Below, one piece after another: positions 1-64,000 of a stretch of DNA of 64,000 nucleotides (positions are counted from its first letter, which is position 1; each line of letters starts with the position of its first letter). Origin of the DNA: Amphiscolops sp. MND2022. Its lineage: Eukaryota. The notes beneath the pieces were generated by a model. That model did no database searches. It saw only the letters and a list, made by a program, of their open reading frames with translations, and was not told the origin of the DNA. Both the position numbers and the translations under genes were made by a program. The stretch is from positions 38,626,001 to 38,690,000 of the forward strand of contig OZ076410.1 of NCBI GenBank assembly GCA_964187785.1, given 5' to 3'.

Positions 1-367
1 AAAATGATAACAAATGACGTTTGATAACAAATGTCGCTACCCCTAAATTCAAATTTTTCATTTCAAATTTTATTTCAATCGGGCTGCAGAAGGTAGGACT
101 TTTCTAATTGTACATTCTGTCCTGTCTTGTTTAGTAAGCAGTCGCCTTTGATTTACCTTTGATTTGTGGGAAGCAGAAGAACATGAAAGCTAGACGGATC
201 CCCAAAGCTTCAGGTTGCTTCTTTTCTCAATATGCAAAACCAATAGCCTTAACAAAGCATGGAGATTTGTGAGATGGTTCTTTGTTGTTGCTTTTTGTTG
301 CTTGCATGCTTTACCTTAGCTTTCTAACCGCAAAATAACCATCGTTAACACAACTTGAAGGAGGGTG

Positions 368-900
368 TTTTTAGTCGGCGCCTTTTCCCTTAAGGAAAAA
401 AGCCCGACTCTTACAGTGAGTAGTTTTTTTGTTTTTTTTTTCAGTTGACAATCTCACTCTGAGTGGTCCACTTTTCTTACAATTTGTTCATCTTTCATTT
501 TGTTCATCTTCCATCTTCGACCAAGCCGGAGAGCGTGGGTTCCATTCTCGCACTAAACCATAAATTTTTTAATGCTTCCAAAAGTACAGGTGAGACCAAA
601 GGGTCCCCCTTTGGGTTTTTTTCGGCACTATGCGACTTTTTTGAAAATTTTTGAATTTCATCAAAGGGTACCCCTTGCATTTTTTTGAAGTTTTCGGTTT
701 GTAGAAAACGCTGAATGAGCTTGAATGGCCTCTTTTTGAGTTTTTCGGCATTGTGCGACTTAAAAAATACTTTTTTCGAAAGAAAAAATTTCAAAAATAA
801 TTTTTTTGAAAAAAAATTTTTCCAAATATTTCCAATAGTTGTTCCTTGAATATTTTTGAGCCTAAGATATGGCGCCGACTTGGGACGTTCCCGTCTTGTT
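368..900 (+). mobile_element. Non-autonomous Helentron/DINE-1-like (HINE) element, copy 1
   Basis: 5' subterminal AGTCGGCGCC (373-382) with nearby partial inverse CCGACT (404-409); reverse-complement GGCGCCGACT near the 3' end (871-880) followed by hairpin GGGACGTTCCC and GTCTTGTT; internal GGGTCCCCC/TTTTCGGCACT-TGCGAC repeats; T-rich flanks; the same termini recur elsewhere in the window. Confidence 0.6.
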
Positions 901-1973
901 TGTGATTATGGACATTATTGTGCAATCCTTTTGAGTTTCAAAATCGATGCTTTTGTTTTTGCAAAAATAACTGTTTGATGCTTTGGAAATTCCAGTTTCA
1001 TTGTTTGTTTTCCCTCTTCAATATATTCAAAGTAATCATATACTGTTCTGTCAATTTCTTCAGTTTTTTACTATCTCTTGGTAAACGTAAGCGTCCTTTC
1101 TTCATTGAAGTTAGCTCTTCTCCAGAAATCAGTTGTTTTCGAATCTCTATGAATTTTTTCAAATTTCTTCCGATCTTTTGGTAAAAAAACTTTCTTTCTT
1201 CATTGAAGTTAGTTCTTCTCCAGGAATTAGTTGTTCTTGAAGCTTGCATTGAATATTTAAGTATTTTAGATTTCGATTAATCGTAAAGATTCCATGGTTC
1301 TTCTCGTTCAAATGCTTTCGTTTTTGTTTGCAGAATTTTCACATAGTATAATAAACACAAAATGTTTCTGGTGTTCTTACAAACTGGTAGGAACTCATTA
1401 ACGTTGTTTTGTAAAATTGGAACAAAAGTAATCAACTTCAGAAAAATGCAAGAATTATTACTGAAGCTGACACCTATGAAACCAAACCTTGAGATTGGGC
1501 AGAGAATCAGATGGAAGACTGTTGCATTGGTAACTGATGGTGCTGGGGAGGTATGGTTTTGGCCGAAAATTAGGCGAACACCAAACCGGCAGCAACAGGC
1601 GGCGATGGTGGCGACAGGCAAAGCTTACAGGCAAAGGTTCCATATAGTATTGTGCTCATGGCACCTGTGAAATATCCAAACGATCCAATTTTAGGTAATC
1701 GGTGGGAGCGATAGCAGCTTCAGGTTGCACCTCTAGCCAGCACTCGAAGGCTCCGGATTGCGTGGCCCAAGCAGCAGGGGCAGGAAGCCAACAAACTTGA
1801 AAAAAATCTTACCGGCGGAGAATTAAAGACGGCTTAGTTCGAGTCCAAGGTAACACTAAGCTAATTTCAAACAATATTTGCGCTGTTCATAATGTCTCTA
1901 TTGATTTAGAATATAATCATTTGGCCTAGTACAATTCATTATTTTCGACTGTTCACAATTGTTTTGCCCTAAT

Positions 1974-2503
1974 TTGGGCGGCGTTTTCGAAGAAAATCCC
2001 GACTCTTACAGTGGCTAGTTTTTTTTCGTCAGTTCAACGCGAAACGTCCACTTTTTGTGCATTAATGCACATTTACCAACTTTTACCATATGTACTTAGT
2101 ACTTCATTTTTAACGCATCCAAAGCCTCTAACATGAGATAAAAAGCCATTGCAAAACAGAAGGGTCCACTTTTTTTGACACGATGAGACTTTCTTCCTTT
2201 TTTGGCACTGTGAGACTGATTTTTTTCCGAAATTTTTTTATTGTTCCTCCCATCAATTTTTGATATTTTGCAACAGAATGGATGTTCAAAAAAATCCCAA
2301 AGCGTCCCCCCTTTTACATTCTTCGTCATTATGTGACATACCGGAAACCTCAAAAAAAATTTCGAAAGAAAATCGGAATTTTTTTCTCAATTTTTAGTTT
2401 TTTGAGAACTTTTGTTGTCTCCAGTTGTAGAAAAAGTGGTTTTCGTTTTCGAGTCTTTTCGAGCCTTAGATATGGCGACGACTTGGGCCGTTCCCGGCTT
2501 CTT
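1974..2503 (+). mobile_element. HINE-like element, copy 2 (more diverged)
   Basis: CCCGACTCTTACAGTG 5' motif near 2000; 3' GAGCCTTAGATATGGCGACGACTTGGGCCGTTCCCGGCTTCTT at 2461-2503. Confidence 0.5.
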
Positions 2504-2849
2504 AATGGTTGGAACATGATGGAAAGTTGTAAGAAGTCAAGTTTCAGTTGATAAGCTTCAAGAAAACTCCAATTCTTTTGCAAATTCTCCCAAGGAAAAT
2601 TCTAGAAATTTCTTACCGAGAATATTCTCAGTGCAGCTTCCGTTGTTCACAATCCTTGAGTTTCTTAATCGTTTTTGCAACTAAAACCCATCGACCAAAG
2701 TTTGAGTTGATTCGTCGAAGTGACTTTAAATCTGAGTGCTGAACTTGTTGAGTATTTATCCGAAAAAAAAACAATTGAATATTCGAATTTTTTAGAAGAA
2801 TGTCTTGAATTGAATCTTTCGGTTTCAGCTTCGCAACCTACGTTGAAAC

Positions 2850-3200
2850 AAACACCGAAATGCAAAAAAGTCAGCCCATTGGTGTGTATATTGAAAGATA
2901 CACTCCATGTAGCTTGTATTTGCTTGTGTATATTCAATCTTAGACGGCTTTTACCTACGGTATGCTACTGTTAAAAAAAAATAGAATGCATATATCCCAT
3001 ATATGCTTATGTACATCAAATCTGAGACCCTTTTGGCACGTAGTATGCTGCTATGTAAAGACAGATAGACTGCCTATGTCCTATATACGCTTGTGTTTTT
3101 CAATCTTAGACTACTTTGGCATGTAGTTTGCTAGTGTATAATGAAAGACAGATTGCATATATCCTATATATGCCCATTTATATTCAATTTTGGAGGACTT
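2850..3200. repeat. Degenerate tandem repeat, unit about 80-90 bp
   Basis: Recurrent TTCAATCTTAGAC, TTTGGCAYGTAGT and GCATATATCCYATATATGC blocks. Confidence 0.4.
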
Positions 3201-4214
3201 CGATGCACTATTCAATCAGAGTTTCTCACCTGTCAATCTGTTTCACGGGTGCAAGCCAATGGAAATTAGGCAGAAACTGATTTCATGCCAAACGTTTCGA
3301 GCCACTCAAAGAAAAGGATAGAAAACAAAAGAAAAGTACAAAGGTACAATAGATTGTTTCGTTCGTTGTCGCTCTCCGGATTACTGATTCGGGCCGGTTT
3401 CCGTCGTTTACTTGGTTCCTCGTTGCTTCCAAAGTCTACATATCAGATCAATCTGTGAGTTTCTCTCATCCTCTGTATACTGCGCACTCACTTGAATATC
3501 ACTTGAATGGCTGCTTTGGGTGCCAGGCCGTGCCCTTCTTTCATCTTCAGTGCAAGATAGAATGACGCTTTCTATCCGCCTCTTCCTCAGCGTTGTCATC
3601 TATGGAAGGATTCCAACGTATAAAGTTTGATCGTCATCAGAGTGATCCAAGTCTGATAAGTAGTCGCTTAGTTGTTCTTCCGAAGTTTCGCTGACACAAT
3701 CACGGCTCCGATCCAGCGGTGACCTATCTACCATCTGATCGTACGTATTGTCAAACATGTTAGGTGTGCCGGAACGGTTCTCGTTACTTTCTTGATCATT
3801 GATTGGCAACCACACCACTGCCTGAAATGCACTCCACGTGAGTCTGGGAGATGTTAAGTCTTCTACCCAATCATTATCGTCCTGAATATCTTGGAGAATA
3901 ATCTTTTCTCTGATTGCATAATGCCCCAAAGACAAGCAATTGACTTCGTCGTACCTGTTATCATCGAAGCAACTGAAAGACTTTATATTTGGTGTGGTTG
4001 TTTCTACGATTGGTGGTTAAGTGAGCCAGTTTGGGTGTTGAGCGTATCGACTGATATACACCTTAGTGGGACCTGACGGTACAGCTCATGTTTGAGTTTC
4101 GTTTGAACCTGAGTGTCACCATCGTTTGTGAAATGTTCTAGAGACTATGACAGAGAGGGTAGTTTGACAAATCAAATTGATTTCTTAGCTGCTCACTGGT
4201 CTCGATTTCGTTTC

Positions 4215-4565
4215 TGAAATTCGTTTCCTTGTAACTGGTACAACAACGAATCAGTAAATCCCGAGTGAAACAAGCGGCAATCAAAACGTTTTCTCATGAC
4301 ATTGTAGTGAAAGTCATACATAAGGTACTTTGCAAGATCGAGGAAGGCAGCTCCCATAAAAGTGGCCTTGTTCCAGAAGGTACATCGCTTCCTCAGAATC
4401 AGAGCAGCCAAGTTTCGGTAGATGATTTTAAATTCTCGGAATAGGTGTTTCGAAAACTGCTTTTTCACCTCTTCTTCTGAGCGCACAAAGTGCAAGTTCG
4501 CTCTCTTTCGTCTGCTTTCAAGTGTTTTTCCGTAGCAGCTATTGTTCTTCTTGAGTTTGTAGAAA
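4215..4565 (-). pseudogene. Fragment of a protein-primed family B DNA polymerase (Polinton/Maverick-like)
   Basis: ORF 4193-4675 contains KLKKNNSCYGKTLESRRKR (KLxxNSxYGK motif), LAKYLMYDFHYN and GFTDSLLY (degenerate YxDTDS). Confidence 0.65.
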
Positions 4566-4589
4566 CCTTCTTCGAATGATTTTCGGTGA

Positions 4590-6480
4590 TGGAGAGGAAA
4601 AGTCACGGATCGCGTGGATATGATTGTCACTGGACTGGATGTCGGTCGAGTGATGAAGAGGCCAGGAAATGCCACTGTGGGTTGGAGCCAAATATACGTT
4701 TTTTGAATGCTGCGACCGCGAATGTCTAGTCAGCGCCATGTTTGACAGAAGCAATGATGCATTTGGTTTTGCAGAAGTAATCATTCAAAATTTCGTCGAA
4801 TTTTTTGCACGACTCGCCCTGGGAGGCAGCGTAGGCATATGGACAGGTTTTGTATCAGTACCGTCCCCATGGCGTTATGAACGTAGTGAGGTGACGGTCT
4901 TCTCGTATTAGCACACTGTCATACCCGTTCCGAGCATTAGTGAGCGATGCCTTGTGAAACGGGGATTGGGTGTGGTGCGATTCACAGACAGAGTGTTTGT
5001 TGAGCACCTGCTTGTCGAATATTGCAGTCTTCTGTCTTTCTTCCATGCTGTGATCAATCGTTGACACCATCTAACCGGTTCACACATTGGAAACGTCTTG
5101 ACGTCCCGAGTTTGACAGACATCTTTGTCGCATCTCCATTGCTGTTACCAGTTTAGAAGGACATGAGCGGGTTTAAGAACTGCGATCGGCTTGGAGCTTG
5201 GGTCGACGTGGAGTTCCAATGGCGGATCCTCCATTAGAGGGATTGTTTGGTATTTGCAAGCAATTTAAAGTGATGGATCGGTCTCTGTCGAGTATCCACT
5301 TCTGGAGAGCAGATCAATTGGTGTCAGTAGCAGGGAATGGTAGAGCAGTAGTTGCAGCTTGGTACGTATGGGACAGTAGCAGTCGTAGGACAAAACGACA
5401 ACCAGCATCAGTTGTTATGGCAAACGAAACTTGGCGTATCCGTGTGGGAAGGTGGTACCCCAACTCCTCATAGAGTTTTGTTTGAGGGCGGGAAGTGAGA
5501 TAAACAGTCAGTTGCGGCCGTCTCGTGACCTAGCCCTTTTTATCGTTGAAGATGTGGTGGTCAAGGACGACCGTCCGTCTATCGGTTCTATGAGAGGACT
5601 CCGTGCAGGCCTCAGATGTGTCACGAAAATTGTGAAAGTGAGCGTTGGATTCGTTCTTCGTTGTGTTTTCACCAGTCCTTTTGGGTTTAGGGGTTCTTTT
5701 AGTCACACTTTGAACAATTTTTGGGCCAGTCGTTGCAGTTCTTCTTCCTAGCTTGAGTATCGCGGCCATAGCATTGCATTATTGTTGGCAATTTCGGCAA
5801 TTGACAAGGTGTTAGTCCTTGTCCGTCTGTTCAGACGGAGATAGTGTCACAGCACTCAAATCTAGAGAGTTGCTTCTTATCGTTTAAAAGCTTCTTCGGC
5901 CTCTAGAAACATAACTGCATCCTCCAGGGTCATGTCCTTGATGTTGTGTCCCAGTACCTTTTACTGAATGTTGCTGTAGACAAGTCCTCTAATGAGGGCC
6001 TCACGGACCATGTCATCGGTATAAATAACCGCTTCAAACGGGTTGTGAGAGCAGTGTTTAGTGATTTTGCAGACCATAACTCGACCTCCTAACCGCGCGG
6101 CAAATCTTTTAACACCCTCCTCTCTGTCTTGTGTCATTGTTGTGAGAGTTATCCTGCTCTTAGTGGCGTTCTAGGTCTTCACAGCTAGAGACTTGATTGC
6201 TGCTAGAGCATGTTTCTCGGTCGCCGTATGGAGGTTTTAGTGGAAGGGATGGAAATCCTTGCGTAGACTGTCTTCACAACATTCGAGGAGCTCTAAAGTG
6301 ACATCATAGTGGGCTATGCGTGTGGCTGTCTTGTAGGCGTCAAAACTGGTGATGAAGTTTTCGCACATTTGGGCGAGACAATTTGTCGGGGGGTTAGGCT
6401 GCTGACAGGCGCCTGGTACATGCAAATACCTGTGCAGCGTGGAACGTGCGATGGCTTGAGCTGCTTTAGTATCCCCTTGG
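4590..6480 (-). mobile_element. Decayed Ty3/Gypsy remnant D (gag, protease, 5' part of RT)
   Basis: Minus-strand remnants MTQDREEGVKRFAARL and DDMVREALIRGL...DMTLEDAVMFLEAEE (gag), AITTDAGC (protease-like) and EDRHLTTFITPWGRY (RT); many stop codons. Confidence 0.6.
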
Positions 6481-8001
6481 CGAAGGAACATCCTTCAATG
6501 GGGCAATTGAGCACCACCAAAAGTACCTTCACTAGTTGATTCTCGGCTTCCAACACACGATATGTAATACTACTAAGATAGATATATGAACGAGTTTGAA
6601 GTATACTATACGTGACACTTTGAGGACAGATTAAAAGAATACGCCATAACCACCTGATACGTGCGATTTTATGAAGATATTTATCAACGAGACAATGTGT
6701 AGTTCCGAACAGTTCAAGCTTCGTTTTGGGCGATATTGGGACTTGCGGTTTGCAGGTTCTTTTTAGGTTGCAGAAGTTGCTCGTCCGCTTACTAAGAACA
6801 GAAACCATTTAGAAATCTCTGTTTGTAAAAACAGTGTCGTTTAAAACATTTATTTTATGAAATGATCCTCTAAAAGGAAATGATACTCTGAAATACATCT
6901 CTACAATTCCAAAAGTGTCGTAAGAGTTTAGAACATTGTATATTACTTATTTTAATTTCAAAACATGCAAGAAAAAGATTCGATTATGTTTGCAAAGTGA
7001 TGGGAACAATGATTTTGATGATTCTTTCTTGTATGTTACCTTATTTCAGATGAATTGTTGATGTATATGTGTTATGCTTTTTTTCATGGACACTGCAAAT
7101 ATTACGTTTTATTGAAGTGTTTAGCTTCGCAGATGGTACGACAATTGGTATTACGACAAGAACACATTTCAAAGTTAGTATGCTCAAGATTATTTCTGCC
7201 AGTTCACTGTAAAATTCCAATGAAGAACTGCAAATCAATTGCATAATTAGTTACAAGAAATTAACCGGTTCTGGCTTGAAATTAGACATAGTGGCCTAGT
7301 TAAAAGACCTTTACAGCTACCTGGAGATCTGAAAAGTACGAGAATAATTCTATGGCACGATCTGAAGAACAATACTATTACGCCTCACGGAAGTAACAAC
7401 TAATACTCTCAAAGTGTGATTCAGTTGTTGACTCCTTTGAGAAGTCTTACAAACCTATCCAATACAAGACATTGTCAGCGTAGAGAATCACGGAATATCT
7501 GTAAAGATCTGAGAACATTGGAGTGCCCAAACATCCATATCACGACTGATGTTCTGAAAACGTCAGAGCAGTGCAGTGAAGTTCTCGATGAGAACTACAT
7601 AGCTTTGCATAACCAGAGCGATCTCGATTTCAGATAACTTTAAGTAGTCCTACATTACATAACGAATCGGAAGGTCGTGAAAAGCAGAGGCACTAAGCGA
7701 AGAACTCACGAGGAGCTAAAACGAGTCGCTGCTCTCCTCTCGAGTTGAAATTTAAGGTCAATTGACGCGAGTACGCATAGCATATTCGATATCTTTCCGG
7801 ATGGTCACCACCAGAAGTTGCAGATTTTGGTGGCTTTGTTTTTTTATTCTTGCAAATTTGGAATGAGTGTTCTTCATTGCAATATAATGTCCCCTCTTGG
7901 TTTCGGATTTGCAATTTGCGCTGACCTATCCAATGTTCTGGCACTTGGAGCATCGAGCAGTTTGAATGTTTTTGCATAAGTAGTGATGAGAGTAGAGGAT
8001 C

Positions 8002-8898
8002 CCCAGTGTTTGAACCCATGGCATCCTTGCCAAGATCCATGGCAAGTTCCTTGGTAGCCTTGCCAAGATCTTGCCATGATCTTGCCATGATCTTGGCAAG
8101 GATGCCATGGCCATGCAAGATCGTGCAAAGGCAACCATGATTAACCATGATCTTGGCAAGGGTTCCATGGTAACATTAGCGAAAATTTTGGAAAATTCAG
8201 AGCTCTTATTTTCAAATTGTAACTAGTATCTAAAAATTTATTGGGACCAAAAAACAGACATGTATAGGGTTAAACAGAAGAAAAATTGGTAGTCAAGACA
8301 TTAAAGGAAAAATGTTTTTGCTCCGACCATTTTGAGTTTTTATTGCATTCTCGAACTTCAGTAATTAGAACCCGTTACCTCAATAGATCAGGTAATAGCA
8401 TGATTTGCATAATTCTAAACAAATCTTAGCTAGAAAAGTTGGTTTTCACAGCGATATCGCAAACCCGAAAGTTGCAATAACTTGATTCGGAGTTTGCTTG
8501 GTATGATAAGTCATGTTAGTAGTAACAATGCCGTGCTCTCAAGTAACAAAACGCGGTCAATAGGTGCAGCAAATTATTGAGCCAATTTTGGATAATTTTC
8601 AATTAAAAAACTATTTTCAATCAATAAATATTATGTCCAAAGTTATTACAATGGCTAATTCAAAAATTGCAGACGACAAAGAGTTTTTGCGAAAAGAATA
8701 AATTATGCACAAATAATACCAGCTTACATGTCTTACCATGGTTATCTTGTCAAGATCTTGCCATGATCTTGCCATGATCTTGGCAAGCGTTCCATGTATC
8801 ATGATTAGCTATGATCTTGGCAAGGGTATCATGGTTAACCATGATTTAGCAAGATTAACCATGATCATGGCAAGCGTTCCATGGCTTCGAACACTGGG
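8002..8898. mobile_element. Non-autonomous TIR element (MITE), CACTA/EnSpm-like
   Basis: TIRs CCCAGTGTTTGAACCCATGG and CCATGGCTTCGAACACTGGG; TC on both sides as a possible 2-bp TSD; subterminal arrays of GATCTTGCCAT/GCCAAGATC in both orientations at 8020-8170 and 8735-8885. Confidence 0.6.
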
Positions 8899-9380
8899 TC
8901 ATGTCAGACCATGAAAAACATGTCAGACCATGTCAGACAACAAACAGGCTGTGTTCCAATTCTTTCACTTTATCTGCTTCTCTCTTTGATGGGAGTTCAA
9001 ACTGGACATTTCCTCTTGTGGCTTTGAAAGCATACTTCAGTTGTTCCAACGGGTAGAGTTTGACGAAAATACTCTTTATATTTGAACACTCTCCGGTGCG
9101 TTTTTTCGAATTTATCTCAATCAAGATGTTTTTTGGTTTTCAAGCAGTATGATTGCTTGCTCAAGTAGGTCATTTTCTTGTTTCGAAAGAAGTTCACTTG
9201 ATCCATGTGTCCAATTGCGACATGATTCCCAGAACATTGAGTGATCAGTACCAACTTGCGTCAAACATGAGCTACAAAGTCTGTTCTTGTTGGCTGTTTT
9301 TAAATTCGGTCACTTATTTTTCCCTTCGAGTCTGTTTTCATTGACAACTCAACGAGTCTAGTGGAAAGATACTTTGAGAG

Positions 9381-10925
9381 TGTCATAACCTTCATCGTTT
9401 TCACTCTGTTCAGAATCTCCTGAACATTCTATTTGATGATTTGAAAGGTTATTTGTTGTCTTATTTAGTCTATGAAAATTCTCTCTTGAGTCTTGGACCC
9501 GCTGGCCAATTCTAATTTTATGCCGTCCATACGACCCTAGGTCCACAGTCTGGTCCATAGGGACGTTTCTACTCGGATGCCGTCCGTCTGACCGAAGGTC
9601 CAATTTCGCGTTTTTACGCTCCCTGTGGTTTATGATGACATTTTCAATGCTCGGTAGTATTTTCTCATCAATAGCAGAGTTGATTACCTCCATGATATGG
9701 GAATTAAGATCAGATTTCATTTCCTCCAATTTCCTTGACATCTGTGAAGAGATTTCTGAACTAATTGCTCTGCTAGTTTCTACTGTAATTTCACTATTCT
9801 CACTTAAATTTGTATTCAAAAGAGATCTATAGTTACTTTCTTCATGACTGAAACCTTGTTGCTGTCTACTTGACTCAGGGTCAATTTCTATTTGATCTAC
9901 CGTGTTCTGGTCCCTAGTATCGCTGTTTGTATAATTTCCGAGCATCACATCTAGATTTTCAATATCAGACATTATGTCAGATTGTCTTGAACGTTTCTCT
10001 CTTGCTTTTTGCTTTCTGGTTGAAGGCATTTTCAAGAAATGGATTTGATTTCAACAGTGAATTGATCAATAGTAACAAACCAAACAGTTTTGTATCGTAG
10101 CGTTTTCAATCAATGAATGAATCCCTCCTTTTACAAGTTCCGCGTATATATAGTTTGTACTGCATGACACGCAATCTTTTGCGTGTCAGGAACTAAATTT
10201 AGGGTGATATCATTCTAAATATAGCCCCGATTAGATTATTAGGTCACTAGTTCTAAAAATAGACTGAGGGTTTTGACATTACGTCACACAAATGAAGAGA
10301 TATAAATAGCATCAAACAAACAGTGGGTATCTTTACATGTATTCAGGTTAAAATCAACCTTTCATGCATTGGTAACATCAATATTCAATGAAATTCTAAA
10401 TTTGACCATGCGTCAGCATGACTGCAATGATAGACTGGTACTTTACTCTCATTGGTCAACAAGTACTTGTGACCACACGTCGATTTGACTGCAGTAGAGT
10501 ACTAGTTAATTAGCTAAGATAAGTGTTTTAAGGTACTCTTTAAACACCGTTTAACAGCACTTGAGTTACTTAGCTAAGTGTTGCGTCACTAACTAAGTGA
10601 TGTACTTTAGGTTCAGATTAATTGCAAGTAATTTCATCAATGGGAAATTCTAAATAGTAACAAATCAATAATAGCAATTGAATAAATGCACAGATTAAAT
10701 GCCGTCAGTTTGACCTTTGGTCTGAATAGTAATATCGAAATTGCATGTTTAGCGTTAATAATTCGGTCATTACATGCATGAAACAAATATTAAACTATCA
10801 GAATAGATGCTAAAATCCGTTTCAGAGTTTGTCCTAGATAGGTAGTACACCGGGGGCTGGTGGCGTCTCATTACCTTGTGGCATCATTTGGTATAGGATG
10901 CCGTCACAAGCGGCAGCTTGCGACA
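9381..10925 (-). repeat. 3' LTR of element A (carries the first about 218 gag codons and the tail of the accessory ORF)
   Basis: Direct repeat of 23983-25527; only two substitutions noticed by eye; ORF 9358-10035 is the LTR copy of the gag 5' end. Confidence 0.97.
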
Positions 10926-11658
10926 CTCCCCCCGGTACAAGTATGAACGTCCCTGCTTTCATACCTGCCTGGAATGCATCACGTCTAGCAATCCGCTGCT
11001 CATAAGTTTCTCCTGGAATGTGTGTCTGTTCAAGGTACCCCAATGTTATTTCTTCTTTAATGTCCGCAGATGATTTCCCACAGATCACGCAACCAGTTTG
11101 GGTCGTCTCATTCGGTTGGCCACAGCTTCCCCCGACACTAATTCCGAGGCCCGTGATGTGTGAGTTGCCATACCATGAGTCTGCCAAACCTTGAGGTTGC
11201 GTAGGCTGGTAGGCGTCAACTGAGGGTCCTTGGTCTTCTGGCGGAGGTGACCATGGGGAGTCCAGTATTGGGTTTAGCTGGCCACAATACGTTATTGGGT
11301 GGTCATCCGCATTTGAGCCATAAGAGGTTCTTGGGGGGCCCCCAACACACCAATCGAGCAAGTCTTGTGACGGGTCTGTAAAAGTGCTCACTGATCCAAT
11401 TAGATCGTCATCTGGTATGTTCAGGTCGTTCAAGCAATGAGCTAATTCTGTAATCATCGCCCGACCCGCGGTGAGTTGTGGAGGGAAAGGTATATTTTCA
11501 CGATAACAAGCAAGAACTTGTATGTCGTCGTCCGAATCTTGACCTTCAGGTCCGTCTGCAATGGACACTGAGTCCACTTCCATTTCTTCATCAGATGACT
11601 GGTACGAAAGGCTAACCAGAGGTCTATCGTGTTCCTCCAAAGAAAATTGTAGAGACAT
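10834..11658 (-). CDS. Accessory sense ORF of element A, 274 aa from MSLQF, unknown function
   Basis: Homologous along its length to 58336-59160 (MSLQF, SDxxxVLAC, CVxCGK, IKEExTLxYLExTH, LVPGGVSQA, PGVLPI); crosses the PPT and stops inside the LTR. Confidence 0.85.
   Translation of the reverse strand: MSLQFSLEEHDRPLVSLSYQSSDEEMEVDSVSIADGPEGQDSDDDIQVLACYRENIPFPPQLTAGRAMITELAHCLNDLNIPDDDLIGSVSTFTDPSQDLLDWCVGGPPRTSYGSNADDHPITYCGQLNPILDSPWSPPPEDQGPSVDAYQPTQPQGLADSWYGNSHITGLGISVGGSCGQPNETTQTGCVICGKSSADIKEEITLGYLEQTHIPGETYEQRIARRDAFQAGMKAGTFILVPGGVSQAAACDGILYQMMPQGNETPPAPGVLPI
10926..10933 (-). other. Polypurine tract GGGGGGAG of element A
   Basis: Abuts the TGTCGC start of the 3' LTR on the element strand; identical in element B. 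Confidence 0.85.
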
Positions 11659-12299
11659 TTCCTTGTAGAAACGTTGAATGAGAAGTTTTTTAGCAATTGT
11701 GGCAAACAAGGTTTGTAGCGACTGAGTTTCACAAAGTTTGGGAGGTAAATAATTTCCTGCTGTCTTCTTGACTTCAGGTCCAACCCCAATTTTGGCGGGG
11801 GTTGGGCGCGGGGTTTTCCCCGAATCATAGTTTTCACATTTCCTATTTAGGTTTCGATTAAGAGCGGAGTCCCGAATAACTTTCGAGTAATTTATCTGCG
11901 AGGCTTGTTAATTGCCTCTTCAAGTTGTTTTACTTCATTCTTCAAAGGCGTCACTTGACAATCTAAGTGTTGTCTCTCTTAATTCTTCGTCAACAATTAA
12001 CTTGAAAGACCGACGGTCCTTTCGACGGCAGCAATGATGATAACCAATCAAATAACACTGGATTGATTGGTAAAATATGACGAATAATTTTATGAATGTG
12101 AAATGAAATAAGTAATTTGATGCATTTTTTAGTTGTAGAGAATAAAATAAAGTGAAACAAGTAAAGAAGTCCATGAATATTCCGCTGGCAGATTCCATAC
12201 CATGAACTATGAGTAGTAGAGTTTGATTAACATAAAGGAAGAGATGGTAACATAAGCGTAAACCTTACATGTAGCCACGACATCCAAATGATAGTTAAA

Positions 12300-12390
12300 G
12301 TAAGAGCAATAGAGATAATAATATTGATAATAATAATTGTACTGTTATCAGTAATAATAATAGTAATAATAATAATAATAATAATAAGGA
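12300..12390. repeat. (AAT)n-like low-complexity tract in the internal spacer of element A
   Basis: AATAAT runs; a shorter ATT run occupies a similar position in B (about 57715-57735). Confidence 0.7.
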
Positions 12391-13160
12391 TTTTGGACAG
12401 TAAGTTAATGGTAAGAATTAGCAATTAGTAGAAGTAGTAGTTGGAGGGTCAAGTTAGTGAGAGGAGAGGTGTACTAGATATCAATTAAAGTTGTGCCGTC
12501 GAGATGACTCATAGTCCAACATATTGGTAGTGGTTAGTAAAACTTAATCGCGCACTAGTAACACGCTGCCGTCAAGTTGACGTTACGTCCCATTTCGTGC
12601 AATATTCACCACTAGCTTCAGTTTCAGTCTATTAATTGTCTTCTCAAGCAGCATCACTTGAGCTATACTGTATTATCCGTAATCTGTATAGTCTCTCTGA
12701 CCTTGAGTCGCACACTGATTTTCTGTAATCTAATTCTAGTGATTCCACTACATTCTATAGCTTAAGCTATACTTCCAATCACATAATTTTGTATCGTCAA
12801 TTTCTATTTTGGACATTATCAGCCCTCTTCGTGGGCAGCAAAGCTAATTTTACTCCACTGGCTTTGAGTATCCAACAACAGTTACATCTTCCTCTTGAGT
12901 GGGTATTGAAGCAATCAACGTTTGGACATTGCTGCAGAAACATCCAATTTCCTTATAGTGCAAGTGTCAAAAGGATCTCATCAATTCCGCCAGCCCTTCA
13001 TGGATTCAGCGTCAGGTTGGTTCTTTTAAATGTGTTAAAATTAGGCTTGATCAGGGCTCTTAATTTCAACAAAGTCACTTCCTCCATCGTGAAATGTTCA
13101 CATACAGTATGAACATTATGTCAAAGGAACTTCCGGAAGTATTTTGTTCAAAGCGCTAAG

Positions 13161-16100
13161 ATGGATTCATATTCAGGAAGTGAGCCGCGCTTATTTATCT
13201 CATTTCATTTAGATAATGAGTTCAACGACCAACCTCTCCAATTGAATGCGGAGGAAGAAAGAATGGAGACCAGCGAGTCCTTTGTGACGGCATCCCCCCA
13301 TGCCGGAAGCCCCACTTTGTCGAGTGATCAAGGCTGCAATCAAAAGGAAGCTACTCTCCAAACGGATACCCTGGCCAGATCCGAGACTGCTACAGAGATG
13401 GATTTTACAATCATTCCCGAGGGCTCTCAGGCAAAAGAATCCGAACAAGTGCAGGAAAAGACCTAACTGTAATCCTGCAAACATCCTCAACTATGCAATC
13501 TGAACCGCCAACAACTCCACAAACCGTTGTGCCAACTGCCGGTGTGGAAAGCAGCAGCACTGACGAGAGTTGCGGGGCATACATAGCTCGAAAATGGCAA
13601 CAGTTAGGCGATTCTCACGAAGATCGTACCCAAGGTCCAAGTGACGGCAACTTGGGTAAGTGCAGTGAGAGCATCACATTAGAGTTGATGCCACAGCGAG
13701 GTGCACCAGACCACACTGAAACCGATTCGGACTCCGTATCAAGGGTCGCTTTCTTGGATTCCCCTGTCGCCCCTATCAAGAGCAACCTCAAATCGATGTA
13801 TAAGCCACCTGAGGCGAAGATTCAAAAACTCTGCGTCAAAATCGGTGAGACTAGAAAAGAGCTTTCCATATCTAATGCTGAGACAGAAGGTTCATCACAC
13901 TCTGAGGGTTGTCTTAGTTCGACGGATGAATTTGGATCAAACGACCCAATTGTCGCTAGTCCACGTGTCCCTTCCGATAGATTTGCCAGTGATACCGGGC
14001 ATGAGTCAGCTGGTCCTGCTGGGTCGACCGTTGCGGATGCTCTGTATGCTCCTTTGGACAAGAGTCGATTGAGAGTTAGTGACGCAGGTAGTGTTACATC
14101 CGTAGATTTTCCAGAGGAGGCGACGCGAAGTCCCCAACTTTCAGCAAGTAGCCGCATTATGATAAAAGAATGCTTTGAGGCCGTGACTCCAGTAATGCTA
14201 CCGCCGGGCCATACTACTTTAGCCCTTAATGAGAGTCAAGTCAGCAACATTCTGAGGGTCGTTGCTGACGAAGCAGTTAAGTCTTCTCTGAAGGCAATGG
14301 AGAACCTGGTTCATCAGACGTGCCGATTGAGCCTTGGAACGCCACAATTTCCTCCATCAGGCAGAGTCACCCCCAAGAGGTCTAGTTACCGGGCTCAAAG
14401 TCCAGGGGTGCAATCCGGTTTGTTATCTGGAGAGACTAGCGATACCAGTGGAGCCTTAAGGAGCGATGATGAGTTTGCCAGCATAGGGTATGCATATGAA
14501 CATTCTGATTTGAGAGTCAGCCTTTCGCTCCGCCGCCTGTTGGCCCCCCAGGGTGCAGTCAGACTGACCCAATGTCAATAGAAGGAGAACTCCGAGTTGA
14601 AAGTCCGGGGAACCAGACTCTTGCCGTGTTAAAAGCGGAAGCTATTGCTGAAAAGTCTAAGCCTACTCCTCGGAAAAAACCTCGCAAGAAGCCATCTCCC
14701 AGCAGGAGTGTAAATCGACATCGGGTGCCCCGTGCCTGCAAAATCATGAAGGAGGCGTATTTTAAAGGCATGGAGTGGACTAAAACTTTCGTGTCTGGGC
14801 CCATGGATCCCCGATGGAATCCGTACAAGATATACTGTCAAATTTGCAAGGGCAATGTATCAATTTATGGGCAGGGAGCACGAGAAATCCTCCGCCACCA
14901 TCGCACCGAAAAGCACCTAAGAAGGGACCAAAAGTGGCGATATCATCATCTTGCGACTGAAGATCCAGTAACCAAGATGGTGAAGCACCAAGTCCGCGGT
15001 GGGGACGGAAGGCTACTGACACCGTACGAGCTACAACTTGAACTGCCAAAATTCATTGGAGTCGAACTCGTCGACATTGGTGAAAAATTGCCATTTTATG
15101 ACGATTATCTGAGAGGAACGGATTACATGGCATCCTCTTCGGAGAACAGAGTGAAAGTGCAGGTTTCAGTCCTCGGCCATTATTTGCGCTCTTTTGGAGA
15201 CATCAGTGCTTTGAGAAACCTGTGGCGGGATATTGGAGTTGTAGTCAACCACCAGTCCTTATTTACAGACTTCGATTGGAGTAAAGAACGTTTATCTGTA
15301 AGTATCTTATTGCCGTCACGCTGACTTGTTGTCCGTTTCTGACCTTTGATTAACAATGTCTAAAAGTTAGTTGTTGTTCTTTCAGGTCCTGTTCCATCAC
15401 TTGTTCTTGCAAACCATTCGCGATATTGGCACACACGTGGTCGAGTCAGGAGAGTATTCCCTGGAATTCGTGAAGCAGGGAGTCTTTCTGCTTGTTTTCA
15501 TCCGGTTCTGGCGAAAAGACGAGTTATGCCGGGTCTTCCTGAAACGTACCGGACGAGTTCTCGGACAAAGCTCAGCTGAACTTAGTTTGATCAGTGACCT
15601 CATGGCCGTCTTCTCAACTACTCCCAATATCGTCAGCTGTTCTGGTGGTACCCTAGAAACGATTCAGATTCTAGACAATTCTCCATTCAGTCAACATGGG
15701 CTACAGCAACCACTCCAATTTGCTGAATTCTCCTTGGCCAGATTGATGCACAAAGAAAGCTATAGTGTTTTCGGACGGATAGATTTTCATTCTGTGCTGA
15801 AATATCTCATTGTCTTTCTTGGAGGATGCCTCGACTGTGATTGGACTCTCCTAACCCCCGTCCTTGCGAAGGTTTGTCATTTCCCCAGTCTGTATTGATT
15901 TGTTATGTCTTAACTGAGTTCTTAAGTCTAATAATTTTAGGCAGTACGGACTTGTCAAATCGAGCTGGAGACATTACCTACCCTGTGTCAGGAGCTTCTC
16001 GCCAATTGGACCAGCATTACTACTTATCTCAATACTCACGCTCCGCCCCATGAAATGATGGGGGTGAGGAAACAAGTAAGCTTCTGCCGTCATTGCGACC

Positions 16101-17427
16101 TCAAGTCCAAAATAAATTTCTCATGTTATTATCTTGTCTTTCAGCCGCAGAATCTTGAGAGAGCGATGCTCAGTGATGAATTGTTCCTCTGCCGGCTTGA
16201 GCTCTTCTATCGCCTCGTCAGGGATTGTGAGTGGTTCCTATTCATTGTTTATAGCGCTGATTTAGTTTGCGTAATTTTAATATTATACTTTATTTAGACA
16301 CTACTAGTTTCGTGCCACACTTGGTCGAACGACGTGATCACGGATTTCATATTTACCGACAGTTGTGTCAATTCCTTCTCAAGCTCGGCAGACGATGCAT
16401 CAAACCCAAAAGCCTTCCACCAGAAAGTGATTTGTCCGGAATCTTGAACATAGTTGTTTCTGATGCTAGAGCCCTTACAGTGACTGACTTTATTGCGCGA
16501 TCTAAACTGGAGCAACGACTGAACGTCGCTTGTAAGATCAAGGCAGAGAAAGAACTGAGTGACAGGAAGGGGAACCGTGCCAATTTGCCCAAACTTGTGA
16601 AGGAAGGAAAGGAAGAGTTTGGACGTCTTGCTCGCGCATATGTTGCTTATCTGTTCCACGCTGCTCAAAATAATTTGCAACTTACGTCCGACATTGTCAG
16701 AGGACTCGGATCTTTCGACCTGGACATCATGTTTCGTTCGCCACTCAGTCAGGCACTCTACTGTTTCAAGCTGCTCTTTCGCAGCTTCCAACTTCGTGGG
16801 TATTTCCAGCCTGCCGATGAATCTGTCTGCACTGAAGAATACCTATCCTTCTTGGACGAATTGAGGAAGGAGATGCCCGAGTTGGACCAGCCCAGGGTTA
16901 TAATCATTGATGCTGTTACCTTCATATTGCGACATGATGCCTTAAAGTCCCGGCCTCATCTCGCGCGTATTTTCAAATTGAGCTGTTTGTGCCTCGACGA
17001 AGATTACACAATTATGCCCTCAGTGAAGTTTGGACCAGTCCGGACTGATGATCCGAAAAGTAAACTGATTGACACCATCCTTCCAGTGCAATCCTTTTTC
17101 ATAAATGTGGGCCGCAGTATCGACGCCTTGACTACGTCTTCTTCGATCTCTGAGTTCCTGGCTTTTGAGCCTACGTTTGGAAGTTCCGCATTCTCCGACA
17201 CATACAGTCCATGGGACGGCTTGGATTATTTTGACCGTTCCCACATTCTCTCTGTCTTGAAACCGAAGGCTGTCCCTCAGAAGACTGATTCTCGAAGGAT
17301 ACAATTCAAGAATCCAAAAGGTAGGAGCGTTACCAAGAGTCTTCCTGCCTCCAGTTTGAACAATTCGCCAGTTAAGCGGCAATCTGATAGTGAATTGCCA
17401 TCCCCTTCATTTACTAAAGACACTTAA
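13161..17427 (+). CDS. Antisense spliced gene of element A; exons 13161-15297, 15386-15871, 15941-16075, 16145-16226, 16298-17427; about 1320 aa; zinc finger plus putative inactive hAT-transposase-like body
   Basis: GT-AG introns of 88, 69, 69 and 71 bp join the ORFs in frame; exons match those of element B; two single-base frameshifts in exon 1 (about 13457 and 14510); finger at 14836-14916. Confidence 0.85.
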
Positions 17428-17654
17428 TTGTACTATATGTACATTTGTTTTTAGTTGTATTTATGTATCTTTCGTTTGTCTGTCAGTCTTGAGTTTTTTA
17501 TTTTATCATTATTTGCAGTCTGTTTGTACAGTTGTGTCGTTATGATGTCTGTATTTGATCTGTTATTGTGGACTACAAGTCAGTCGAGGCCCATAAAAAG
17601 ATACTTGTAGAGTCAAAAGGTGTTGAGTCGGGCCAGTGAATTTACATGTTCTAA

Positions 17655-20600
17655 CTAGTATCTGTATTCGTCAGTAAAGTTGGGGGTAGGATTGGGACGT
17701 AGGTTATATCTCCCTCCCCTAGGACTTTCATTTTCTACAACACAATCATCAGTTTCCTCAATTAATACATCGGGCACGGTTGTATCGTTCCCCCCAGAAG
17801 TTGAAAATTCTGAATTTTCATCTCTAGGTAGGTCCTGATTTGTCAATTCATCGTTTTCAAATTCGGTACTTTGTTGCCGTCTATCGGACTGACGGTCTTC
17901 ATTGTGTGCATTTCTTGAGTACTGCTCCGTATTATCAGCCTCAGTATTTGATTGCCGTCGCGCGGACCGAAGGTCCGCTTCGTTTATTTCGTTTGAACGT
18001 GAGTCACTATCAGTATCATCAGCGTGAGCGGCGTCAGTATTTGTTTGCCGTCGCGTGGACCGTAGGTCCAAATCTGTGATTATGGCATCCTGTTCATCGG
18101 AATTGGTAGGGAGTTCATTAGTAACAGTCCGATTTTCAGAATTAGGAGGGAAATCGTCAAAATTGGTTTCCCATGAAATGATGTACAGATCATCTCGTGG
18201 AATAATAATTTCATCGTCTGCTTGTAAATTTCCTTCGGGACGAATGTCTGGTGGGGTAGTATTTGGAGTGTATTTTCTAAGGCGTATTCGGTGTAATAGC
18301 TGCGTTTTGTTAGTACTAAGTTTACGAACAATATAGTTGTCGTTAGGTAAAACTTTTTCAATGACGTACGGTCCGATCCAACGAAATTCACGAAAAGGAA
18401 TTTTAGAGCCTTGATTGTCAGCTAGAGGTTGTAAAATGAAGCAAAAATCTCCTTGTTGTAGAGGAGCTGCTTTAGCCTTTCGGTCATAATATTCCTTGTA
18501 CTTTAAATATGATTGCATGATGTTTTTCTTTGTTTGATCGATTAATATTTGCGTGCGTCTTTGAAATTCTTCAGCAAAATCAGTCGTTGGAGTGATCTTT
18601 GGGTTAGGGTTTAATCCTAACCGATGGTCTAAGATATTATAAGGTACTCTTCCGTGAAAAATTCGGGTGGGTTCACATCCAAGACTTGAATGATAGGTTG
18701 TGTTATAATTAAGGACGGCCAATGGGAGATATTTGTGCCATTGACGCCTGTATTCGCCTGATGCCATTTTAAGGTTGCCCTTAAGGCTGGCATGAGTGCG
18801 TTCTAGTTTGCCTATCGTCTGAGGATGCTTTGTGGTCGCGCACCGAAGGTGAATTCCTAAAATTTTGGTAATTTCATCTAGGAGTTTGGACGTAAAGGCA
18901 GTGCCTTTGTCGGTGATGAGCGTAGTCGGCAAATAGGAATGTTTTGTCATGATATCAATAATGACCTTTGCCGTATTGATGGCCGAAGCGTCCGTTACTG
19001 GTTAGGCAAAAAGATATCTCGAAAACACGTCCAGAGCCGTTATGACATTTTCATAACCTCCGCTGGGGGGTAAGTTGGGCAGAATGTCAATTTGTAAGGC
19101 ATCCTCTGGGCCAAAATCCCATTCAGGTAAGTTGAGTAATTCAGGTGTTATGGATGCGTTATTGATTCTTTTGTCTTTTATACAAATTTCGCACCCTTGG
19201 ACCCACTTTTTGACAATTTTGGCAATTCCAGGAAAGTAGTATTTTCGTCGAATTTCGTGCAGCATTTTTGAGATTCCCGGGTGTTTGTTCGCGGAACCAT
19301 GTAGTGATTGAAGTAATTCTGTGACTAGATGTTTCGGTAATAATGCCTGGCGGAATTGGACACTGCCTGTTTCATCGTAGTAGTCTCTGAAAATGATGTC
19401 ATCATGTACGGACAGACGGTCAATTTGACGGCAGTAATGTCGGTAGCGCGAATCTTGCTGTAAGATGGTTTCAGAGTATTCTTCTTTTTGCAATTTGAGT
19501 CGTAATTGATGTAAGATAAGATCGTTCTGTTGTTCTATAGCCATGGTGGTTGGTTTTGCCAGTTTTTGTATATTTTGAGTTTGGAATTGTGTATTATCAT
19601 GAGTGCTAAGATGATCTAACAAAATATCAGGAGGTTGATTCATGGGGTTTGACCTGGCGCCTTGTTTGCGTTTCCAGATTTGTTCTTCTGTTTCTTCATC
19701 ATCGTCCGTATAGAAGATCTGTTCCTCTTCAGTAACTCCCGCTGATTGGACGTTGAGTTCGATTGGTGTGGTGGAAATATCTTCTCGTATCCGGAGTATG
19801 AGTTTTTCTTTGGGACAGATTTCTAGACGTGACAAGTAGTCAGCGGCAGTATTGTTTTTGCCAGGTATATGGGCTATTGTGAAACTGAATTGCATAACGT
19901 AGTCACACGCGTTCCACAATGTGGGTGGAATGATTTTTGTTTGAAAAAAGCGAGTGACTGACTTGTTGTCTGTTAGTATTATCACCGGTTTCGGGGTCCC
20001 CCAGAAGATATGGCCAAACTCTTTGAATGCAAAGAATATTGCTAGGAATTCTTTGGCATAAATGGACATCTTCAGTTGGGCTGGACTAAAGGTCTTGGAT
20101 CCATATGCTACAGGTGCGAAGGCTTTTCGCGTCGAAGTATATTTTTCCATCGGATCGTCCTCGATGAGAACTGCATAACCTGCTGCCGAAAAACTAGCGT
20201 CTGTCATCAGGGCTATCTGTTTATCGGGAAGAGGTTGTTTGAGTGCCAGTTCACAACATCGGTCAAGAGCTTTGTTGATCTCGGTGAATTTTTCTAACAG
20301 ATCGGGTGTCACCATGACTTTGGCATCACTTTTCAATAACTTGAAAAACGGTGTGAGTTTTTCTGAGAGTCTAGGAATGTAGTTACGGTAGTAGTTCAAG
20401 AATCCCAAGTATCTTTGAAGGGCTTTCTTGGATTTAGGGAATTTGGTCTTCTCCAAGAAATTCTGGACCCTGGGTCGTTGTGGCCGCACCCCTTCAGGAG
20501 TGATGGTACGTCCCAGGAAGTCGATTTCCTTGGCTCCGAAATGGCACTTGTGCATCGTTAGTTTGAGGCCAGCGGTCCTGATGCACTGGAACGTTGCTCG

Positions 20601-22844
20601 AAGGTTGTTGATGAGCTGAGTAGCGTCGTTTGCAGCTATCCCAATATCGTCTACGTACTGAGCGCATTGGTCAGCTTTTATCACTTTATCCAGATATTCG
20701 CGCATAAAGCTCGAAAATGCGGACAGCGCTCTGCTTAGACCTTGGGCAAGTCGGCGATAGGCAAATGTTCTGCTGGCAAAATTGAATGCCAGCATCTCGA
20801 TTGACCTCTGGTCAGCCATCTGAAGGCAGTGGTATGCTTGAGAACAATCAAGTTTGCAAAATAATCGTTTACCTGCCATGTGCTGCGCAGCATCCGTTAG
20901 TGTGCTGACAGGATGGTTGTTGTTGATGTAATCGTCAGAAATCAGGTTGTTGATCTTTCGGAGGTCAACCAGGAGTCGAAGTTTGCCGTTGGGTTTTTTC
21001 TGGGCAAAGATGGGACTTGCATATTTGGAAAATGGGAGAGTTGTTATAATCCCATATCGATGTAGTAGTGCTAGTTCTACAAGGATATCTTCTTTGAGGT
21101 TGATAGGAGTAGGTAAGCTTTGACTATAGGCAGGAGAGTCATCTTTAGGGGTCAAAGTGACCTTGAAGTCCTCGTTCATACCTATGTCAAAGCGGTGTCG
21201 TGCAAAAATATCGTGAAATTCAACAAGTAATTCTTCAATTTGAGCAATTTCGGCTGGGTTTAGTGTCGAGTCTGTCCAGTCGAAGTTAGCAAGGAATTGC
21301 TTCCGCGATTCGAGGTCATCGAGAGGGTTGAGTTTCTCTAAATCCTGGAGATTTCGTAGTTCCCTAAGGATTCTCTGTTGTATTGGTGTGTGAGTTTGGG
21401 GATCTCCTGGTTCTTCTGGAGTAGGGAACCAATAGTTCTCACTATCATCGCTAGTTTTCGGAGATTTGATCAGGCTACTGGCATAATAGGCAGCATTTTC
21501 CGGGTTATCCTTCAAAAGGTGCCAAGTGGTCACAGGATCAATGGGTTTGACGTATTTCATCTGCTCTGGTGTGAGGACAGAGAAATTGGCAATGTGCGAA
21601 CCTCTTTTGAGGGTGTACGGTTGGTCAGTGAAGTTGTTGACATGGATTGATACCTGTCCTTGGGTCAGTGTGACTAGAGCGGCGCAGAAGGTTATATCAC
21701 CATCTTCTGCAAGGTCGCTGCTCGGTTGAAGAATTCCAGTGACGTTTGTGTCGTCATATAGTTGTGAGAACATGGAAACCATATGTCTGTCGTTGGGGGG
21801 AATAGTTATATCCTCCCGTGCACAGATAGGTTCCATGACATTAGTGTACTTGTGGTCAGCTGTTTTCAATTGCATGGAGAAGAAAGGGAAGTTTAAAACT
21901 CCTTGACGCATGTCCAGTATGGTATTGTTCCGTTGCAGGAACGAGAGACTAATTAACGGACTTGTGAGTTTTTCCATAACGATGAAGATCTCGTGGAAAT
22001 CGATGTCCCCGACCTCGAATTTGAGTTCAACGGTGCTCTTTGGAGTCTCCAGCTGTCCATTGGCTACCATAATCTGGAAGTTGGGTGCTGGGCCCTCTTT
22101 AATTATTGACTGAGGGGCTAACAATCGGATTTTACGTAGATCAGCTTCTGGGATAGCGCTAGATAGGGCTCCCGTGTCTACAAGGCCATCTAATGTTAGT
22201 TCGCCAAAATCCATCGGGAAGTAGAGCATCCGTCGTTTGTATTTGAGTCCCAAATTGGTCGTCAACGGGACGTAGTCAGGTTCACCGTTTCGTGAGATCA
22301 GCGTATTCACAAAGCGCTCTTCCACTGTTGCCGTCAATGTGACCAAAGGTCCATTGTGTGGAAGTTGTTCGGATATTGCCTCCTGGATTGGTGAATTGGT
22401 GTTAATCCACACATTTTGCCAGGGGTCAACAGAGGCCGTGGATAGTTTTGTGTTCAGCATCTGATCAATGTGGGGTTGATCATGTTCGATATCTGCAATG
22501 TTTTTGGTAAAGTTGTTGTAGAAGTGTAGCTGATGTTGGTTGTAGATTTGAATGTCCCAATAGGGGTCTAAACCGAAGTCCGGGTCTAGATAATATGGGT
22601 TGTAGTTATCGATTAGGGGAAGGGGGCGAATGGTCGTAGTATTAGAGTGCTGTCTGTCGGACTGAAGGTCCGGTTTGTGTAAGTGAGTAGGCAAATGCTT
22701 CACCTGCTGCTGCCAGTCAGCTGATGAAGTTCCTTTAATTGAAGAGTAATATTCAGTATAATATATAGTAGGAGGATCAGATATTATATATTGTCTGATA
22801 CGTAATTTTTCATTAATATGGAGTCGTGGCGAATCTAGTTTTTT
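17655..22844 (-). CDS. pol: Pol of element A (PR-RT-RNase H-integrase) with one nonsense codon at 19002-19004
   Basis: LVDTGA (protease), QYVDDIGI (RT), LMTDAS/KEFLAI/TDNKS (RNase H), HPGISKM...CEIC and D-D-E core (integrase), GPY motif; TAA where B has TAC in YLFAYPV; the frame is open from the slippery site. Confidence 0.95.
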
Positions 22845-24637
22845 GAGTTTTTAAGGATAGAAGTTGTGGGTTTATTGGTAGGGTCATCACGACTACTGGT
22901 CGTGTCGTCATCCTTTGGACTATCCAATTTGAGGTTTTTGGGCTTGAGGTGGGCTCCAGCGCCTTTCCAACATCTCTCCGCCGGGTGATTGGTTTTGTCA
23001 CAAGTCGGGCACTTTGGGTACTCTTTTTTGGTACTCGAGCCTTCATTGCGTTTTTGCTCTTCCTTTCGTTTTAGTTTTCGGCAATCGTCTTTGACATGTC
23101 CAGGTTTTTTGCAGTAGTTGCAAGTTATTCCTGGGTCAATGCCTGATGAAAGGAGTCCTTGTCCCGGTCTTGTGGCTGTCGGGGCTGTAGACATTGTGGG
23201 AACGGGAATGTCGTCACCTTCCTCAAGTCCATTCAACTCCAGTTCTCGTTCGAGATGAGTGACAATTTCTTCATAGGTGGCATTCTCTAATCGCGCCATG
23301 TTGACTGAACGTTTGAGTTTCGGTGGGAGTTTTGCGTATAGCAGACTGTCAATCATGGCTTGTGCGTGCTCGCCAAAGGCTTTTTCGGCGCCCTGATTGA
23401 GTTCCTCGAGAAAATCGGGCAATTTCATTGTGTTTGGGTCAAATACCAATTTGTGCCATTTATGTTTGGCAGTTGCCTGGGATTCAGGTTTGACATATTT
23501 CCTATGAAACACAGCTAGTACGTCTTCTAAGGTTTGTCTATTTGCTGAACTGATGTTGCGGAAGGTTTGCAGGGCGTTTTTGCGCAACAGTGAATGAAAG
23601 TGATTAATTTTCATTGCTTCCGTCATTTCTGGTTGCATCTTTATCACCGTGTGAAAAAGGTCTTCAAACAGTTCAAATTTTTCAGATTTGCCGTCAAATG
23701 TGAGTGTGGCAGTATTGACTGGTCGTACCATCAGTGTTTGTGCTGATGATTTGTTGTTCATTCCCATAATGACATCGGCAAGTCTGTTTATGGGGTCTAA
23801 AGGTGTTTGGGGCTGCATTTCCCGGTCATTGATAGGGTTTGAGGGAATTTGTGCCGGGAGAGTGGTATCTAATGTGTCATCGTTGACACATTGTTGATGG
23901 GGAATGTTGTTTCTGGACTGCGTGGGACGTCCGGTCAGAAATTCAGGGACTACATGTGGAGTAAGGTTGGCTCCTGTCACCATGTCATAACCTTCATCGT
24001 TTTCACTCTGTTCAGAATCTCCTGAACATTCTATTTGATGATTTGAAAGGTTATTTGTTGTCTTATTTAGTCTATGAAAATTCTCTCTTGAGTCTTGGAC
24101 CCGCTGGCCAATTCTAATTTTATGCCGTCCATACGACCCTAGGTCCACAGTCTGGTCCATAGGGACGTTTCTACTCGGATGCCGTCCGTCTGACCGAAGG
24201 TCCAATTTCGCGTTTTTACGCTCCCTGTGGTTTATGATGACATTTTCAATGCTCGGTAGTATTTTCTCATCAATAGCAGAGTTGATTACCTCCATGATAT
24301 GGGAATTAAGATCAGATTTCATTTCCTCCAATTTCCTTGACATCTGTGAAGAGATTTCTGAACTAATTGCTCTGCTAGTTTCTACTGTAATTTCACTATT
24401 CTCACTTAAATTTGTATTCAAAAGAGATCTATAGTTACTTTCTTCATGACTGAAACCTTGTTGCTGTCTACTTGACTCAGGGTCAATTTCTATTTGATCT
24501 ACCGTGTTCTGGTCCCTAGTATCGCTGTTTGTATAATTTCCGAGCATCACATCTAGATTTTCAATATCAGACATTATGTCAGATTGTCTTGAACGTTTCT
24601 CTCTTGCTTTTTGCTTTCTGGTTGAAGGCATTTTCAA
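22835..24637 (-). CDS. gag: Gag of element A, 600 aa, two zinc knuckles
   Basis: CNYCKKPGHVKDDC and CPTCDKTNHPAERC; capsid-like core LTFDGKSEKFELFEDLF; starts inside the 5' LTR. Confidence 0.93.
   Translation of the reverse strand: MKMPSTRKQKAREKRSRQSDIMSDIENLDVMLGNYTNSDTRDQNTVDQIEIDPESSRQQQGFSHEESNYRSLLNTNLSENSEITVETSRAISSEISSQMSRKLEEMKSDLNSHIMEVINSAIDEKILPSIENVIINHRERKNAKLDLRSDGRHPSRNVPMDQTVDLGSYGRHKIRIGQRVQDSRENFHRLNKTTNNLSNHQIECSGDSEQSENDEGYDMVTGANLTPHVVPEFLTGRPTQSRNNIPHQQCVNDDTLDTTLPAQIPSNPINDREMQPQTPLDPINRLADVIMGMNNKSSAQTLMVRPVNTATLTFDGKSEKFELFEDLFHTVIKMQPEMTEAMKINHFHSLLRKNALQTFRNISSANRQTLEDVLAVFHRKYVKPESQATAKHKWHKLVFDPNTMKLPDFLEELNQGAEKAFGEHAQAMIDSLLYAKLPPKLKRSVNMARLENATYEEIVTHLERELELNGLEEGDDIPVPTMSTAPTATRPGQGLLSSGIDPGITCNYCKKPGHVKDDCRKLKRKEEQKRNEGSSTKKEYPKCPTCDKTNHPAERCWKGAGAHLKPKNLKLDSPKDDDTTSSRDDPTNKPTTSILKNSKN
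22838..22844 (-). promoter_or_regulatory. -1 ribosomal frameshift heptamer A_AAA_AAC directly before the gag stop
   Basis: TCA AAA AAC TAG; the -1 frame is open into pol; same site in B. Confidence 0.75.
23967..23982 (-). other. Primer-binding site TGGTGACAGGAGCCAA of element A
   Basis: Begins TGG immediately after the LTR-terminal CA; identical 16-mer in B; resembles tRNA-Leu-type PBS (TGGTGTCAGGAG), primer unverified. Confidence 0.85.
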
Positions 24638-25527
24638 GAAATGGATTTGATTTCAACAGTGAATTGATCAATAGTAACAAACCAAACAGTTTTGTATCGT
24701 AGCGTTTTCAATCAATGAATGAATCCCTCCTTTTACAAGTTCCGCGTATATATAGTTTGTACTGCATGACACGCAATATTTTGCGTGTCAGGAACTAAAT
24801 TTAGGGTGATATCATTCTAAATATAGCCCCGATTAGATTATTAGGTCACTAGTTCTAAAAATAGACTGAGGGTTTTGACATTACGTTACACAAATGAAGA
24901 GATATAAATAGCATCAAACAAACAGTGGGTATCTTTACATGTATTCAGGTTAAAATCAACCTTTCATGCATTGGTAACATCAATATTCAATGAAATTCTA
25001 AATTTGACCATGCGTCAGCATGACTGCAATGATAGACTGGTACTTTACTCTCATTGGTCAACAAGTACTTGTGACCACACGTCGATTTGACTGCAGTAGA
25101 GTACTAGTTAATTAGCTAAGATAAGTGTTTTAAGGTACTCTTTAAACACCGTTTAACAGCACTTGAGTTACTTAGCTAAGTGTTGCGTCACTAACTAAGT
25201 GATGTACTTTAGGTTCAGATTAATTGCAAGTAATTTCATCAATGGGAAATTCTAAATAGTAACAAATCAATAATAGCAATTGAATAAATGCACAGATTAA
25301 ATGCCGTCAGTTTGACCTTTGGTCTGAATAGTAATATCGAAATTGCATGTTTAGCGTTAATAATTCGGTCATTACATGCATGAAACAAATATTAAACTAT
25401 CAGAATAGATGCTAAAATCCGTTTCAGAGTTTGTCCTAGATAGGTAGTACACCGGGGGCTGGTGGCGTCTCATTACCTTGTGGCATCATTTGGTATAGGA
25501 TGCCGTCACAAGCGGCAGCTTGCGACA
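23983..25527 (-). repeat. 5' LTR of element A
   Basis: Repeat of 9381-10925; TG...CA; flanked by TSD and PBS. Confidence 0.97.
24747..24776 (-). promoter_or_regulatory. Putative LTR core promoter TTGCGTGTCATG-N10-TATATATA
   Basis: Same motif and spacing in the LTR of B and in the solo LTR at 29231-29257. Confidence 0.6.
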
Positions 25528-26530
25528 GAGAGAGACACTTTAGGTGAGCCGACATAGAAGAGATAGTTGGAAAATTGAATTTTTTCTCACCGCTCTGTAT
25601 TTTCCTACGAAGTGTTTTCCATCCGTTTATTGTAGCAATGTTTCTCCATGTCTTTCCAAGCCAATTTGTATGATATATGCTTGCACACCAGTAAGTATTT
25701 CTTCAGCTCCAATTTTCTGTCCAAATTCAGTTTTTGGGATTTCCAGAGATGCTGACAATCTTTCAATTTCTTGTCCAGAAGAGTTTCATTCACCACGTGA
25801 CTTGTATGACGAGGAACTGCCGATCCACTCCATGTTCATTGTGCCTCTTCACTGGCAGTAATTACATGGGTTCCCGAGTCAGTTGCTGAGTGTCAAAGGG
25901 GCGATTATAAATTGATGAGTGGGCTGTAATGTTTATTATGAAGTCGTGCCAAATAACCGTTCTAGCACTGCCCAGCGTTGGTTTCTTCTAACAAACATCA
26001 GTTGGAATTCAACAGTTATGTAACGGCATTTGGGTCTTCTCATGAGTCTTCTATGAGATGTAACCCGGTAATTGTAGTCAGGCTCTTTATCCTTCTCACT
26101 CGACCTGAAAAGAAATTGACCGCTAGAATCAAGAAACTAGCAGCAAATATATGCATAACTTGCATTGGAGAAACCTGAAAACACACGTGATGAACTCATA
26201 TATTTTTTCATTCAATAGGTTTATTGAAGTTCTTTTGAAATTTTTTGTTGAGTTAGAGCTACTTGTCCTCAGTAGTTCAATCTCAATTTCGTCGATTATA
26301 AATAATGTTGCTTTCTTGCTGAAAACCTTGGATTTTTATTTCAGTCAAAATGTTGTCAGGGTTTTCGTTTCGCAATTTTACAATGAATCTTTTACGCCAA
26401 GTATCCATTTTACTTCCGCATCAAAGCCTCATATTTTTTGGCCCCATAAATTTGGCCAAAAAATTGGCAATGGTCTCGTGAACGTTCCTATAAATTAAGA
26501 TCAATTCGAAGCTCTGGAACTTGTTTTGCG

Positions 26531-27024
26531 TTTTTAGTCGGCGCTTTTCTTAAGAAAAGAGCCCGACTATTACAGTCACTCGTTTTTTTTATTTATTTAA
26601 GACAGACTCGAAGCGACGAACGTCAAAATTAACGTTCAACTACTAAATACAGTACTACTAAAATACTGGCAGCGCATTTGAGATAGTGCAAAGGGTCCCC
26701 CCTTTCAGTAAGTCCATTTTTATCGTAAGATACAAAACAGGACGAGACTATAGGATCCCCCTTTTGAGTTTTTTTCGGCACTGTGCGACTTTTTTTCGAA
26801 ATTATTTTTGTCCCCAAAGGGTCCCCCCTTCGAGTTTTTTGATATTTTGCAACGGAATGTATGTTAATAAATCCAGAAGGGTCCCCCTTTTACATTTTTC
26901 GGCACTATGCGACTTTTTTTGAAAGAAAAAAAATTTCAAAAATTTCAATTTTTTTCCAAAAAAAAATTTTTTGCGCTTTTTGAGCCTTAGATATGGCGCC
27001 GACTTTAGACGTTCCCGTCTTGTT
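26531..27024 (+). mobile_element. HINE-like element, copy 3
   Basis: TTTTTAGTCGGCGC...CCCGACT at the 5' end; GGCGCCGACTTTAGACGTTCCCGTCTTGTT at the 3' end; internal GGGTCCCCCC repeats. Confidence 0.6.
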
Positions 27025-28419
27025 CTTTTTGCTTTTATTATTATCTGATATGAAAACCGTGTTTTCTAGCTGTTGATCGTTCCGAGCATGTCCATCCCTA
27101 TATGCAATGTTTGTCCTTTGCAGTCTGCTGGATCTCACTTTCCAATGCAGTGTCTATTGGAAGCCATTTTGGATATACGTCTTTGTTACAAATATGTAGA
27201 TCTTCGTTGTCGAAGAATTTGTTACAAATTGATTCCTATGAAGTTATTATGCCACTGCTAATGTCGAAAAATCGGTTTGATGCGTGTCATTCACAAGTGT
27301 ATGAATTTGATGGATGATTCACTGCTCCAACTGATGTGTCGCAACTATCTTCGCCATCACTGTTAATGCAATCACACGTTACATCAATGCTCTTTCCTGA
27401 TTTGCTTTCTATTGCAGCGTTGGACAGAATAGTTTCGAAAAAAAATCAGAAGCGTCATATAGGTTTGGCTACTTTTATTTGACTTTTGCAAAATCATGAA
27501 CGATTGACCAAATTTGAAACATATTTCCCTTTTTGAAAAATATTTCCCTTTCAGCGTGTCCAATTTCCAACAGCAGAAACCCATTCCGAAAAAAACGCGG
27601 CAAAAAAACTTGCCGAAATACGAACTAGGAGGAAAAATTCCATTCAAAACTTTAGAATCATTGGTCAAACTTAATAGACAATTTCCTGGCAAAACTCAGG
27701 AATTTATCACGTCAAAAGTCATCCGAACACATACTTTGTGTTAGCTCGAAAGCTATGCATCGACAGCGTTCAAAATTTGTCTATGAAAGTTTCGAGTTTT
27801 TTTCGTGTCGCAATCTAACCAAATGGACTTTTTTGGATTGGAGACAATGGTTATTCTCCAACGAATGCCAAGTTGTTCTTAACTCTGAAAATACAATCTG
27901 AATTTGGCCTTCAAAATCAGAACCGATCTGGATTTCAACAATAATTACCAAAAAGCAAGCAAAAATTTCAGTTATGATCTGGGTTTATATCAACCCAAAT
28001 CCCAAAAAAAAACAGAAAATTTGCACTGATAGCCTGCACCGATGAATGCCAAAAGTGGTTCACATGAATGGGCATTTGTCGAAATATTAGGAAGCGAAAA
28101 CTGTTTGAATCCAGTTTTGTTGAGGTTAATTCACTTAATTTAAAATTTCTGCATTTTAATTCAGTTTTTCAAAACGGGACAATTATTTTGTCCAATGGCT
28201 GTATTTTGCCCTCGTCAATGATACTCCTAACTAGACTCAGTCCGTAGGGTTGTGCAGATGTAGTTTCAATTTTTCAAGATGGACCTTTTAAAGGTATACC
28301 ATCTTTCATGTTGTCTCTTCGTTACTTCTGTAGGTCATCACCATCTTGTTCCTTGGGTCTAAGATTCTTTGTTCCTGCTTTGAGCACAGCTTTGGTGATT
28401 GGGCAGACCATATTTCCTT

Positions 28420-30366
28420 TCTAGTCGGCGCCTTTTCCCTTAAGAAAAACGACCCGACTATTACATTGGGTAGTTTTTTCAGTTCACTCTCAATTATCCA
28501 CTTTTTTGTTCATTTGTTCAACTTGTTAGCCGAGATATTTTAGTTCGAATATAACGTTTTGAAAATTTGGATATATTGTTTTCAAAGTTCCAATGGCAGG
28601 ACTAAGGTCCTCCGTGTCCCTTAGGTCACAGGCAGACCTCCAGTCCTTTTTTGTAAGTTTAGTTTCAAACCCAATTGTTTCGTCTGTCTTCCTCGACATT
28701 GAACGGCATTGGACTCATAATACTTTGTCTGGAATTACCAATTTTTGGAATTGCTGAGCTAATAGCTCTACTGATATGAGAATGCATCATGGACAGCATG
28801 GCATCCATTTCTTGAGAAAGTCTCATGTTAATCTCGTTTGAGAAAATTTCCATAGATTCAAGGATTCTATCCTGTCTCGGAATGGCGTATCCATGACCAA
28901 AGTCCCTAATTTCATTTCCATGAGAGGAATTTCCTCTTGGATGAGAATTGGTTTCTGAGACGAAACGATATACAGATCCTTCTAATTCCCTTTCAACGAG
29001 GTTAACATTCACATTCCCAATCATTATGTCTTGTCAAAATCAGCCATCATGTCCATTTCTCTAGACTTTCTAGCTTTTGCTTTTTGTCTCCTTGTCGAAG
29101 TCATAAAAAATTGTTACGAGGGAAGAATTCAAATAGTTTTATCTTGTTGGTAAGAATTGTTTAACGGAACAACTGTATATCACGGGAACAAGTTTCAAAA
29201 GTGGTCCCCGAAACTAGTTGTCCCGGCTACATATACTCAAGCTAGCATGAGACGCATTATTACTACAGTCATGAAGTAAAAAAAAAGAAAAGACCAATAC
29301 CAAAAACAGCTCCGACTCTTCTTGGAAGTGATGACAACTAGTCATCAAAATAACTTCAAAGAGATTGATCGCTGACAGGGGTGACTGAAAATAAAAAAGC
29401 GCGAAAAATTAAACGTGTTCTACAAGGACATGTAACATTACCTGTAATTCAACAATTTAGGATTTCATGCAGGTATACATGTGTCTATTTTTCATTATGA
29501 GCCAGTGTATAACAGGTATAAACACATGTAGGATTGATACTAGTAGAGTAAGAGGGAACGGGGTTCCCCTCTAACAGCATCAAACTGAGATTTAATCAGT
29601 TATATGATTATATTACGGTTCATATTAGACAGCGCCTTTATTTCCATTTTGAATTGGGACTAGATGTCTACTAGCCGACACTGCACAGTTTGTTTAGCTG
29701 AGTGGCTGTGAACGGCCTTCAAATGAGAGTACCTACAAACAGCGCATTACAGCAATAAATAATCGCATCTGATTGGCTGTTGATACTTTGGACTCGTTGT
29801 CCGCGGCCACAGGAAAGAAAACGTTTGAATATTTTCCTTTGCATGTACGCCTTTGTGTCCAATTTCAATATTGCATGCTTAAGTTACTTGTGTAATTATA
29901 CAAAAGCAATGATGCTTTAGTCTAATAGCATCAAGTTTAGTCGAAATAAGATCATTTCGACATTCGGTCCGGTTATCAATATGGTATTCATTACACAACA
30001 AAATGTTAGCATCAGATTTAATACAAGAATGAAAGCTGCAAATTTAGTGTTAAGTTCGTGAATGACAGGGTTTCATTCACTATAGGGGAATTGTTCCCGG
30101 CAAGGCCTGATGGTAGTTGTATGATATTGAGTTCAGGTTGCCATCGCAGGCGGCAGCCTGCGACACCGATATAACGTTTTCAAAGTTCGGATATAACGCT
30201 TGCAAAGTTCGGATAGAACTTTTGAAAGTTCTAATGTAACGTTTTCAAAGTTCGGATTCCAAAGTAATGTTTTCATTTCTTTTATAGCACTATCGATTTT
30301 TTCCCAAATTTCACAATTTGTTGAGCCTTAGATATGGCGTCGACTAGGGCCGTTACCGGCTTTCTT
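28420..30366 (+). mobile_element. HINE-like element, copy 4, interrupted by a solo LTR
   Basis: 5' AGTCGGCGCC at 28423-28432; 3' GGCGTCGACTAGGGCCGTTACCGGC at 30336-30360; 22-bp repeat TTCGGATATAACGTTTTCAAAG on both sides of the insertion. Confidence 0.55.
28595..30165 (-). mobile_element. Solo LTR of a related subfamily (about 1.57 kb)
   Basis: Starts TGTCGCAGGCTGCCGCCTGCGATGG like the A/B LTRs; carries a decayed gag 5' end (MTSTRRQKAKARKSREMDMM); the left end and TSD (CCAAT vs CCGAT) are imperfect. Confidence 0.75.
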
Positions 30367-31425
30367 ATACTTTGGTTTATACTTTTGTCAAAAACTTTTT
30401 GCGTACGTTGTTCTTTTGTGGTTGTGGGTGGGGCATATTGCTCTGTTTTTGTTGTAGCTTAACAGTTTCGGCAACGCGATCTTTTCTTCCCCTGAAACGC
30501 GAGAAGTATTTTTAACAGGAAAAACTAAGGAAAATGAAAAACCAGCGGAGGCAATTTCGCTTGTCATGTTAAATTTTGAAAAACGACATCCTAGTTGTTT
30601 GTTTCATGAATGGTTTATTTGAAGGTGCCTACCACTTTCTTTAGGCATTCATCCCAGCTGGGAATGAAGGTGTTTTGACCTATGGACTTTTGGAAGGCAT
30701 TAAATGCTCTTGTTCTGTCTAAAATGTACTCCAAAACAAAAGTTGAAACTGAAAATCGATTTGGTCGTACGAAGCGCATCTGAAACATTACATTGAACCT
30801 TTGGACAGCTAGACGCCGAGTGAGGCGGACCTGTCCGTGCTGATTTAATGCTTTTGGTTAGCCTGTTTAATGTTTTGTTTCTGCTTGGTTTGGTACAAAA
30901 TTGTTCCGATTCGTACACGTGAATTCAGTGCAGTGTTGCATCAACTGTTTTGGGTTGTCCAAAAAACATGTGGTATAATGTTTTCTATGATAATTCTCGG
31001 CCTGTTGGGGCAATTTTGCCGGAGGCCCATGGTAGAAAGGTCGGTGACTCTAAGGATCTTAACTCGAGGGGTGAACATCTAAAGTTCTATCATTCTGATC
31101 TGGAAACCATCCGCAACTTGCTCGTTGGAAACTCTTCGATAGATTTTAATTATTGGCGTGAATTTAGTCTTCGAACTTTTTTTCACGAACTATTTTTTTT
31201 TCAAATAATATGTGAAAATATTTTTAGAGTTAAAACAGTTGTTTTCATTTTTTGATGTTTTTATGAGCATAGAATTTTTTGATAAAGTGTTATCATAGAT
31301 AGTTATCACGGTACATACCATGCCTCTAAAGTAAACAATTGATCTATCTTCATCTGACTTTTAAAACCTAAATTGACATTTATTTGAAATAATTTGGCTA
31401 CCTTTCATGAATGTATTACTTTTAA

Positions 31426-34133
31426 TTACCGTTCGTTCAAATGATCATAAACAATCATGCCTTTATTATCAATATAAAGGGTGCCCGGAAGTAAGTTTGT
31501 ATATCGGTCACTATGGAGAAACGCGAGTTGTTGGCTTATCCAACTTCTTTGTAACGAGACGGCTGTAAAAACACACGATCTGTTGTCAGGGCTACCACTT
31601 TCTACCAGGAAGCTGAAAATTCCGATTATGCATCTGAGACGACGTTCGGACCTGTACATAATAGGACCATCAGGGTCACCACTGCACGTCGAAGGCTTTT
31701 TAGCAGTGTCAAGGCGCTTGTAGCAAAGTTGTTCAGGATATAAGGAGCTATGAGTTTGTTCGACTCCTGCACAGTGCTCTTCTCTTTGCATCGGTCCTTC
31801 CATCAATTGTTGGTTGCCCTGATTACTACCGACCAAGCTGCCTACCACAATGATGTACGATGATGAACTATAGTTCCAATTCTAATTGATTTGACAATAT
31901 TATAATCGACTAGTTTACAACGATCAATCGAGCGGTTTCAATAATTGAAAAAACATCACAGCAACTCTAGTTCTACTGAAATTGTCCAAGCTGCAGCTTG
32001 GACAGAAAAACGCACTTATTAAGGTTTCTATAAAATTTCAGTAAAATTAATTATTCAAGGAAAGCAATTAAAAATAAACGAGTCATGACTTCGAACAAAT
32101 CTCTCTAAAACGTTTTTCGAATTGTTACCGGAAATTCGGAACCACTTGACATTAAATGTTGCTTAAGTTTCGTTTCAAAAATAAGACCAGAATTAAAGTC
32201 CTCGAATACAATAAAGCATCATTTCTAGAGTAGCACGTTGAAGATGACACTAGTTGACAGTTTACAAGTTACTTTGCATCACAATGGCGGTAAAAGTTAT
32301 AACGCCTCAGCTATATATAAACGTTAAGTTAAAATTGTCCTCAAATTTTTAATGAGTTTTCCGAGTAGCTTGATAAAAGCCCATTACAACAGCAAATTTT
32401 TAAAGAAAATCATAAAAAAACGTTTCTGTCAAGCTTCCAAGCATTTCAAAAAACAGTTTGGGGTAGTGACAGCTACGTAGCAAAGTTTCCATGAAGCTTA
32501 AAATGAAAAGTGTCAGTTGAACAAAAAAAGAAAGTTTTGAAATTTTTAGATTTTGTACAAGCAGCGAAGTTGTTGTGATGCGTTAGTCTTACACTCGGAA
32601 CATATAATGAGAAAAACGTGGGAAGTGACCCGCAAGAAAACGGTACAAACAGTTTGCCAAGCGTGCTCCGAAAAGAAATGTCAATCTGAATCGATCTGTC
32701 AATCGAAAATTGCGGAACGCATTTTGACTGTCAAGTTTCAGAATTGGCGCCTCCCAAACGCTAAATGACTGGTAATTCCTTTATAAACCATTCCAAATGC
32801 CTGTCAAAGTTGTCTGTTGAAAACTTGGTTTCAACAGAAAGTTTAAAACTTGTGCTGGGTGAACCATGAAAAACGGAATGCATGAAAATGTCCGAGCGCT
32901 CAAAGTTTCAAATACTTGTCAACATTGCAATTCAGCTTGTCAGTCATTCAATTTGACAACTTTTCTTCGAAGCCAAGACGTTTTATCACATCAAAAGGAG
33001 AACAAAATGACTGGTAAAGACGTCTTTCCAGGTAAAAACGTTTTCAGAAGGTTCGGATCATTCTTTGTTGAAGATGCGATTTCGCAATGAGATGATGATT
33101 GACAGTGAAAGTGAAAACTTTTCAGTGCCTTATTTACAAATGCTACGATTCTGAAGACGCAATGGTAATTCGTGCATTCTGTTTTTTGTTGGCCTAGTAC
33201 CGTTTTTAGGGGTCACTTGGCGCATTTGAGTTCTTCAAACAACACTCATGTGCATTTTATGTTCGTGTATGTCCGTTTTCCTAATATTCATAGTACAAAA
33301 TTCTAACGAAACTACCTTTGCAAAGCAAAAGTATTCTGGAGTGGAAAGCTGTACATCACTACCTAAACCGATCAAAGTACCAATTGCAACATTTGATCTG
33401 CATTTCCGCCACGCACAAGCCCCTGGATATCTTCTTTCATTTTTGGGCGTGACCACTCTGTCTTCCAGCTTTATCAACGCCATGTCATAAGGACCTCGAC
33501 CTCCGAGAAAACTAGGATTGTAATAGGTGTGGATTATGTAACTTTCAACTCCATAATATTTGGCCTCCCATTGACCCGCTACAGAGAAGTTCCCGTGCAA
33601 GACATACACTTCTGTTGTATGAGCCCACCTTTTGTCAGAGAGCATAAATTTTCATTGTGTACTTTTCACCACGTGTGCATACATTTCCTAATAGTGTTTT
33701 TCTGCTGAAAAAAACACAGTTTGACTTTTTAAACAAGTTTTGGAGCTTTGCCCAGTGACAAACTCAATTCAGATATGTGATTCATGCCAAATTTTTGGTG
33801 ATTTAAATCTCAGTCAACAACGTCGCCGGTAGTGTTCGATACTTTAATGATGCCTTGTCGAAGTAATATGTGTTTATCATAGTTTTAGCGACCACCTCAT
33901 TTTTCAGTGAATTTTTATGCTCTCTACCTGTCGGTCTTTTTATAGTACAAACAATGGCCAGCAACCAGAATTACATCCACAGCAATTGTCATCCCTCCAC
34001 AGGTCAGATCATTATTAATAACGAGAGCAAAGTATGAGGTAACATCAGTGCGTCGACCACCTATCAGGGCGAGAATTGGAACTGTAGCGAAGACGTTCAA
34101 AATGAAGTAAATTAAAACCCAATTTAGAACCAT
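31426..34133 (-). CDS. Secreted trypsin-family (S1) serine protease homolog, 3 exons (34133-33928, 33628-33316, 31818-31426), about 303 aa, catalytic Ser apparently lost
   Basis: Signal-peptide-like N-terminus then LIGG; CGG...LVAGHC (His); YDMALIKL (Asp); TCSGDPDGP in place of GDSGGP; GT-AG junctions keep the frame (phases 2 and 0). Confidence 0.7.
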
Positions 34134-34699
34134 CTTTCAAATAATTCAGCCTGAAAGTCGTTCCAGTTTGATCAAAAAGTCATTGCTTAATGCTTGCAGT
34201 TTTCTGGTGGTATCCACAGCTTCGCCAACGTAAATGATATTTTTCTATTTTGTGAAACTTCTGTTAGTGCTAAAGTCTCACAATGTGTCCCCTCATCAGA
34301 TTTTTTTCTTGTTTCATGTTTTTAATAGATTGTACTCAAGGGTTCTCACTTCAGATGTTTTCGGTAAAAATTTAATTTATATGGGCTTCTTCTCTCTTTG
34401 CAACAGTTTCTACCTGAAAGTACTACATTGATTGAAAAGTACTTGCCACTTGTTCTAGTGGTTTTTCTTTGTGCCACTTGATATGGTGGGTGTCGGGTGT
34501 GACCTTCCAATATTTACGGCATTTATTCGAGAATTTGAAAATATTTTGACACTTTTTTCTCAAAAGCGTTGAATTTTTTTGATATTTTCAGACAAAAAAA
34601 CTTTTTATGCAGCGCCGTTCTTTTTTTTCATAGAACTATAAAATTACCGCAGTCGAGTGAAAAACACGCTTTATCCTAATTGTTTATCTCAAATCTGAG

Positions 34700-36381
34700 T
34701 GTCACAGGCTGCCGCCTATGACGGAACAAGGTTTACGACTACGGCAAGCGGACAGGATATAGCTCCAGGCACATTACTGATCTACTAATACTAGGAACTG
34801 ATGAACATTTAGTAGAACTAATTTTCAAGATATTTTAATATTATTTTGACACACTCATTTGCCATTTTATTAGTCTTTAAATTTTTGCTGGATGATCAAT
34901 TTTACTGTAAATGCAACGCGCAAAGATTCATGATTGTAAATTGAAAATAGAATACTATGCAGTATACAGGAAACGTGTTCAAATGCGCAAACGTCCTCTT
35001 ACGGCGTCATAGCTTACTTTTCAATGATCAACTAATCGCAGCGCAGTCTTTGTGGTATTAGTTTAAAGTATAACTCCAATATGCCGGTTACGGCTAATTG
35101 ACTCAATGAAGCTACTATTTAGATGGAACTAATCATCCTTTTATTAGATGTTTCATGATGTTCTGTTCAGCTAATAATAGTACACCTTTGACCACAGAGT
35201 ATCTAAATTGACTACTTTAATGTGCTATTGTGATTAAAGGACGTAAAACAATAGTTTGTTGTTTGTTGATGGTATTTTTAAACCAGTCTTTGAACCGTTT
35301 CTGGCAAAGACTTTATGGCCAACCTTGAGTATAATGGCCAATCCAGACCGGTTTAGTGCGAAGGCCAAAACATGGATAATCGATGAAATATTTTTTCAGA
35401 TGTTCAACTGGCTACGTGTGTAGGCACGTGCTCAGGAATGTTGACGCACACTTCAAATTCCCTAATTACAGTTGTTGCTTTGATGTTTGTAATTGTTTAC
35501 GGTCGAGGCGCATAGTTTTCTCGAATATGTTTGAACCGCTTTGAGTTAAATTCCTCGAAAACATTGATGTAGTTAATCAAGTGCAATAACAAGGTGCTAT
35601 TGATGAAAATCACATGTCAACTTAGGATGTTGATATTTAGTGAATTATGTGAAAAATGTGGATGTAACTATGTCAGGACTACATACGTGAAACTTTTCCT
35701 CAGAGGAACACATTTTGATATACCTTACTGACAGTCACACACTTTCAAAATACTACTTTCCCGATATTATTCAAAAAATAAAATCAGAGATTCTTTAGGC
35801 CTACTACAAGAAAGCAGAAAGGCAAAGCTAGGAAATCAAGAGAGGCTGACTTGTTATCAAACATTGAAAACCTAGACATAATGCTAGGCTGTAACTATCT
35901 AGATAGAGAAGAAAGTGAAATCAGCAACTCTGGCTGTAGGCCTGAAAATCCTAGCTACAATGCATTGGTAAACCACGATGTGAATTCTCACTCTAACTCT
36001 AGAGAAGATGAGATTAGGGATTATGCCGGAAACTGCCAAAACTGAGACGACAGAGAGAAGTTGACTCTAGTAGTGAAATTAATAGATTGTCAGAGGAATT
36101 GAACCAAAGGAACACTCAAAAAATGAATGGTCTGTTGAGTAGCGTGAGCTCACAATTTCAGAGAGCTATAATGGAGGCTATGAACGGACGAGTCTTACCT
36201 CAGATTCAAGCTACTCTAGGGTCCCGACAGGGACAAATGCCTGATAGAGGATTGGAGGTCCCAGGCAGAAGACCGGAAAGTAGATCTGAAGAAGTCCTAA
36301 ACTGCAAATTCAGAAGTAGTTCGAGAGATGAGCTTCCTAGAGACTTCAATAGAAACGAAGACCTAGAGAACACTCATTACA
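34700..36381 (+). mobile_element. Solo LTR of a related subfamily (1682 bp)
   Basis: TGTCACAGGCTGCCGCC ... CATTACA; perfect 5-bp TSD CTGAG at 34695-34699 and 36382-36386; decayed gag 5' end (TTRKQKGKARKSREADLLSNIENLDIMLG). Confidence 0.9.
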
Positions 36382-38274
36382 CTGAGTTTTTTTTATATCT
36401 CGCCAGGAACTGGATTGGAGTTTCTATCAAGTCACTGACGAATTTTTGGATGTTTTCAAATTGAATCGTCGGCAGACGTGAAGCGAATATTTAGCAAACT
36501 CAACAAGATGCTAGCCTGGGACCGTAATTTTGATATTTCAAATATCGACAATTTCATATGCATTTATTGTAACATTTCACTTTAATAAGCCAAGTTGACT
36601 TTTTTTCATTAAATCCACGTTTTCAAACGCGTGCCGATAAAGGGAAAATGAGGGGCAAATTTTAAAATAAAGGACGGCAAATGAAGGGCACATTTTTTTT
36701 AAAATAAAGGGCAAATCGCGGTTGCCCTACTGATCATGGTTGACTGTTTGACTTCAACAACTCAAACGACTACAAATAAAATCGACTAAACGTTTGAACA
36801 TGAAGCAACTCATTTAGGTCGCGTCATGTTCAATTGGGTCCAATATCATCGAATTTATCCAAATTTATTCTTGAATGTCAATACCGAGAGGCATGAAATG
36901 CATACAGAGTGGAATATTTTTGGTTAGCTGTTTGGTCGAAAATGTTTGTTTGCAACTGCATACCATGAAAAGAAGGTCAGAAATTAGTATCCTTTTTGAA
37001 AAGGTTCAAGAACCAGGGTTTCCATACAAAACATTCTAACCATTGTTTGCTTTCATAAACACAGCGTGTACAGGTCATGATCTTAGACTAGGCAAACGTT
37101 TTAATGGATGAACGATGACCTCCAACTGCACCATATATGGCTCAGTTGGTGATTCGTCCGATTCTAATAATGACATATTGGCAGGCATAACCCAGTCAAT
37201 TGACGTAGAAAATGGAGTCTTTAGGTATTTCTTAACACTGTGCCCTTTTTAACCAGATCTCGAAACAATGTAACAATTGAAATTTTTGGAATCTAACGCT
37301 GAATTGATTTTATTCCATTATTGATCCCAAATGAAGCGCGAAGTTCCATAAGAAATGGCGACTTATGCAACTGCGGAGTAATGACTCAGGAAAACAGTGG
37401 TTGAGTCTTTCTTTGAAACTTACCTAGATGACGTACTTAACTGCGCAAACTGATTTACTGAATTCAAATGTTTCGAAAATTGTCCAAGAAAATGTTTAAA
37501 GCGCAATTTGTTTTAATTTATTCATTTTACAAATAAAATCTCAGGAGCAAAATATCTCAAATTTTGATCAAAACTACAGCGGCAATTTTGAGTTTTGATG
37601 TTTTTCCAATTTCATTACACAATAACTCAAGAAACACTCCTTCAATCATTTTTGTAGTATTTAGCACGGTGCCATTTTACCGAAAGATAACTCCTTCGAA
37701 AAAAAGCCGTAAGTCTCTTTATTATTCACATTTCTCATCAACACCACAGGACTTAAAATGAAAACCTTTCAAGAAAACAAAAGTAGAGGACTTTTTTCTC
37801 AAAGTTTCTTTCAAAAAGTTTTCGGTGAGTTGCAGAGTGCCGAGAAACCCTAATGAGAACTCCATGCTGGCAAAACGTTTCATTTGTAGTTGAAATCGAC
37901 GGTGAAAAAATTGGAGAAAAATCGCATAGTGCCGAAAAAACCACAAGGGCCCTTTGCTCTTTCTGTCACTTTTGCAAGTATAAACTAGTGAAACGAAATT
38001 TACTTCGGATATACCGTAAAAAATTCACATATCGCGCAATATACTTTGGATATGACGTTACATTTTCGGATATAGCGCACAATTTAGTTCATATCAGAAA
38101 AGACCATTAATAAACTTCAGTTCGCTGGGCCAAGGCTGGAAAAATGATCGAGTTGAGGTTTTCTGACCTTTTGAGAAAATGCGAAACATAACACGAGGAA
38201 AAGCGAATTTCCTCTGGATACAATTTCAGACAGCCACTTGAGATTTCAATTCGACTTCAAAACAAAACATAATT

Positions 38275-39405
38275 TGTTGTAACTTTAGAGTACAAGAATT
38301 TGGTATTACAAACAAAACTGTATTTTATCTCTCATCAATTGCTACTGCGTAGAGTTTACATCATAGCATAATATAATGGTAGCAGGTACTTGAGACTAAT
38401 TTAGTAAATAGAATAACAAGGTAATGTCTCATGGCAGTTTGTCCTTTATGTTATTCTTCATTCCCCCTTCCGTGATTGGGCGAGAGTTGGGCAATGGGGG
38501 AATGTGATTATCTTCGGAGGCGGTTGTCCGGCCCGAGCTGTGTTTCGCTGCGGTATCCCGTGCTGTATCTGTAATTATGGTCCGGTCATTGTAGGTCTCT
38601 TCCGGACAGGCCCGTCCGCTGAGTGTGGTTAGTTGTCTATGATTTCTTAGTGGTCCGGTGTCGTTTCCCAGTCGTTTAGTCTCTTGACTGTACTTCCTGT
38701 GATCAGACGGTACTGGGATATTTAGACTAATAATTGGGTTTGTTTTTATTAAGCGTTTCGATCTACGCAACTTTAGGTTTTCCGTGTCTTGTTCTATTTC
38801 GGTACTTGAGCTAATGTTGCTTAGCAGTTCTAATTCTGAGTTTTTGTCTAGTTTTTCTATTTCTTCTTTTTCGTCTTCTTCCCTTCTGTTGAGGGTTTTG
38901 TAGTTCTTTTGAATTACCTTAGCGCTTATGTCTCTAATGTGCAATCATGTTCTCCGCTACTATGGTTAGCGGTGGTGTTTTGTGATTGGCCTGTTTGCAG
39001 TGACCCCCCGGGAGAGTCGGAATCCCCTCTTACAAATTCGAAAACTTTAGCTTTTTGAGCCATAGATACAACGCCTTTAAACATTCTTGTCTTGTTTATT
39101 ATTGATATTAAATCGTCTCATTGATGGCCTTTGACTGGGCACCGGCATGCCTTTCTATTGGAAATTTAGCAGGTCTTTGTAAGATCTTGTTCAGAAATTA
39201 CAACAATCTCGCTCTAGTCTTGCGAAGATCTTGCGATGATATCGCAGTACCCATGGTAACATCAAACCAAGATAGAGATGCAAACACTTATTAGGAAAAC
39301 CAAAATGGCGAGTTTAATCTCTCCGGAACATGCTGAATAGCAAGAATCAAATAGCGTCAGAAAAAGTTTAAAAGTTTATGATACTGAATAGTCTCCGAAA
39401 AACTT
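38275..39405 (+). repeat. About 1.1-kb direct repeat; the second copy is 43967-44569 plus 60750-61235, split by element B
   Basis: Colinear similarity continues across the B insertion site (CCTTAGCGCTTATGTCTCTAATG here vs CCTTAGCGCTAT|TGTCTCTAATG at B). Confidence 0.85.
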
Positions 39406-42400
39406 ATGGTTAGCGCTGGTGTTTTGTGATTGGCCTGTTTGCAGCGGCCACCGGTAGAGTCCGAATTCTGGCGGTTGCGAATCAATTTCGGGGGTCCTCT
39501 TTTGTGGGGTGGTTGCAGCTTTGCCATAATCTGGCGTATTGGCGGTTGCAGTCTCCAGTGGCGTGTCCCTAAGATCGCTGTCCTAATCGTGGATGTTGAA
39601 TGTTCGGGGTGATTTTTTGAAACGGTCACCCGGTCAACGCAGCCCTGTTCCTCTGTTGTTGGAATCCTGCGTAAGTTCAGAATTTGGGTTACTTCTATGT
39701 TTTCTTTGTAAAATTCTATTGTCAGCCGTCGTAAGGCTACGCGTGGCACCCGATGTAGCAACTTCAATTTTATCGGAATATGCACTATCGAATTTCCGTT
39801 TTGTTACTTTTTTCGTGAAAAGAAGGGATAGTTACTAACTCCTTTTGATCCTTTCTTCTGCTTCATCGGTAGCAGGTCCGAGACGCCGCCAGCTCCGTTG
39901 AATGAGTACACCTGTATGGTGTCTGGTTTTGCTGAAATATACTTTTCAGTTATATTTTTCAACGCGTCAAGGTTTAGTAAGTTACTAATCTCTGTGTTCG
40001 GATCAAGACCGTAGTGTAACTCGAATGCCATTTTCTTTAATCGTGTATGGGGTGTTTTTCGCATCACATCCAATGCGATATTTAAAGCTGAATTTTTTTG
40101 TCTGCTTTCATATTAGTCAGAAAGATTCTTTTAGCCTTCTAACGCCACGTTCAACCAATCCAAAGGAGTTTGTATATACGGTGTCCCGTACATCAACTTT
40201 ATTTGATGGTTTTTGCAAAACTCCCCAAACGCGGTTTGTGAATGCGGTAGCTTTGTCTGTTCTAATTGTTTTTGGAACGCCGTTTTAATTTATGTTTAGT
40301 TCCAAAAACCTAACCGCTGTTTGGTCCTCAGTTGTTTTGCTAGAGACTAGCCGCCGGCTATCTGCTAAACCGGTCCATTGAATAGAAAATGTAATATCTG
40401 TGGTTCTTTTTGGTGATTGGACCGATGAAATCCAATTGGATTTTTTCATTTGTTTTACTTAGCCTTGGTAACTGCCTTTTCCGTGCTAGGTATATTATGT
40501 TTGATGTTCTTACGGGACATTTTGCAAGAAAAGCAGCTTTCACATCTCTTTTGTAAGGCTTCGGTGATCCGTGCCCGCCGCCAGAAGTGTCTTACCGACA
40601 TTGACATTTTGTTTATGGCTGGGTGTCCTTTGTGGAGGAGGCGGATAACGGTTGTCCTTAAGTTCGTTGGAACTATGATCCGGTCTTCATAGAACTCCAG
40701 CCCTCGTCTGGTTGAAAGTTTCCTCTTGTAAAGTAGGTATTCTTCGGCATATTCTCGTGCTGTTGGCGTTCTACACAGACGAGTGTTTTAAGGAGACTCG
40801 GTTCGTTTGTTGTCTCGTCATGAGCAACTGTAGGTCCTAGCGAAATGTTTTTCCGTCTTTCTGACTTCATTTCCCAAGTCCCATTCATTCGGTTCTTCTG
40901 CATCTACTTCTGGTGCGTGGCCCATTTTTATGTATTTGACAATTTTAAAACCCACGTATTTGGCCGAGTTAAATGTCGGGTTTTCCTGAATTGACAGGTC
41001 TTAGTCCGTCTCTGATCCGATTTCGCCTTCTTCCTTCGGGGTGTATTGTTGTTGTGGTGGCTTTAAAGACGGTACGACCGGGCTCGTCTTCTTGTTGTAA
41101 TTGCTGGCATTGTGGACGATCTACCTCCCAGAACTGATCTACTGTACCTTGTTCGTTTCGCTTTTCCTGCGGTTGAGAGCCTTTGGTTTGTATCGCTTGT
41201 CCGTTGTTGGCTAGTTGTATTTTCTCATCTTTTATTTTTCTTTCGTTGCGGAGGAATCTGGGTTCATGGTACTTCTTCAACCGGCCACGGGATTGTCTGT
41301 AGACGCCAGGCTTGACAATATCACTCCAGCGTGCCATCAAGTTTCTAGGTTCCGCGGAAGAGTCCGTCATTTCCAAGTTGTCAATGGTACGTGCGTCCAT
41401 GTTTAAATTGTCATTTTTAGGTAGACATTACGCGACTTTTTGTCAGTTCATTAAGGCAAGCAATGGTGGTTTGTTCAGTTGTTTTGGATTGTTTCGGTTC
41501 TTTTTGCAGAACTGCGCTTTGTGATTTGTCCAAATTTGACTTTTGGTCATGAAATCGTAGTGCGGTTTGATGCTGTTGATTACGCATTGTTCGTCGTAGG
41601 CCTCATCCGCTTGCGGTGGCGCGGACAGATTTCTGCTGAGAAAATCCGTGAGTACTATATATTTGCCGACTATATGGCTTACGTTAATTGAAAAGTGAGC
41701 TAATCTGTCTAACCATCCAGTTAGTCTTGCGCTTTTAGTTTTGTTCGAACGATTGCGTTTGATTAGCGGTTCAAGCGCTTGTTGATCTGTAAGCAAGTTT
41801 ATCGATTTTCAGTATAAATATATAAGTGCTCAAATCCTCAAACCACGGCAAGTAATTCTAGTTCATTAATATCGTATTTCTTTTTGATTTCGGAAAGGAA
41901 GCGTCTGGCGAATCCAATTATGTTCCAATTCATCATCCGGTTGTTCTTGCCATAGCTAAACATTGTGGCCTTTTGTGCTTGTATCCTTTGATTCTTCGTG
42001 ATTCTTTGTTTCAAATTTTCAAATGCCTATGTATGTTTTTCAGTCCATTTCCATTCGATGTCTTTTTTGAGTAGTTGTCTCAAATTAGCCGTTTGGGCTG
42101 AGAGGTTTTCGATTTACTTGGACAAATATTTAATTGCGCCCAAATTTTTTTTTTCTTTTTCGTCTTCCGGTTTTTTTCAGTTCTTCGATTGCGAGTAGCT
42201 TGTCTTGTAATGGTCGGATTCCGTTCAGATCTGTTTTATGACCGGTCCATTCTACTTCAGTTTTGACTAGCTCGGATTTGCTTTCGCCCAGTCGGTAGCC
42301 TGCGTTTTCCTATTGTGATAGTACTTCTATCAATTCGTCTATATGCTTTTGTTTGGAGCCTTTTGTTACTATTTTTATGTCATCCAGCCAGAATCGAAAA

Positions 42401-44123
42401 CTGTTTTCACCGATATGTCTTTTTTTCATTTTAATCACAGCGGGGCTTACAAAACAGTTTTTGTCGATCCTTTTCGCTTTTTCGACATGGTTTTTTAGTT
42501 TTTTGATTTCTTTTTTTACTGCGGGTTGTAAATGGATAATTGTGGGTCTATATGTTGTTTATATATATATATATGGGTCTATTTGTTCATATAATTGACT
42601 GATTGGTGTTGATTTTCTGTTTCCAGCGGTATCCCCAGTTTTCCATCCAGTTAAGTCTGAGCAACGGGTGTGTTTGCCTGGTTGTTATCGGTAACTCCAG
42701 TTGTCTCATTTTACCGTCAACTTCAATGTTTGCAGTCGTTTTACCTTCGAACTTCCTTTTGTTGTTGTTTACATCTCGATAGTCTTCCGTTATCGGTCTG
42801 ATTGTTGTTATACTATTGAATTTTGTTTTCGGTATTGGTGTTACCGATGAACCTGTATCGACGATGAGTTTTATTGTCTCGGTTATTAACCAATAGTGTT
42901 TTGGTGTAAAACAGTTGTCCGTTCTTGATTTTTGTTCCCAGTGAATATATCTTCTGTTGAATTGAGTGTATTCTATCCGGTTTCCAATCTTCCTCATTTA
43001 CGCTATATGTTTCTTTGTCTGCTATATGGTTTATTTTCCGGGCTGACCTGCAACATTTTGCGTAGTGTCCCAGTTTACCACATTTTACGCATTTTTACCC
43101 TCTTGTATCGTTCGGTTTGTTTTTTCACTGCTTTTTAGTTTTCTTCTATCCACGTGCCAGATTTTCTTTTCTTCCTCTGTTTCAGGGAATTAGTTTAGTT
43201 TTTCATACATGTACTCATGTATTGCGTCCATGATTGCTTCTGCAGACATATCACTTTTCCGAATCATTTTCTTCAGCTCATAGACCCCTGTGGATTTTCT
43301 CATCAGTAATAGGAATTTTGAAGCTCTGAGTTCGGCTGCTGTTATAGTTTCAAACTCCCAAGTTTTTCAACGTCCAGAATTCTTTTCCATACATTCGAGG
43401 CCAATTCGTTTCTTTCTCTTTTTGAATCAAAGAAATCGGCCCGGCTGTGTTGTACATTCCATTCTGGAGTGAAATGATGCCGGAACAAAGTGTATAGTTT
43501 ATTTAACGGTAAAGCACTGGGTTCCCGCTCTCTCGCTGTTTTTGTCAATTTTTTCAATGCACTTTGACCGATTGCCCATAGGAATGTACCTTTAGCTCGA
43601 GTTCCAGTTGGTCGCGGTATTGTGACAGTACTTCTTTCGAATTAGTCATAGTTGACAGTTCGATATCTTCTGTCATTTCGATGTATTGGACAAACATCAT
43701 CCACCAAAGGTTCGCGCTGGAACTATCATGTTTCTCTAAGCTTGGAATGGATAATTTCTGGGTACATATCCGGTCCCCCGCTCTCAATATCCTCTCATTG
43801 GGTATCAACCGGCTGCTTGTTGATTGATCGGTTGTCAGATTCTGCTGTCCCTCCATTTGTGGGGAGGTGTTGTTGGAGTCGTCCATTCGTTCATGAGTTG
43901 TTCCGAAGGGATAACTGTTAGTTTCTTCTGGAGAAATTCTCAGTTAAATTAACACTGACTGCGCCATGTTGTAACTTTAGAGTACAAGAATTTAGTATTA
44001 CAAACAAAACTGTATTTTATCTCGCATCAATTGCTACTGAGTAGAGTTTACATCATAGCATAATGTAATGGTAGCAGGTACTTGAGACTAATTTAGTAAA
44101 TAGAATAATTATGTTATTCTTCA
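38275..44123 (-). mobile_element. Decayed short-LTR Ty3/Gypsy element C
   Basis: LTRs 38275-38460 and 43967-44123 (TG...CA); PBS TGGCGCAGTC at 43957-43966; PPT GGAAGGGGGAA at 38461-38471; fragments of gag, protease (LIVDTGSS), RNase H (LTDQQAL...DFLSR) and integrase; many disablements. Confidence 0.85.
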
Positions 44124-44569
44124 TTCCCCCTTCCGTGATTGGGCGAGAGTTGGGCAATGGGGGAATGTGATTCTCTTCGGAGGCGGTTGTCTGGCCCGAG
44201 CTGTGTTTCGCTGCGTTATCCCGTGCTGTATCTGTATTTATGGTCCGGTCGTTGTAGGTCTCTTCCGGACAGGCCCGTTCGCTGAGTGTGTTTAGTTGTT
44301 GTCTATGATTTCTTCATTTAGTCTCTTGACTGTACTTCCTGTGATCAGACGGTACTGGGATATTTAGACTAATAATTGGGTTTGTTTTTATTAAGCGATT
44401 TGATCTACGCAAATTATGGTTTTTCGTGTCTTGTTCTATTTCGGTACTTGAGCTAAAGTTACTTAGCAGTTTAATTCTGAGTTTTTGTCTAATTTTTCTA
44501 TTTCTTCTTCCTTGTCTTCTTCCCCTCTGTTGAGGGTTTTGTAGTTCTTTTGAAATACCTTAGCGCTAT

Positions 44570-46249
44570 TGTCGCAGGCTCCCGCCTGCGATGGGAACTG
44601 GTATCAGGTTGCCCCTGATACCTGCGACAATTTACCCGTCCCCCCAGGAGTGCTGCTGATCTAAGCCGCAAAGACCATCAATACTTGAAAACATTATTCA
44701 TTGAAGGATTTGAACTCATTATTAGCTCAAATTTTTATCTATGTACAATTACGGACCTTAAGTCCATTTTCCCTAGTAAGACTTATAATCGGAGTTAGAC
44801 TCTCAATGTAGTACATTTGCGTGAAATCTAGTAATTTTGCTATCTTATGGATCTACCATATTCAATGCATATATTTAGTCATGTAAACCAGTAGTCAATT
44901 ATAGTGAATGTAATCAATTGCGTGCAATTAAAATTAACAAAGCAGCTATATAGTTGAAAGGAAACGCGTTCGAATTGTCCCCCGCGTTGGTCAGTTCGGA
45001 CGCGTTGTCCGCCAAATTATTCAACCAATCAGCTGTGAGCACTAGTGCTTTCGTTCACTCATTCGCCGCAATTCACGTCTACACGTATTAGTGTGGACCA
45101 CCAGTCCAAGTGCTATACTCTATTTACATTAGTTTGTTATATAAACAAATAGAGTTCTCTGGAGCGGTGTTATGTTGCTAATTAGACATAAAAGACTTAC
45201 CGCCATTTAGCCCCCCCCCCACATTAGCTTTCACTCCCTTTCGTAGAATTAAGCTATTTTTAGAGTGATGTCACTCTTCTAATAATATCCCCAGGGTGAT
45301 TTTGCCCGCATTTGATGCTATTAATATACCAAACCCTAGAAAACGTCACTATGACGTCAGGTACAGTAATCTAATTTTATCCCTGTGATGATCATAATTT
45401 TGCGTGTCATGAGGCGCTGATTATAAATAGTGGGGACCCGAGGTCTCCAGGATCACAATCAACAGTCTGTTTTGACCACGAATACACACACAATCCATTC
45501 CAAGTGAACTCTCAACTTTATTCAATCTTGACGCATAGTCAATTTGCCATATCTTGCTACTCTACTTAACTATCAATCATTCATTTGTTTCCTCGTTCTT
45601 TTAAATATACTGTAGAAGCTCTAATATACTCTTAGTTGAGCTCAAGTCTCTTCAATGCCTTCTACCAGAAAACAAAGTGCTAGAGAGAGACGCTCTAGGC
45701 AAATAGACATAATGTCTGATGCTGAGAACTTAGATGTAATGCTTGGATCATATCCTAGAAATGACTTAGAAAATGATTTTGATAGAAACGATGAAATGGA
45801 CCTAGAGTCTAATAGGACAAGAGTTGACTTAGCACAAAATAGTGAGGATTTTAGGTCACTTTTGAACTCCAACAGTAGAGAGAACAGTGAATCAGCTGTT
45901 GAAACTATGAGGCTTGTTAACTCTGAGGTCACTAAGAAAATTGATGAACTGAGAAGGGAACTTAATTCTCAGTTAGTAGATGCTATAAACTCAGCAATCA
46001 CTGAGAAGGTATTGCCTGATATCAGAAATATGGTGACCAGTCAAAATTCAGTATTTCGGGAAGAAGTGGACCACAGGTCCAGAGGACCAAACAGGACCTC
46101 CGAAGAATTAGGTAGTAGAAACGCTTGGAAAAGCAATTCAAAGCCTACTTTGGCTTCCAGTAGTCGACAAGACAATCTCAGGAGAAACTCAGATGTTTCT
46201 CAGTCCAGTGATGATGATCACGAAGAAATGATAACTAACAGTCATGACA
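44570..46249 (+). repeat. 5' LTR of element B
   Basis: Repeat of 59066-60744; roughly 15-20 substitutions plus one poly-C indel by eye. Confidence 0.97.
45400..45429 (+). promoter_or_regulatory. Putative LTR core promoter TTGCGTGTCATG-N10-TATAAATA
   Basis: Motif and spacing shared with the A LTR. Confidence 0.6.
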
Positions 46250-47370
46250 TGGTGACAGGAGCCAAACCTACCCCTCGTACGGTTCCTGAATTCCTTACTG
46301 GACGGCCCATGCATGCCCGAGAAGAAACACACAATTCCAATTCCCCACGAAATCAATCCTCAGAAAATGTCCCTCCAGTCCAAGAGACAAACATCAACGA
46401 TAACTCAGACCCCATTAGGCGTCTTGCGGATGTGCTGGTTGGAATGAACAGCAAATCATCAGCGCAGACACTGATGGTAAGACCCGTCAGCACCACCACA
46501 CTGACGTTTGATGGCAAATCGGAGAAATTTGAACTCTTTGAAGATCTTTTCCATACTATGGTAAAGATGCAACCCGAAATGACGGAAACCATGAAAATCA
46601 ACCACTTCCACTCTCTGTTGAGGAAAAACGCCCTGCAAACTTTCTGCAACATCAATACCGCTAATAGGCAGACTCTGGAAGATGTACTGGCAGTCTTTCG
46701 ACGCAAGTACGTCAAACCAGAATCTCAGGCAACAGCCAAACACAAATGGCACAAACTAGTGTTTGACCCAAATACTATGAAACTGCCTGATTTCCTTGAA
46801 GAATTAAATCAGGGTGCGGAAAAGGCATTTGGAGAACACGTTCAGGCCATGATAGACAGCCTATTGTACGCCAAATTGCCTCCAAAACTCAAACGGTCTG
46901 TCAATATGGCTAGGCTTGAAAATGCGTCGTATGAGGAAATAGTCACTCATCTAGAACGCCAGCTTGAACTTAACGGACTTGAGGAAGGTGACGACATTCC
47001 AGTACCTACAATGTCCACTGCCCCTACAGCAACACGACCGGGAACTGGCCTCCTTTCATCGGGTATTGACCCCAATATCACCTGCAATTATTGCAAAAAA
47101 CCCGGCCACGTCAAGGAAGACTGCCGAAAACTCAAACGAAAGGAGGAACTAAGGCGCAACGAAGGGCAGGATACTAAAAAAGAATATCCCAAATGTCCAA
47201 CTTGCGGCAAAACAAATCACCCGGCGGAACGTTGTTGGAAAGGCGCCGGAGCCCACCTCAAGCCCAAAAACCTCAAACTGGAGGACGCCAAACAGGACGA
47301 AGCGTCCCCCGGACAAAATGAGACCAAGGACAAACAGTCCACCTCTATATTAAAAAACTCAAAAAACTAG
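45655..47370 (+). CDS. gag: Gag of element B, 571 aa, two zinc knuckles
   Basis: CNYCKKPGHVKEDC and CPTCGKTNHPAERC; core nearly identical to A gag; ATG lies in the 5' LTR. Confidence 0.93.
   Translation: MPSTRKQSARERRSRQIDIMSDAENLDVMLGSYPRNDLENDFDRNDEMDLESNRTRVDLAQNSEDFRSLLNSNSRENSESAVETMRLVNSEVTKKIDELRRELNSQLVDAINSAITEKVLPDIRNMVTSQNSVFREEVDHRSRGPNRTSEELGSRNAWKSNSKPTLASSSRQDNLRRNSDVSQSSDDDHEEMITNSHDMVTGAKPTPRTVPEFLTGRPMHAREETHNSNSPRNQSSENVPPVQETNINDNSDPIRRLADVLVGMNSKSSAQTLMVRPVSTTTLTFDGKSEKFELFEDLFHTMVKMQPEMTETMKINHFHSLLRKNALQTFCNINTANRQTLEDVLAVFRRKYVKPESQATAKHKWHKLVFDPNTMKLPDFLEELNQGAEKAFGEHVQAMIDSLLYAKLPPKLKRSVNMARLENASYEEIVTHLERQLELNGLEEGDDIPVPTMSTAPTATRPGTGLLSSGIDPNITCNYCKKPGHVKEDCRKLKRKEELRRNEGQDTKKEYPKCPTCGKTNHPAERCWKGAGAHLKPKNLKLEDAKQDEASPGQNETKDKQSTSILKNSKN
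46250..46265 (+). other. Primer-binding site TGGTGACAGGAGCCAA of element B
   Basis: Follows the LTR-terminal CA; encodes MVTGA in the gag frame. Confidence 0.85.
47361..47367 (+). promoter_or_regulatory. -1 frameshift heptamer A_AAA_AAC (a second one at 47352-47358)
   Basis: TTA AAA AAC TCA AAA AAC TAG; pol is in the -1 frame. Confidence 0.75.
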
Positions 47371-50300
47371 ATTTGCCACGACTCCAATTTAATGAAAAAC
47401 TTAGAGTTAGACAGTATATAATCTCTGACCCTTCTAATGTATTTTATATTGAATATTATTCTTCTTTAAAGGGAACCTCATCGGCTGACTGGCAGCAGCA
47501 AATGAGAAGTACCCCTACTCAATTTTGCAGTTCGGACCACAGGTCCGACGGACTTGACTCGACTACGGACAATATCCGACCTTTTCCATCAATCCCTGAC
47601 TATAACCCCTATTACATCGATCCGGACTATGGATATGACCCCTACTGGGGTGTACAAATCTACAACCAACACGAGTTGCATTTCTATGCCAACTTTAACA
47701 AACAACAAGCCGAAATCGAACCTGACTGTTCTGTGGCAGACGAGGCTCTCAACAATATTCTGACTATGGCTCTGGTAGACCAGTGGCAATTGGTACCCAA
47801 TTCACCTGCTCTACCACCACCACAGGAGCCCGAAACAGAATTCTACACATTTGGACCACAAGTCTCTTTGGCGTCAGCCGTCGAGGCACGATTCGTCAAC
47901 ACTCTGGTCACCAGAAATGGCGAACCAGATTATGTACCGCTGACAACCAACCTCGGACTCAAATATAAACGGCGTATGCTCTACTTTCCAATGGATTTTG
48001 GCGATCTTACATTAGATGGCCTTGTAGACACGGGAGCCCTATCTAGCGCGATCCCTGAAGCTGATCTACGTAAAATCCGATTACTAGCCCCTCAGTCAAT
48101 TGTCAAAGAGGGCCCAGCACCCAACTTCCAAATAATGGTAGCCAATGGGCAGCTGGAAACTCCAAAGAGCACCGTCGAACTAAAATTTGAGGTCGGCGAT
48201 ATAGAATTTCACGAAATTTTTATTGTAATGGAGAAACTCACAAGTCCTTTGATTGGTCTTTCGTTCTTGCAACGAAACAACACCATATTGGACATGAGAC
48301 AGGGAGTCCTAAATTTCCCGTTCTTCTCCATGCAATTAAAGACGGCGGATCACAAGTACACCAACGTCATGGAACCTATCTGTACGCAAGAAGATATAAC
48401 CATCCCTCCCAACGATAGACACCTAGCTACGTTAACTTCGCAGATGTACGACGATACCACCGTTACTGGTATATTACAACCAAGCAACGCCCTCACTGAG
48501 GATGAGGGTATCATCTTTTGCGCGGCATTGGTCACATTGACCTCAGGTCAAGTTGAAATTCATCTGAATAACTTCACTGACCACCCTTATACTCTCAAGA
48601 GAGGTTCGCATGTCGCTAATTTCTCTGTCATGACCCCAGGACAGATGAAATACGTCAAACCTGTTGACCAGGTGACCACATGGCACCTTTTGCAGGACAA
48701 TCCTGAAAATGCTGCCTTTTATGTTAGCAGCCTGATTAAATCTGCAAAACCAGAAAATTTTCGTGAAAACTATTGGTTTCCTACCCCGGAAGACCCTGGG
48801 GATCCACAACAACATACGCCTATACAAAAGCGTATTCTGACTGAGCTCTTGATTTTACAAGAGCTAGAGAAGCTTAATCCTCAGAATGACCCTGAGTCCA
48901 GACGACAATTCTTGACCAACTTTGATTGGACTGATTCTATGCTGCAACCAGACGAAATTGCTCGCATTGAAAACTTTCTAGTCGAATTTCACGATATATT
49001 CGCTAGACACCGTTTCGACATAGGCATGAACGAGGAATTTAAGATCAAATTGACCCCAAAAGATGATTCCCCGGCTATAGTCAAAGTCTACCAACGCCTA
49101 TTAACCTCAAGGAAGACATCCTTGTAGAATTGGCACTGTTACAACGATACGGGATTATAACAACTCTCCCATTTTCCAAGTACGCTAGCCCAATCTTTGC
49201 CCAAAAGAAACCTAACGGCAAATTGAGACTGCTAGTCGATCTTCGTAAGATTAACAACCTAATTTCGGATAATTATATCAACAATAATCACCCCGTCAGT
49301 ACACTAACCGATGCTGCCCAACATATGGCCGGCAAAAGGCTATTTTGCAAGTTGGACTGCTCGCAAGCATACCACTGCTTGCAAATGGCGGACCAACGGT
49401 CGATTGAAATGTTGGCGTTTAATTTCGCCAGCAGGACATTTGCTTACCGCAGGTTGGCACAGGGACTCAGTCGTGCTTTATCAGCCTTTTCAAACTTTAT
49501 GCGAGAATATCTCGACAAAGTAATCAAAGCCGACCAATGTGCACAATATGTCGACGATATTGGCATTGCTGGCAATGATGCCGAACAGCTCATAAAGAAC
49601 CTGCGGGCCACTTTCCAATGCATCCGCGAGGCAGGATTGAAGCTCACAATGCACAAATGTCACTTTGGTGCGACAGAAATTGACTTTTTGGGTCGAACGA
49701 TCACGCCAGTTGGCGTACGTCCACAGCGACCACGAGTCCAAAATTTCCTTGAAAATACGAAATTTCCGAAATCAAAGAAAGCATTGCAGCGATACCTGGG
49801 ATTTCTTAACTATTATCGCAACTATATTCCCAGGCTTTCAGAGAAATTAACACCGTTCTTTAAATTATTAAAGAATGACGAAAAAGTCCTGGTAACACCG
49901 GACCTATTGGAGAAATTTACCGATATCAACAAAGCACTTGACCGCTGTTGCGAATTAGCACTTAAACAGCCACTACCGAATAAACAAATAGCTCTCATGA
50001 CTGACGCCAGCTTTATGGCCGCTGGGTACGCAGTCCTAATTGAAGATGATCCGCAAGAAAAATACACTTCAACGAGAAAAGCGTTTGCTCCGGTAGCTTA
50101 CGGGTCAAAGACCTTTAGTCCCGCACAATTGAAAATGTCCATTTATGCAAAAGAATTCTTAGCCATATTCTTTGCGTTCAAGGAATTTGGGCATATCTTT
50201 TGGGGGACGCCAAAGCCGGTAATTATACTAACCGATAACAAATCCGTCACGCGTTTCTTTCAAACAAAGATATTACCACCAACGTTGTGGTACGCGTGTG

Positions 50301-52311
50301 ATTACCTCATTCAATTCAACTTCACAATAGCACACATTCCCGGTAAAAACAACACAGCTGCTGATTATTTATCGCGTTTAGAAGTTTCACCGAAAGAAAA
50401 ATTAATCCTTCGCATTAGCGAAGATATTCCCACTACGCCAATTGAACTTCACGTCCAATCCGCGGGAATTACCGAAGAAGAACAAATCTTCTATACTGAC
50501 GATGACGATGAGACGGAAGAACAAATCTGGCAAAGGAAGAAAGAATCACGAGACAATCCTTCCAACCAAATGCCGGATATTTCTTTTGAAGAATTTACCA
50601 CTCATCGCAGCAATTACCAAGAACTATCCATTTGTCAAAAATTAGCCAATATCAACACTGTGGCTATAGAGCAAAACAACGACGTCATTCTACAACAACT
50701 TAAACTCAAAACCCAAAAAGAAAAATATTCTGAAACGATCTTGATACAAGACACAAGATATCAGCACTACCTACGTCAGTTAGACCGAATGTCCATCCAA
50801 GACGAAATCATCACCAGACAGTATTATGACGAAACAGGAAACGTCAAATACAATCAAGTGCTTTTACCAAAACATCTGGTAAATGAATTGCTTGAATCCC
50901 TCCACGGAAAGGCAAATAGACACCCGGGCATTGCAAAAATGTTACAAGAGATTCGTTCCAAATATTATTACCCCGGAATAGCGAAACTAGTCCGCAAGTG
51001 GGTTAATGGATGTGAAATTTGCATCAAAGATAAAAGAATTCCAAACGAGTTAATAACTCCTGAGCTCCTTAATTTGCCAGAATGGACCTTGGGTCCAGAA
51101 GACGCAATGCAAGTAGACCTCTTGTCGAACCTCCCGCCGAGCGGAGGCTACGGAAATATTATTACTGCCATGGACGTTTTTTCGCGTTACCTTTTTGCTT
51201 ACCCAGTTACTGACGCCTCAGCCGCAAACACTGCCAAGGTCGTTATCGACATCATGACCAAGCACACTTATTTGCCGACGACTTTGATTACCGATAAAGG
51301 ATCAGCCTTCACATCAAAGTTAGTAGCTGAAATAGCGCAAATTCTTGGTATTCAAATCAAATGTGCGACGGCAAAACACCCTCAGACCATAGGGAAACTG
51401 GAAAGAACACACGCCAGTCTCAAGACTACTCTCAAAATGGCCTCAGGGGAGTACAGACGTCAGTGGCACAAGTACTTGCCGTTAGCAGTCCTAAATTACA
51501 ATACGTCTTACCACTCGACGTTGGGCTGTGAGCCTTCAAGGATATTTCATGGCCGTATACCATACAACATCCTAGACCACAAATTAGGGCTTAATCCAAA
51601 CACGCAGGTCCTGCCGACCACGGACTTTGCTGAGGAATTTCAACTCAGATCGCAGATTTTGGTCGATGCAACAAAAAAAAACATCATGCAGTCTTATTTG
51701 AAGTACAAAGACTATTACGACCGAAAAGCCAAAGCCGCACCTTTGAAAATCAATGATTATTGCTCTATTTCGCAACCTATAGCTGATCATCAAGGATCCA
51801 AAATCCCTTTCCGAGAATTTCGTTGGATCGGACCTTACATTATTGCGAAAGTTCTACCCAACGATAATTATATAGTGCGCAAGCTCAGTTCCAACAAGAC
51901 GCAAATTTTACATAGAATACGTCTTCGAAAATATGAGCCTAATACTGACTTACAGGACGATCGCCCAGAAAGGAATTTGCAGCCTGACGATGAAATTGTC
52001 ATTCCTCAAGACGACCTCTACGTAATCACGTGGGAAACGAACTTTGGAGACTTCCAGTCTGGTCGACGTAATGCGACCTACGAGCAATCAACCGAACGAG
52101 CAGAAAATACGAACGATGCAGCTGCCGATTTTGAGCGGCCAGATCAAATACTGACCGATGTGGACCTGAGGTCCACTAGACGTGATGCGACGGAGGAAAC
52201 TCTTCCTGAGCGAACTGCAACCGATTCTGATATGAAACAATTCCAGGTGATGAAACATCATCAGGGGGGAGCGATACTATCGTGCCCGAAGTATTAGAAA
52301 GCGAAAAATAG
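47361..52311 (+). CDS. pol: Pol of element B (PR-RT-RH-IN) with single-base frameshifts near 49075 and 52232 and a missing C-terminal tail
   Basis: Same motifs as A pol; SPAYSQSLPTP reads across a 1-nt deletion; the GGRYNLRPNP tail of A is absent. Confidence 0.93.
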
Positions 52312-52520
52312 TCAGAACATTCAATTGTTACATCCCATCTTTTCTCTTTGCCCATGAGGACATGTATTTTTACTGGGACCGCTCTGACTTTATTTTTTGC
52401 TGCAATTAATAGACTGTCGACAAAGCGACTTAGAGGAAGAACAAAGAAATAAATACAAATGCAGTGTATAGTTTAAAGTTTACATATGTACTGTGCGTAC
52501 AATCAGTCTTTGCTGCTACA

Positions 52521-55500
52521 TTAGCGCAGGCTCTTAGCAGACTGGGCCACTTCGGAATCCGACAAAAGATGCGTCGGACGCACATTCTTCTTCGAGTACT
52601 GTAGGGTACTGGGGGACTGCTGGACGATGACGGAACTGGAAGTACCCGCCTTGCTGGCTTTGCTCTGAAGTCTGCGATCAGGATGCAACTTCGACAGAAT
52701 CTCCGTCCTCCCGAAATTATCCAAACCCGACCATGGATCATACCTGTCGCCAAGCGCGGTGCGACCGAAAGTGGACTCCATTTCGAGGAATTCGGAGATT
52801 GAGGCATCGCTGGTCACTGACTCGACTGAATTGGCCACTTGGTGGAAGTATGATTGTACCGGCAGTACAATGTCCACTAGCTTGCTGGTGGGATCCTCCG
52901 TGTTGACTGAGCTAAACCTGACTGTTGGAAGACTTCGAAAGGGCTCGTCAATGCACAGGCAGGCCAAACTGAAGCAACTCAGCAGCAAAGGACGTGTGGG
53001 CAAGTTCGTTTGCCCCATTAGGAAGGTGATAGTGTCCTTGATCAATAAAGTTGGCTGATCAAACTCCGAGAATTTGACGCGCAGCTCGTCGACGAAGGAC
53101 AAGTAATCTTCCTGCGCTGGAGGCTCTTGTTCCTGGGAGAAATACCCACGGAGACGGAAGATGGTAAATAGCTGACTAAAACACTTTGTGGCCAATGAGA
53201 GAGGCAGCTTTAGGAGGATTTCTAAGTCAAAACTAGCTAATCCTTGGGCAATGTTCGTGGTAAAGTTAAAGTGACCACGCGTGTCCTTGAATAAGTGCGT
53301 CACATAACTTCTCGCCAAACGTCCAAACTCCTCCTTGGCTTTCTCCTTCAATTCGTCGATTGACGTCTTCTCTCCCTTCTGTTCGTGCTGGTCAATCTCA
53401 GCTTTCAGCTTGCAAGCATGGTCAAGCTTCACCCCAAACTTAGTCCTGTTGAGGAACACTGTGACTTTGAGGGCAGGGGCAGTTGTCGTGTCCAGATCCA
53501 GAACGCTCGCTATGTCCTCCTCGGCAGGCAAAGCAGTAGGAAGAACAACGCGCTTGGCCAACTTGCGGAGGTAGAGACAAAGCTGGCGAAACGAGTAGAA
53601 GGCCCTGTCACGTCGGCCACTGAGACTGAGGGAGAAACTGGTGGTATCTGAAACAAGTCATGAGGACGACCTACGCCATGAAGACCTACGGTCCACAGAA
53701 GCAACGCCAACCAAAAGGGATCCAAGTTGGAACAGTCAAGCTTAGATTGGAAATTTAACGAAGTCTCAGCGCAGTTCAAGTCAAATGATACCTATAAGGT
53801 TACTGCGAAGCAATGTGAAGGCTAAAGCACAAGAAAACTTAAGGTACTAACAATCACGAACGAGCTTTCCAAAGAACTCTAGCTTGCAAGGGAAGAAGTC
53901 ATCGTGAATGATGGAGCGCCCAAAGTTCTGTGGCTGAAAGAAAACAGATGTTATTGAGATTTGCTCTACCAGTGACCATGAGGTCAGCAGTCGCAACTTG
54001 ACCTACCTGATTACGGACTCCTTGCATTTGCTGCTGTGGTGAATGGTCAGAGAGATAATTGATAACAGTCTTCCAGTTAGCCATCAACTCCTGGCACAAT
54101 TTTGGGACTGTCGTCACGTCGAGCTTGCAAGTCTTTATGGCCTAAACGAAAACCCTGTTTCACACCAAAACAAGTTTTAGGCAACACACGGAGAATAGAC
54201 CGAGAGTCTTGCCTTTGTTAATTCAGGGGTGAAGAGGGTCCATTCCATCTCGAGGCTTCCACTCAAGCAAACGACCAGGTATTGCAGTACCGAGAAGAAG
54301 TCGATGCGCCCGAACACGGAGTAACTGTCCTTGTGCATCAACTTCTTGATTGCAATCTCGTCAAAGATGGTCGGACGCTGTACCCCATGCCTGGTGAGTG
54401 GCGACCGATCTAATAACTGCACTAGACCACGCGTAGCCCCGGAGCAACACACCAGATCAGCTTCAGTGGAGATCGCAGCTAGGAGGGTAGTTACATGGTT
54501 TACCTCAGCCGACGTCTGTCCACAGGTCCTACCGGTCCGTCGTAGGTAGACTCGACACAGTCTATCACCCTTCCAGAACCTGACGTGGAGCAGAAGGAAA
54601 ACCCCTTGAGGTTCGAACTCCACAGCAAATTGTCCAGAGGTCAGGATGTCGTTACCGATATTTGGGACAATCTGAGTGAACAGATGATGGAACAACACCT
54701 TAAAAACAACTTTGGATTAGACCATACGAACACAAATGTCCACCCGGGCCTACAGTTCAAAACCTGAACAACAACTCTTGGAGTCTAGTCAATTCTATAC
54801 AATACGGTGATGGGACTAGAAGTCATTTAGACATGAAGGGACTACTTACCGAGAGTCTTGTCGTGCTCCAATCGATGTCGCTGAAAATGGCCTGGTGGTT
54901 CACGGCCGCGCCAACTTGCTGCCAGAGACTTCGAAGGACCTGAATGTCTCCGGACAGAGGCAAGAAACGTCCTAGTACGGAGATCTGCATTTTGGCGCGA
55001 TTCTGAGGTGAAGGAGCCATGTAGTCTACGCCTGCCATCGCCTCGTCGTAGAACGGCAACTTCTCCCCGATGTCCACAAGTTCGCTATTGATGAAAAGCG
55101 GCAACTCCAGTTGGAGCTGATAGTTAGAGAGCACTTGGCTGTTTCGTCCTCTGACTTGATATCTACGCCGTTTGGTGAGGGGATCTTCAATGGTGAGGTA
55201 CTCGTACCTCCAGCGCTGGTCTTTACGCAAGTGTCGTTTAGTTGCGTAATGTCGCAAGATTTCCTTCGGGCCTTTAGCTCGTATCGACACGTTACACTTG
55301 CAGATCTGGCAGTAGATCTTATGCTTATTCCACTTGGGGTCGACTGGCCCCGACACGAACGTTCTGGTCCACGGCATGGACTCAAAGTACTCCTCCTTCA
55401 TGACTCGGCCTATTCGTCTTCTAGGTCGCGCTGGTCCCCGGGCTCTTGTTCGGGCTGGATTCTGCTTCCTGGAGTGGCGTTGTTCAGTGATGGCCTCTTG

Positions 55501-56870
55501 TCTGATAGTGGCGAGAGTTTCCATTCCAGGACTAGAGGGGCTACGGGTGACTGGGGATCGGACTCGAAGTCCGCTTGCCTTCTGTTGCCAGCGGTTGGAG
55601 GAGCAGGCATCGCCACACTTGACTGAAAGTCAGGTTGGGACTCCGCCTCACTGGTCATCCCTGGACTAGCGTCACCTTTTCGAGTGTCATAGGTGATGAC
55701 AGAATCGCTACCAATATCTGTGTCAGTATCTGGACCTGATGTCGAGGCAGCACGCCTCCGAGGAGTTGCTTTCACGGGACTGCTCAAATTCAGTCTGCTT
55801 GCCCGCTCTACCACGCTGTTCAGCATCTCAAAGGACGCTCGGGCGCTCTCGTCTGCCACAATCCTGAGGATGCTGGTAATTTGATCTTGATTGAGAGCAA
55901 TGACAGGATGCCCGGGATCAAGGCAGATAGGGTTTACTTCAGTGAAACACTGTTTGATTATGACCCTGCTGGTACCTGACAGGGGAGGAGGTCCTGTACG
56001 AGGTGTTAAATCAGGAATACTAGAATCATGGCTGGATTCATCATGGCAAGGAATCTCACGGACCTTTGTTAGGCTATAAAGTGCTTGGCGCAAAGTAGAC
56101 CGAACCATGGATCCGGTGTCGGTCTCCATCCCAAAGCAGGAATCTTCATCGGTCTGGTACCGGTAGTCCATTGGTCCACGGTTGACTTGTGGCTCACCTG
56201 AGCCAGAGCCTTCAGCGCCTCGGCCTTCTCCAGGCGCTACTAGTTCACTGGAGCCAAACTGTACTTGGGCAGGTATTTGTTCTGTAAATCCAACGTTCTC
56301 AAAGTGGACTTGCCTTTCTGCACTGGTACCATCAACTCCGAAGTCAAGTCTGGATGTGCTGGGGGTTTGCTCATCTATTTCGTGAATGGTCAAAGGACTC
56401 TGTTCCACGGTAGCAGCATTGTTTGGTTCCACTGATGAATCAGTCTTGTCTAGAAATACAACTCTAGGGATGCTTTCTGACGGCTGGACCTCAGGGATCA
56501 TCTCGTTCAGTGCGGGGGTTACAGCAACTAACTCGCTCACACTCAGTTTTACTTCGGTAGGAATCTCATCTGCGGGACTAGCAGGAATCTTATCTGCGGG
56601 ACCAGCAGGATCACGTTCAGCGCTGTCCAGCAATTCAACTGTGCGTTTGATGTACGCATCACAGCTCTCCAAATCGGTGTTAGACGACAGTTCAATTACG
56701 GACCTCTTGTCTGCTGGGACTTCTGTGACTTCAGGCCCTGGAGCCTGTTCAATTGATGGCGGATCTACTTCCATCTCTTCAGCAACATTTTGCTGCGGTT
56801 GGCCGTCCATTACTTTGCCTAAACGGAAAGAAATAAAATTTCGCGATTCACTTCCGCTGAAGAAATCCAT
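52521..56870 (-). CDS. Antisense spliced gene of element B; exons 56870-54850, 54698-54213, 54141-54007, 53933-53852, 53647-52521; about 1280 aa
   Basis: Introns of 151, 71 (GC-AG), 73 and 204 bp; internal exons are 486, 135 and 82 nt, exactly as in A; finger at 55231-55311; one frameshift near 55537. Confidence 0.85.
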
Positions 56871-58335
56871 CTTATCGCGTTTGAAAGACTTTCGAAAGCA
56901 AATTCATTATTTGTTCATACCTATGATTGAATATTTCACGATGGAGGAAGTGAAAATTAGTCAATGGGAAGCCCTGATCAAGCTCAAAATTGGCAAAATT
57001 ATCTAAAAGAACCAACCTGATGTTTATCCAACTGGAAGACAGAATTCGAAAGGCGTGATGTAGCTGACTGAAGGTATATGGTCTGCCTGAACTGTGAATT
57101 TGGCTCGGGGAAGAAGCAAATGGAAGGAAATTGTCAGCTGGAAGGAACAGTTGTGAGGGCACCCAATGTCAATTAGATCACTAGTCAAATTAAAGGAGAT
57201 TCAAGAAATGAACAGACTGAGTTGAGAGAGCTGCCAAGGAGTTGATTCTCAAAATGTAGTATGCACCTGCACTGTGCCAAGGATAGAAGATGAATCTGCA
57301 ACATGGGGAATTCTGAGCTGGGGATCTATGCTCAACTTGTTCAACTGGTCGATCAAAGGACGATTAGACCAGTGGTCCAAGAAACGAAATTACAAGTAAA
57401 TATTGCTAAAGGGACACTCCAGCAAGAAAGTACTCCAAGGAAACTTGACGATCCAATCTGGAACTGTGGAATAGAATTAAAGTGGCGAATTCAAAATGTA
57501 ACAATGATGTAGTTATCAATTCAAAAGATTGCAATGAAGACTGTGGAAATTAGAAGACTGGTTTACTATGTTTATGACAATTCGACTACAAGTCTTATTT
57601 ACCAATTCCTACTTCTTACCATCATACTTGACTGCCAAGACAGATAATTACTTGATCAACTCTTACATTAAATTCATTTACATCAAAGGACGTCGTGGCT
57701 ACATGTAATTAACTTATCATTATTATTATTATCTCCTTTAACTACCTATGCATCATGACCTTTGGTGTTACGGAAACTGTCAGTGATGTACACTTTTGGT
57801 CATTTCTTTCACATTTCTTTGTTTCTTTAGTTAGAATTACCATCGTTACCATTATTTGATTCCATTCATATGACCCATTTTGTTATTTTCATTCAAAATT
57901 CATTCAGAATTTTCATTTATTTATCAAAGTGCTCTGATTGGTCAGTTGGTCTCAGCTAGCCGCGGAGACCGCCGGTCTTTGATGACACTCCACTGATGTT
58001 GATGAGCGATGGTAAACAATCTCACCACTCGTTAACATTCTTCAGCAGTTACTATAACCACTTGAGACTGGACTCAAGGGCTTGTCAACTTTACGAGCCG
58101 CTCAATATCAAAACGATATTAAGAAAGGAATCTGCTAAATAAGGAAATGTTTTGAATCGGAGGGAAGCGACGGGGAAATTTTCCCTAACCGGATTTCCCG
58201 CGAATTTTCAACCCTATGACTTAAGGTCGACTGGCCTAAGGCAGCCATTCTTCTGAATCTCAAATCACAAATCAGCAGCTCACACATATTCTTAAAATAG
58301 CTAAGAAAATCTTACTGAAAAGATTTCGATCAGAA

Positions 58336-59160
58336 ATGTCTCTGCAATTTGCCGTTGACGACTTGATTAGCCCTTTGGTCAGTTTGTCTTACCTGTCCTC
58401 AGGGGAGGAAGACATGGAATTGGATGATCCACAAGCGGCCGCAGATGAGGAGGGGTACGATAGCGACATCGAAGTCCTGGCTTGCTTCAGCGAGTCACAT
58501 TCTGTGAAGCCTATGGGCGTGGCTGCACGTACAATGACAACTGAAACCTACAACGAGGATGACGATCTAACACTGGTCGAAGAACTCTACGGGCGAGCAT
58601 GCAAGGTGGACTCAGAGCCAACCGATGATCTAGTCGACTTAGTACTGGGCAATGGACCCCCTAATCATAGTATGATCCCTGTAGGCGAGAAACCGATAGC
58701 CAGGTGTGCTCAAATGCAACCAATTCCCGACACCCCACGGTCTCCACCTGCCCACGAGAGAGGCCCCACCTCCACCTTTGACAACACCCAGTGGGCTAAC
58801 TTTCAAACTGCCTACGAGCCCGAGCATGCCCACATAACGGGGATAGCTGTAAGCGCAAGCGGTGTCTGCGGGACCTCAAATTTCGTGGCCAGAGGAGATT
58901 GCGTGGTGTGTGGGAAAGACTTTGGGTCTATCAAAGAGGAAGTGACATTAGACTACCTGGAGCGGACTCACTTATCCGGCGAATCTTATCTAACACAAGT
59001 AAGGAAGAGGAATGCGTTTGAGGCAGGCATGGCCGCCGGCTCATTTCTTCTCGTACCGGGGGGAGTGTCGCAGGCTCCCGCCTGCGATGGGAACTGGTAT
59101 CAGGTTGCCCCTGTTACCTGCGACAATTTACCCGTCCCCCCAGGAGTGCTGCCGATCTAA
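58336..59160 (+). CDS. Accessory sense ORF of element B, 274 aa, unknown function
   Basis: Homolog of 10834-11658; crosses the PPT and ends 95 nt inside the 3' LTR. Confidence 0.85.
   Translation: MSLQFAVDDLISPLVSLSYLSSGEEDMELDDPQAAADEEGYDSDIEVLACFSESHSVKPMGVAARTMTTETYNEDDDLTLVEELYGRACKVDSEPTDDLVDLVLGNGPPNHSMIPVGEKPIARCAQMQPIPDTPRSPPAHERGPTSTFDNTQWANFQTAYEPEHAHITGIAVSASGVCGTSNFVARGDCVVCGKDFGSIKEEVTLDYLERTHLSGESYLTQVRKRNAFEAGMAAGSFLLVPGGVSQAPACDGNWYQVAPVTCDNLPVPPGVLPI
59058..59065 (+). other. Polypurine tract GGGGGGAG of element B
   Basis: Directly precedes TGTCGC of the 3' LTR. Confidence 0.85.
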
Positions 59161-60744
59161 GCCGCAAAGACCATCAATACTTGAAAACATTATTCATTGA
59201 ACGATTTGAACTCATTATTAGCTCAAACTTTTATCTATGTACAATTACGGACCTTAAGTCCATTTTCCCTAGTAAGACTTATAATCGGAGTTAGACTCTC
59301 AATGTAGTACATTTGCGTGAAATCTAGTAATTTTGCTATCTTATGGATCTACCATATTCAATGCATATATTTAGTCATGTAAACCAGTAGTCAATTATAG
59401 TGAATGTAATCAATTGCGTGCAATTAAAATTAACAAAGCAGCTATATAGTTGAAAGGAAACGCGTTCGAATTGTCCCCCGCGTTGGTCAGTTCGGACGCG
59501 TTGTCCGCCAAATTATTCAACCAATCAGCTGTGAGCACTCGTGCTTTCTTTCACTCATTCGCCGCAATTCACGTCTACACGTATTAGTGTGGACCACCAG
59601 TCCAAGTGCTATACTCTATTTACATTAGTATGTTATATAAACAAATAGAGTTCTCTGGAGCGGTGTTATGTTGCTAATTAGACATAAAAGGCTTACCGCC
59701 ATTTAACCCCCCCCCACATTAGCTTTCACTCCCTTTCGTAGAATTAAGCTATTTTTAGAGTGATGTCACTGTTCTAATAATATCCCCAGGGTGATTTTGC
59801 CCGCATTTGATGCTATTAATATACCAAACCCTAGAAAACGTCACTATGACGTCAGGTACAGTAATCTAATTTTATCCCTGTGATGATCATAATTTTGCGT
59901 GTCATGAGGCGCTGATTATAAATAGTGGGGACCCGAGGTCTCCAGGATCACAATCAACAATCTGTTTTGACCACGAATACACACACAATCCATTCCAAGT
60001 GAACTCTCAACTTTATTCAATCTTGACGCAGAGTCAATTTGCCATATCTTGCTACTCTACTTAACTATCAATCATTCATTTGTTTCCTCGTTCTTTTAAA
60101 TATACTGTAGAAGCTCTAATATACTCTTAGTTGAGCTCAAGTCTCTTCAATGCCTTCTACCAGAAAACAAAGAGCTAAAGAGAGACGCTCTAGGCAAATA
60201 GACATAATGTCTGATGCTGAGAACTTAGATGTAATGCTTGGATCATATCCTAGAAATGACTTAGAAAATGATTTTGATAGAAACGATGAAATGGACCTAG
60301 AGTCTAATAGGACAAGAGTTGACTTAGCACAAAATAGTGAGGATTTTAGGTCACTTTTGAACTCCAACAGTAGAGAGAACAGTGAATCAGCTGTTGAAAC
60401 TATGAGGCTTGTTAACTCTGAGGTCACTAAGAAAATTGATGAACTGAGAAGGGAACTTAATTCTCAGTTAGTAGATGCTATAAACTCAGCAATCACTGAG
60501 AAGGTATTGCCTGATATCAGAAATATGGTGACCAGTCAAAATTCAGTATTTCGGAAAGAAGTGGACCACAGGTCCAGAGGACCAAACAGGACCTCCGAAG
60601 AATTAGGTAGTAGAAACGCTTGGAAAAGCAATTCAAAGCCTACTTTGGCTTCCAGTAGTCGACAAGACTATCTCAGGAGAAACTCAGATGTTTCTCAGTC
60701 CAGTGATGATGATCACGAAGAAATGATGACTAACAGTCATGACA
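59066..60744 (+). repeat. 3' LTR of element B (carries the first about 198 gag codons)
   Basis: Repeat of 44570-46249; ORF 60150-60758 is the LTR copy of the gag 5' end. Confidence 0.97.
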
Positions 60745-61259
60745 GCTATTGTCTCTAATGTGCAATCATGTTCTCCGCTACTATGGTTAGCGGTGGTGTT
60801 ATGTGATTGGCCTGTTTGCAGTGACCCCCCGGGAGAGTCCGAATCCCCCTCTCACAAATTCAAAAACTTTAGCATTTTGAGCCGTAGATATAACGCCTAC
60901 TTTATACGTTCTTGTCTTGTTCATTAATGCTATTAAATCCTTTCATTGATGGCCTTTGATTGGGCACCGGTATGCCTTTCTATTGAAAATTTAGCAGGTC
61001 TTTGTAAGAACTTGTTCAGAATTTACAACAATTTCGCTCTAGTCTTGCGAAGATCTTGCGATGATATCGCAGTACCCATGGTAACATCTTACCAAGATAG
61101 AGATGCAAACACTTATTAGGAAAGCCAAAATGGCAAACCTAATCTCTCCGGAACATGCTGAATAGCCAGAATCAAATAGCGTCAGAAAAAGCTTAAAAAC
61201 TTATGATACTGAGTAGTCTCCCAAAAACTTTTGAAATCTTCACTAAAATGATCGGAAGA

Positions 61260-61315
61260 TCAACAAGCCGGGAACGGCATAAGTCTGCGCCATATCTTGG
61301 GTTCAAAAAAACAAA
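61260..61315 (-). repeat. 3' terminus of a HINE-like element, reverse orientation
   Basis: Reverse complement reads TTTTTTGAACCCAAGATATGGCGCAGACTTATGCCGTTCCCGGCTTGTT. Confidence 0.5.
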
Positions 61316-61764
61316 GGGACTTTTGACGCTACACTGGTTTCTAATCATTGTTTCTCCACTAAGTGTCATTTCAAATTTCATACTTCTATCTAATGGTATT
61401 TGAACTTTCTGAAGTGTTTATTGAAAAAAAAAAGATCTGCCAAACGCTCGATTGATATTCAAGCGGAGCGAACGTATCATTTTATTATCAGTTTATTATC
61501 ATTTTACAATCCGTTTTATCAGACAGCTTCTTACAACTTCGAACAACAAGTTTCGATAAATAAAAGCCAGAAAATGCGCCCAAGACGAATTGAAACTTCA
61601 TTACAAAGTCGAAACATGAAGCATTCGAAAATTTCACCGTGCTACTTCCGCACACCTGATGCCCGACTTTATTGGCCCAGCAGCTAATGATGTCCCATTG
61701 ATCCTGGGGGATAAAGGTATTAGCTGTAAGGAACATTAACGCTGGAGGAAACACATCAGGTGGC

Positions 61765-64000
61765 TGTCAGAACGGGTCACGTTCGAGTTGTTAACGGTGT
61801 TAAGTCCGTTACATTCACTAGTAGATGATGAGATCTTCTCGGTTAAGGCCATCACAATGCTCGTTAAGTCGCTAATTTGCCTATTCATTTCCATGAAACG
61901 TTGGTCGACTGAACTCGAGTTAGGATTTTGTCTACTGTTGATAATATCTCCACTATCAAACTCATTCATCTGGTTTCTCGACAAGACTTCCGGAAAGCTG
62001 TTCTCACTTTCGTTATCACCGTTTTGTTCCATTCTACTGGAACTTGCTACATAACTGTCTACGTGCTGTGATCTCGTATTAACCATACTCTGTTCTTTAT
62101 TAAGACTTTTGAGTTTTTAAGTTTATTGTTTAAATTGAAGGAAAAGAATTACAAGTTTGTATGTTAACGATGTAAGCAACACTACGTTAGCTGAAGGTAA
62201 ATTGTACTGAAGGTATTTCAACACTTGTTACTTTCTGCACAATGCTGGTCACGCGTCTATGTCACGTGAATGTTTTGACCAATGATATTGCTCTATTGAT
62301 TAGGTGATAATTGGTGCGTCCTGCTGGTCGCAACGCAAATGGTCTTTTGTAGGAAATATAGCACCAATATGTTTCTATGGTTACGTGAGTCATCTATCAT
62401 CTTGTTAAACCGATACAACTTTAAGATGATGGCGACATATCATCATTGCACGTAATTCTTCAGGTTACTGGTAAAGCTAAATATGGTGGAAGCACTTGTA
62501 CACTGAGTATAAATATGATGAATGCACTTGTACGTAGAGTATAATGATTAAATGATGCTAACTTTTATACGTTAACTACACGTTGGGAAAAGAATTGATG
62601 ATGATGGGATAAGCCCGTCATTGTTCAGTAGTAATTCATGGTTATTGAAATATCAGACATATTGCATTTAACTGAGTTGTTTAATGTTTAGAATGTTTTT
62701 TATCAGTTTCATTGTTGTATTCTTTCTGTATCAACCACTGTCTAAACTTGATGTAGTGGTATTGACAACGTTGTCTCTCGATTTAGTTAATGCTTCCGGC
62801 ATGACACTCCCCCTCTTTAAAAGAAAGAATGAATTGCAGGGGTATTCGGGGGGCTGGTAGGGGAGTGGTGTGGTCAATGTAACAGCGTCGATTATGCTGC
62901 AATTGGTATCTGTTTAACGGCGTGAAGAAACACTTCGACAGACGTGGTGATATCAACTGCATTGGTATTGTTCATTCGGTTCAGTGCTGTAACGACAGTG
63001 CTATTCCGTTCTGTAGTGGCAAGCGAGAAGGAACAAATGTGTTCGTGTACTCGGATATCCGCTTCGGTTGAGAGTAAATAGTCGAGTGATGTGGTGATGA
63101 TGGCCACCTCATCCATTCGTGCGCATTGAAGGGAGAGTATTAGTAGGTAATGTAACGGGAAATGAATGAAACGTGGCAGCGTAATCAATCACTCGAGTGA
63201 TCAATGTGGTAGTTCGTGAGTAATCGCGGCTTCGTGCACTAAACAAATTTCTTCTTCGTCGCTGCCAAATACGAGGTTGAAGCACTGACAGTTTAGTTTA
63301 CTGTTATCGTTAGCGTCGATTGGTTGAATGTTTGTATTTTGCAGTCTACCGGGTGGAAACATTGGCATTGATTAAGTCAAGAAAATTTCATGTAAATATC
63401 TAGTTTTAGGGTGTTCAGCTCAACTGTGTGATTTACTATCTGATCGTAATTAATCAGTACTTTGATTGTGAAAACTAGTTGGCGTTCATGTAAGCGGCTT
63501 TTTTCCTCTTGTTTAGGACAATCAGGGCATTGTACAGTAAAATGCAATCTTTTAGAATCGAACTGCGTTGTTCTTTGGAGGTTGTGGTGTAGTAAATTGG
63601 AACTTCGGGCCACTCTGTCTGAGTCCCTTTGAGTTTGATATTATCTTCGGAATTAAATAACGTGGTTGATCAAGTCACGTCATCCATCGGTGAAGATGTT
63701 GAGGCCTGGTAGATCGCATTTTGTATTGTCACAGATTGAATTCTTTGTATTTTACTTTACTTTGCCGTGTGTATTGTCGTGGAAGTTGTATCTTCAATGG
63801 AGTCAGCTGAGGAAGATGTATCCACTGTCGTGTTGGCTGCTGAAGGTGTTTTGGTCGATTTTGCAAACTTGAGTCATTCATCTGGAGAGCAGGGCTTACA
63901 GGCGTCAGCTGAGGAGATGCTAGCAAGAGAGCCGGAATCCGTGTGTTGTCAGTTCGCTCAACGTCTAAATGCTGCCAACATTGAAACTGCTACCTCCCTG
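61765..64000 (-). mobile_element. 3' end of another LTR retrotransposon: 3' LTR 61765-62806 (1042 bp), PPT 62807-62818, decayed internal sequence to the window end
   Basis: AAAGAGGGGGAG followed by TGTCATG on the minus strand; LTR ends GTTCTGACA; contains gag-like N-terminus MVNTRSQ...VTRSD; 5' part lies outside the window. Confidence 0.7.

Follow-up and report, generated by a model that had tools for sequence, protein, structure and literature searches.

A five-exon gene antisense to gag-pol in Ty3/gypsy-type LTR retrotransposons

Antisense genes of LTR elements

Antisense accessory ORFs are already known from LTR elements of plants and from deltaretroviruses, and they have usually been handled as simple ORFs. 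In the plant Tat/Retand lineage, the antisense ORF called aORF-3R (Grande gene23, RIRE2, Retand TRP28) is found in most copies, and its proteins are predicted to be DNA-binding or nuclear, although their function is not established (PMC7264820; PMC11963269). The gene described here, which was found in two elements of the 64,000-nucleotide stretch of DNA analyzed (the window), resembles aORF-3R, which is likewise antisense to gag-pol and located between pol and the 3' LTR. Its protein, however, is far larger (~1,300 aa), the TRP28 domain (Transposase_28, PF04195) or any other domain shared with them is absent from it according to Pfam, and the gene has four conserved spliceosomal introns, whereas none are mentioned for the plant ORFs in PMC7264820 and PMC11963269. 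The elements themselves also differ from Tat/Retand, as they have a dUTPase in pol, a DUF1759-type gag, and an additional sense ORF3. The DUF1759 gag and the dUTPase would speak against Tat/Retand membership, and the host is probably not a plant.

Minus-strand protein-coding genes are also present in deltaretroviruses, namely HBZ in HTLV-1 and APH-2 in HTLV-2 (PMC11963269). Both viral genes give spliced, nuclear products that regulate the element. HBZ itself is small and of the bZIP type, and its transcript, with a single intron, is initiated in the 3' LTR. The gene described here differs in having four introns, all within the coding sequence, and in lacking a bZIP or any other known domain. 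The ATG of the present gene, in contrast, is 2.2 kb inside the element, measured from the LTR, with conserved motifs directly upstream, pointing to an internal promoter.

A third point of comparison is experimental. In the his3AI and neoAI assays, a marker is placed antisense to the element while its intron is in the element sense and is removed from the element RNA, the missing intron reporting a new insertion; reverse-oriented cargo genes are also reportedly used in retroelement vectors. The logic is alike in that an intron antisense to the element RNA stays in the genomic RNA, but here the antisense orientation applies to the introns as well as to the gene, so that they pass through with it and leave it intact. 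Our literature searches turned up no account of an antisense gene with several introns in LTR elements from outside the plants, although such an absence is no proof.

Two elements and the gene they share

In the ENA metagenome assembly ERZ25074608, the window is contig ctg181354_81x_l. Two Ty3/gypsy-type LTR retrotransposons of 16 kb each, A and B, were recognized in the window by their LTRs, target-site duplications, primer-binding sites (PBS), and polypurine tracts (PPT). Their main features are as follows:

9381..10925, minus strand: element A 3' LTR, with the purine tract GGGGGGAG (element strand) alongside
10834..11658, minus strand: element A ORF3, sense, 274 codons; crosses the polypurine tract into the 3' LTR
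17655..22703, minus strand: element A pol, with protease, dUTPase, RT, RNase H, and integrase (Pfam)
22835..24637, minus strand: element A gag ORF, 600 codons; starts ~650 nt within the 5' LTR
23983..25527, minus strand: element A 5' LTR, 1545 bp, TG..CA, 99.87% identity to 9381-10925
44570..46249, plus strand: element B 5' LTR, 1680 bp, 98.9% identity to 59066-60744
45655-47370, plus strand: element B gag, starting inside the LTR
47373-49127 and 49130-52297, plus strand: element B pol, in two frames
58336..59160, plus strand: element B ORF3, sense, 274 codons; terminates inside the 3' LTR
59066..60744, plus strand: element B 3' LTR, paired with the LTR at 44570-46249

Element A is flanked by the 5-bp target-site duplication GAGAG (9376-9380 and 25528-25532) and element B by GCTAT (44565-44569 and 60745-60749), and an empty paralogous target site of B is present at 38905-38950. 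In both elements, the PBS-like TGGTGACAGGAGCC lies next to the 5' LTR on the element strand; the polypurine tract abuts the 3' LTR on its 5' side. The Pfam domains of pol (gag-asp_proteas, dUTPase, RVT_1, RT_RNaseH, Integrase_H2C2, rve) follow the Ty3/gypsy (Metaviridae) order with a dUTPase added after the protease, and the gag of A matched DUF1759 (E=1.2e-5) and, weakly, zf-CCHC. Relative to the pol of its intact sibling L008 (1682 aa), the pol of A has zero indels; an in-frame stop near 19000, within the integrase, divides it into parts of 1233 and 431 codons. The ORF3 products of A and B share 44% identity (E=9e-71), and the 90%-identity cluster of the former comprises 101 sequences, of which many are exactly 274 aa long; no Pfam match was found for ORF3, even at E<=5. 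An Rfam search of the whole window gave no match, and the flanking ORFs have no Pfam domains.

The antisense gene is located between pol and the sense ORF3 and 3' LTR, on the strand opposite gag-pol and tail-to-tail with pol. This arrangement with pol was observed in A and B and in the copies L001, L002, L003, L008, and L009; seven further copies in all were taken from two metagenome assemblies. The exons and introns in the window are:

13161..15297, plus strand: gene A exon 1, frameshifted; CCHH zinc finger at 14836-14916
15298..15385, plus strand: gene A intron 1, 88 nt, phase 0, GTAAGT..TTTCAG
15386..15871, plus strand: gene A exon 2, 486 nt
15872..15940, plus strand: gene A intron 2, 69 nt, phase 0
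15941..16075, plus strand: gene A exon 3, 135 nt
16076..16144, plus strand: gene A intron 3, 69 nt, phase 0
16145..16226, plus strand: gene A exon 4, 82 nt
16227..16297, plus strand: gene A intron 4, 71 nt, phase 1, splitting a Tyr codon
16298..17427, plus strand: gene A exon 5, including the stop codon, 227 nt from the pol stop; predicted helical C-terminal domain
54850..56870, minus strand: gene B exon 1, frameshifted
54699..54849, minus strand: gene B intron 1, 151 nt, phase 0
54213..54698, minus strand: gene B exon 2, 486 nt
54142..54212, minus strand: gene B intron 2, 71 nt, phase 0, GC-AG
54007..54141, minus strand: gene B exon 3, 135 nt
53934..54006, minus strand: gene B intron 3, 73 nt, phase 0
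53852..53933, minus strand: gene B exon 4, 82 nt
53648..53851, minus strand: gene B intron 4, 204 nt, phase 1
52521..53647, minus strand: gene B exon 5, including the stop codon; 223 nt separate it from the stop of pol

All eight introns had been placed exactly in the first-pass annotation. The splice ends are GT-AG throughout, with the exception of the GC-AG intron 2 of B (donor AAG|GCAAGA, a GC donor shared by the sibling L009). As that annotation had also reported, both copies have intron phases of 0,0,0,1, internal exons of 486, 135, and 82 nt, and a Tyr codon that is split by intron 4. The exon peptides of A and B align with 45-57% identity, and the divergence claimed for the introns was seen in their lengths (88/151, 69/71, 69/73, and 71/204 nt in A/B). 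With the introns removed, a frame of 852 codons is open in A (14572..17427) and one of 834 codons in B (55524..52521). By blastn, gag-pol is 75-78% identical between the two elements, while no similarity was detected in the antisense gene region. The canonical AATAAA signal is absent after the stop codon in A, L002, L003, and L004.

The true starts of exon 1 (13161 in A, 56870 in B) and the frameshifts within this exon in both copies had gone unreported earlier. Compared with a sibling of 99.7% identity, exon 1 of A lacks a single nucleotide at each of two places (13459/60 and 14508/09), and exon 1 of B has a 2-nt insertion at ~55540; because of these frameshifts, neither A nor B as assembled encodes the full-length protein. 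In the intact siblings of A, which number at least nine, the exon-1 ORF has 721 codons (exon 1 plus a brief read-through into intron 1), and in those of B it has 661-682 codons. Five copies have an intact spliced ORF: L002 (1293 aa), L003 (1261 aa), L004 (1318 aa), L008 (1323 aa), and L009 (~1,290 aa), the product in intact copies thus having ~1,260-1,320 aa. The A and B insertions are recent but defective, and they would therefore have to depend on intact siblings.

At the ORF level, we found 524 homologues, all of them exon-sized ENA metagenome ORFs, and for dozens of the 90%-identity clusters the representative is 600-800 aa long. A scan of JGI metagenomes with the finger profile returned no relative. 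No homologue was found outside retroelements, and pol adjoins the gene in 7/7 loci with enough flanking sequence.

Upstream of the ATG, the alignment of six copies revealed a conserved block:

13014..13139, plus strand: conserved non-coding block, putative internal promoter or 5' UTR
13014-13022, plus strand: motif AGGTTGGTT, -147 from the ATG
13047-13057, plus strand: motif TTGATCAGGGC, -114 from the ATG
13130-13139, plus strand: palindromic, ETS-like CTTCCGGAAG, ~-30 from the ATG

The block also contains CTTCCTCCATC. The distances of the three listed motifs from the ATG are fixed, the 10-mer CTTCCGGAAG occurs once in the window against 0.04 occurrences expected, and these non-coding motifs have been kept although synonymous sites are saturated. 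Such conservation suggests an internal promoter; alternatively, the motifs could serve the sense genomic RNA as cis-signals. The sequence GGT(A/G/T)(A/G)GT, ~147 nt before the ATG, was considered as a splice donor in the 5' UTR, and no conserved acceptor follows it.

Conservation of the introns and selection on the protein

The conservation of the junctions in more copies had been set as a test of the gene model, and the same positions, phases, and exon sizes were found in the seven further copies. In L001, L002, L003, L006, L008, and L009, they recur at protein identities down to ~38%, and recurrence in copies so divergent excludes chance as the source of the intron set. The siblings A and L008 were inserted separately and share 99.6% identity over 15.9 kb; three of their four introns are identical, and intron 4 differs at one base. 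The four introns are copied faithfully through retrotransposition, and they survive because the sense genomic RNA reads them as CT..AC, which is unspliceable. The proposal that the antisense orientation lets the introns survive is thus sound, but its premise, that the RNA replication cycle clears sense introns away, was overstated. Antisense orientation guarantees survival, but other routes exist: retroviruses and some LTR elements retain sense-strand introns since their unspliced RNA gets packaged, and antisense orientation is therefore not the only way to keep introns.

Two copies lack an intron precisely. Intron 3 is missing in L004 and present in its sister L006, and intron 1 is missing in L005; the contigs of L004 and L005 come from short-read assembly, which may be of DNA or RNA. 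When the exon-2 part of the intron-1-less protein P0017 was used as a query for others of this type, only P0017 itself was returned. The precision of the two absences argues that the junctions are used, and, together with the intact spliced ORFs in five copies and the purifying selection described below, it lends indirect support to real splicing. The frameshifts in exon 1 of A and B, and the premature integrase stop of A, speak against taking these two loci as actively spliced and translated, as the first-pass annotation had proposed.

Codon comparisons indicate that the antisense protein is under purifying selection, with rough omega values of ~0.2-0.3. Between lineages, dN is 0.41-0.67 and synonymous sites are saturated. 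For A and B, dN is 0.41 in the antisense gene and 0.10 in pol, and with a dS of ~2 the resulting omega is ~0.2 versus ~0.05; these values are rough, the LWL85 dS of pol having been used because the NG86 dS is saturated for all inter-lineage pairs. The pol core retains 86-95% amino acid identity between lineages against 38-52% for the antisense protein, which changes three to four times faster, with invariant exon lengths and indels that keep the frame. In the gene tree, A, L001, and L008 are grouped with B and L009, apart from L002 and L003, and the pol tree of the six shared copies is consistent with it, resolving only that split. The antisense gene was already present in the ancestor of this element lineage and has been inherited vertically within it, and the intron-bearing gene that the first-pass annotation had recognized within a retrotransposon holds as a real protein-coding gene that belongs to the element.

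The antisense protein and its possible role

The only recognizable feature of the protein is a CCHH zinc finger, BED-like, with a basic stretch in front of it. In the motif C-x2-C-x16-H-x5-H, residues C33, C36, H53, and H59 show little or no variation across 27 sequences. The AlphaFold model of the finger region (pLDDT 80) forms a beta-hairpin and a helix at the motif, and that of exon 5 is a helical bundle with a core pLDDT of ~88. The finger is like those of the ZBED family and of hAT transposases in its C-x2-C...H-x5-H on a beta-hairpin and helix and in the basic stretch before it, but the remainder of the protein is without hAT features. The best Foldseek match of the finger model was the BED domain of ZBED1, which is not significant (E=1.1, probability 0.20), and ZBED3 was also matched; nothing was below E=0.2 for the finger and exon-5 models against PDB or for the exon-5 model against viral structures. 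Pfam searches with the exon pieces and the long exon-1 ORFs gave no family at E<=5, zf-BED and bZIP included, except for two sub-threshold matches on P0021 (E ~0.02), neither of them TRP28. PDB sequence searches with the finger-domain and exon-5 profiles gave chance-level matches only, among them MafB at E=0.7.

We consider it likely that the antisense gene serves a "complex" Ty3/gypsy-type LTR retroelement as an accessory gene. It would be transcribed from its own internal promoter, through the motifs in the 150 nt before the ATG, and splicing of its pre-mRNA would use the four conserved junctions. With its basic, NLS-like stretch followed by the BED-like finger, the product may be a nuclear, nucleic-acid-binding factor that acts in trans for the element, much as accessory or regulatory proteins do in retroviruses. 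It might control sense/antisense transcription or counter host silencing, and the fast evolution of the protein would be compatible with host-element conflict. The proposed regulatory role rests on analogy, as there is no Pfam, PDB-sequence, or significant structural match.

An intron-bearing host gene transduced in reverse, by read-through or by DNA-level recombination, could instead be carried along without serving the element in any way. Cases of LTR elements transducing genes are documented (review PMC7264820), the spliceosomal introns would suggest that genomic DNA and not a processed mRNA was acquired, and the antisense protein is unlike known retroelement proteins. Transduced cargo, however, is usually present in one or few copies only (PMC11963269), whereas this gene occurs in every lineage examined, across saturated synonymous divergence and with a tree consistent with that of pol. 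Its ORF has been maintained intact at an omega of ~0.2-0.3, and pol is adjacent in all seven loci with enough flank while no homologue turned up outside retroelements, which makes a mere passenger unlikely. It is the lack of function that is disfavored; an ancient capture as the origin is still compatible with the data.

Still less probable is a nested DNA transposon, in which a hAT-like (BED-finger) transposase gene inserted into an ancestral element would have been co-propagated since. The spacing of the finger and the weak ZBED1 and ZBED3 matches fit such an origin, as do the size of the conserved part (~740 aa, that of a transposase) and the fact that transposase genes with introns are common. 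On the other hand, the zf-BED, hAT dimerization, and DDE/RNase H transposase families gave no Pfam match at E<=5, the C-terminal domain is modeled as a bundle of helices that matches neither PDB nor viral structures (the models cover the finger region and exon 5), and around the gene in A or L008 there are no terminal inverted repeats, only chance-level matches of 14-31 nt. Finally, although regulatory antisense transcription of retroelements is widespread (PMC7264820) and A and B belong to recently active subfamilies in spite of having no full-length ORF, a function of the antisense transcript itself (as a source of dsRNA or small RNA, or by transcriptional interference) with an incidental ORF is very improbable, since frames of ~1,300 codons that open in five divergent copies only once the same four introns are removed, invariant exon lengths, frame-respecting indels, and dN far below dS are unexpected without selection on a protein.

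What sets the accessory gene favored here apart from simple antisense ORFs is its full eukaryote-style organization, with its own putative promoter, four introns conserved in position, and a product of 1,300 aa, maintained while the element diversified over a long time. It is a natural demonstration that a retroelement can own and pass on a spliceosome-dependent gene by means of its opposite strand. ORF-based annotation of transposable elements will miss such genes, because their database homologues are all exon-sized fragments. The slow pol and the fast yet constrained antisense protein offer a testable handle on host-element conflict, and the variants precisely lacking an intron provide a route to study spliced antisense RNA feeding back into element DNA. 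More tentatively, with a confidence a little short of even, we suggest that these elements represent an undescribed lineage of complex LTR retroelements in a non-plant, probably animal, host, with four genes: gag, pol plus dUTPase, a sense ORF3, and a large multi-intron antisense gene for a fast-evolving nuclear zinc-finger regulator needed in trans. If so, this regulator would be needed for the propagation of the element or for evading host silencing, and its gene would be a retrotransposon counterpart of the retroviral accessory genes, reliant on the host spliceosome.

Elements A and B and their sense-strand genes

Self-comparison of the window revealed two full-length LTR retroelements, A and B. 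Their LTR pairs have TG..CA ends and 5-bp target-site duplications (GAGAG in A, GCTAT in B), and in both a PBS-like TGGTGACAGGAGCC adjoins the 5' LTR and a G-rich purine tract precedes the 3' LTR. By Pfam, the pol domains follow the order protease, dUTPase, RT, RNase H and integrase, and gag matches DUF1759, with an additional weak match to a CCHC knuckle. Both are Ty3/gypsy-type elements, and the DNA similarity between them is confined to gag-pol (75–78%, blastn). There is an in-frame stop within the integrase of A, and the pol of B is split over two frames. The dUTPase, an uncommon accessory domain among Ty3/gypsy-type elements, lies between protease and RT, at ~21580–21830 (minus strand; Pfam E=1e-6) in A and ~48380–48640 (plus strand) in B.

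Main features of the two elements
Element A: 9381–25527, minus strand, LTRs of 1545 bp, 99.87% identical
Element B: 44570–60744, plus strand, LTRs of 1680 bp, 98.9% identical
gag reading frame: 22835–24637 (minus) in A; 45655–47370 (plus) in B; begins ~600–650 nt inside the 5' LTR
Orphan ORF, a copy of the gag N-terminus in the 3' LTR: 9358–10035 (minus) in A; 60150–60758 (plus) in B
ORF3, sense strand, 274 codons: 10834–11658 (minus) in A; 58336–59160 (plus) in B
Spacer between convergent stops, ~225 nt: 17428–17654 in A; 52298–52520 in B; 14263–14493 in locus L002

Because gag starts inside the 5' LTR, its N-terminus is repeated in each 3' LTR as an orphan ORF, and the gag start is also the sole segment over which the LTRs of A and B resemble each other (~80% over 94 nt). 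ORF3, a third conserved gene of these elements, crosses the polypurine tract and stops ~90 nt into the 3' LTR. It is 44% identical between A and B, has a conserved CxxC, forms 90%-identity clusters of 101 and 16 members, and gave no match in Pfam. Its expression may depend on a spliced subgenomic RNA or on an internal promoter. The window lies within a 106-kb contig (ctg181354_81x_l, 81x coverage) of the ENA metagenome assembly ERZ25074608. The element family is very abundant in this assembly, with 215 members in the pol cluster at 90% identity.

Element B is inserted in a ~1.1-kb repeat, the parts of which flank it at 43967–44567 and 60750–61230. A second, uninterrupted copy of this repeat (38275–39405, ~5.6 kb upstream, 91–97% identity) contains the unoccupied paralogue of the target at 38905–38950 and thus provides an exact control, with the site empty, for the insertion of B. 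The tested flanks contain no host gene recognisable by Pfam, and Rfam matched nothing in the whole window.

The antisense gene and the transmission of its introns

Between pol and the 3' LTR, both elements carry a five-exon gene on the strand opposite to gag-pol. The first-pass annotation had proposed four introns in it, with phases 0,0,0,1 and internal exons of 486, 135 and 82 nt in both elements, and all of these boundaries, phases and lengths proved exact. The introns are GT..AG, with the exception of intron 2 of B, which has the GC donor that had been reported (AAG/GCAAGA..AG), shared by L009, a sibling of B from the metagenome assemblies. After intron removal, the frames are open for 852 codons in A (14572–17427) and 834 codons in B (55524–52521). 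As also claimed, the exon peptides of A and B align (45–57% identical) and the introns have diverged, as their lengths differ and the gene region is not alignable by blastn.

The start proposed for A, 13161, is the true start codon. The exon-1 frame is interrupted upstream of 14572 in A, and exon 1 of B is broken too. Compared with its sibling L008 (99.7% identical), A has two single-base deletions in this exon, at 13459/60 and 14508/09; in B, 2 nt are inserted near 55540 compared with L009 (98.9% identical). The single-base indels could instead be assembly errors, as the repeat is multi-copy and the metagenome was assembled from long reads.

A search with a profile built on the conserved exon-1 end retrieved 524 proteins. 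Each is an unnamed ORF call from an ENA metagenome assembly, and none has a Pfam domain. Most end a few residues past the donor of exon 1, which is what a prokaryote-style ORF caller should produce on running into an intron. The long ones (620–740 aa) begin with MD(S/F)(Y/F)SGS, the same motif as at 13161 and 56870. Nine loci were retrieved. In the five with flanks long enough to see pol (L001, L002, L003, L008 and L009), the gene is tail-to-tail with pol, as in A and B. The junctions are kept in further copies, at the same codons and with the same phases and exon lengths in L001, L002, L003 and L006 (splice-site scan), and all four carry over to L008 and L009 in DNA alignments to A and B. Intact spliced ORFs were found in L002 (1293 aa), L003 (1261), L004 (1318), L008 (1323) and L009 (about 1,290). 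The degraded copy L001 retains all four introns, but its exon 4 (L001 12712–12793) is interrupted by two in-frame TGA codons; these correspond to CGG and CGC (Arg) in A, a pattern consistent with decay of CpG sites by C-to-T change.

A and L008 represent separate insertions that share 99.56% identity across 15.9 kb. Three of the four introns match exactly between them and the remaining one differs by a single base, which shows that the introns are copied by retrotransposition. The earlier proposal that antisense orientation lets them survive was borne out: in the sense RNA their ends appear as CT..AC and, by splice-site recognition, they are not removable from the genomic RNA.

Two loci from the ENA assembly ERZ1742291 lack single introns precisely: L004 lacks intron 3, with exon 3 joined to exon 4 (..KHH/PQS..), and L005 lacks intron 1, with exon 1 joined to exon 2. 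Since L004 is sister to the intron-3-bearing L006 in the tree (100/100 support), the intron-less state of L004 is derived. Removal this precise implies that these junctions have been used by the spliceosome, whether the loci arose from spliced antisense RNA copied back into DNA or are short-read contigs from partly spliced RNA.

Coding constraint, protein and flanking signals

Between lineages, dN of the antisense gene is 0.41–0.67 and synonymous sites are saturated (NG86 undefined); for A versus L001, dN is 0.13–0.19 and dS is saturated already. The pol of the same pairs was used as a clock for omega. With a pol dS of about 2 between A and B, the dN values of 0.10 (pol) and 0.41 (antisense gene) give omegas of about 0.05 and 0.2, respectively. 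Amino-acid identity between lineages is 86–95% in the RT-RNase H core and 38–52% in the antisense protein, whose N-terminal 450–500 residues are nearly unconstrained, two short motifs excepted. These sequence comparisons indicate a gene that is protein-coding and constrained, yet fast-evolving.

No part of the protein was matched by Pfam or by PDB sequences. The end of exon 1 encodes C-x2-C-x16-H-x5-H, invariant or nearly so in 27 sequences and preceded by a K/R-rich stretch. In the model of this finger (pLDDT 80), a beta-hairpin bears the cysteines and helices bear the histidines; its top Foldseek match, the BED finger of ZBED1, was not significant (E=1.1). Exon 5 is predicted to form a helical bundle (core pLDDT about 88), for which Foldseek found no neighbour among PDB or viral structures. 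The gene is not flanked by inverted repeats in A or L008.

Despite the saturated synonymous sites, six copies share blocks upstream of the antisense ATG at fixed distances.

Upstream blocks in the six-copy alignment
AGGTTGGTT: about -147 from the ATG
TTGATCAGG(G/A)C: about -114 from the ATG
CTTCC.CCATC: upstream of the ATG
Palindromic CTTCCGGAAG, in B CTTTCGAAAG: about -30 from the ATG

We read them as a putative internal promoter or 5' UTR. The palindromic 10-mer at about -30, which may be ETS-like, is present once in the window, where 0.04 occurrences would be expected. A microsatellite resembling (AATAAT)n is located 630–860 nt upstream of the ATG, at ~12310–12330 in A, ~57720–57735 in B and ~330–345 in L004. 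On the antisense-gene strand, AATAAA is missing from the spacer in most copies, with none after the stop codon in A, L002, L003 and L004, and TGTAC/TGTA motifs recur just past the stop. Both A and B have a sense-strand AATAAA ~150 nt past the pol stop, which might define a short gag-pol mRNA.

A probable accessory gene of the element

The antisense gene is a real gene that belongs to the element and is transmitted with its introns. It is best read as an accessory gene owned by the element, expressed in antisense and spliced. Transcription from its own promoter and splicing of the transcript are both well supported indirectly. The predicted nuclear zinc-finger product would act in trans for the element, a role proposed by analogy with the antisense-encoded proteins of plant Tat/Retand-lineage elements (aORF-3R) and with HBZ, the deltaretroviral antisense gene (PMC7264820, PMC11963269). 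A functionless passenger gene, a role as RNA only, and a BED-finger transposon nested in the element are all disfavoured by how deeply the gene is conserved, by constraint at the protein level and by the absence of transposon features. As the origin of the gene, an ancient capture is plausible.

Accessory genes in antisense orientation are already established, as is the antisense-intron principle. The protein described here differs from the plant aORF-3R proteins in being several times larger and in lacking the TRP28 domain that marks them; its gene has four conserved introns, whereas introns in aORF-3R are not mentioned in PMC7264820 and PMC11963269. The literature searched gave no account of an antisense gene with several introns in any non-plant LTR element. 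The antisense gene of A and B is real, unannotated and worth pursuing.

Follow-up and report, generated by a model that had tools for sequence, protein, structure and literature searches.

Two full-length LTR elements, related to each other and oppositely oriented, lie in the analysed DNA (64 000 nucleotides, referred to below as the window): element A on the minus strand and element B on the plus strand. Coordinates are given in Table 1. The LTRs of element A differ at two positions and those of element B at 18; the TSD of element B is GCTAT. Both elements are young Ty3/gypsy retrotransposons. Direct TG...CA LTRs with a short TSD, a primer-binding site (PBS) and a polypurine tract (PPT) were present, the TSD being 5 bp in A, in B and in nine of ten further elements. 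In both elements pol follows the Ty3/gypsy order of protease, RT, RNase H and integrase, with a dUTPase between protease and RT; pol of element B is split over two frames. The best matches of the RT–RNase H region were similar in strength (E of 1e-28 to 1e-23) and included Ty3 Gag-Pol. Gag has a capsid fold and a CCHC nucleocapsid: Pfam matched DUF1759 and CCHC, with weak matches to Retrotrans_gag and Ty3_capsid, and the Gag model best matched the capsids of PNMA2 and dArc (E of 0.004–0.03, none at 0.001 or better, probability of about 1), so that the capsid fold lies nearest to these gypsy-derived proteins. The heptamer A-AAA-AAC precedes the gag stop codon in both elements and is a candidate −1 frameshift site. 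Assignment to Ty1/copia was rejected, as the integrase does not lie upstream of RT. BEL/Pao elements encode gag and pol in a single ORF and have three zinc knuckles along with enzymes of the Pao type; only the DUF1759 match pointed to this group, and it was rejected on the separate gag and pol frames, the two knuckles and the gypsy-type RT, RNase H and integrase.

Table 1. Positions of the features of elements A and B in the window.
Feature	Position	Strand	Description
5' LTR, A	23983..25527	-	1545 bp, TG...CA; 99.87% identity with 3' LTR
3' LTR, A	9381..10925	-	1545 bp
TSD, A	25528..25532, partner 9376-9380	-	CTCTC, 5 bp
Polypurine tract, A	10926..10937	-	
TATA motif, A	24747..24754	-	123 nt upstream of gag ATG
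Initiator-like TCATTC motif, A	24716..24723	-	About 30 nt after TATA; predicted start near 24720
gag ORF, A	22835..24631	-	598 aa; in-LTR part followed by capsid domain and two CCHC knuckles
In-LTR gag, A	23984..24631	-	216 codons; basic N-terminus, long helix, disordered acidic linker
gag codons 1-32, A	24536..24631	-	Most conserved, A/B 84% aa identity; U3/leader types switch here between subfamilies
Predicted long amphipathic helix, A	24203..24403	-	Residues about 77-143
Junction ATG, A	23981..23983	-	A is the last LTR base, TG are PBS bases 1-2
PBS, A	23971..23982	-	12 nt complementary to tRNA-Leu(CAG) 3' end; no spacer; reads Met-Val-Thr-Gly
pol, A	17655..22850	-	Protease, dUTPase, RT, RNase H, integrase; a single stop codon near 19002 breaks the frame
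Antisense accessory ORFs, A	13328..17427	+	No Pfam match above cut-off
PPT-crossing ORF, A	10834..11658	-	274 aa; ends 30 codons inside U3
Truncated gag copy, 3' LTR of A	9358..10029	-	216 codons + 7 flank-encoded; 223 aa
5' LTR, B	44570..46249	+	1680 bp; TATA at 45422, gag ATG at 45655
gag ORF, B	45655..47370	+	198 codons within LTR
PBS, B	46250..46261	+	12 nt identical to PBS of A
PPT-crossing ORF, B	58336..59160	+	274 aa
3' LTR, B	59066..60744	+	Truncated gag copy from 60150

The original prediction was that gag initiates inside the LTR, about 650 nt (A) and about 595 nt (B) upstream of the LTR end. From the first in-frame ATG the distances were measured as 649 and 595 nt, equal to 216 and 198 codons plus 1 nt. 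The start had been set at 24637 in element A, where the codon is TTG, and was moved to the ATG two codons downstream. At the junction of LTR and PBS both elements read GACA/TGGTGACAGGAGCC (the slash marks the LTR end), translated in the gag frame as D-M-V-T-G-A, and the frame runs on to the DUF1759 and CCHC matches; the PBS is gag coding sequence, as predicted. The ATG that had been placed inside the PBS proved to straddle the LTR end (A/TG), and it arises automatically because the LTR-terminal CA meets the TGG of the PBS without a spacer. Truncated gag copies were expected in the 3' LTRs and were seen in both elements, that of element B encoding 202 residues including those from the flank.

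The PBS was compared with the tRNAs of the host, and its first 12 bases were complementary at 12 of 12 positions to the 3' end of tRNA-Leu(CAG) plus CCA. A pattern search allowing up to one mismatch returned 864 tRNA-like 3' ends in the genome, and ARAGORN called tRNA-Leu(CAG) at one of six scanned loci. Conservation of the PBS across families stops where the tRNA match stops, and self-priming of the Tf1 type, in which the PBS pairs with the 5' end of the transcript itself and not with a tRNA, was set aside on this and on the 12-nt match. The predicted RNA fold around the PBS was not distinctive (z of −1.75). Silent divergence is minimal in the 30 codons after the junction (0.15–0.21 versus 0.4–0.6 overall, the search patterns fixing the first 5–9 of these codons), as an overlapping RNA signal would give.

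Selection on the in-LTR codons was analysed in three families using copies that were open from the family start to the end of gag (21, 12 and 20 copies out of 30 per family; all others were broken). Maximum-likelihood dN/dS inside the LTR was 0.18 for the family of element A (family A) and 0.14 and 0.20 for the other two; the values after the PBS were 0.13, 0.08 and 0.08, and shifted frames gave 1.6–3.0. The corresponding Nei–Gojobori (NG86) estimates in the LTR were 0.31 (0.25–0.38), 0.15 (0.10–0.20) and 0.16 (0.10–0.24), family A first. Alignment bias is excluded in family 3 because all 20 copies have 103 codons. In family A, 52 close copies of 98 were aligned as nucleotides without regard to frame, and diversity over codons 33–216 was 0.03, 0.04 and 0.11 at codon positions 1, 2 and 3, respectively. 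Shared in-LTR variants comprised 61 non-synonymous and 88 synonymous changes versus 85 and 57 among singletons (p = 0.0015), and the in-LTR frame showed no shared frameshift, compared with four shared non-triplet indels in U3 plus leader of 23 copies. Constraint peaks at codons 1–32 and in the long helix and is weak in the linkers (window dN up to 0.34). Codons 1–32, with two non-synonymous and 14 synonymous shared variants, combine high dS with very low dN, so that the constraint there lies on the protein and not on the RNA. The five coding differences between the two LTRs of element B are all non-synonymous, which points to drift after insertion. Judged by these substitution patterns, the in-LTR codons are under purifying selection at the protein level; neutral evolution of the upstream frame, which had been named as part of the outcome that would count against the prediction, does not describe them.

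AlphaFold2 modelled the in-LTR segment of element A as a short basic helix (residues 4–29) and a long helix (residues 83–143; pLDDT 89–98 over residues 81–140) with disorder outside the two; the long helix was also helical in a second structure model, that of Gag. Its hydrophobic period is 3.67, and a window of 3.5–3.67 could be obtained in all 21 families, in a scan that chooses the best window and has no null control. Complex prediction for self-association of the helix gave a score of 0.02 and a mark of 0.32, which speak neither for nor against it. Pfam gave nothing above cut-off for the in-LTR segment, and a fold search of its model in BFVD gave no match at an E of 0.001 or better. By position and anatomy, a matrix-like role in assembly or targeting is most likely. 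The in-LTR frame might instead encode a separate product, spliced or cleaved off, its continuity with gag being incidental. The long low-confidence linker between helix and capsid would suit such a product, as would the occurrence of a promoter plus ORF in 3' and solo LTRs, and cleavage of an N-terminal domain by the protease is normal in Gag. We consider this improbable, given that the frame is continuous with the capsid in families with as little as 22% Gag identity, that in-LTR and post-PBS classes (assigned with coarse thresholds) agree in 98 of 98 copies of family A, and that the coding differences between the LTRs of element B are those predicted by drift after insertion.

For the promoter survey, each of 33 U3 types was represented by a single copy. 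A TATA motif lies 100–320 nt upstream of the in-LTR ATG in 27 of the 33 (0 of 33 in a control window), six types having none. No ATG fell in the final 80 nt before the start, where shuffled sequence would give 33; defining the start as the first Met by itself removes about a third of these. Between the position 30 nt past the TATA motif and the start, 20 of the 27 TATA-bearing types are free of ATG and seven have one to three. A conserved poly(A) hexamer of the AATAAA type was not found in the leader or the in-LTR frame of 26 representatives. The TATA spacing, together with a shift in diversity that 23 copies show 750 nt before the junction (described below), predicts a start of transcription near 24720 in element A. 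U3 would then end and R begin at this point, with about 89 nt of leader and about 740 nt of R-U5.

Another explanation places the Gag start at the junction AUG or beyond it and ascribes the open upstream frame to chance or to demands on the RNA or DNA. The sequence context of the junction AUG is favourable, with a G in position +4 and, in many cases, a purine in position −3 (at the in-LTR start, 49 of 85 copies have T or C in this position), and 12 of 150 profile hits, gene calls on fragments, are annotated as starting at the junction Met. It leaves unaccounted for the third-position bias and a dN/dS far below 1 that occur solely in the gag frame, the protein constraint on codons 1–32, and the promoter and AUG-free leader that stand upstream of the in-LTR ATG; we regard it as very improbable. 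The junction AUG could also serve beside the upstream one, a full Gag and a short capsid–nucleocapsid Gag both being made, the latter via an internal transcript or an IRES, in the manner of Ty1i RNA, from which yeast makes p22. This proposal is compatible with translation from the in-LTR AUG; in Ty1 an internal transcript encodes an inhibitory short Gag, according to the available part of the source (bioRxiv 10.1101/176248). The junction Met is invariant in all 21 aligned Gags, but this is forced by the meeting of CA and TGG and does not call for selection on initiation. Element A has six in-frame ATGs between the gag start and the junction ATG. Of 20 sampled junctions at which the PBS is not preceded by A, two belong to otherwise open gags with Leu as the junction codon, changes which may postdate insertion. 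The second, shorter Gag that had been suggested thus found no support, and we think it unlikely, if less so than a start at the junction alone.

The layout is lineage-wide. Junctions of an LTR-terminal CA with the tRNA-Leu PBS number 7,449 in the genome. The 16-mer of the GACA type occurs 3,430 times versus once for its control, and the variants with H as prefix (HACA type) 4,019 times versus none, so the junction is not due to chance; matches to the PBS without a preceding A number 290 versus 59 for the control. The first 30 GACA-type and the first 30 HACA-type junctions on contig C1 were sampled. The MVTG frame extends upstream without a stop for 80 codons or more in 46 of these 60 (the other two frames in one of 120), is decayed or non-coding in the remaining 14, and is the longest downstream frame in 55. 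Ten divergent elements with RT identity to A down to 59% were analysed over their full length: nine have an LTR pair of 1,083–2,238 bp, a 5-bp TSD and 103–215 in-LTR gag codons, and one has no LTR pair within 20 kb. Over the lineage about 100–220 gag codons lie in the LTR. Gags with 22–79% identity to that of A all (21 of 21) have Met1, M-V-T-G and an Arg near residue 5. The N-terminal segment is otherwise poorly alignable across distant families, which have little in common there beyond Met1, this Arg and a helix; homology of these segments among distant families is not proven by such alignments. Outside this genome, homologues were found among ENA proteins and in two metagenome contigs (181 candidate stretches), one of which carries a further family with the same gag-in-LTR layout. 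The motif MVT/S/A-G/E is present in 114 of 120 database homologues; of 150 profile hits, which include many fragments, 36 have it.

Taken together, A and B are very probably young Ty3/gypsy elements of a lineage in which gag runs from 100–220 codons inside the LTR through a tRNA-Leu PBS, the in-LTR part being a likely N-terminal Gag domain translated from the first AUG of a transcript with a predicted start about 90 nt upstream. Transcription would start about 30 nt past the TATA motif and thereby place the domain in R/U5. Ribosomes would scan the AUG-free leader, cross the PBS and translate capsid and nucleocapsid, and a −1 frameshift would take them into pol. After packaging, this RNA would be primed at the PBS by tRNA-Leu(CAG). 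R and U5 of both new LTRs come from the 5' end of the RNA, and minus-strand strong-stop DNA, predicted to be unusually long at about 740 nt, would carry the domain into both. The 3' copy would be intact at insertion because selection acts on the translated 5' copy. During reverse transcription the in-LTR domain would be copied first and the capsid region last.

Diversity along the 5' part of the element was fitted with two free change-points. In 23 copies of A's type the limits of a high-diversity block were −750 and −5 from the junction, with diversity of 0.066 in the block versus 0.033 in U3 and 0.023 after the PBS. Third-position diversity in the block was 0.130 (0.107–0.154), compared with 0.033 at all U3 sites and 0.055 at post-PBS third positions. 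These limits coincide with the predicted start and the PBS. Three other groups fit less cleanly (−760/+200, −560/−5 and a different block at −955/−735). In family 3, 11 of 253 pairs pass a filter for a foreign block in the LTR; one lineage occurs in all of them, the left edge lies at −630 to −680 and the filter itself in part imposes the right edge. In family 2 some copies change partners at the PBS, for example L127 and L034 with 53–71% identity before it and 90–97% after it. Correlations of silent-site distances drop across the PBS in family 3 (0.44–0.66 versus 0.69–0.87 within the post-PBS part), partially in family A and not in family 2.

These observations suggest exchange of the R-U5 region as a Gag-domain cassette: first-strand transfer between co-packaged RNAs would swap the N-terminal domain at the PBS, because reverse transcription copies the in-LTR domain at one end of its path and the capsid at the other. 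Such built-in shuffling would give Gag a fast-diversifying tip, and the promoter-plus-domain units in thousands of 3' and solo LTRs might become joined to host sequence or affect full Gag. We put this forward tentatively, as a possibility with the greater weight against it; a raised mutation rate of strong-stop DNA would fit too. The PBS was not singled out as a recombination site by linkage or tree tests: r2 across it was 0.055 (0.019 for free recombination) with a comparable dip at +525 to +675, and AU tests rejected shared trees for all segment pairs, the two post-PBS halves included. At the level of coarse classes, the U3 class differs in 52 of the 98 family-A copies in which the in-LTR and post-PBS classes are concordant. 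The U3/leader swaps break within gag codons 1–32; they may derive from a single event, and the R border is not fixed by them.

In Ty1 about 13 gag codons lie in the LTR (consistent with the positions cited next), the order is PR-IN-RT, the primer is tRNAiMet and the frameshift is +1. According to the available parts of the sources, the PBS of Ty1 from Saccharomyces cerevisiae lies within the GAG ORF, with the acceptor-stem PBS at RNA nucleotides 94–104 (PMC4974528), and transcription starts at LTR nucleotide +238 (PMC4974528; bioRxiv 10.1101/176248); these positions put the start of Ty1 gag inside the LTR and cis signals within coding sequence. The novelty of a departure from the usual placement of gag after the PBS had therefore been overstated. 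The present elements share with Ty1 a gag start in the 5' LTR and a PBS that is read as gag codons; unlike Ty1, the present elements have 103–217 in-LTR codons forming a domain, the order PR-dUTPase-RT-RH-IN, tRNA-Leu(CAG) as the primer and a candidate −1 site. The available text of two studies describes a dUTPase between protease and RT in the bdelloid elements Juno, Vesta and TelKA, planarian Burro and basidiomycete elements (PMC5408684, PMC6431247), which share with A and B the order PR-dUTPase-RT-RH-IN, a GPY/F-type tail and extra ORFs. In those portions no gag start inside the LTR is described for them, and that of PMC5408684 never mentions PBS or primer binding; what is available of PMC6451197 has no bearing on the layout. 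A gypsy element with gag starting in the LTR was not found in the literature searched, a search by literal phrase matching that covered few subscription papers and so does not show absence from print.

The principle is known from Ty1; new are the domain-sized scale (about ten times that of Ty1), the other superfamily, the ORF crossing the PPT (described below) and a two- to fourfold higher silent diversity in the predicted strong-stop segment. Annotation and dating methods treat LTRs as non-coding; here about 300–650 nt of every LTR appear to be coding and selected. In a lineage with about 7,400 junctions in one genome, gag would be mis-called if started at the PBS, and every 3' or solo LTR would be a promoter-plus-ORF unit reading into host DNA. 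With ribosomes and tRNA primer on the same bases, a switch between translation and packaging becomes testable beyond yeast Ty1, in a Ty3/gypsy element of a large genome. The raised silent diversity from the predicted start to the PBS may allow first-strand transfer to be read from the sequences of natural copies.

The HIV nef, MMTV sag and foamy virus bet ORFs overlap the 3' LTR, in U3 only, and to our knowledge none of them places a Gag domain in R/U5. A second ORF of the present elements resembles them in overlapping the 3' LTR, a likeness of position. It runs in the sense direction over the PPT into U3 in A, B and seven further elements (256–274 aa where intact), ends about 30 codons into U3 in all carriers but one, and is missing from four elements of the MVNTR and MNPD families. 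It has no Pfam match, and omega estimated from three divergent sequences was about 0.04–0.06. In the subclade that carries it, both primer junctions are, as judged from the reading frames, coding.

Elements A and B, the two full-length Ty3/gypsy LTR retrotransposons of the window, each carry a 274-aa ORF that traverses the polypurine tract (PPT) and stops 30 codons into U3. Its product is acidic and has a CxxC motif, and a Pfam search with it returned no matches. Sequence comparison shows that the ORF is kept at the protein level; it was found in the MPSTR and MPTTR families of the lineage and is missing from the MVNTR and MNPD families. The overlap with U3 resembles a nef-type overlap.

Element A (9381-25527) is a mosaic when compared with two pairs of other copies (L079 with L080, and L267 with L268). 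Its gag-pol and the majority of its accessory region are similar to one subfamily, and its PPT-crossing ORF, U3 and leader are similar to a different one, with the switch falling within gag codons 1-32. A single event possibly produced this mosaic. The dUTPase in pol lies between protease and RT, a position seldom seen in retrotransposons (PMC5408684). Between pol and the 3' LTR, both elements carry antisense accessory ORFs, for which Pfam gave nothing over the cut-off; by eye, one has a C2H2/BED-like finger pattern. Antisense ORFs of at least 250 aa were present in eight of ten further full elements.

Features located in the window
Feature	Position	Strand	Element or source
274-aa PPT-crossing ORF	10834-11658	-	Element A
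274-aa PPT-crossing ORF	58336-59160	+	Element B
Pol with dUTPase	19002-22850	-	Element A
Antisense accessory ORFs	13328-17427	+	Element A
Antisense accessory ORFs	52521-56903	-	Element B
Sequence similar to both flanks of element B	38275-39408		Window

The last sequence listed recurs on either side of element B (43967-44573 and 60750-61233). This suggests that element B was inserted into another repeat, of which this sequence is a second copy.

In U3 of most families, a GTGTCA(T/C) motif lies ~15-25 nt upstream of the TATA box. It is repeated across the MPSTR and MPTTR families although their U3 sequences are unrelated, and is a candidate transcription-factor site. In 27 Y-type copies, a hyper-diverse block (0.165 versus 0.03) at -955 to -735 from the junction lies at the 3' end of U3 and ends at the predicted transcription start.

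Host contig C8 (G000) carries tRNA-Leu-like 3' ends in a tandem array at ~35.59-35.64 Mb, spaced by ~296 bp, which may be a large primer source. In a separate repeat (L283, L284, L287 and L289) the PBS 12-mer is preceded by AAGT, not CA, and one copy extends further, being complementary to the entire tRNA-Leu and its CCA.

At one host locus (L026; G000:C10:23868878-23872309) a family-A LTR end lies directly upstream of where gag begins in an MNPD-family element, so that two in-LTR Gag domains are joined in frame over 332 codons. A metagenome contig (L273) represents a further family with an identical junction motif. It holds, in series, pol, an ORF like the PPT-crossing one, an LTR-like region and gag, in a tandem or circularly permuted arrangement.

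Follow-up and report, generated by a model that had tools for sequence, protein, structure and literature searches.

A selected accessory gene crossing the polypurine tract into U3 in an abundant acoel Ty3/Gypsy retrotransposon family

The reading frame at 58336..59160 on the forward strand of the window, by which we mean the whole 64,000-nt stretch of Amphiscolops sp. MND2022 DNA analysed here, is a genuine protein-coding gene. It belongs to a Ty3/Gypsy family that carries a dUTPase and abounds in the host genome (1.07 Gb). Purifying selection acts along the whole of the encoded protein, including the part that lies in U3 of the 3' LTR. Judging from sequence comparisons, the product appears to be a new protein family with an unusual layout, within the wide group of extra ORFs that LTR retrotransposons carry. 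It is under selection over thousands of copies of an animal retrotransposon, and its motifs point to the SUMO pathway.

The host elements and a frame that enters U3

Two full-length Ty3/Gypsy elements, A and B, lie in opposite orientation within the window. Their assignment follows from the LTR-gag-PR-RT-RH-IN-LTR order, TG...CA ends, target site duplication (TSD), primer binding site (PBS) and polypurine tract (PPT). Both encode gag with zinc knuckles and pol with protease, dUTPase, reverse transcriptase (RT), RNase H and integrase. Their parts, together with two solo LTRs (C and D), are as follows.

9381-25527, reverse strand: element A, LTRs of 1545 nt differing at 2 sites (99.87% identical), TSD CTCTC
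10834..11658, reverse strand: orthologous ORF of A, 274 aa, stop at LTR nt 92
13161-17427, forward strand: antisense gene of A, conserved, intron-containing
30080..30165, reverse strand: solo LTR C, decayed, with the ORF tail at the LTR start
34700 to about 36381, forward strand: solo LTR D, TSD CTGAG, with the ORF tail at the LTR start (34700..34788)
44570-60744, forward strand: element B, LTRs of 1680 and 1679 nt differing at 18 sites, TSD GCTAT
44570..46249, forward strand: 5' LTR of B, with the gag ATG at 45655 inside it
45655..52297, forward strand: gag and pol of B, two zinc knuckles in gag, pol frame change near 49070-49130
46250..46261, forward strand: PBS of B, TGGTGACAGGAG, 12 nt complementary to a host tRNA 3' end
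52521..56870, reverse strand: antisense gene of B, six or more conserved coding segments bordered by GT/AG
58336..59160, forward strand: accessory ORF of B, AUG-initiated from MSLQF, 274 aa
59058..59065, forward strand: PPT of B, GGGGGGAG, within codons 241-244
59066..60744, forward strand: 3' LTR of B, whose first 95 nt are the ORF tail including C250 and the stop

Translation bore out that the ORFs of A and B are both 274 aa long; their proteins are 44% identical. The frame does open with MSLQF, as a sequence-only reading of this DNA had stated, but this is probably not the sole or not the first start (see below). The same reading placed the codons of P-G-G-V-S-Q-A across the PPT and the LTR start, which is what we find (CCG GGG GGA G|TG TCG CAG GCT): the 3' LTR of B begins at 59066, and the ORF stop ends at LTR nt 95. 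The frame overlaps both the PPT and U3, in the manner that marks nef, sag, tas and bet. The tails at the starts of C and D also translate as had been claimed, from 30166 (reverse strand) and 34699 (forward strand), except that the first Val of each uses one flanking base and is thus incidental. In 21 dereplicated LTR starts drawn from 99, the first stop falls at 24-33 codons in the ORF frame 17 times, compared with 4 and 0 in the other frames. Across representatives, the ORF stops at LTR nt 86, 89, 92 or 95, so that indels in U3 preserve the frame.

The last ~595 nt of the 3' LTR of B are a copy of the 5' end of gag. About 200 N-terminal codons of Gag sit inside the LTR (45655-46249 and 60150-60744 on the forward strand, 24631-23983 on the reverse), and the PBS is located within the gag frame. 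Solo LTRs consequently hold the Gag head besides the ORF tail, and the LTR codes for protein at both ends, with the ORF tail in U3 and the Gag head opposite. The dUTPase is found between protease and RT (47502-49127, forward; 19002-22460, reverse); this enzyme is described as uncommon among retrotransposons and present in rotifer and basidiomycete elements (PMC5408684). The primer tRNA, read by eye, appears to be an intron-containing Leu(CAA), for which ARAGORN made no call. A long tandem array of intron-containing tRNA-Leu(CAA)-like genes with a period of about 296 nt lies elsewhere in the host genome (locus L206, contig C8, about 35.59-35.64 Mb), and the pattern has 856 matches across that genome; the array genes are likely to supply the primer of the family.

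Flanking element B (38275-44569 and 60750-61233) is an older, decayed LTR element from a different family, into one LTR of which B has inserted; this older element showed no match to the ORF, to the antisense gene or to the pol of B. The window also contains a fragment resembling a trypsin-type protease (33235-33645, reverse strand; Pfam E 0.026), CCATG-rich palindromic and tandem repeats (8016-8915), and a dispersed repeat of 48-65 nt in both orientations (853-900, 2456-2503, 26977-27024, 30318-30365, 60874-60921 and 61248-61312), possibly the ends of a small DNA transposon.

Selection on the frame and its spread through the family

Selection was measured on 113 loci, from which 16 truncated or aberrant copies were dropped, leaving 97 full-length ORFs and, at <92% nucleotide identity, 19 subfamily representatives. 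A codon model gave an overall omega of 0.14, with 0.088 for residues 1-52, 0.169 for 53-160, 0.061 for 161-238, 0.378 for the PPT, 1.22 for the three att codons, and 0.131 (247-256) and 0.125 (257-274) for the tail in the LTR; synonymous sites are near saturation, so these values are approximate. With kappa taken on a grid under the null, omega=1 was rejected in all six partitions tested (2dlnL 47-672), the att codons being kept apart; the two LTR partitions contributed values of 47 and 94. In the two ungapped LTR blocks, variation is highest at third positions, and pN lies well below pS only in the ORF frame and its antiparallel mirror. Conservation is therefore not confined to the PPT and att nucleotides, a restriction that would have spoken against the sequence-only reading: omega stays at 0.061-0.169 internally and remains low in the LTR tail. 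Constraint at the DNA level is limited to the PPT and the att codons, with a pS of 0.016 over codons 244-247. This local constraint is what could favour a reading in which no protein is made and the open frame follows from conserved PPT/att and promoter DNA, but the rejection of omega=1 elsewhere, the frame-preserving indels in U3 and the variable third positions refute it.

A search of the host genome with the ORF protein returned 6341 first-look candidates (6341-8142 across searches). Scoring 141 of them gave 142 matches, 121 without an internal stop, a share that is biased to intact copies since the scored ones rank at the top. Independently of the ORF, we ranked elements by integrase, sampled 20 of them evenly over rows 42-147 and examined the 10 kb that follow each. 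The ORF was present in 19 of the 20 (13 open, 6 broken), so other members do not lack it; in the remaining one, a shift of the antisense gene by about 6.5 kb would put the ORF out of range. Stretches upstream of divergent ORFs contained dUTPase, RT and integrase (75-80% identity) and the antisense gene in eight of eight cases. Relatives of solo LTR D were preceded by internal ORF sequence in 4 of 25 cases and those of C in 2 of 25; the remainder showed the tail only or no match, as expected of solo or 5' LTRs. Overall, the family is very abundant and, with only two differing sites between the LTRs of A, has been recently active.

Protein searches returned 143 and 605 relatives, with no name or Pfam domain among the matches listed. 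Some relatives come from other genomes: for one (P0131), full-length matches in the host genome do not exceed about 43%, and a metagenome contig (L183) has identical anatomy and matches the host genome over short stretches only, none full-length. The ORF family has no match in Pfam, PHROGs, NCBIfam, PDB sequences or the ESM Atlas, and a Pfam scan of 52 alignment members gave at best an E of 0.0038, to an unrelated family. No related locus was found in viral contigs or prokaryotic genomes (one peptide pattern per scan). No description of the family turned up in the papers searched on it and on TE accessory genes, although the repeat tables of acoel genome studies may list it; PMC13269885 yielded nothing relevant to it.

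The comparison with nef, sag and bel genes made in the sequence-only reading holds for position and fails for sequence, as the ORF matches no known family; for nef, sag, tas and bet in particular, Pfam and PDB sequences gave no homology. A 3' frame likewise enters the 3' LTR in HIV nef and MMTV sag/rem, nef lying partly and sag wholly in U3 (PMC12789967). Here, however, it does so in a Ty3/Gypsy element without env, with no sequence similarity and with only 95 nt in the LTR; the Sag protein also has a transmembrane segment, which the ORF protein does not. A PPT and att site within a coding frame amount to a layout associated with complex retroviruses. Among plants, the additional ORFs of Grande (gene23), Retand and RIRE2 and the env-like ones of Athila are likewise shared throughout their families and located between pol and the 3' LTR; some are nuclear and have their own promoter (PMC7264820). 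Those ORFs are antisense, or env-like with transmembrane domains, whereas the present one belongs to an animal element, is a sense, soluble ORF crossing the PPT into U3, and stands head-to-head with a spliced antisense gene. The bdelloid elements Juno, Vesta and TelKA are also animal Ty3/Gypsy elements with a dUTPase between protease and RT plus an ORF3; the ORF3 types that PMC5408684 describes (env, GDSL esterase, DEDDy exonuclease or transmembrane proteins) have no counterpart here by Pfam.

Translation start, promoter-like motifs and the antisense neighbour

Conserved features upstream of the ATG are the following.

57937..57941, reverse strand: CCAAT box (ATTGG on the forward strand), about 400 nt 5' of the ATG
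58194..58201, forward strand: E2F-like site TTTCCCGC
58272..58276, forward strand: conserved (A/T)CAG(T/C), an initiator-like site or spliced-leader trans-splice acceptor
58297..58335, forward strand: in-frame 13-codon extension I-A-K-K-I-L-L-K-R-F-R-S-E, beginning with ATA in Kozak context

The extension has the consensus I-A-K-K-(I/L)-(L/F)-L-x-(R/K)-(F/Y/H), with pN 0.28 and pS 0.67 over 14 representatives; beyond extension position -1, identity is about 0.1 and in-frame stops occur. Among 134 loci with the ORF N-terminus, collected with no motif filter, 121 have an in-frame I-A/P-K-K. Its Ile codon is ATT in 76 and ATA in 45 but never ATC; in the ORF bodies, 90 of the 272 Ile codons are ATC. 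All 121 carry a purine at -3. The motif is missing in 13 loci, in about 8 of them by one-base slips in the A-run (three of these in one subfamily). In the P0155 family, the usual Met is missing and another Met lies within the extension. AUU and AUA are known near-cognate starts (PMC5666671). Such evidence suggests that translation probably starts 13 codons earlier, at ATT or ATA, giving a 287-aa form, in which case the 274-aa protein may be a short form. Alternatively, the extension motif may act as DNA or RNA. Folding of the RNA near the start was no better than in shuffles (z 0.15).

Among the 19 representatives, the CCAAT box is present in 18, against 5.6 in shuffles; the E2F-like site in 13 by a relaxed pattern (1.3 shuffled) and 9 by a strict one (0.9), according to what we take to be the E2F consensus; and (A/T)CAG(T/C) in 15, against 5.1. 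The windows for these motifs were picked after the alignment had been inspected. At the CAG, phase varies and T content is 0.32, compared with 0.56 at the intron acceptors of the element, which favours a start site over an acceptor. Cis-splicing at the CAG as the source of the extension was rejected, given that the phase differs among subfamilies and in-frame stops follow in some. Spliced-leader trans-splicing affects 30% of genes in one acoel (PMC9911081), and it is possible at the CAG; a leader that supplies the AUG was set aside, one acoel leader in the same source having no ATG. Overall, an own promoter and a non-AUG start are likely.

The ORF shares the space between pol and the 3' LTR with the antisense gene, the two diverging from a 1.4-kb spacer. 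The antisense product is acidic in its N-part and bears, besides a C-part, a C-x2-C..H..H zinc finger (about 55200-55330); each coding segment was found in 19-21 of 21 compared elements, and the finger is well conserved. We presume a likeness to BED-finger hAT proteins, with the C-part resembling hAT transposases. The gene had no match in Pfam, among longer proteins, in the ESM Atlas, in PDB or in viral contigs (one peptide pattern for the last), and its protein shows no profile similarity to that of the ORF. Just upstream of the antisense ATG, there is a strongly conserved block, non-coding or short-coding (56842-57030), perhaps a leader exon or promoter of that gene.

Protein features and possible function

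The protein carries four conserved parts.

58375..58410, forward strand: motif 1, residues 14-25 (LVSLSYLSSGEE), degenerate here and a strict SIMa in the other main clade
58459..58479, forward strand: motif 2, residues 42-48 (DSDIEVL), a strict SIMr match
58696..58749, forward strand: conserved block I121..C124..P129..P-x-S-P-P, residues 121-138
58816..59157, forward strand: C-terminal domain, residues 161-274, conserved; contains H166, C189-x2-C192 and C250 besides a predicted helical stretch

Properties listed in the sequence-only reading were reproduced: both window proteins are acidic (net charge -28 and -30), contain the CVxCGK motif (residues 189-194) and have no hydrophobic stretch, the maximal 19-residue mean being 1.25 and 1.28 on the Kyte-Doolittle scale. 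For 27 representatives at <65% identity, drawn from 107 full-length proteins, that maximum is 0.77-1.61, which leaves no transmembrane segment, and net charge is -13 to -35 in 26. The proposed description as a conserved accessory protein other than env fits these data, as the protein is family-wide, selected and devoid of a transmembrane segment; that it is also regulatory we infer, with the SIM motifs in support.

SUMO-interacting motifs (SIMs) were sought with the SIMa, SIMb and SIMr patterns given in PMC3395311. A strict SIMa or SIMr occurs in the first 80 aa of 23 of the 27 representatives, against 3.0 (maximum 8) in 300 shuffles; since a chance match arises in about 1 in 9 such stretches and ancestry is shared, this count rests on roughly two independent origins. 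Four representatives have neither motif, and SIMb, seen in one, is not above chance. Per 80 aa, the ORF N-terminus has 1.0 matches; three further acidic regions that these elements encode have 0-0.07. Strict motif 1 is kept in one main clade (e.g. IIYLSSDDEE) and strict motif 2 in the other, including the window copies, where motif 1 fails the strict pattern; the split between the two clades is weakly supported in the tree (76/78). A hydrophobic core flanked by acidic or Ser residues, typical of SIM-containing SUMO readers, is present. The host has a SUMO gene (L193), whose sole named relatives come from acoel worms (83% and 80% identity), in line with an acoel-like host. From these motifs, we consider it rather probable that the protein binds SUMO; a SIM cannot tell whether the effect is activating or repressing.

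The middle region is variable and Pro/Ser-rich, and block 121-138 within the protein is a possible phosphorylation or docking site. In 52 alignment members, C189 is conserved in 52, C192 in 49, C250 in 50, C124 in 48 and H166 in 44; C250 is encoded within the LTR (59083-59085). The C-terminal domain is a candidate zinc site. The Rad50 zinc hook (CxxC between coiled coils) gave weak matches in 3 of 52 members (best E 0.0069). No match was found to a RING, which a SUMO-targeted ubiquitin ligase of the RNF4/ICP0 type requires; only C124, H166, C189, C192 and C250 are conserved.

The reading we favour, at slightly less than even odds, is a nuclear SUMO-binding regulator that would act on the chromatin of the element and keep it transcribed. 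A short mRNA of its own might start at the internal promoter (CCAAT, E2F-like and Inr-like motifs) and end in the 3' LTR, so that the ORF could be expressed apart from genomic RNA, plausibly in cycling cells. Initiation at ATT/ATA would leak to the AUG, so that a basic amphipathic helix would head one form of the protein and be absent from the other. One or two SIMs in the acidic N-terminus would mediate SUMO binding; the C-terminal Cys/His domain may fold around zinc into a small module for dimerisation or for docking on a partner. The protein could shield or de-repress the LTR of its own element through contacts with SUMO-modified chromatin factors, and DNA recognition would probably fall to the antisense zinc-finger protein as its partner. 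SUMO drives H3K9me3 silencing of repeats in Drosophila (10.1101/533232), and its use for repeat silencing in acoels is assumed here. VANC of VANDAL elements, a TE accessory protein that lifts the silencing of its own family, has the role proposed here (PMC6719617); VANDALs, however, are plant DNA transposons and VANC acts on DNA methylation, with no homology to the ORF protein, whose role is hypothetical. A further-reaching version is a two-gene counter-silencing module in which one internal promoter, firing in both directions in cycling stem cells, would express the antisense zinc-finger protein and the non-AUG-initiated SUMO-binding protein, which would jointly target the LTRs of the family and disarm SUMO-dependent heterochromatin; this extended version we regard as unlikely.

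Several other functions have to be weighed. The protein might be a transactivator like Tas or Tax, with the N-terminus as activation domain, incidental SIMs, and a zinc module binding the LTR or the internal promoter. The acidic N-terminus with its spaced hydrophobic residues and the internal promoter motifs would suit such a function, but the protein has a strongly negative net charge and shows no evident DNA-binding domain, and strict SIM spacing, which activation domains usually do not need, is retained in two clades. The layout resembles that of foamy tas/bet, 3' regulatory gene(s) with an internal promoter (PMC12789967); unlike there, the promoter here is deduced from motifs, the ORF is paired with an antisense gene, homology is lacking and transactivation is putative. 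Taken together, we hold this function to be improbable, though worth keeping in mind.

Lower still we place a self-limiting repressor for copy-number control, whose SIMs would recruit host SUMO silencing, or HP1, to the element. The SIM evidence serves it equally well, and a PxVxL match, which we take to be an HP1 motif, occurs in 9 of 27 representatives against 1.6 in shuffles, including PLVSL at residues 13-17 of the window protein, where it overlaps motif 1. Self-control by TEs is documented (PMC6719617). PxVxL is nevertheless restricted to one clade, and the abundance and recent activity of the family argue against self-repression.

Of the same low probability is a post-transcriptional or particle cofactor, which might export unspliced genomic RNA in the manner of Rev or CERV, or else act in nuclear entry or in the choice of integration sites. 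The introns of the antisense gene, the length of the genomic RNA and the basic N-extension are compatible with it, but the 274-aa form has no arginine-rich RNA-binding stretch. CERV of the C. elegans element Cer1 is likewise an orphan accessory protein of an animal LTR retrotransposon, nuclear and needed for RNA export (PMC10309623); it is made from a spliced 5' mRNA, however, and the database searches with the ORF gave no sequence link to it.

An env-like or small fusogenic protein, suggested by the location between pol and the 3' LTR and by the short ORF3 of rotifer Vesta4 (220-230 aa with cysteines), is very improbable and largely refuted, as the ORF protein has an acidic N-terminus in place of a signal peptide and no transmembrane segment, the rotifer ORF3 has two transmembrane regions (PMC5408684), and viral glycoprotein homology was found neither in Pfam and PDB sequences nor in PHROGs and viral contigs.

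In one acoel species, LTR elements account for 85% of a repeat share of 61% (PMC9911081). Given this dominance of LTR elements among acoel repeats, the family described here may matter for acoel genome size. If the SUMO reading is true, the elements of this family may tamper with the gene-silencing machinery of the host, and a counter-silencing module, should it exist, would help to account for the expansion of LTR elements to about half of the genome in acoels.
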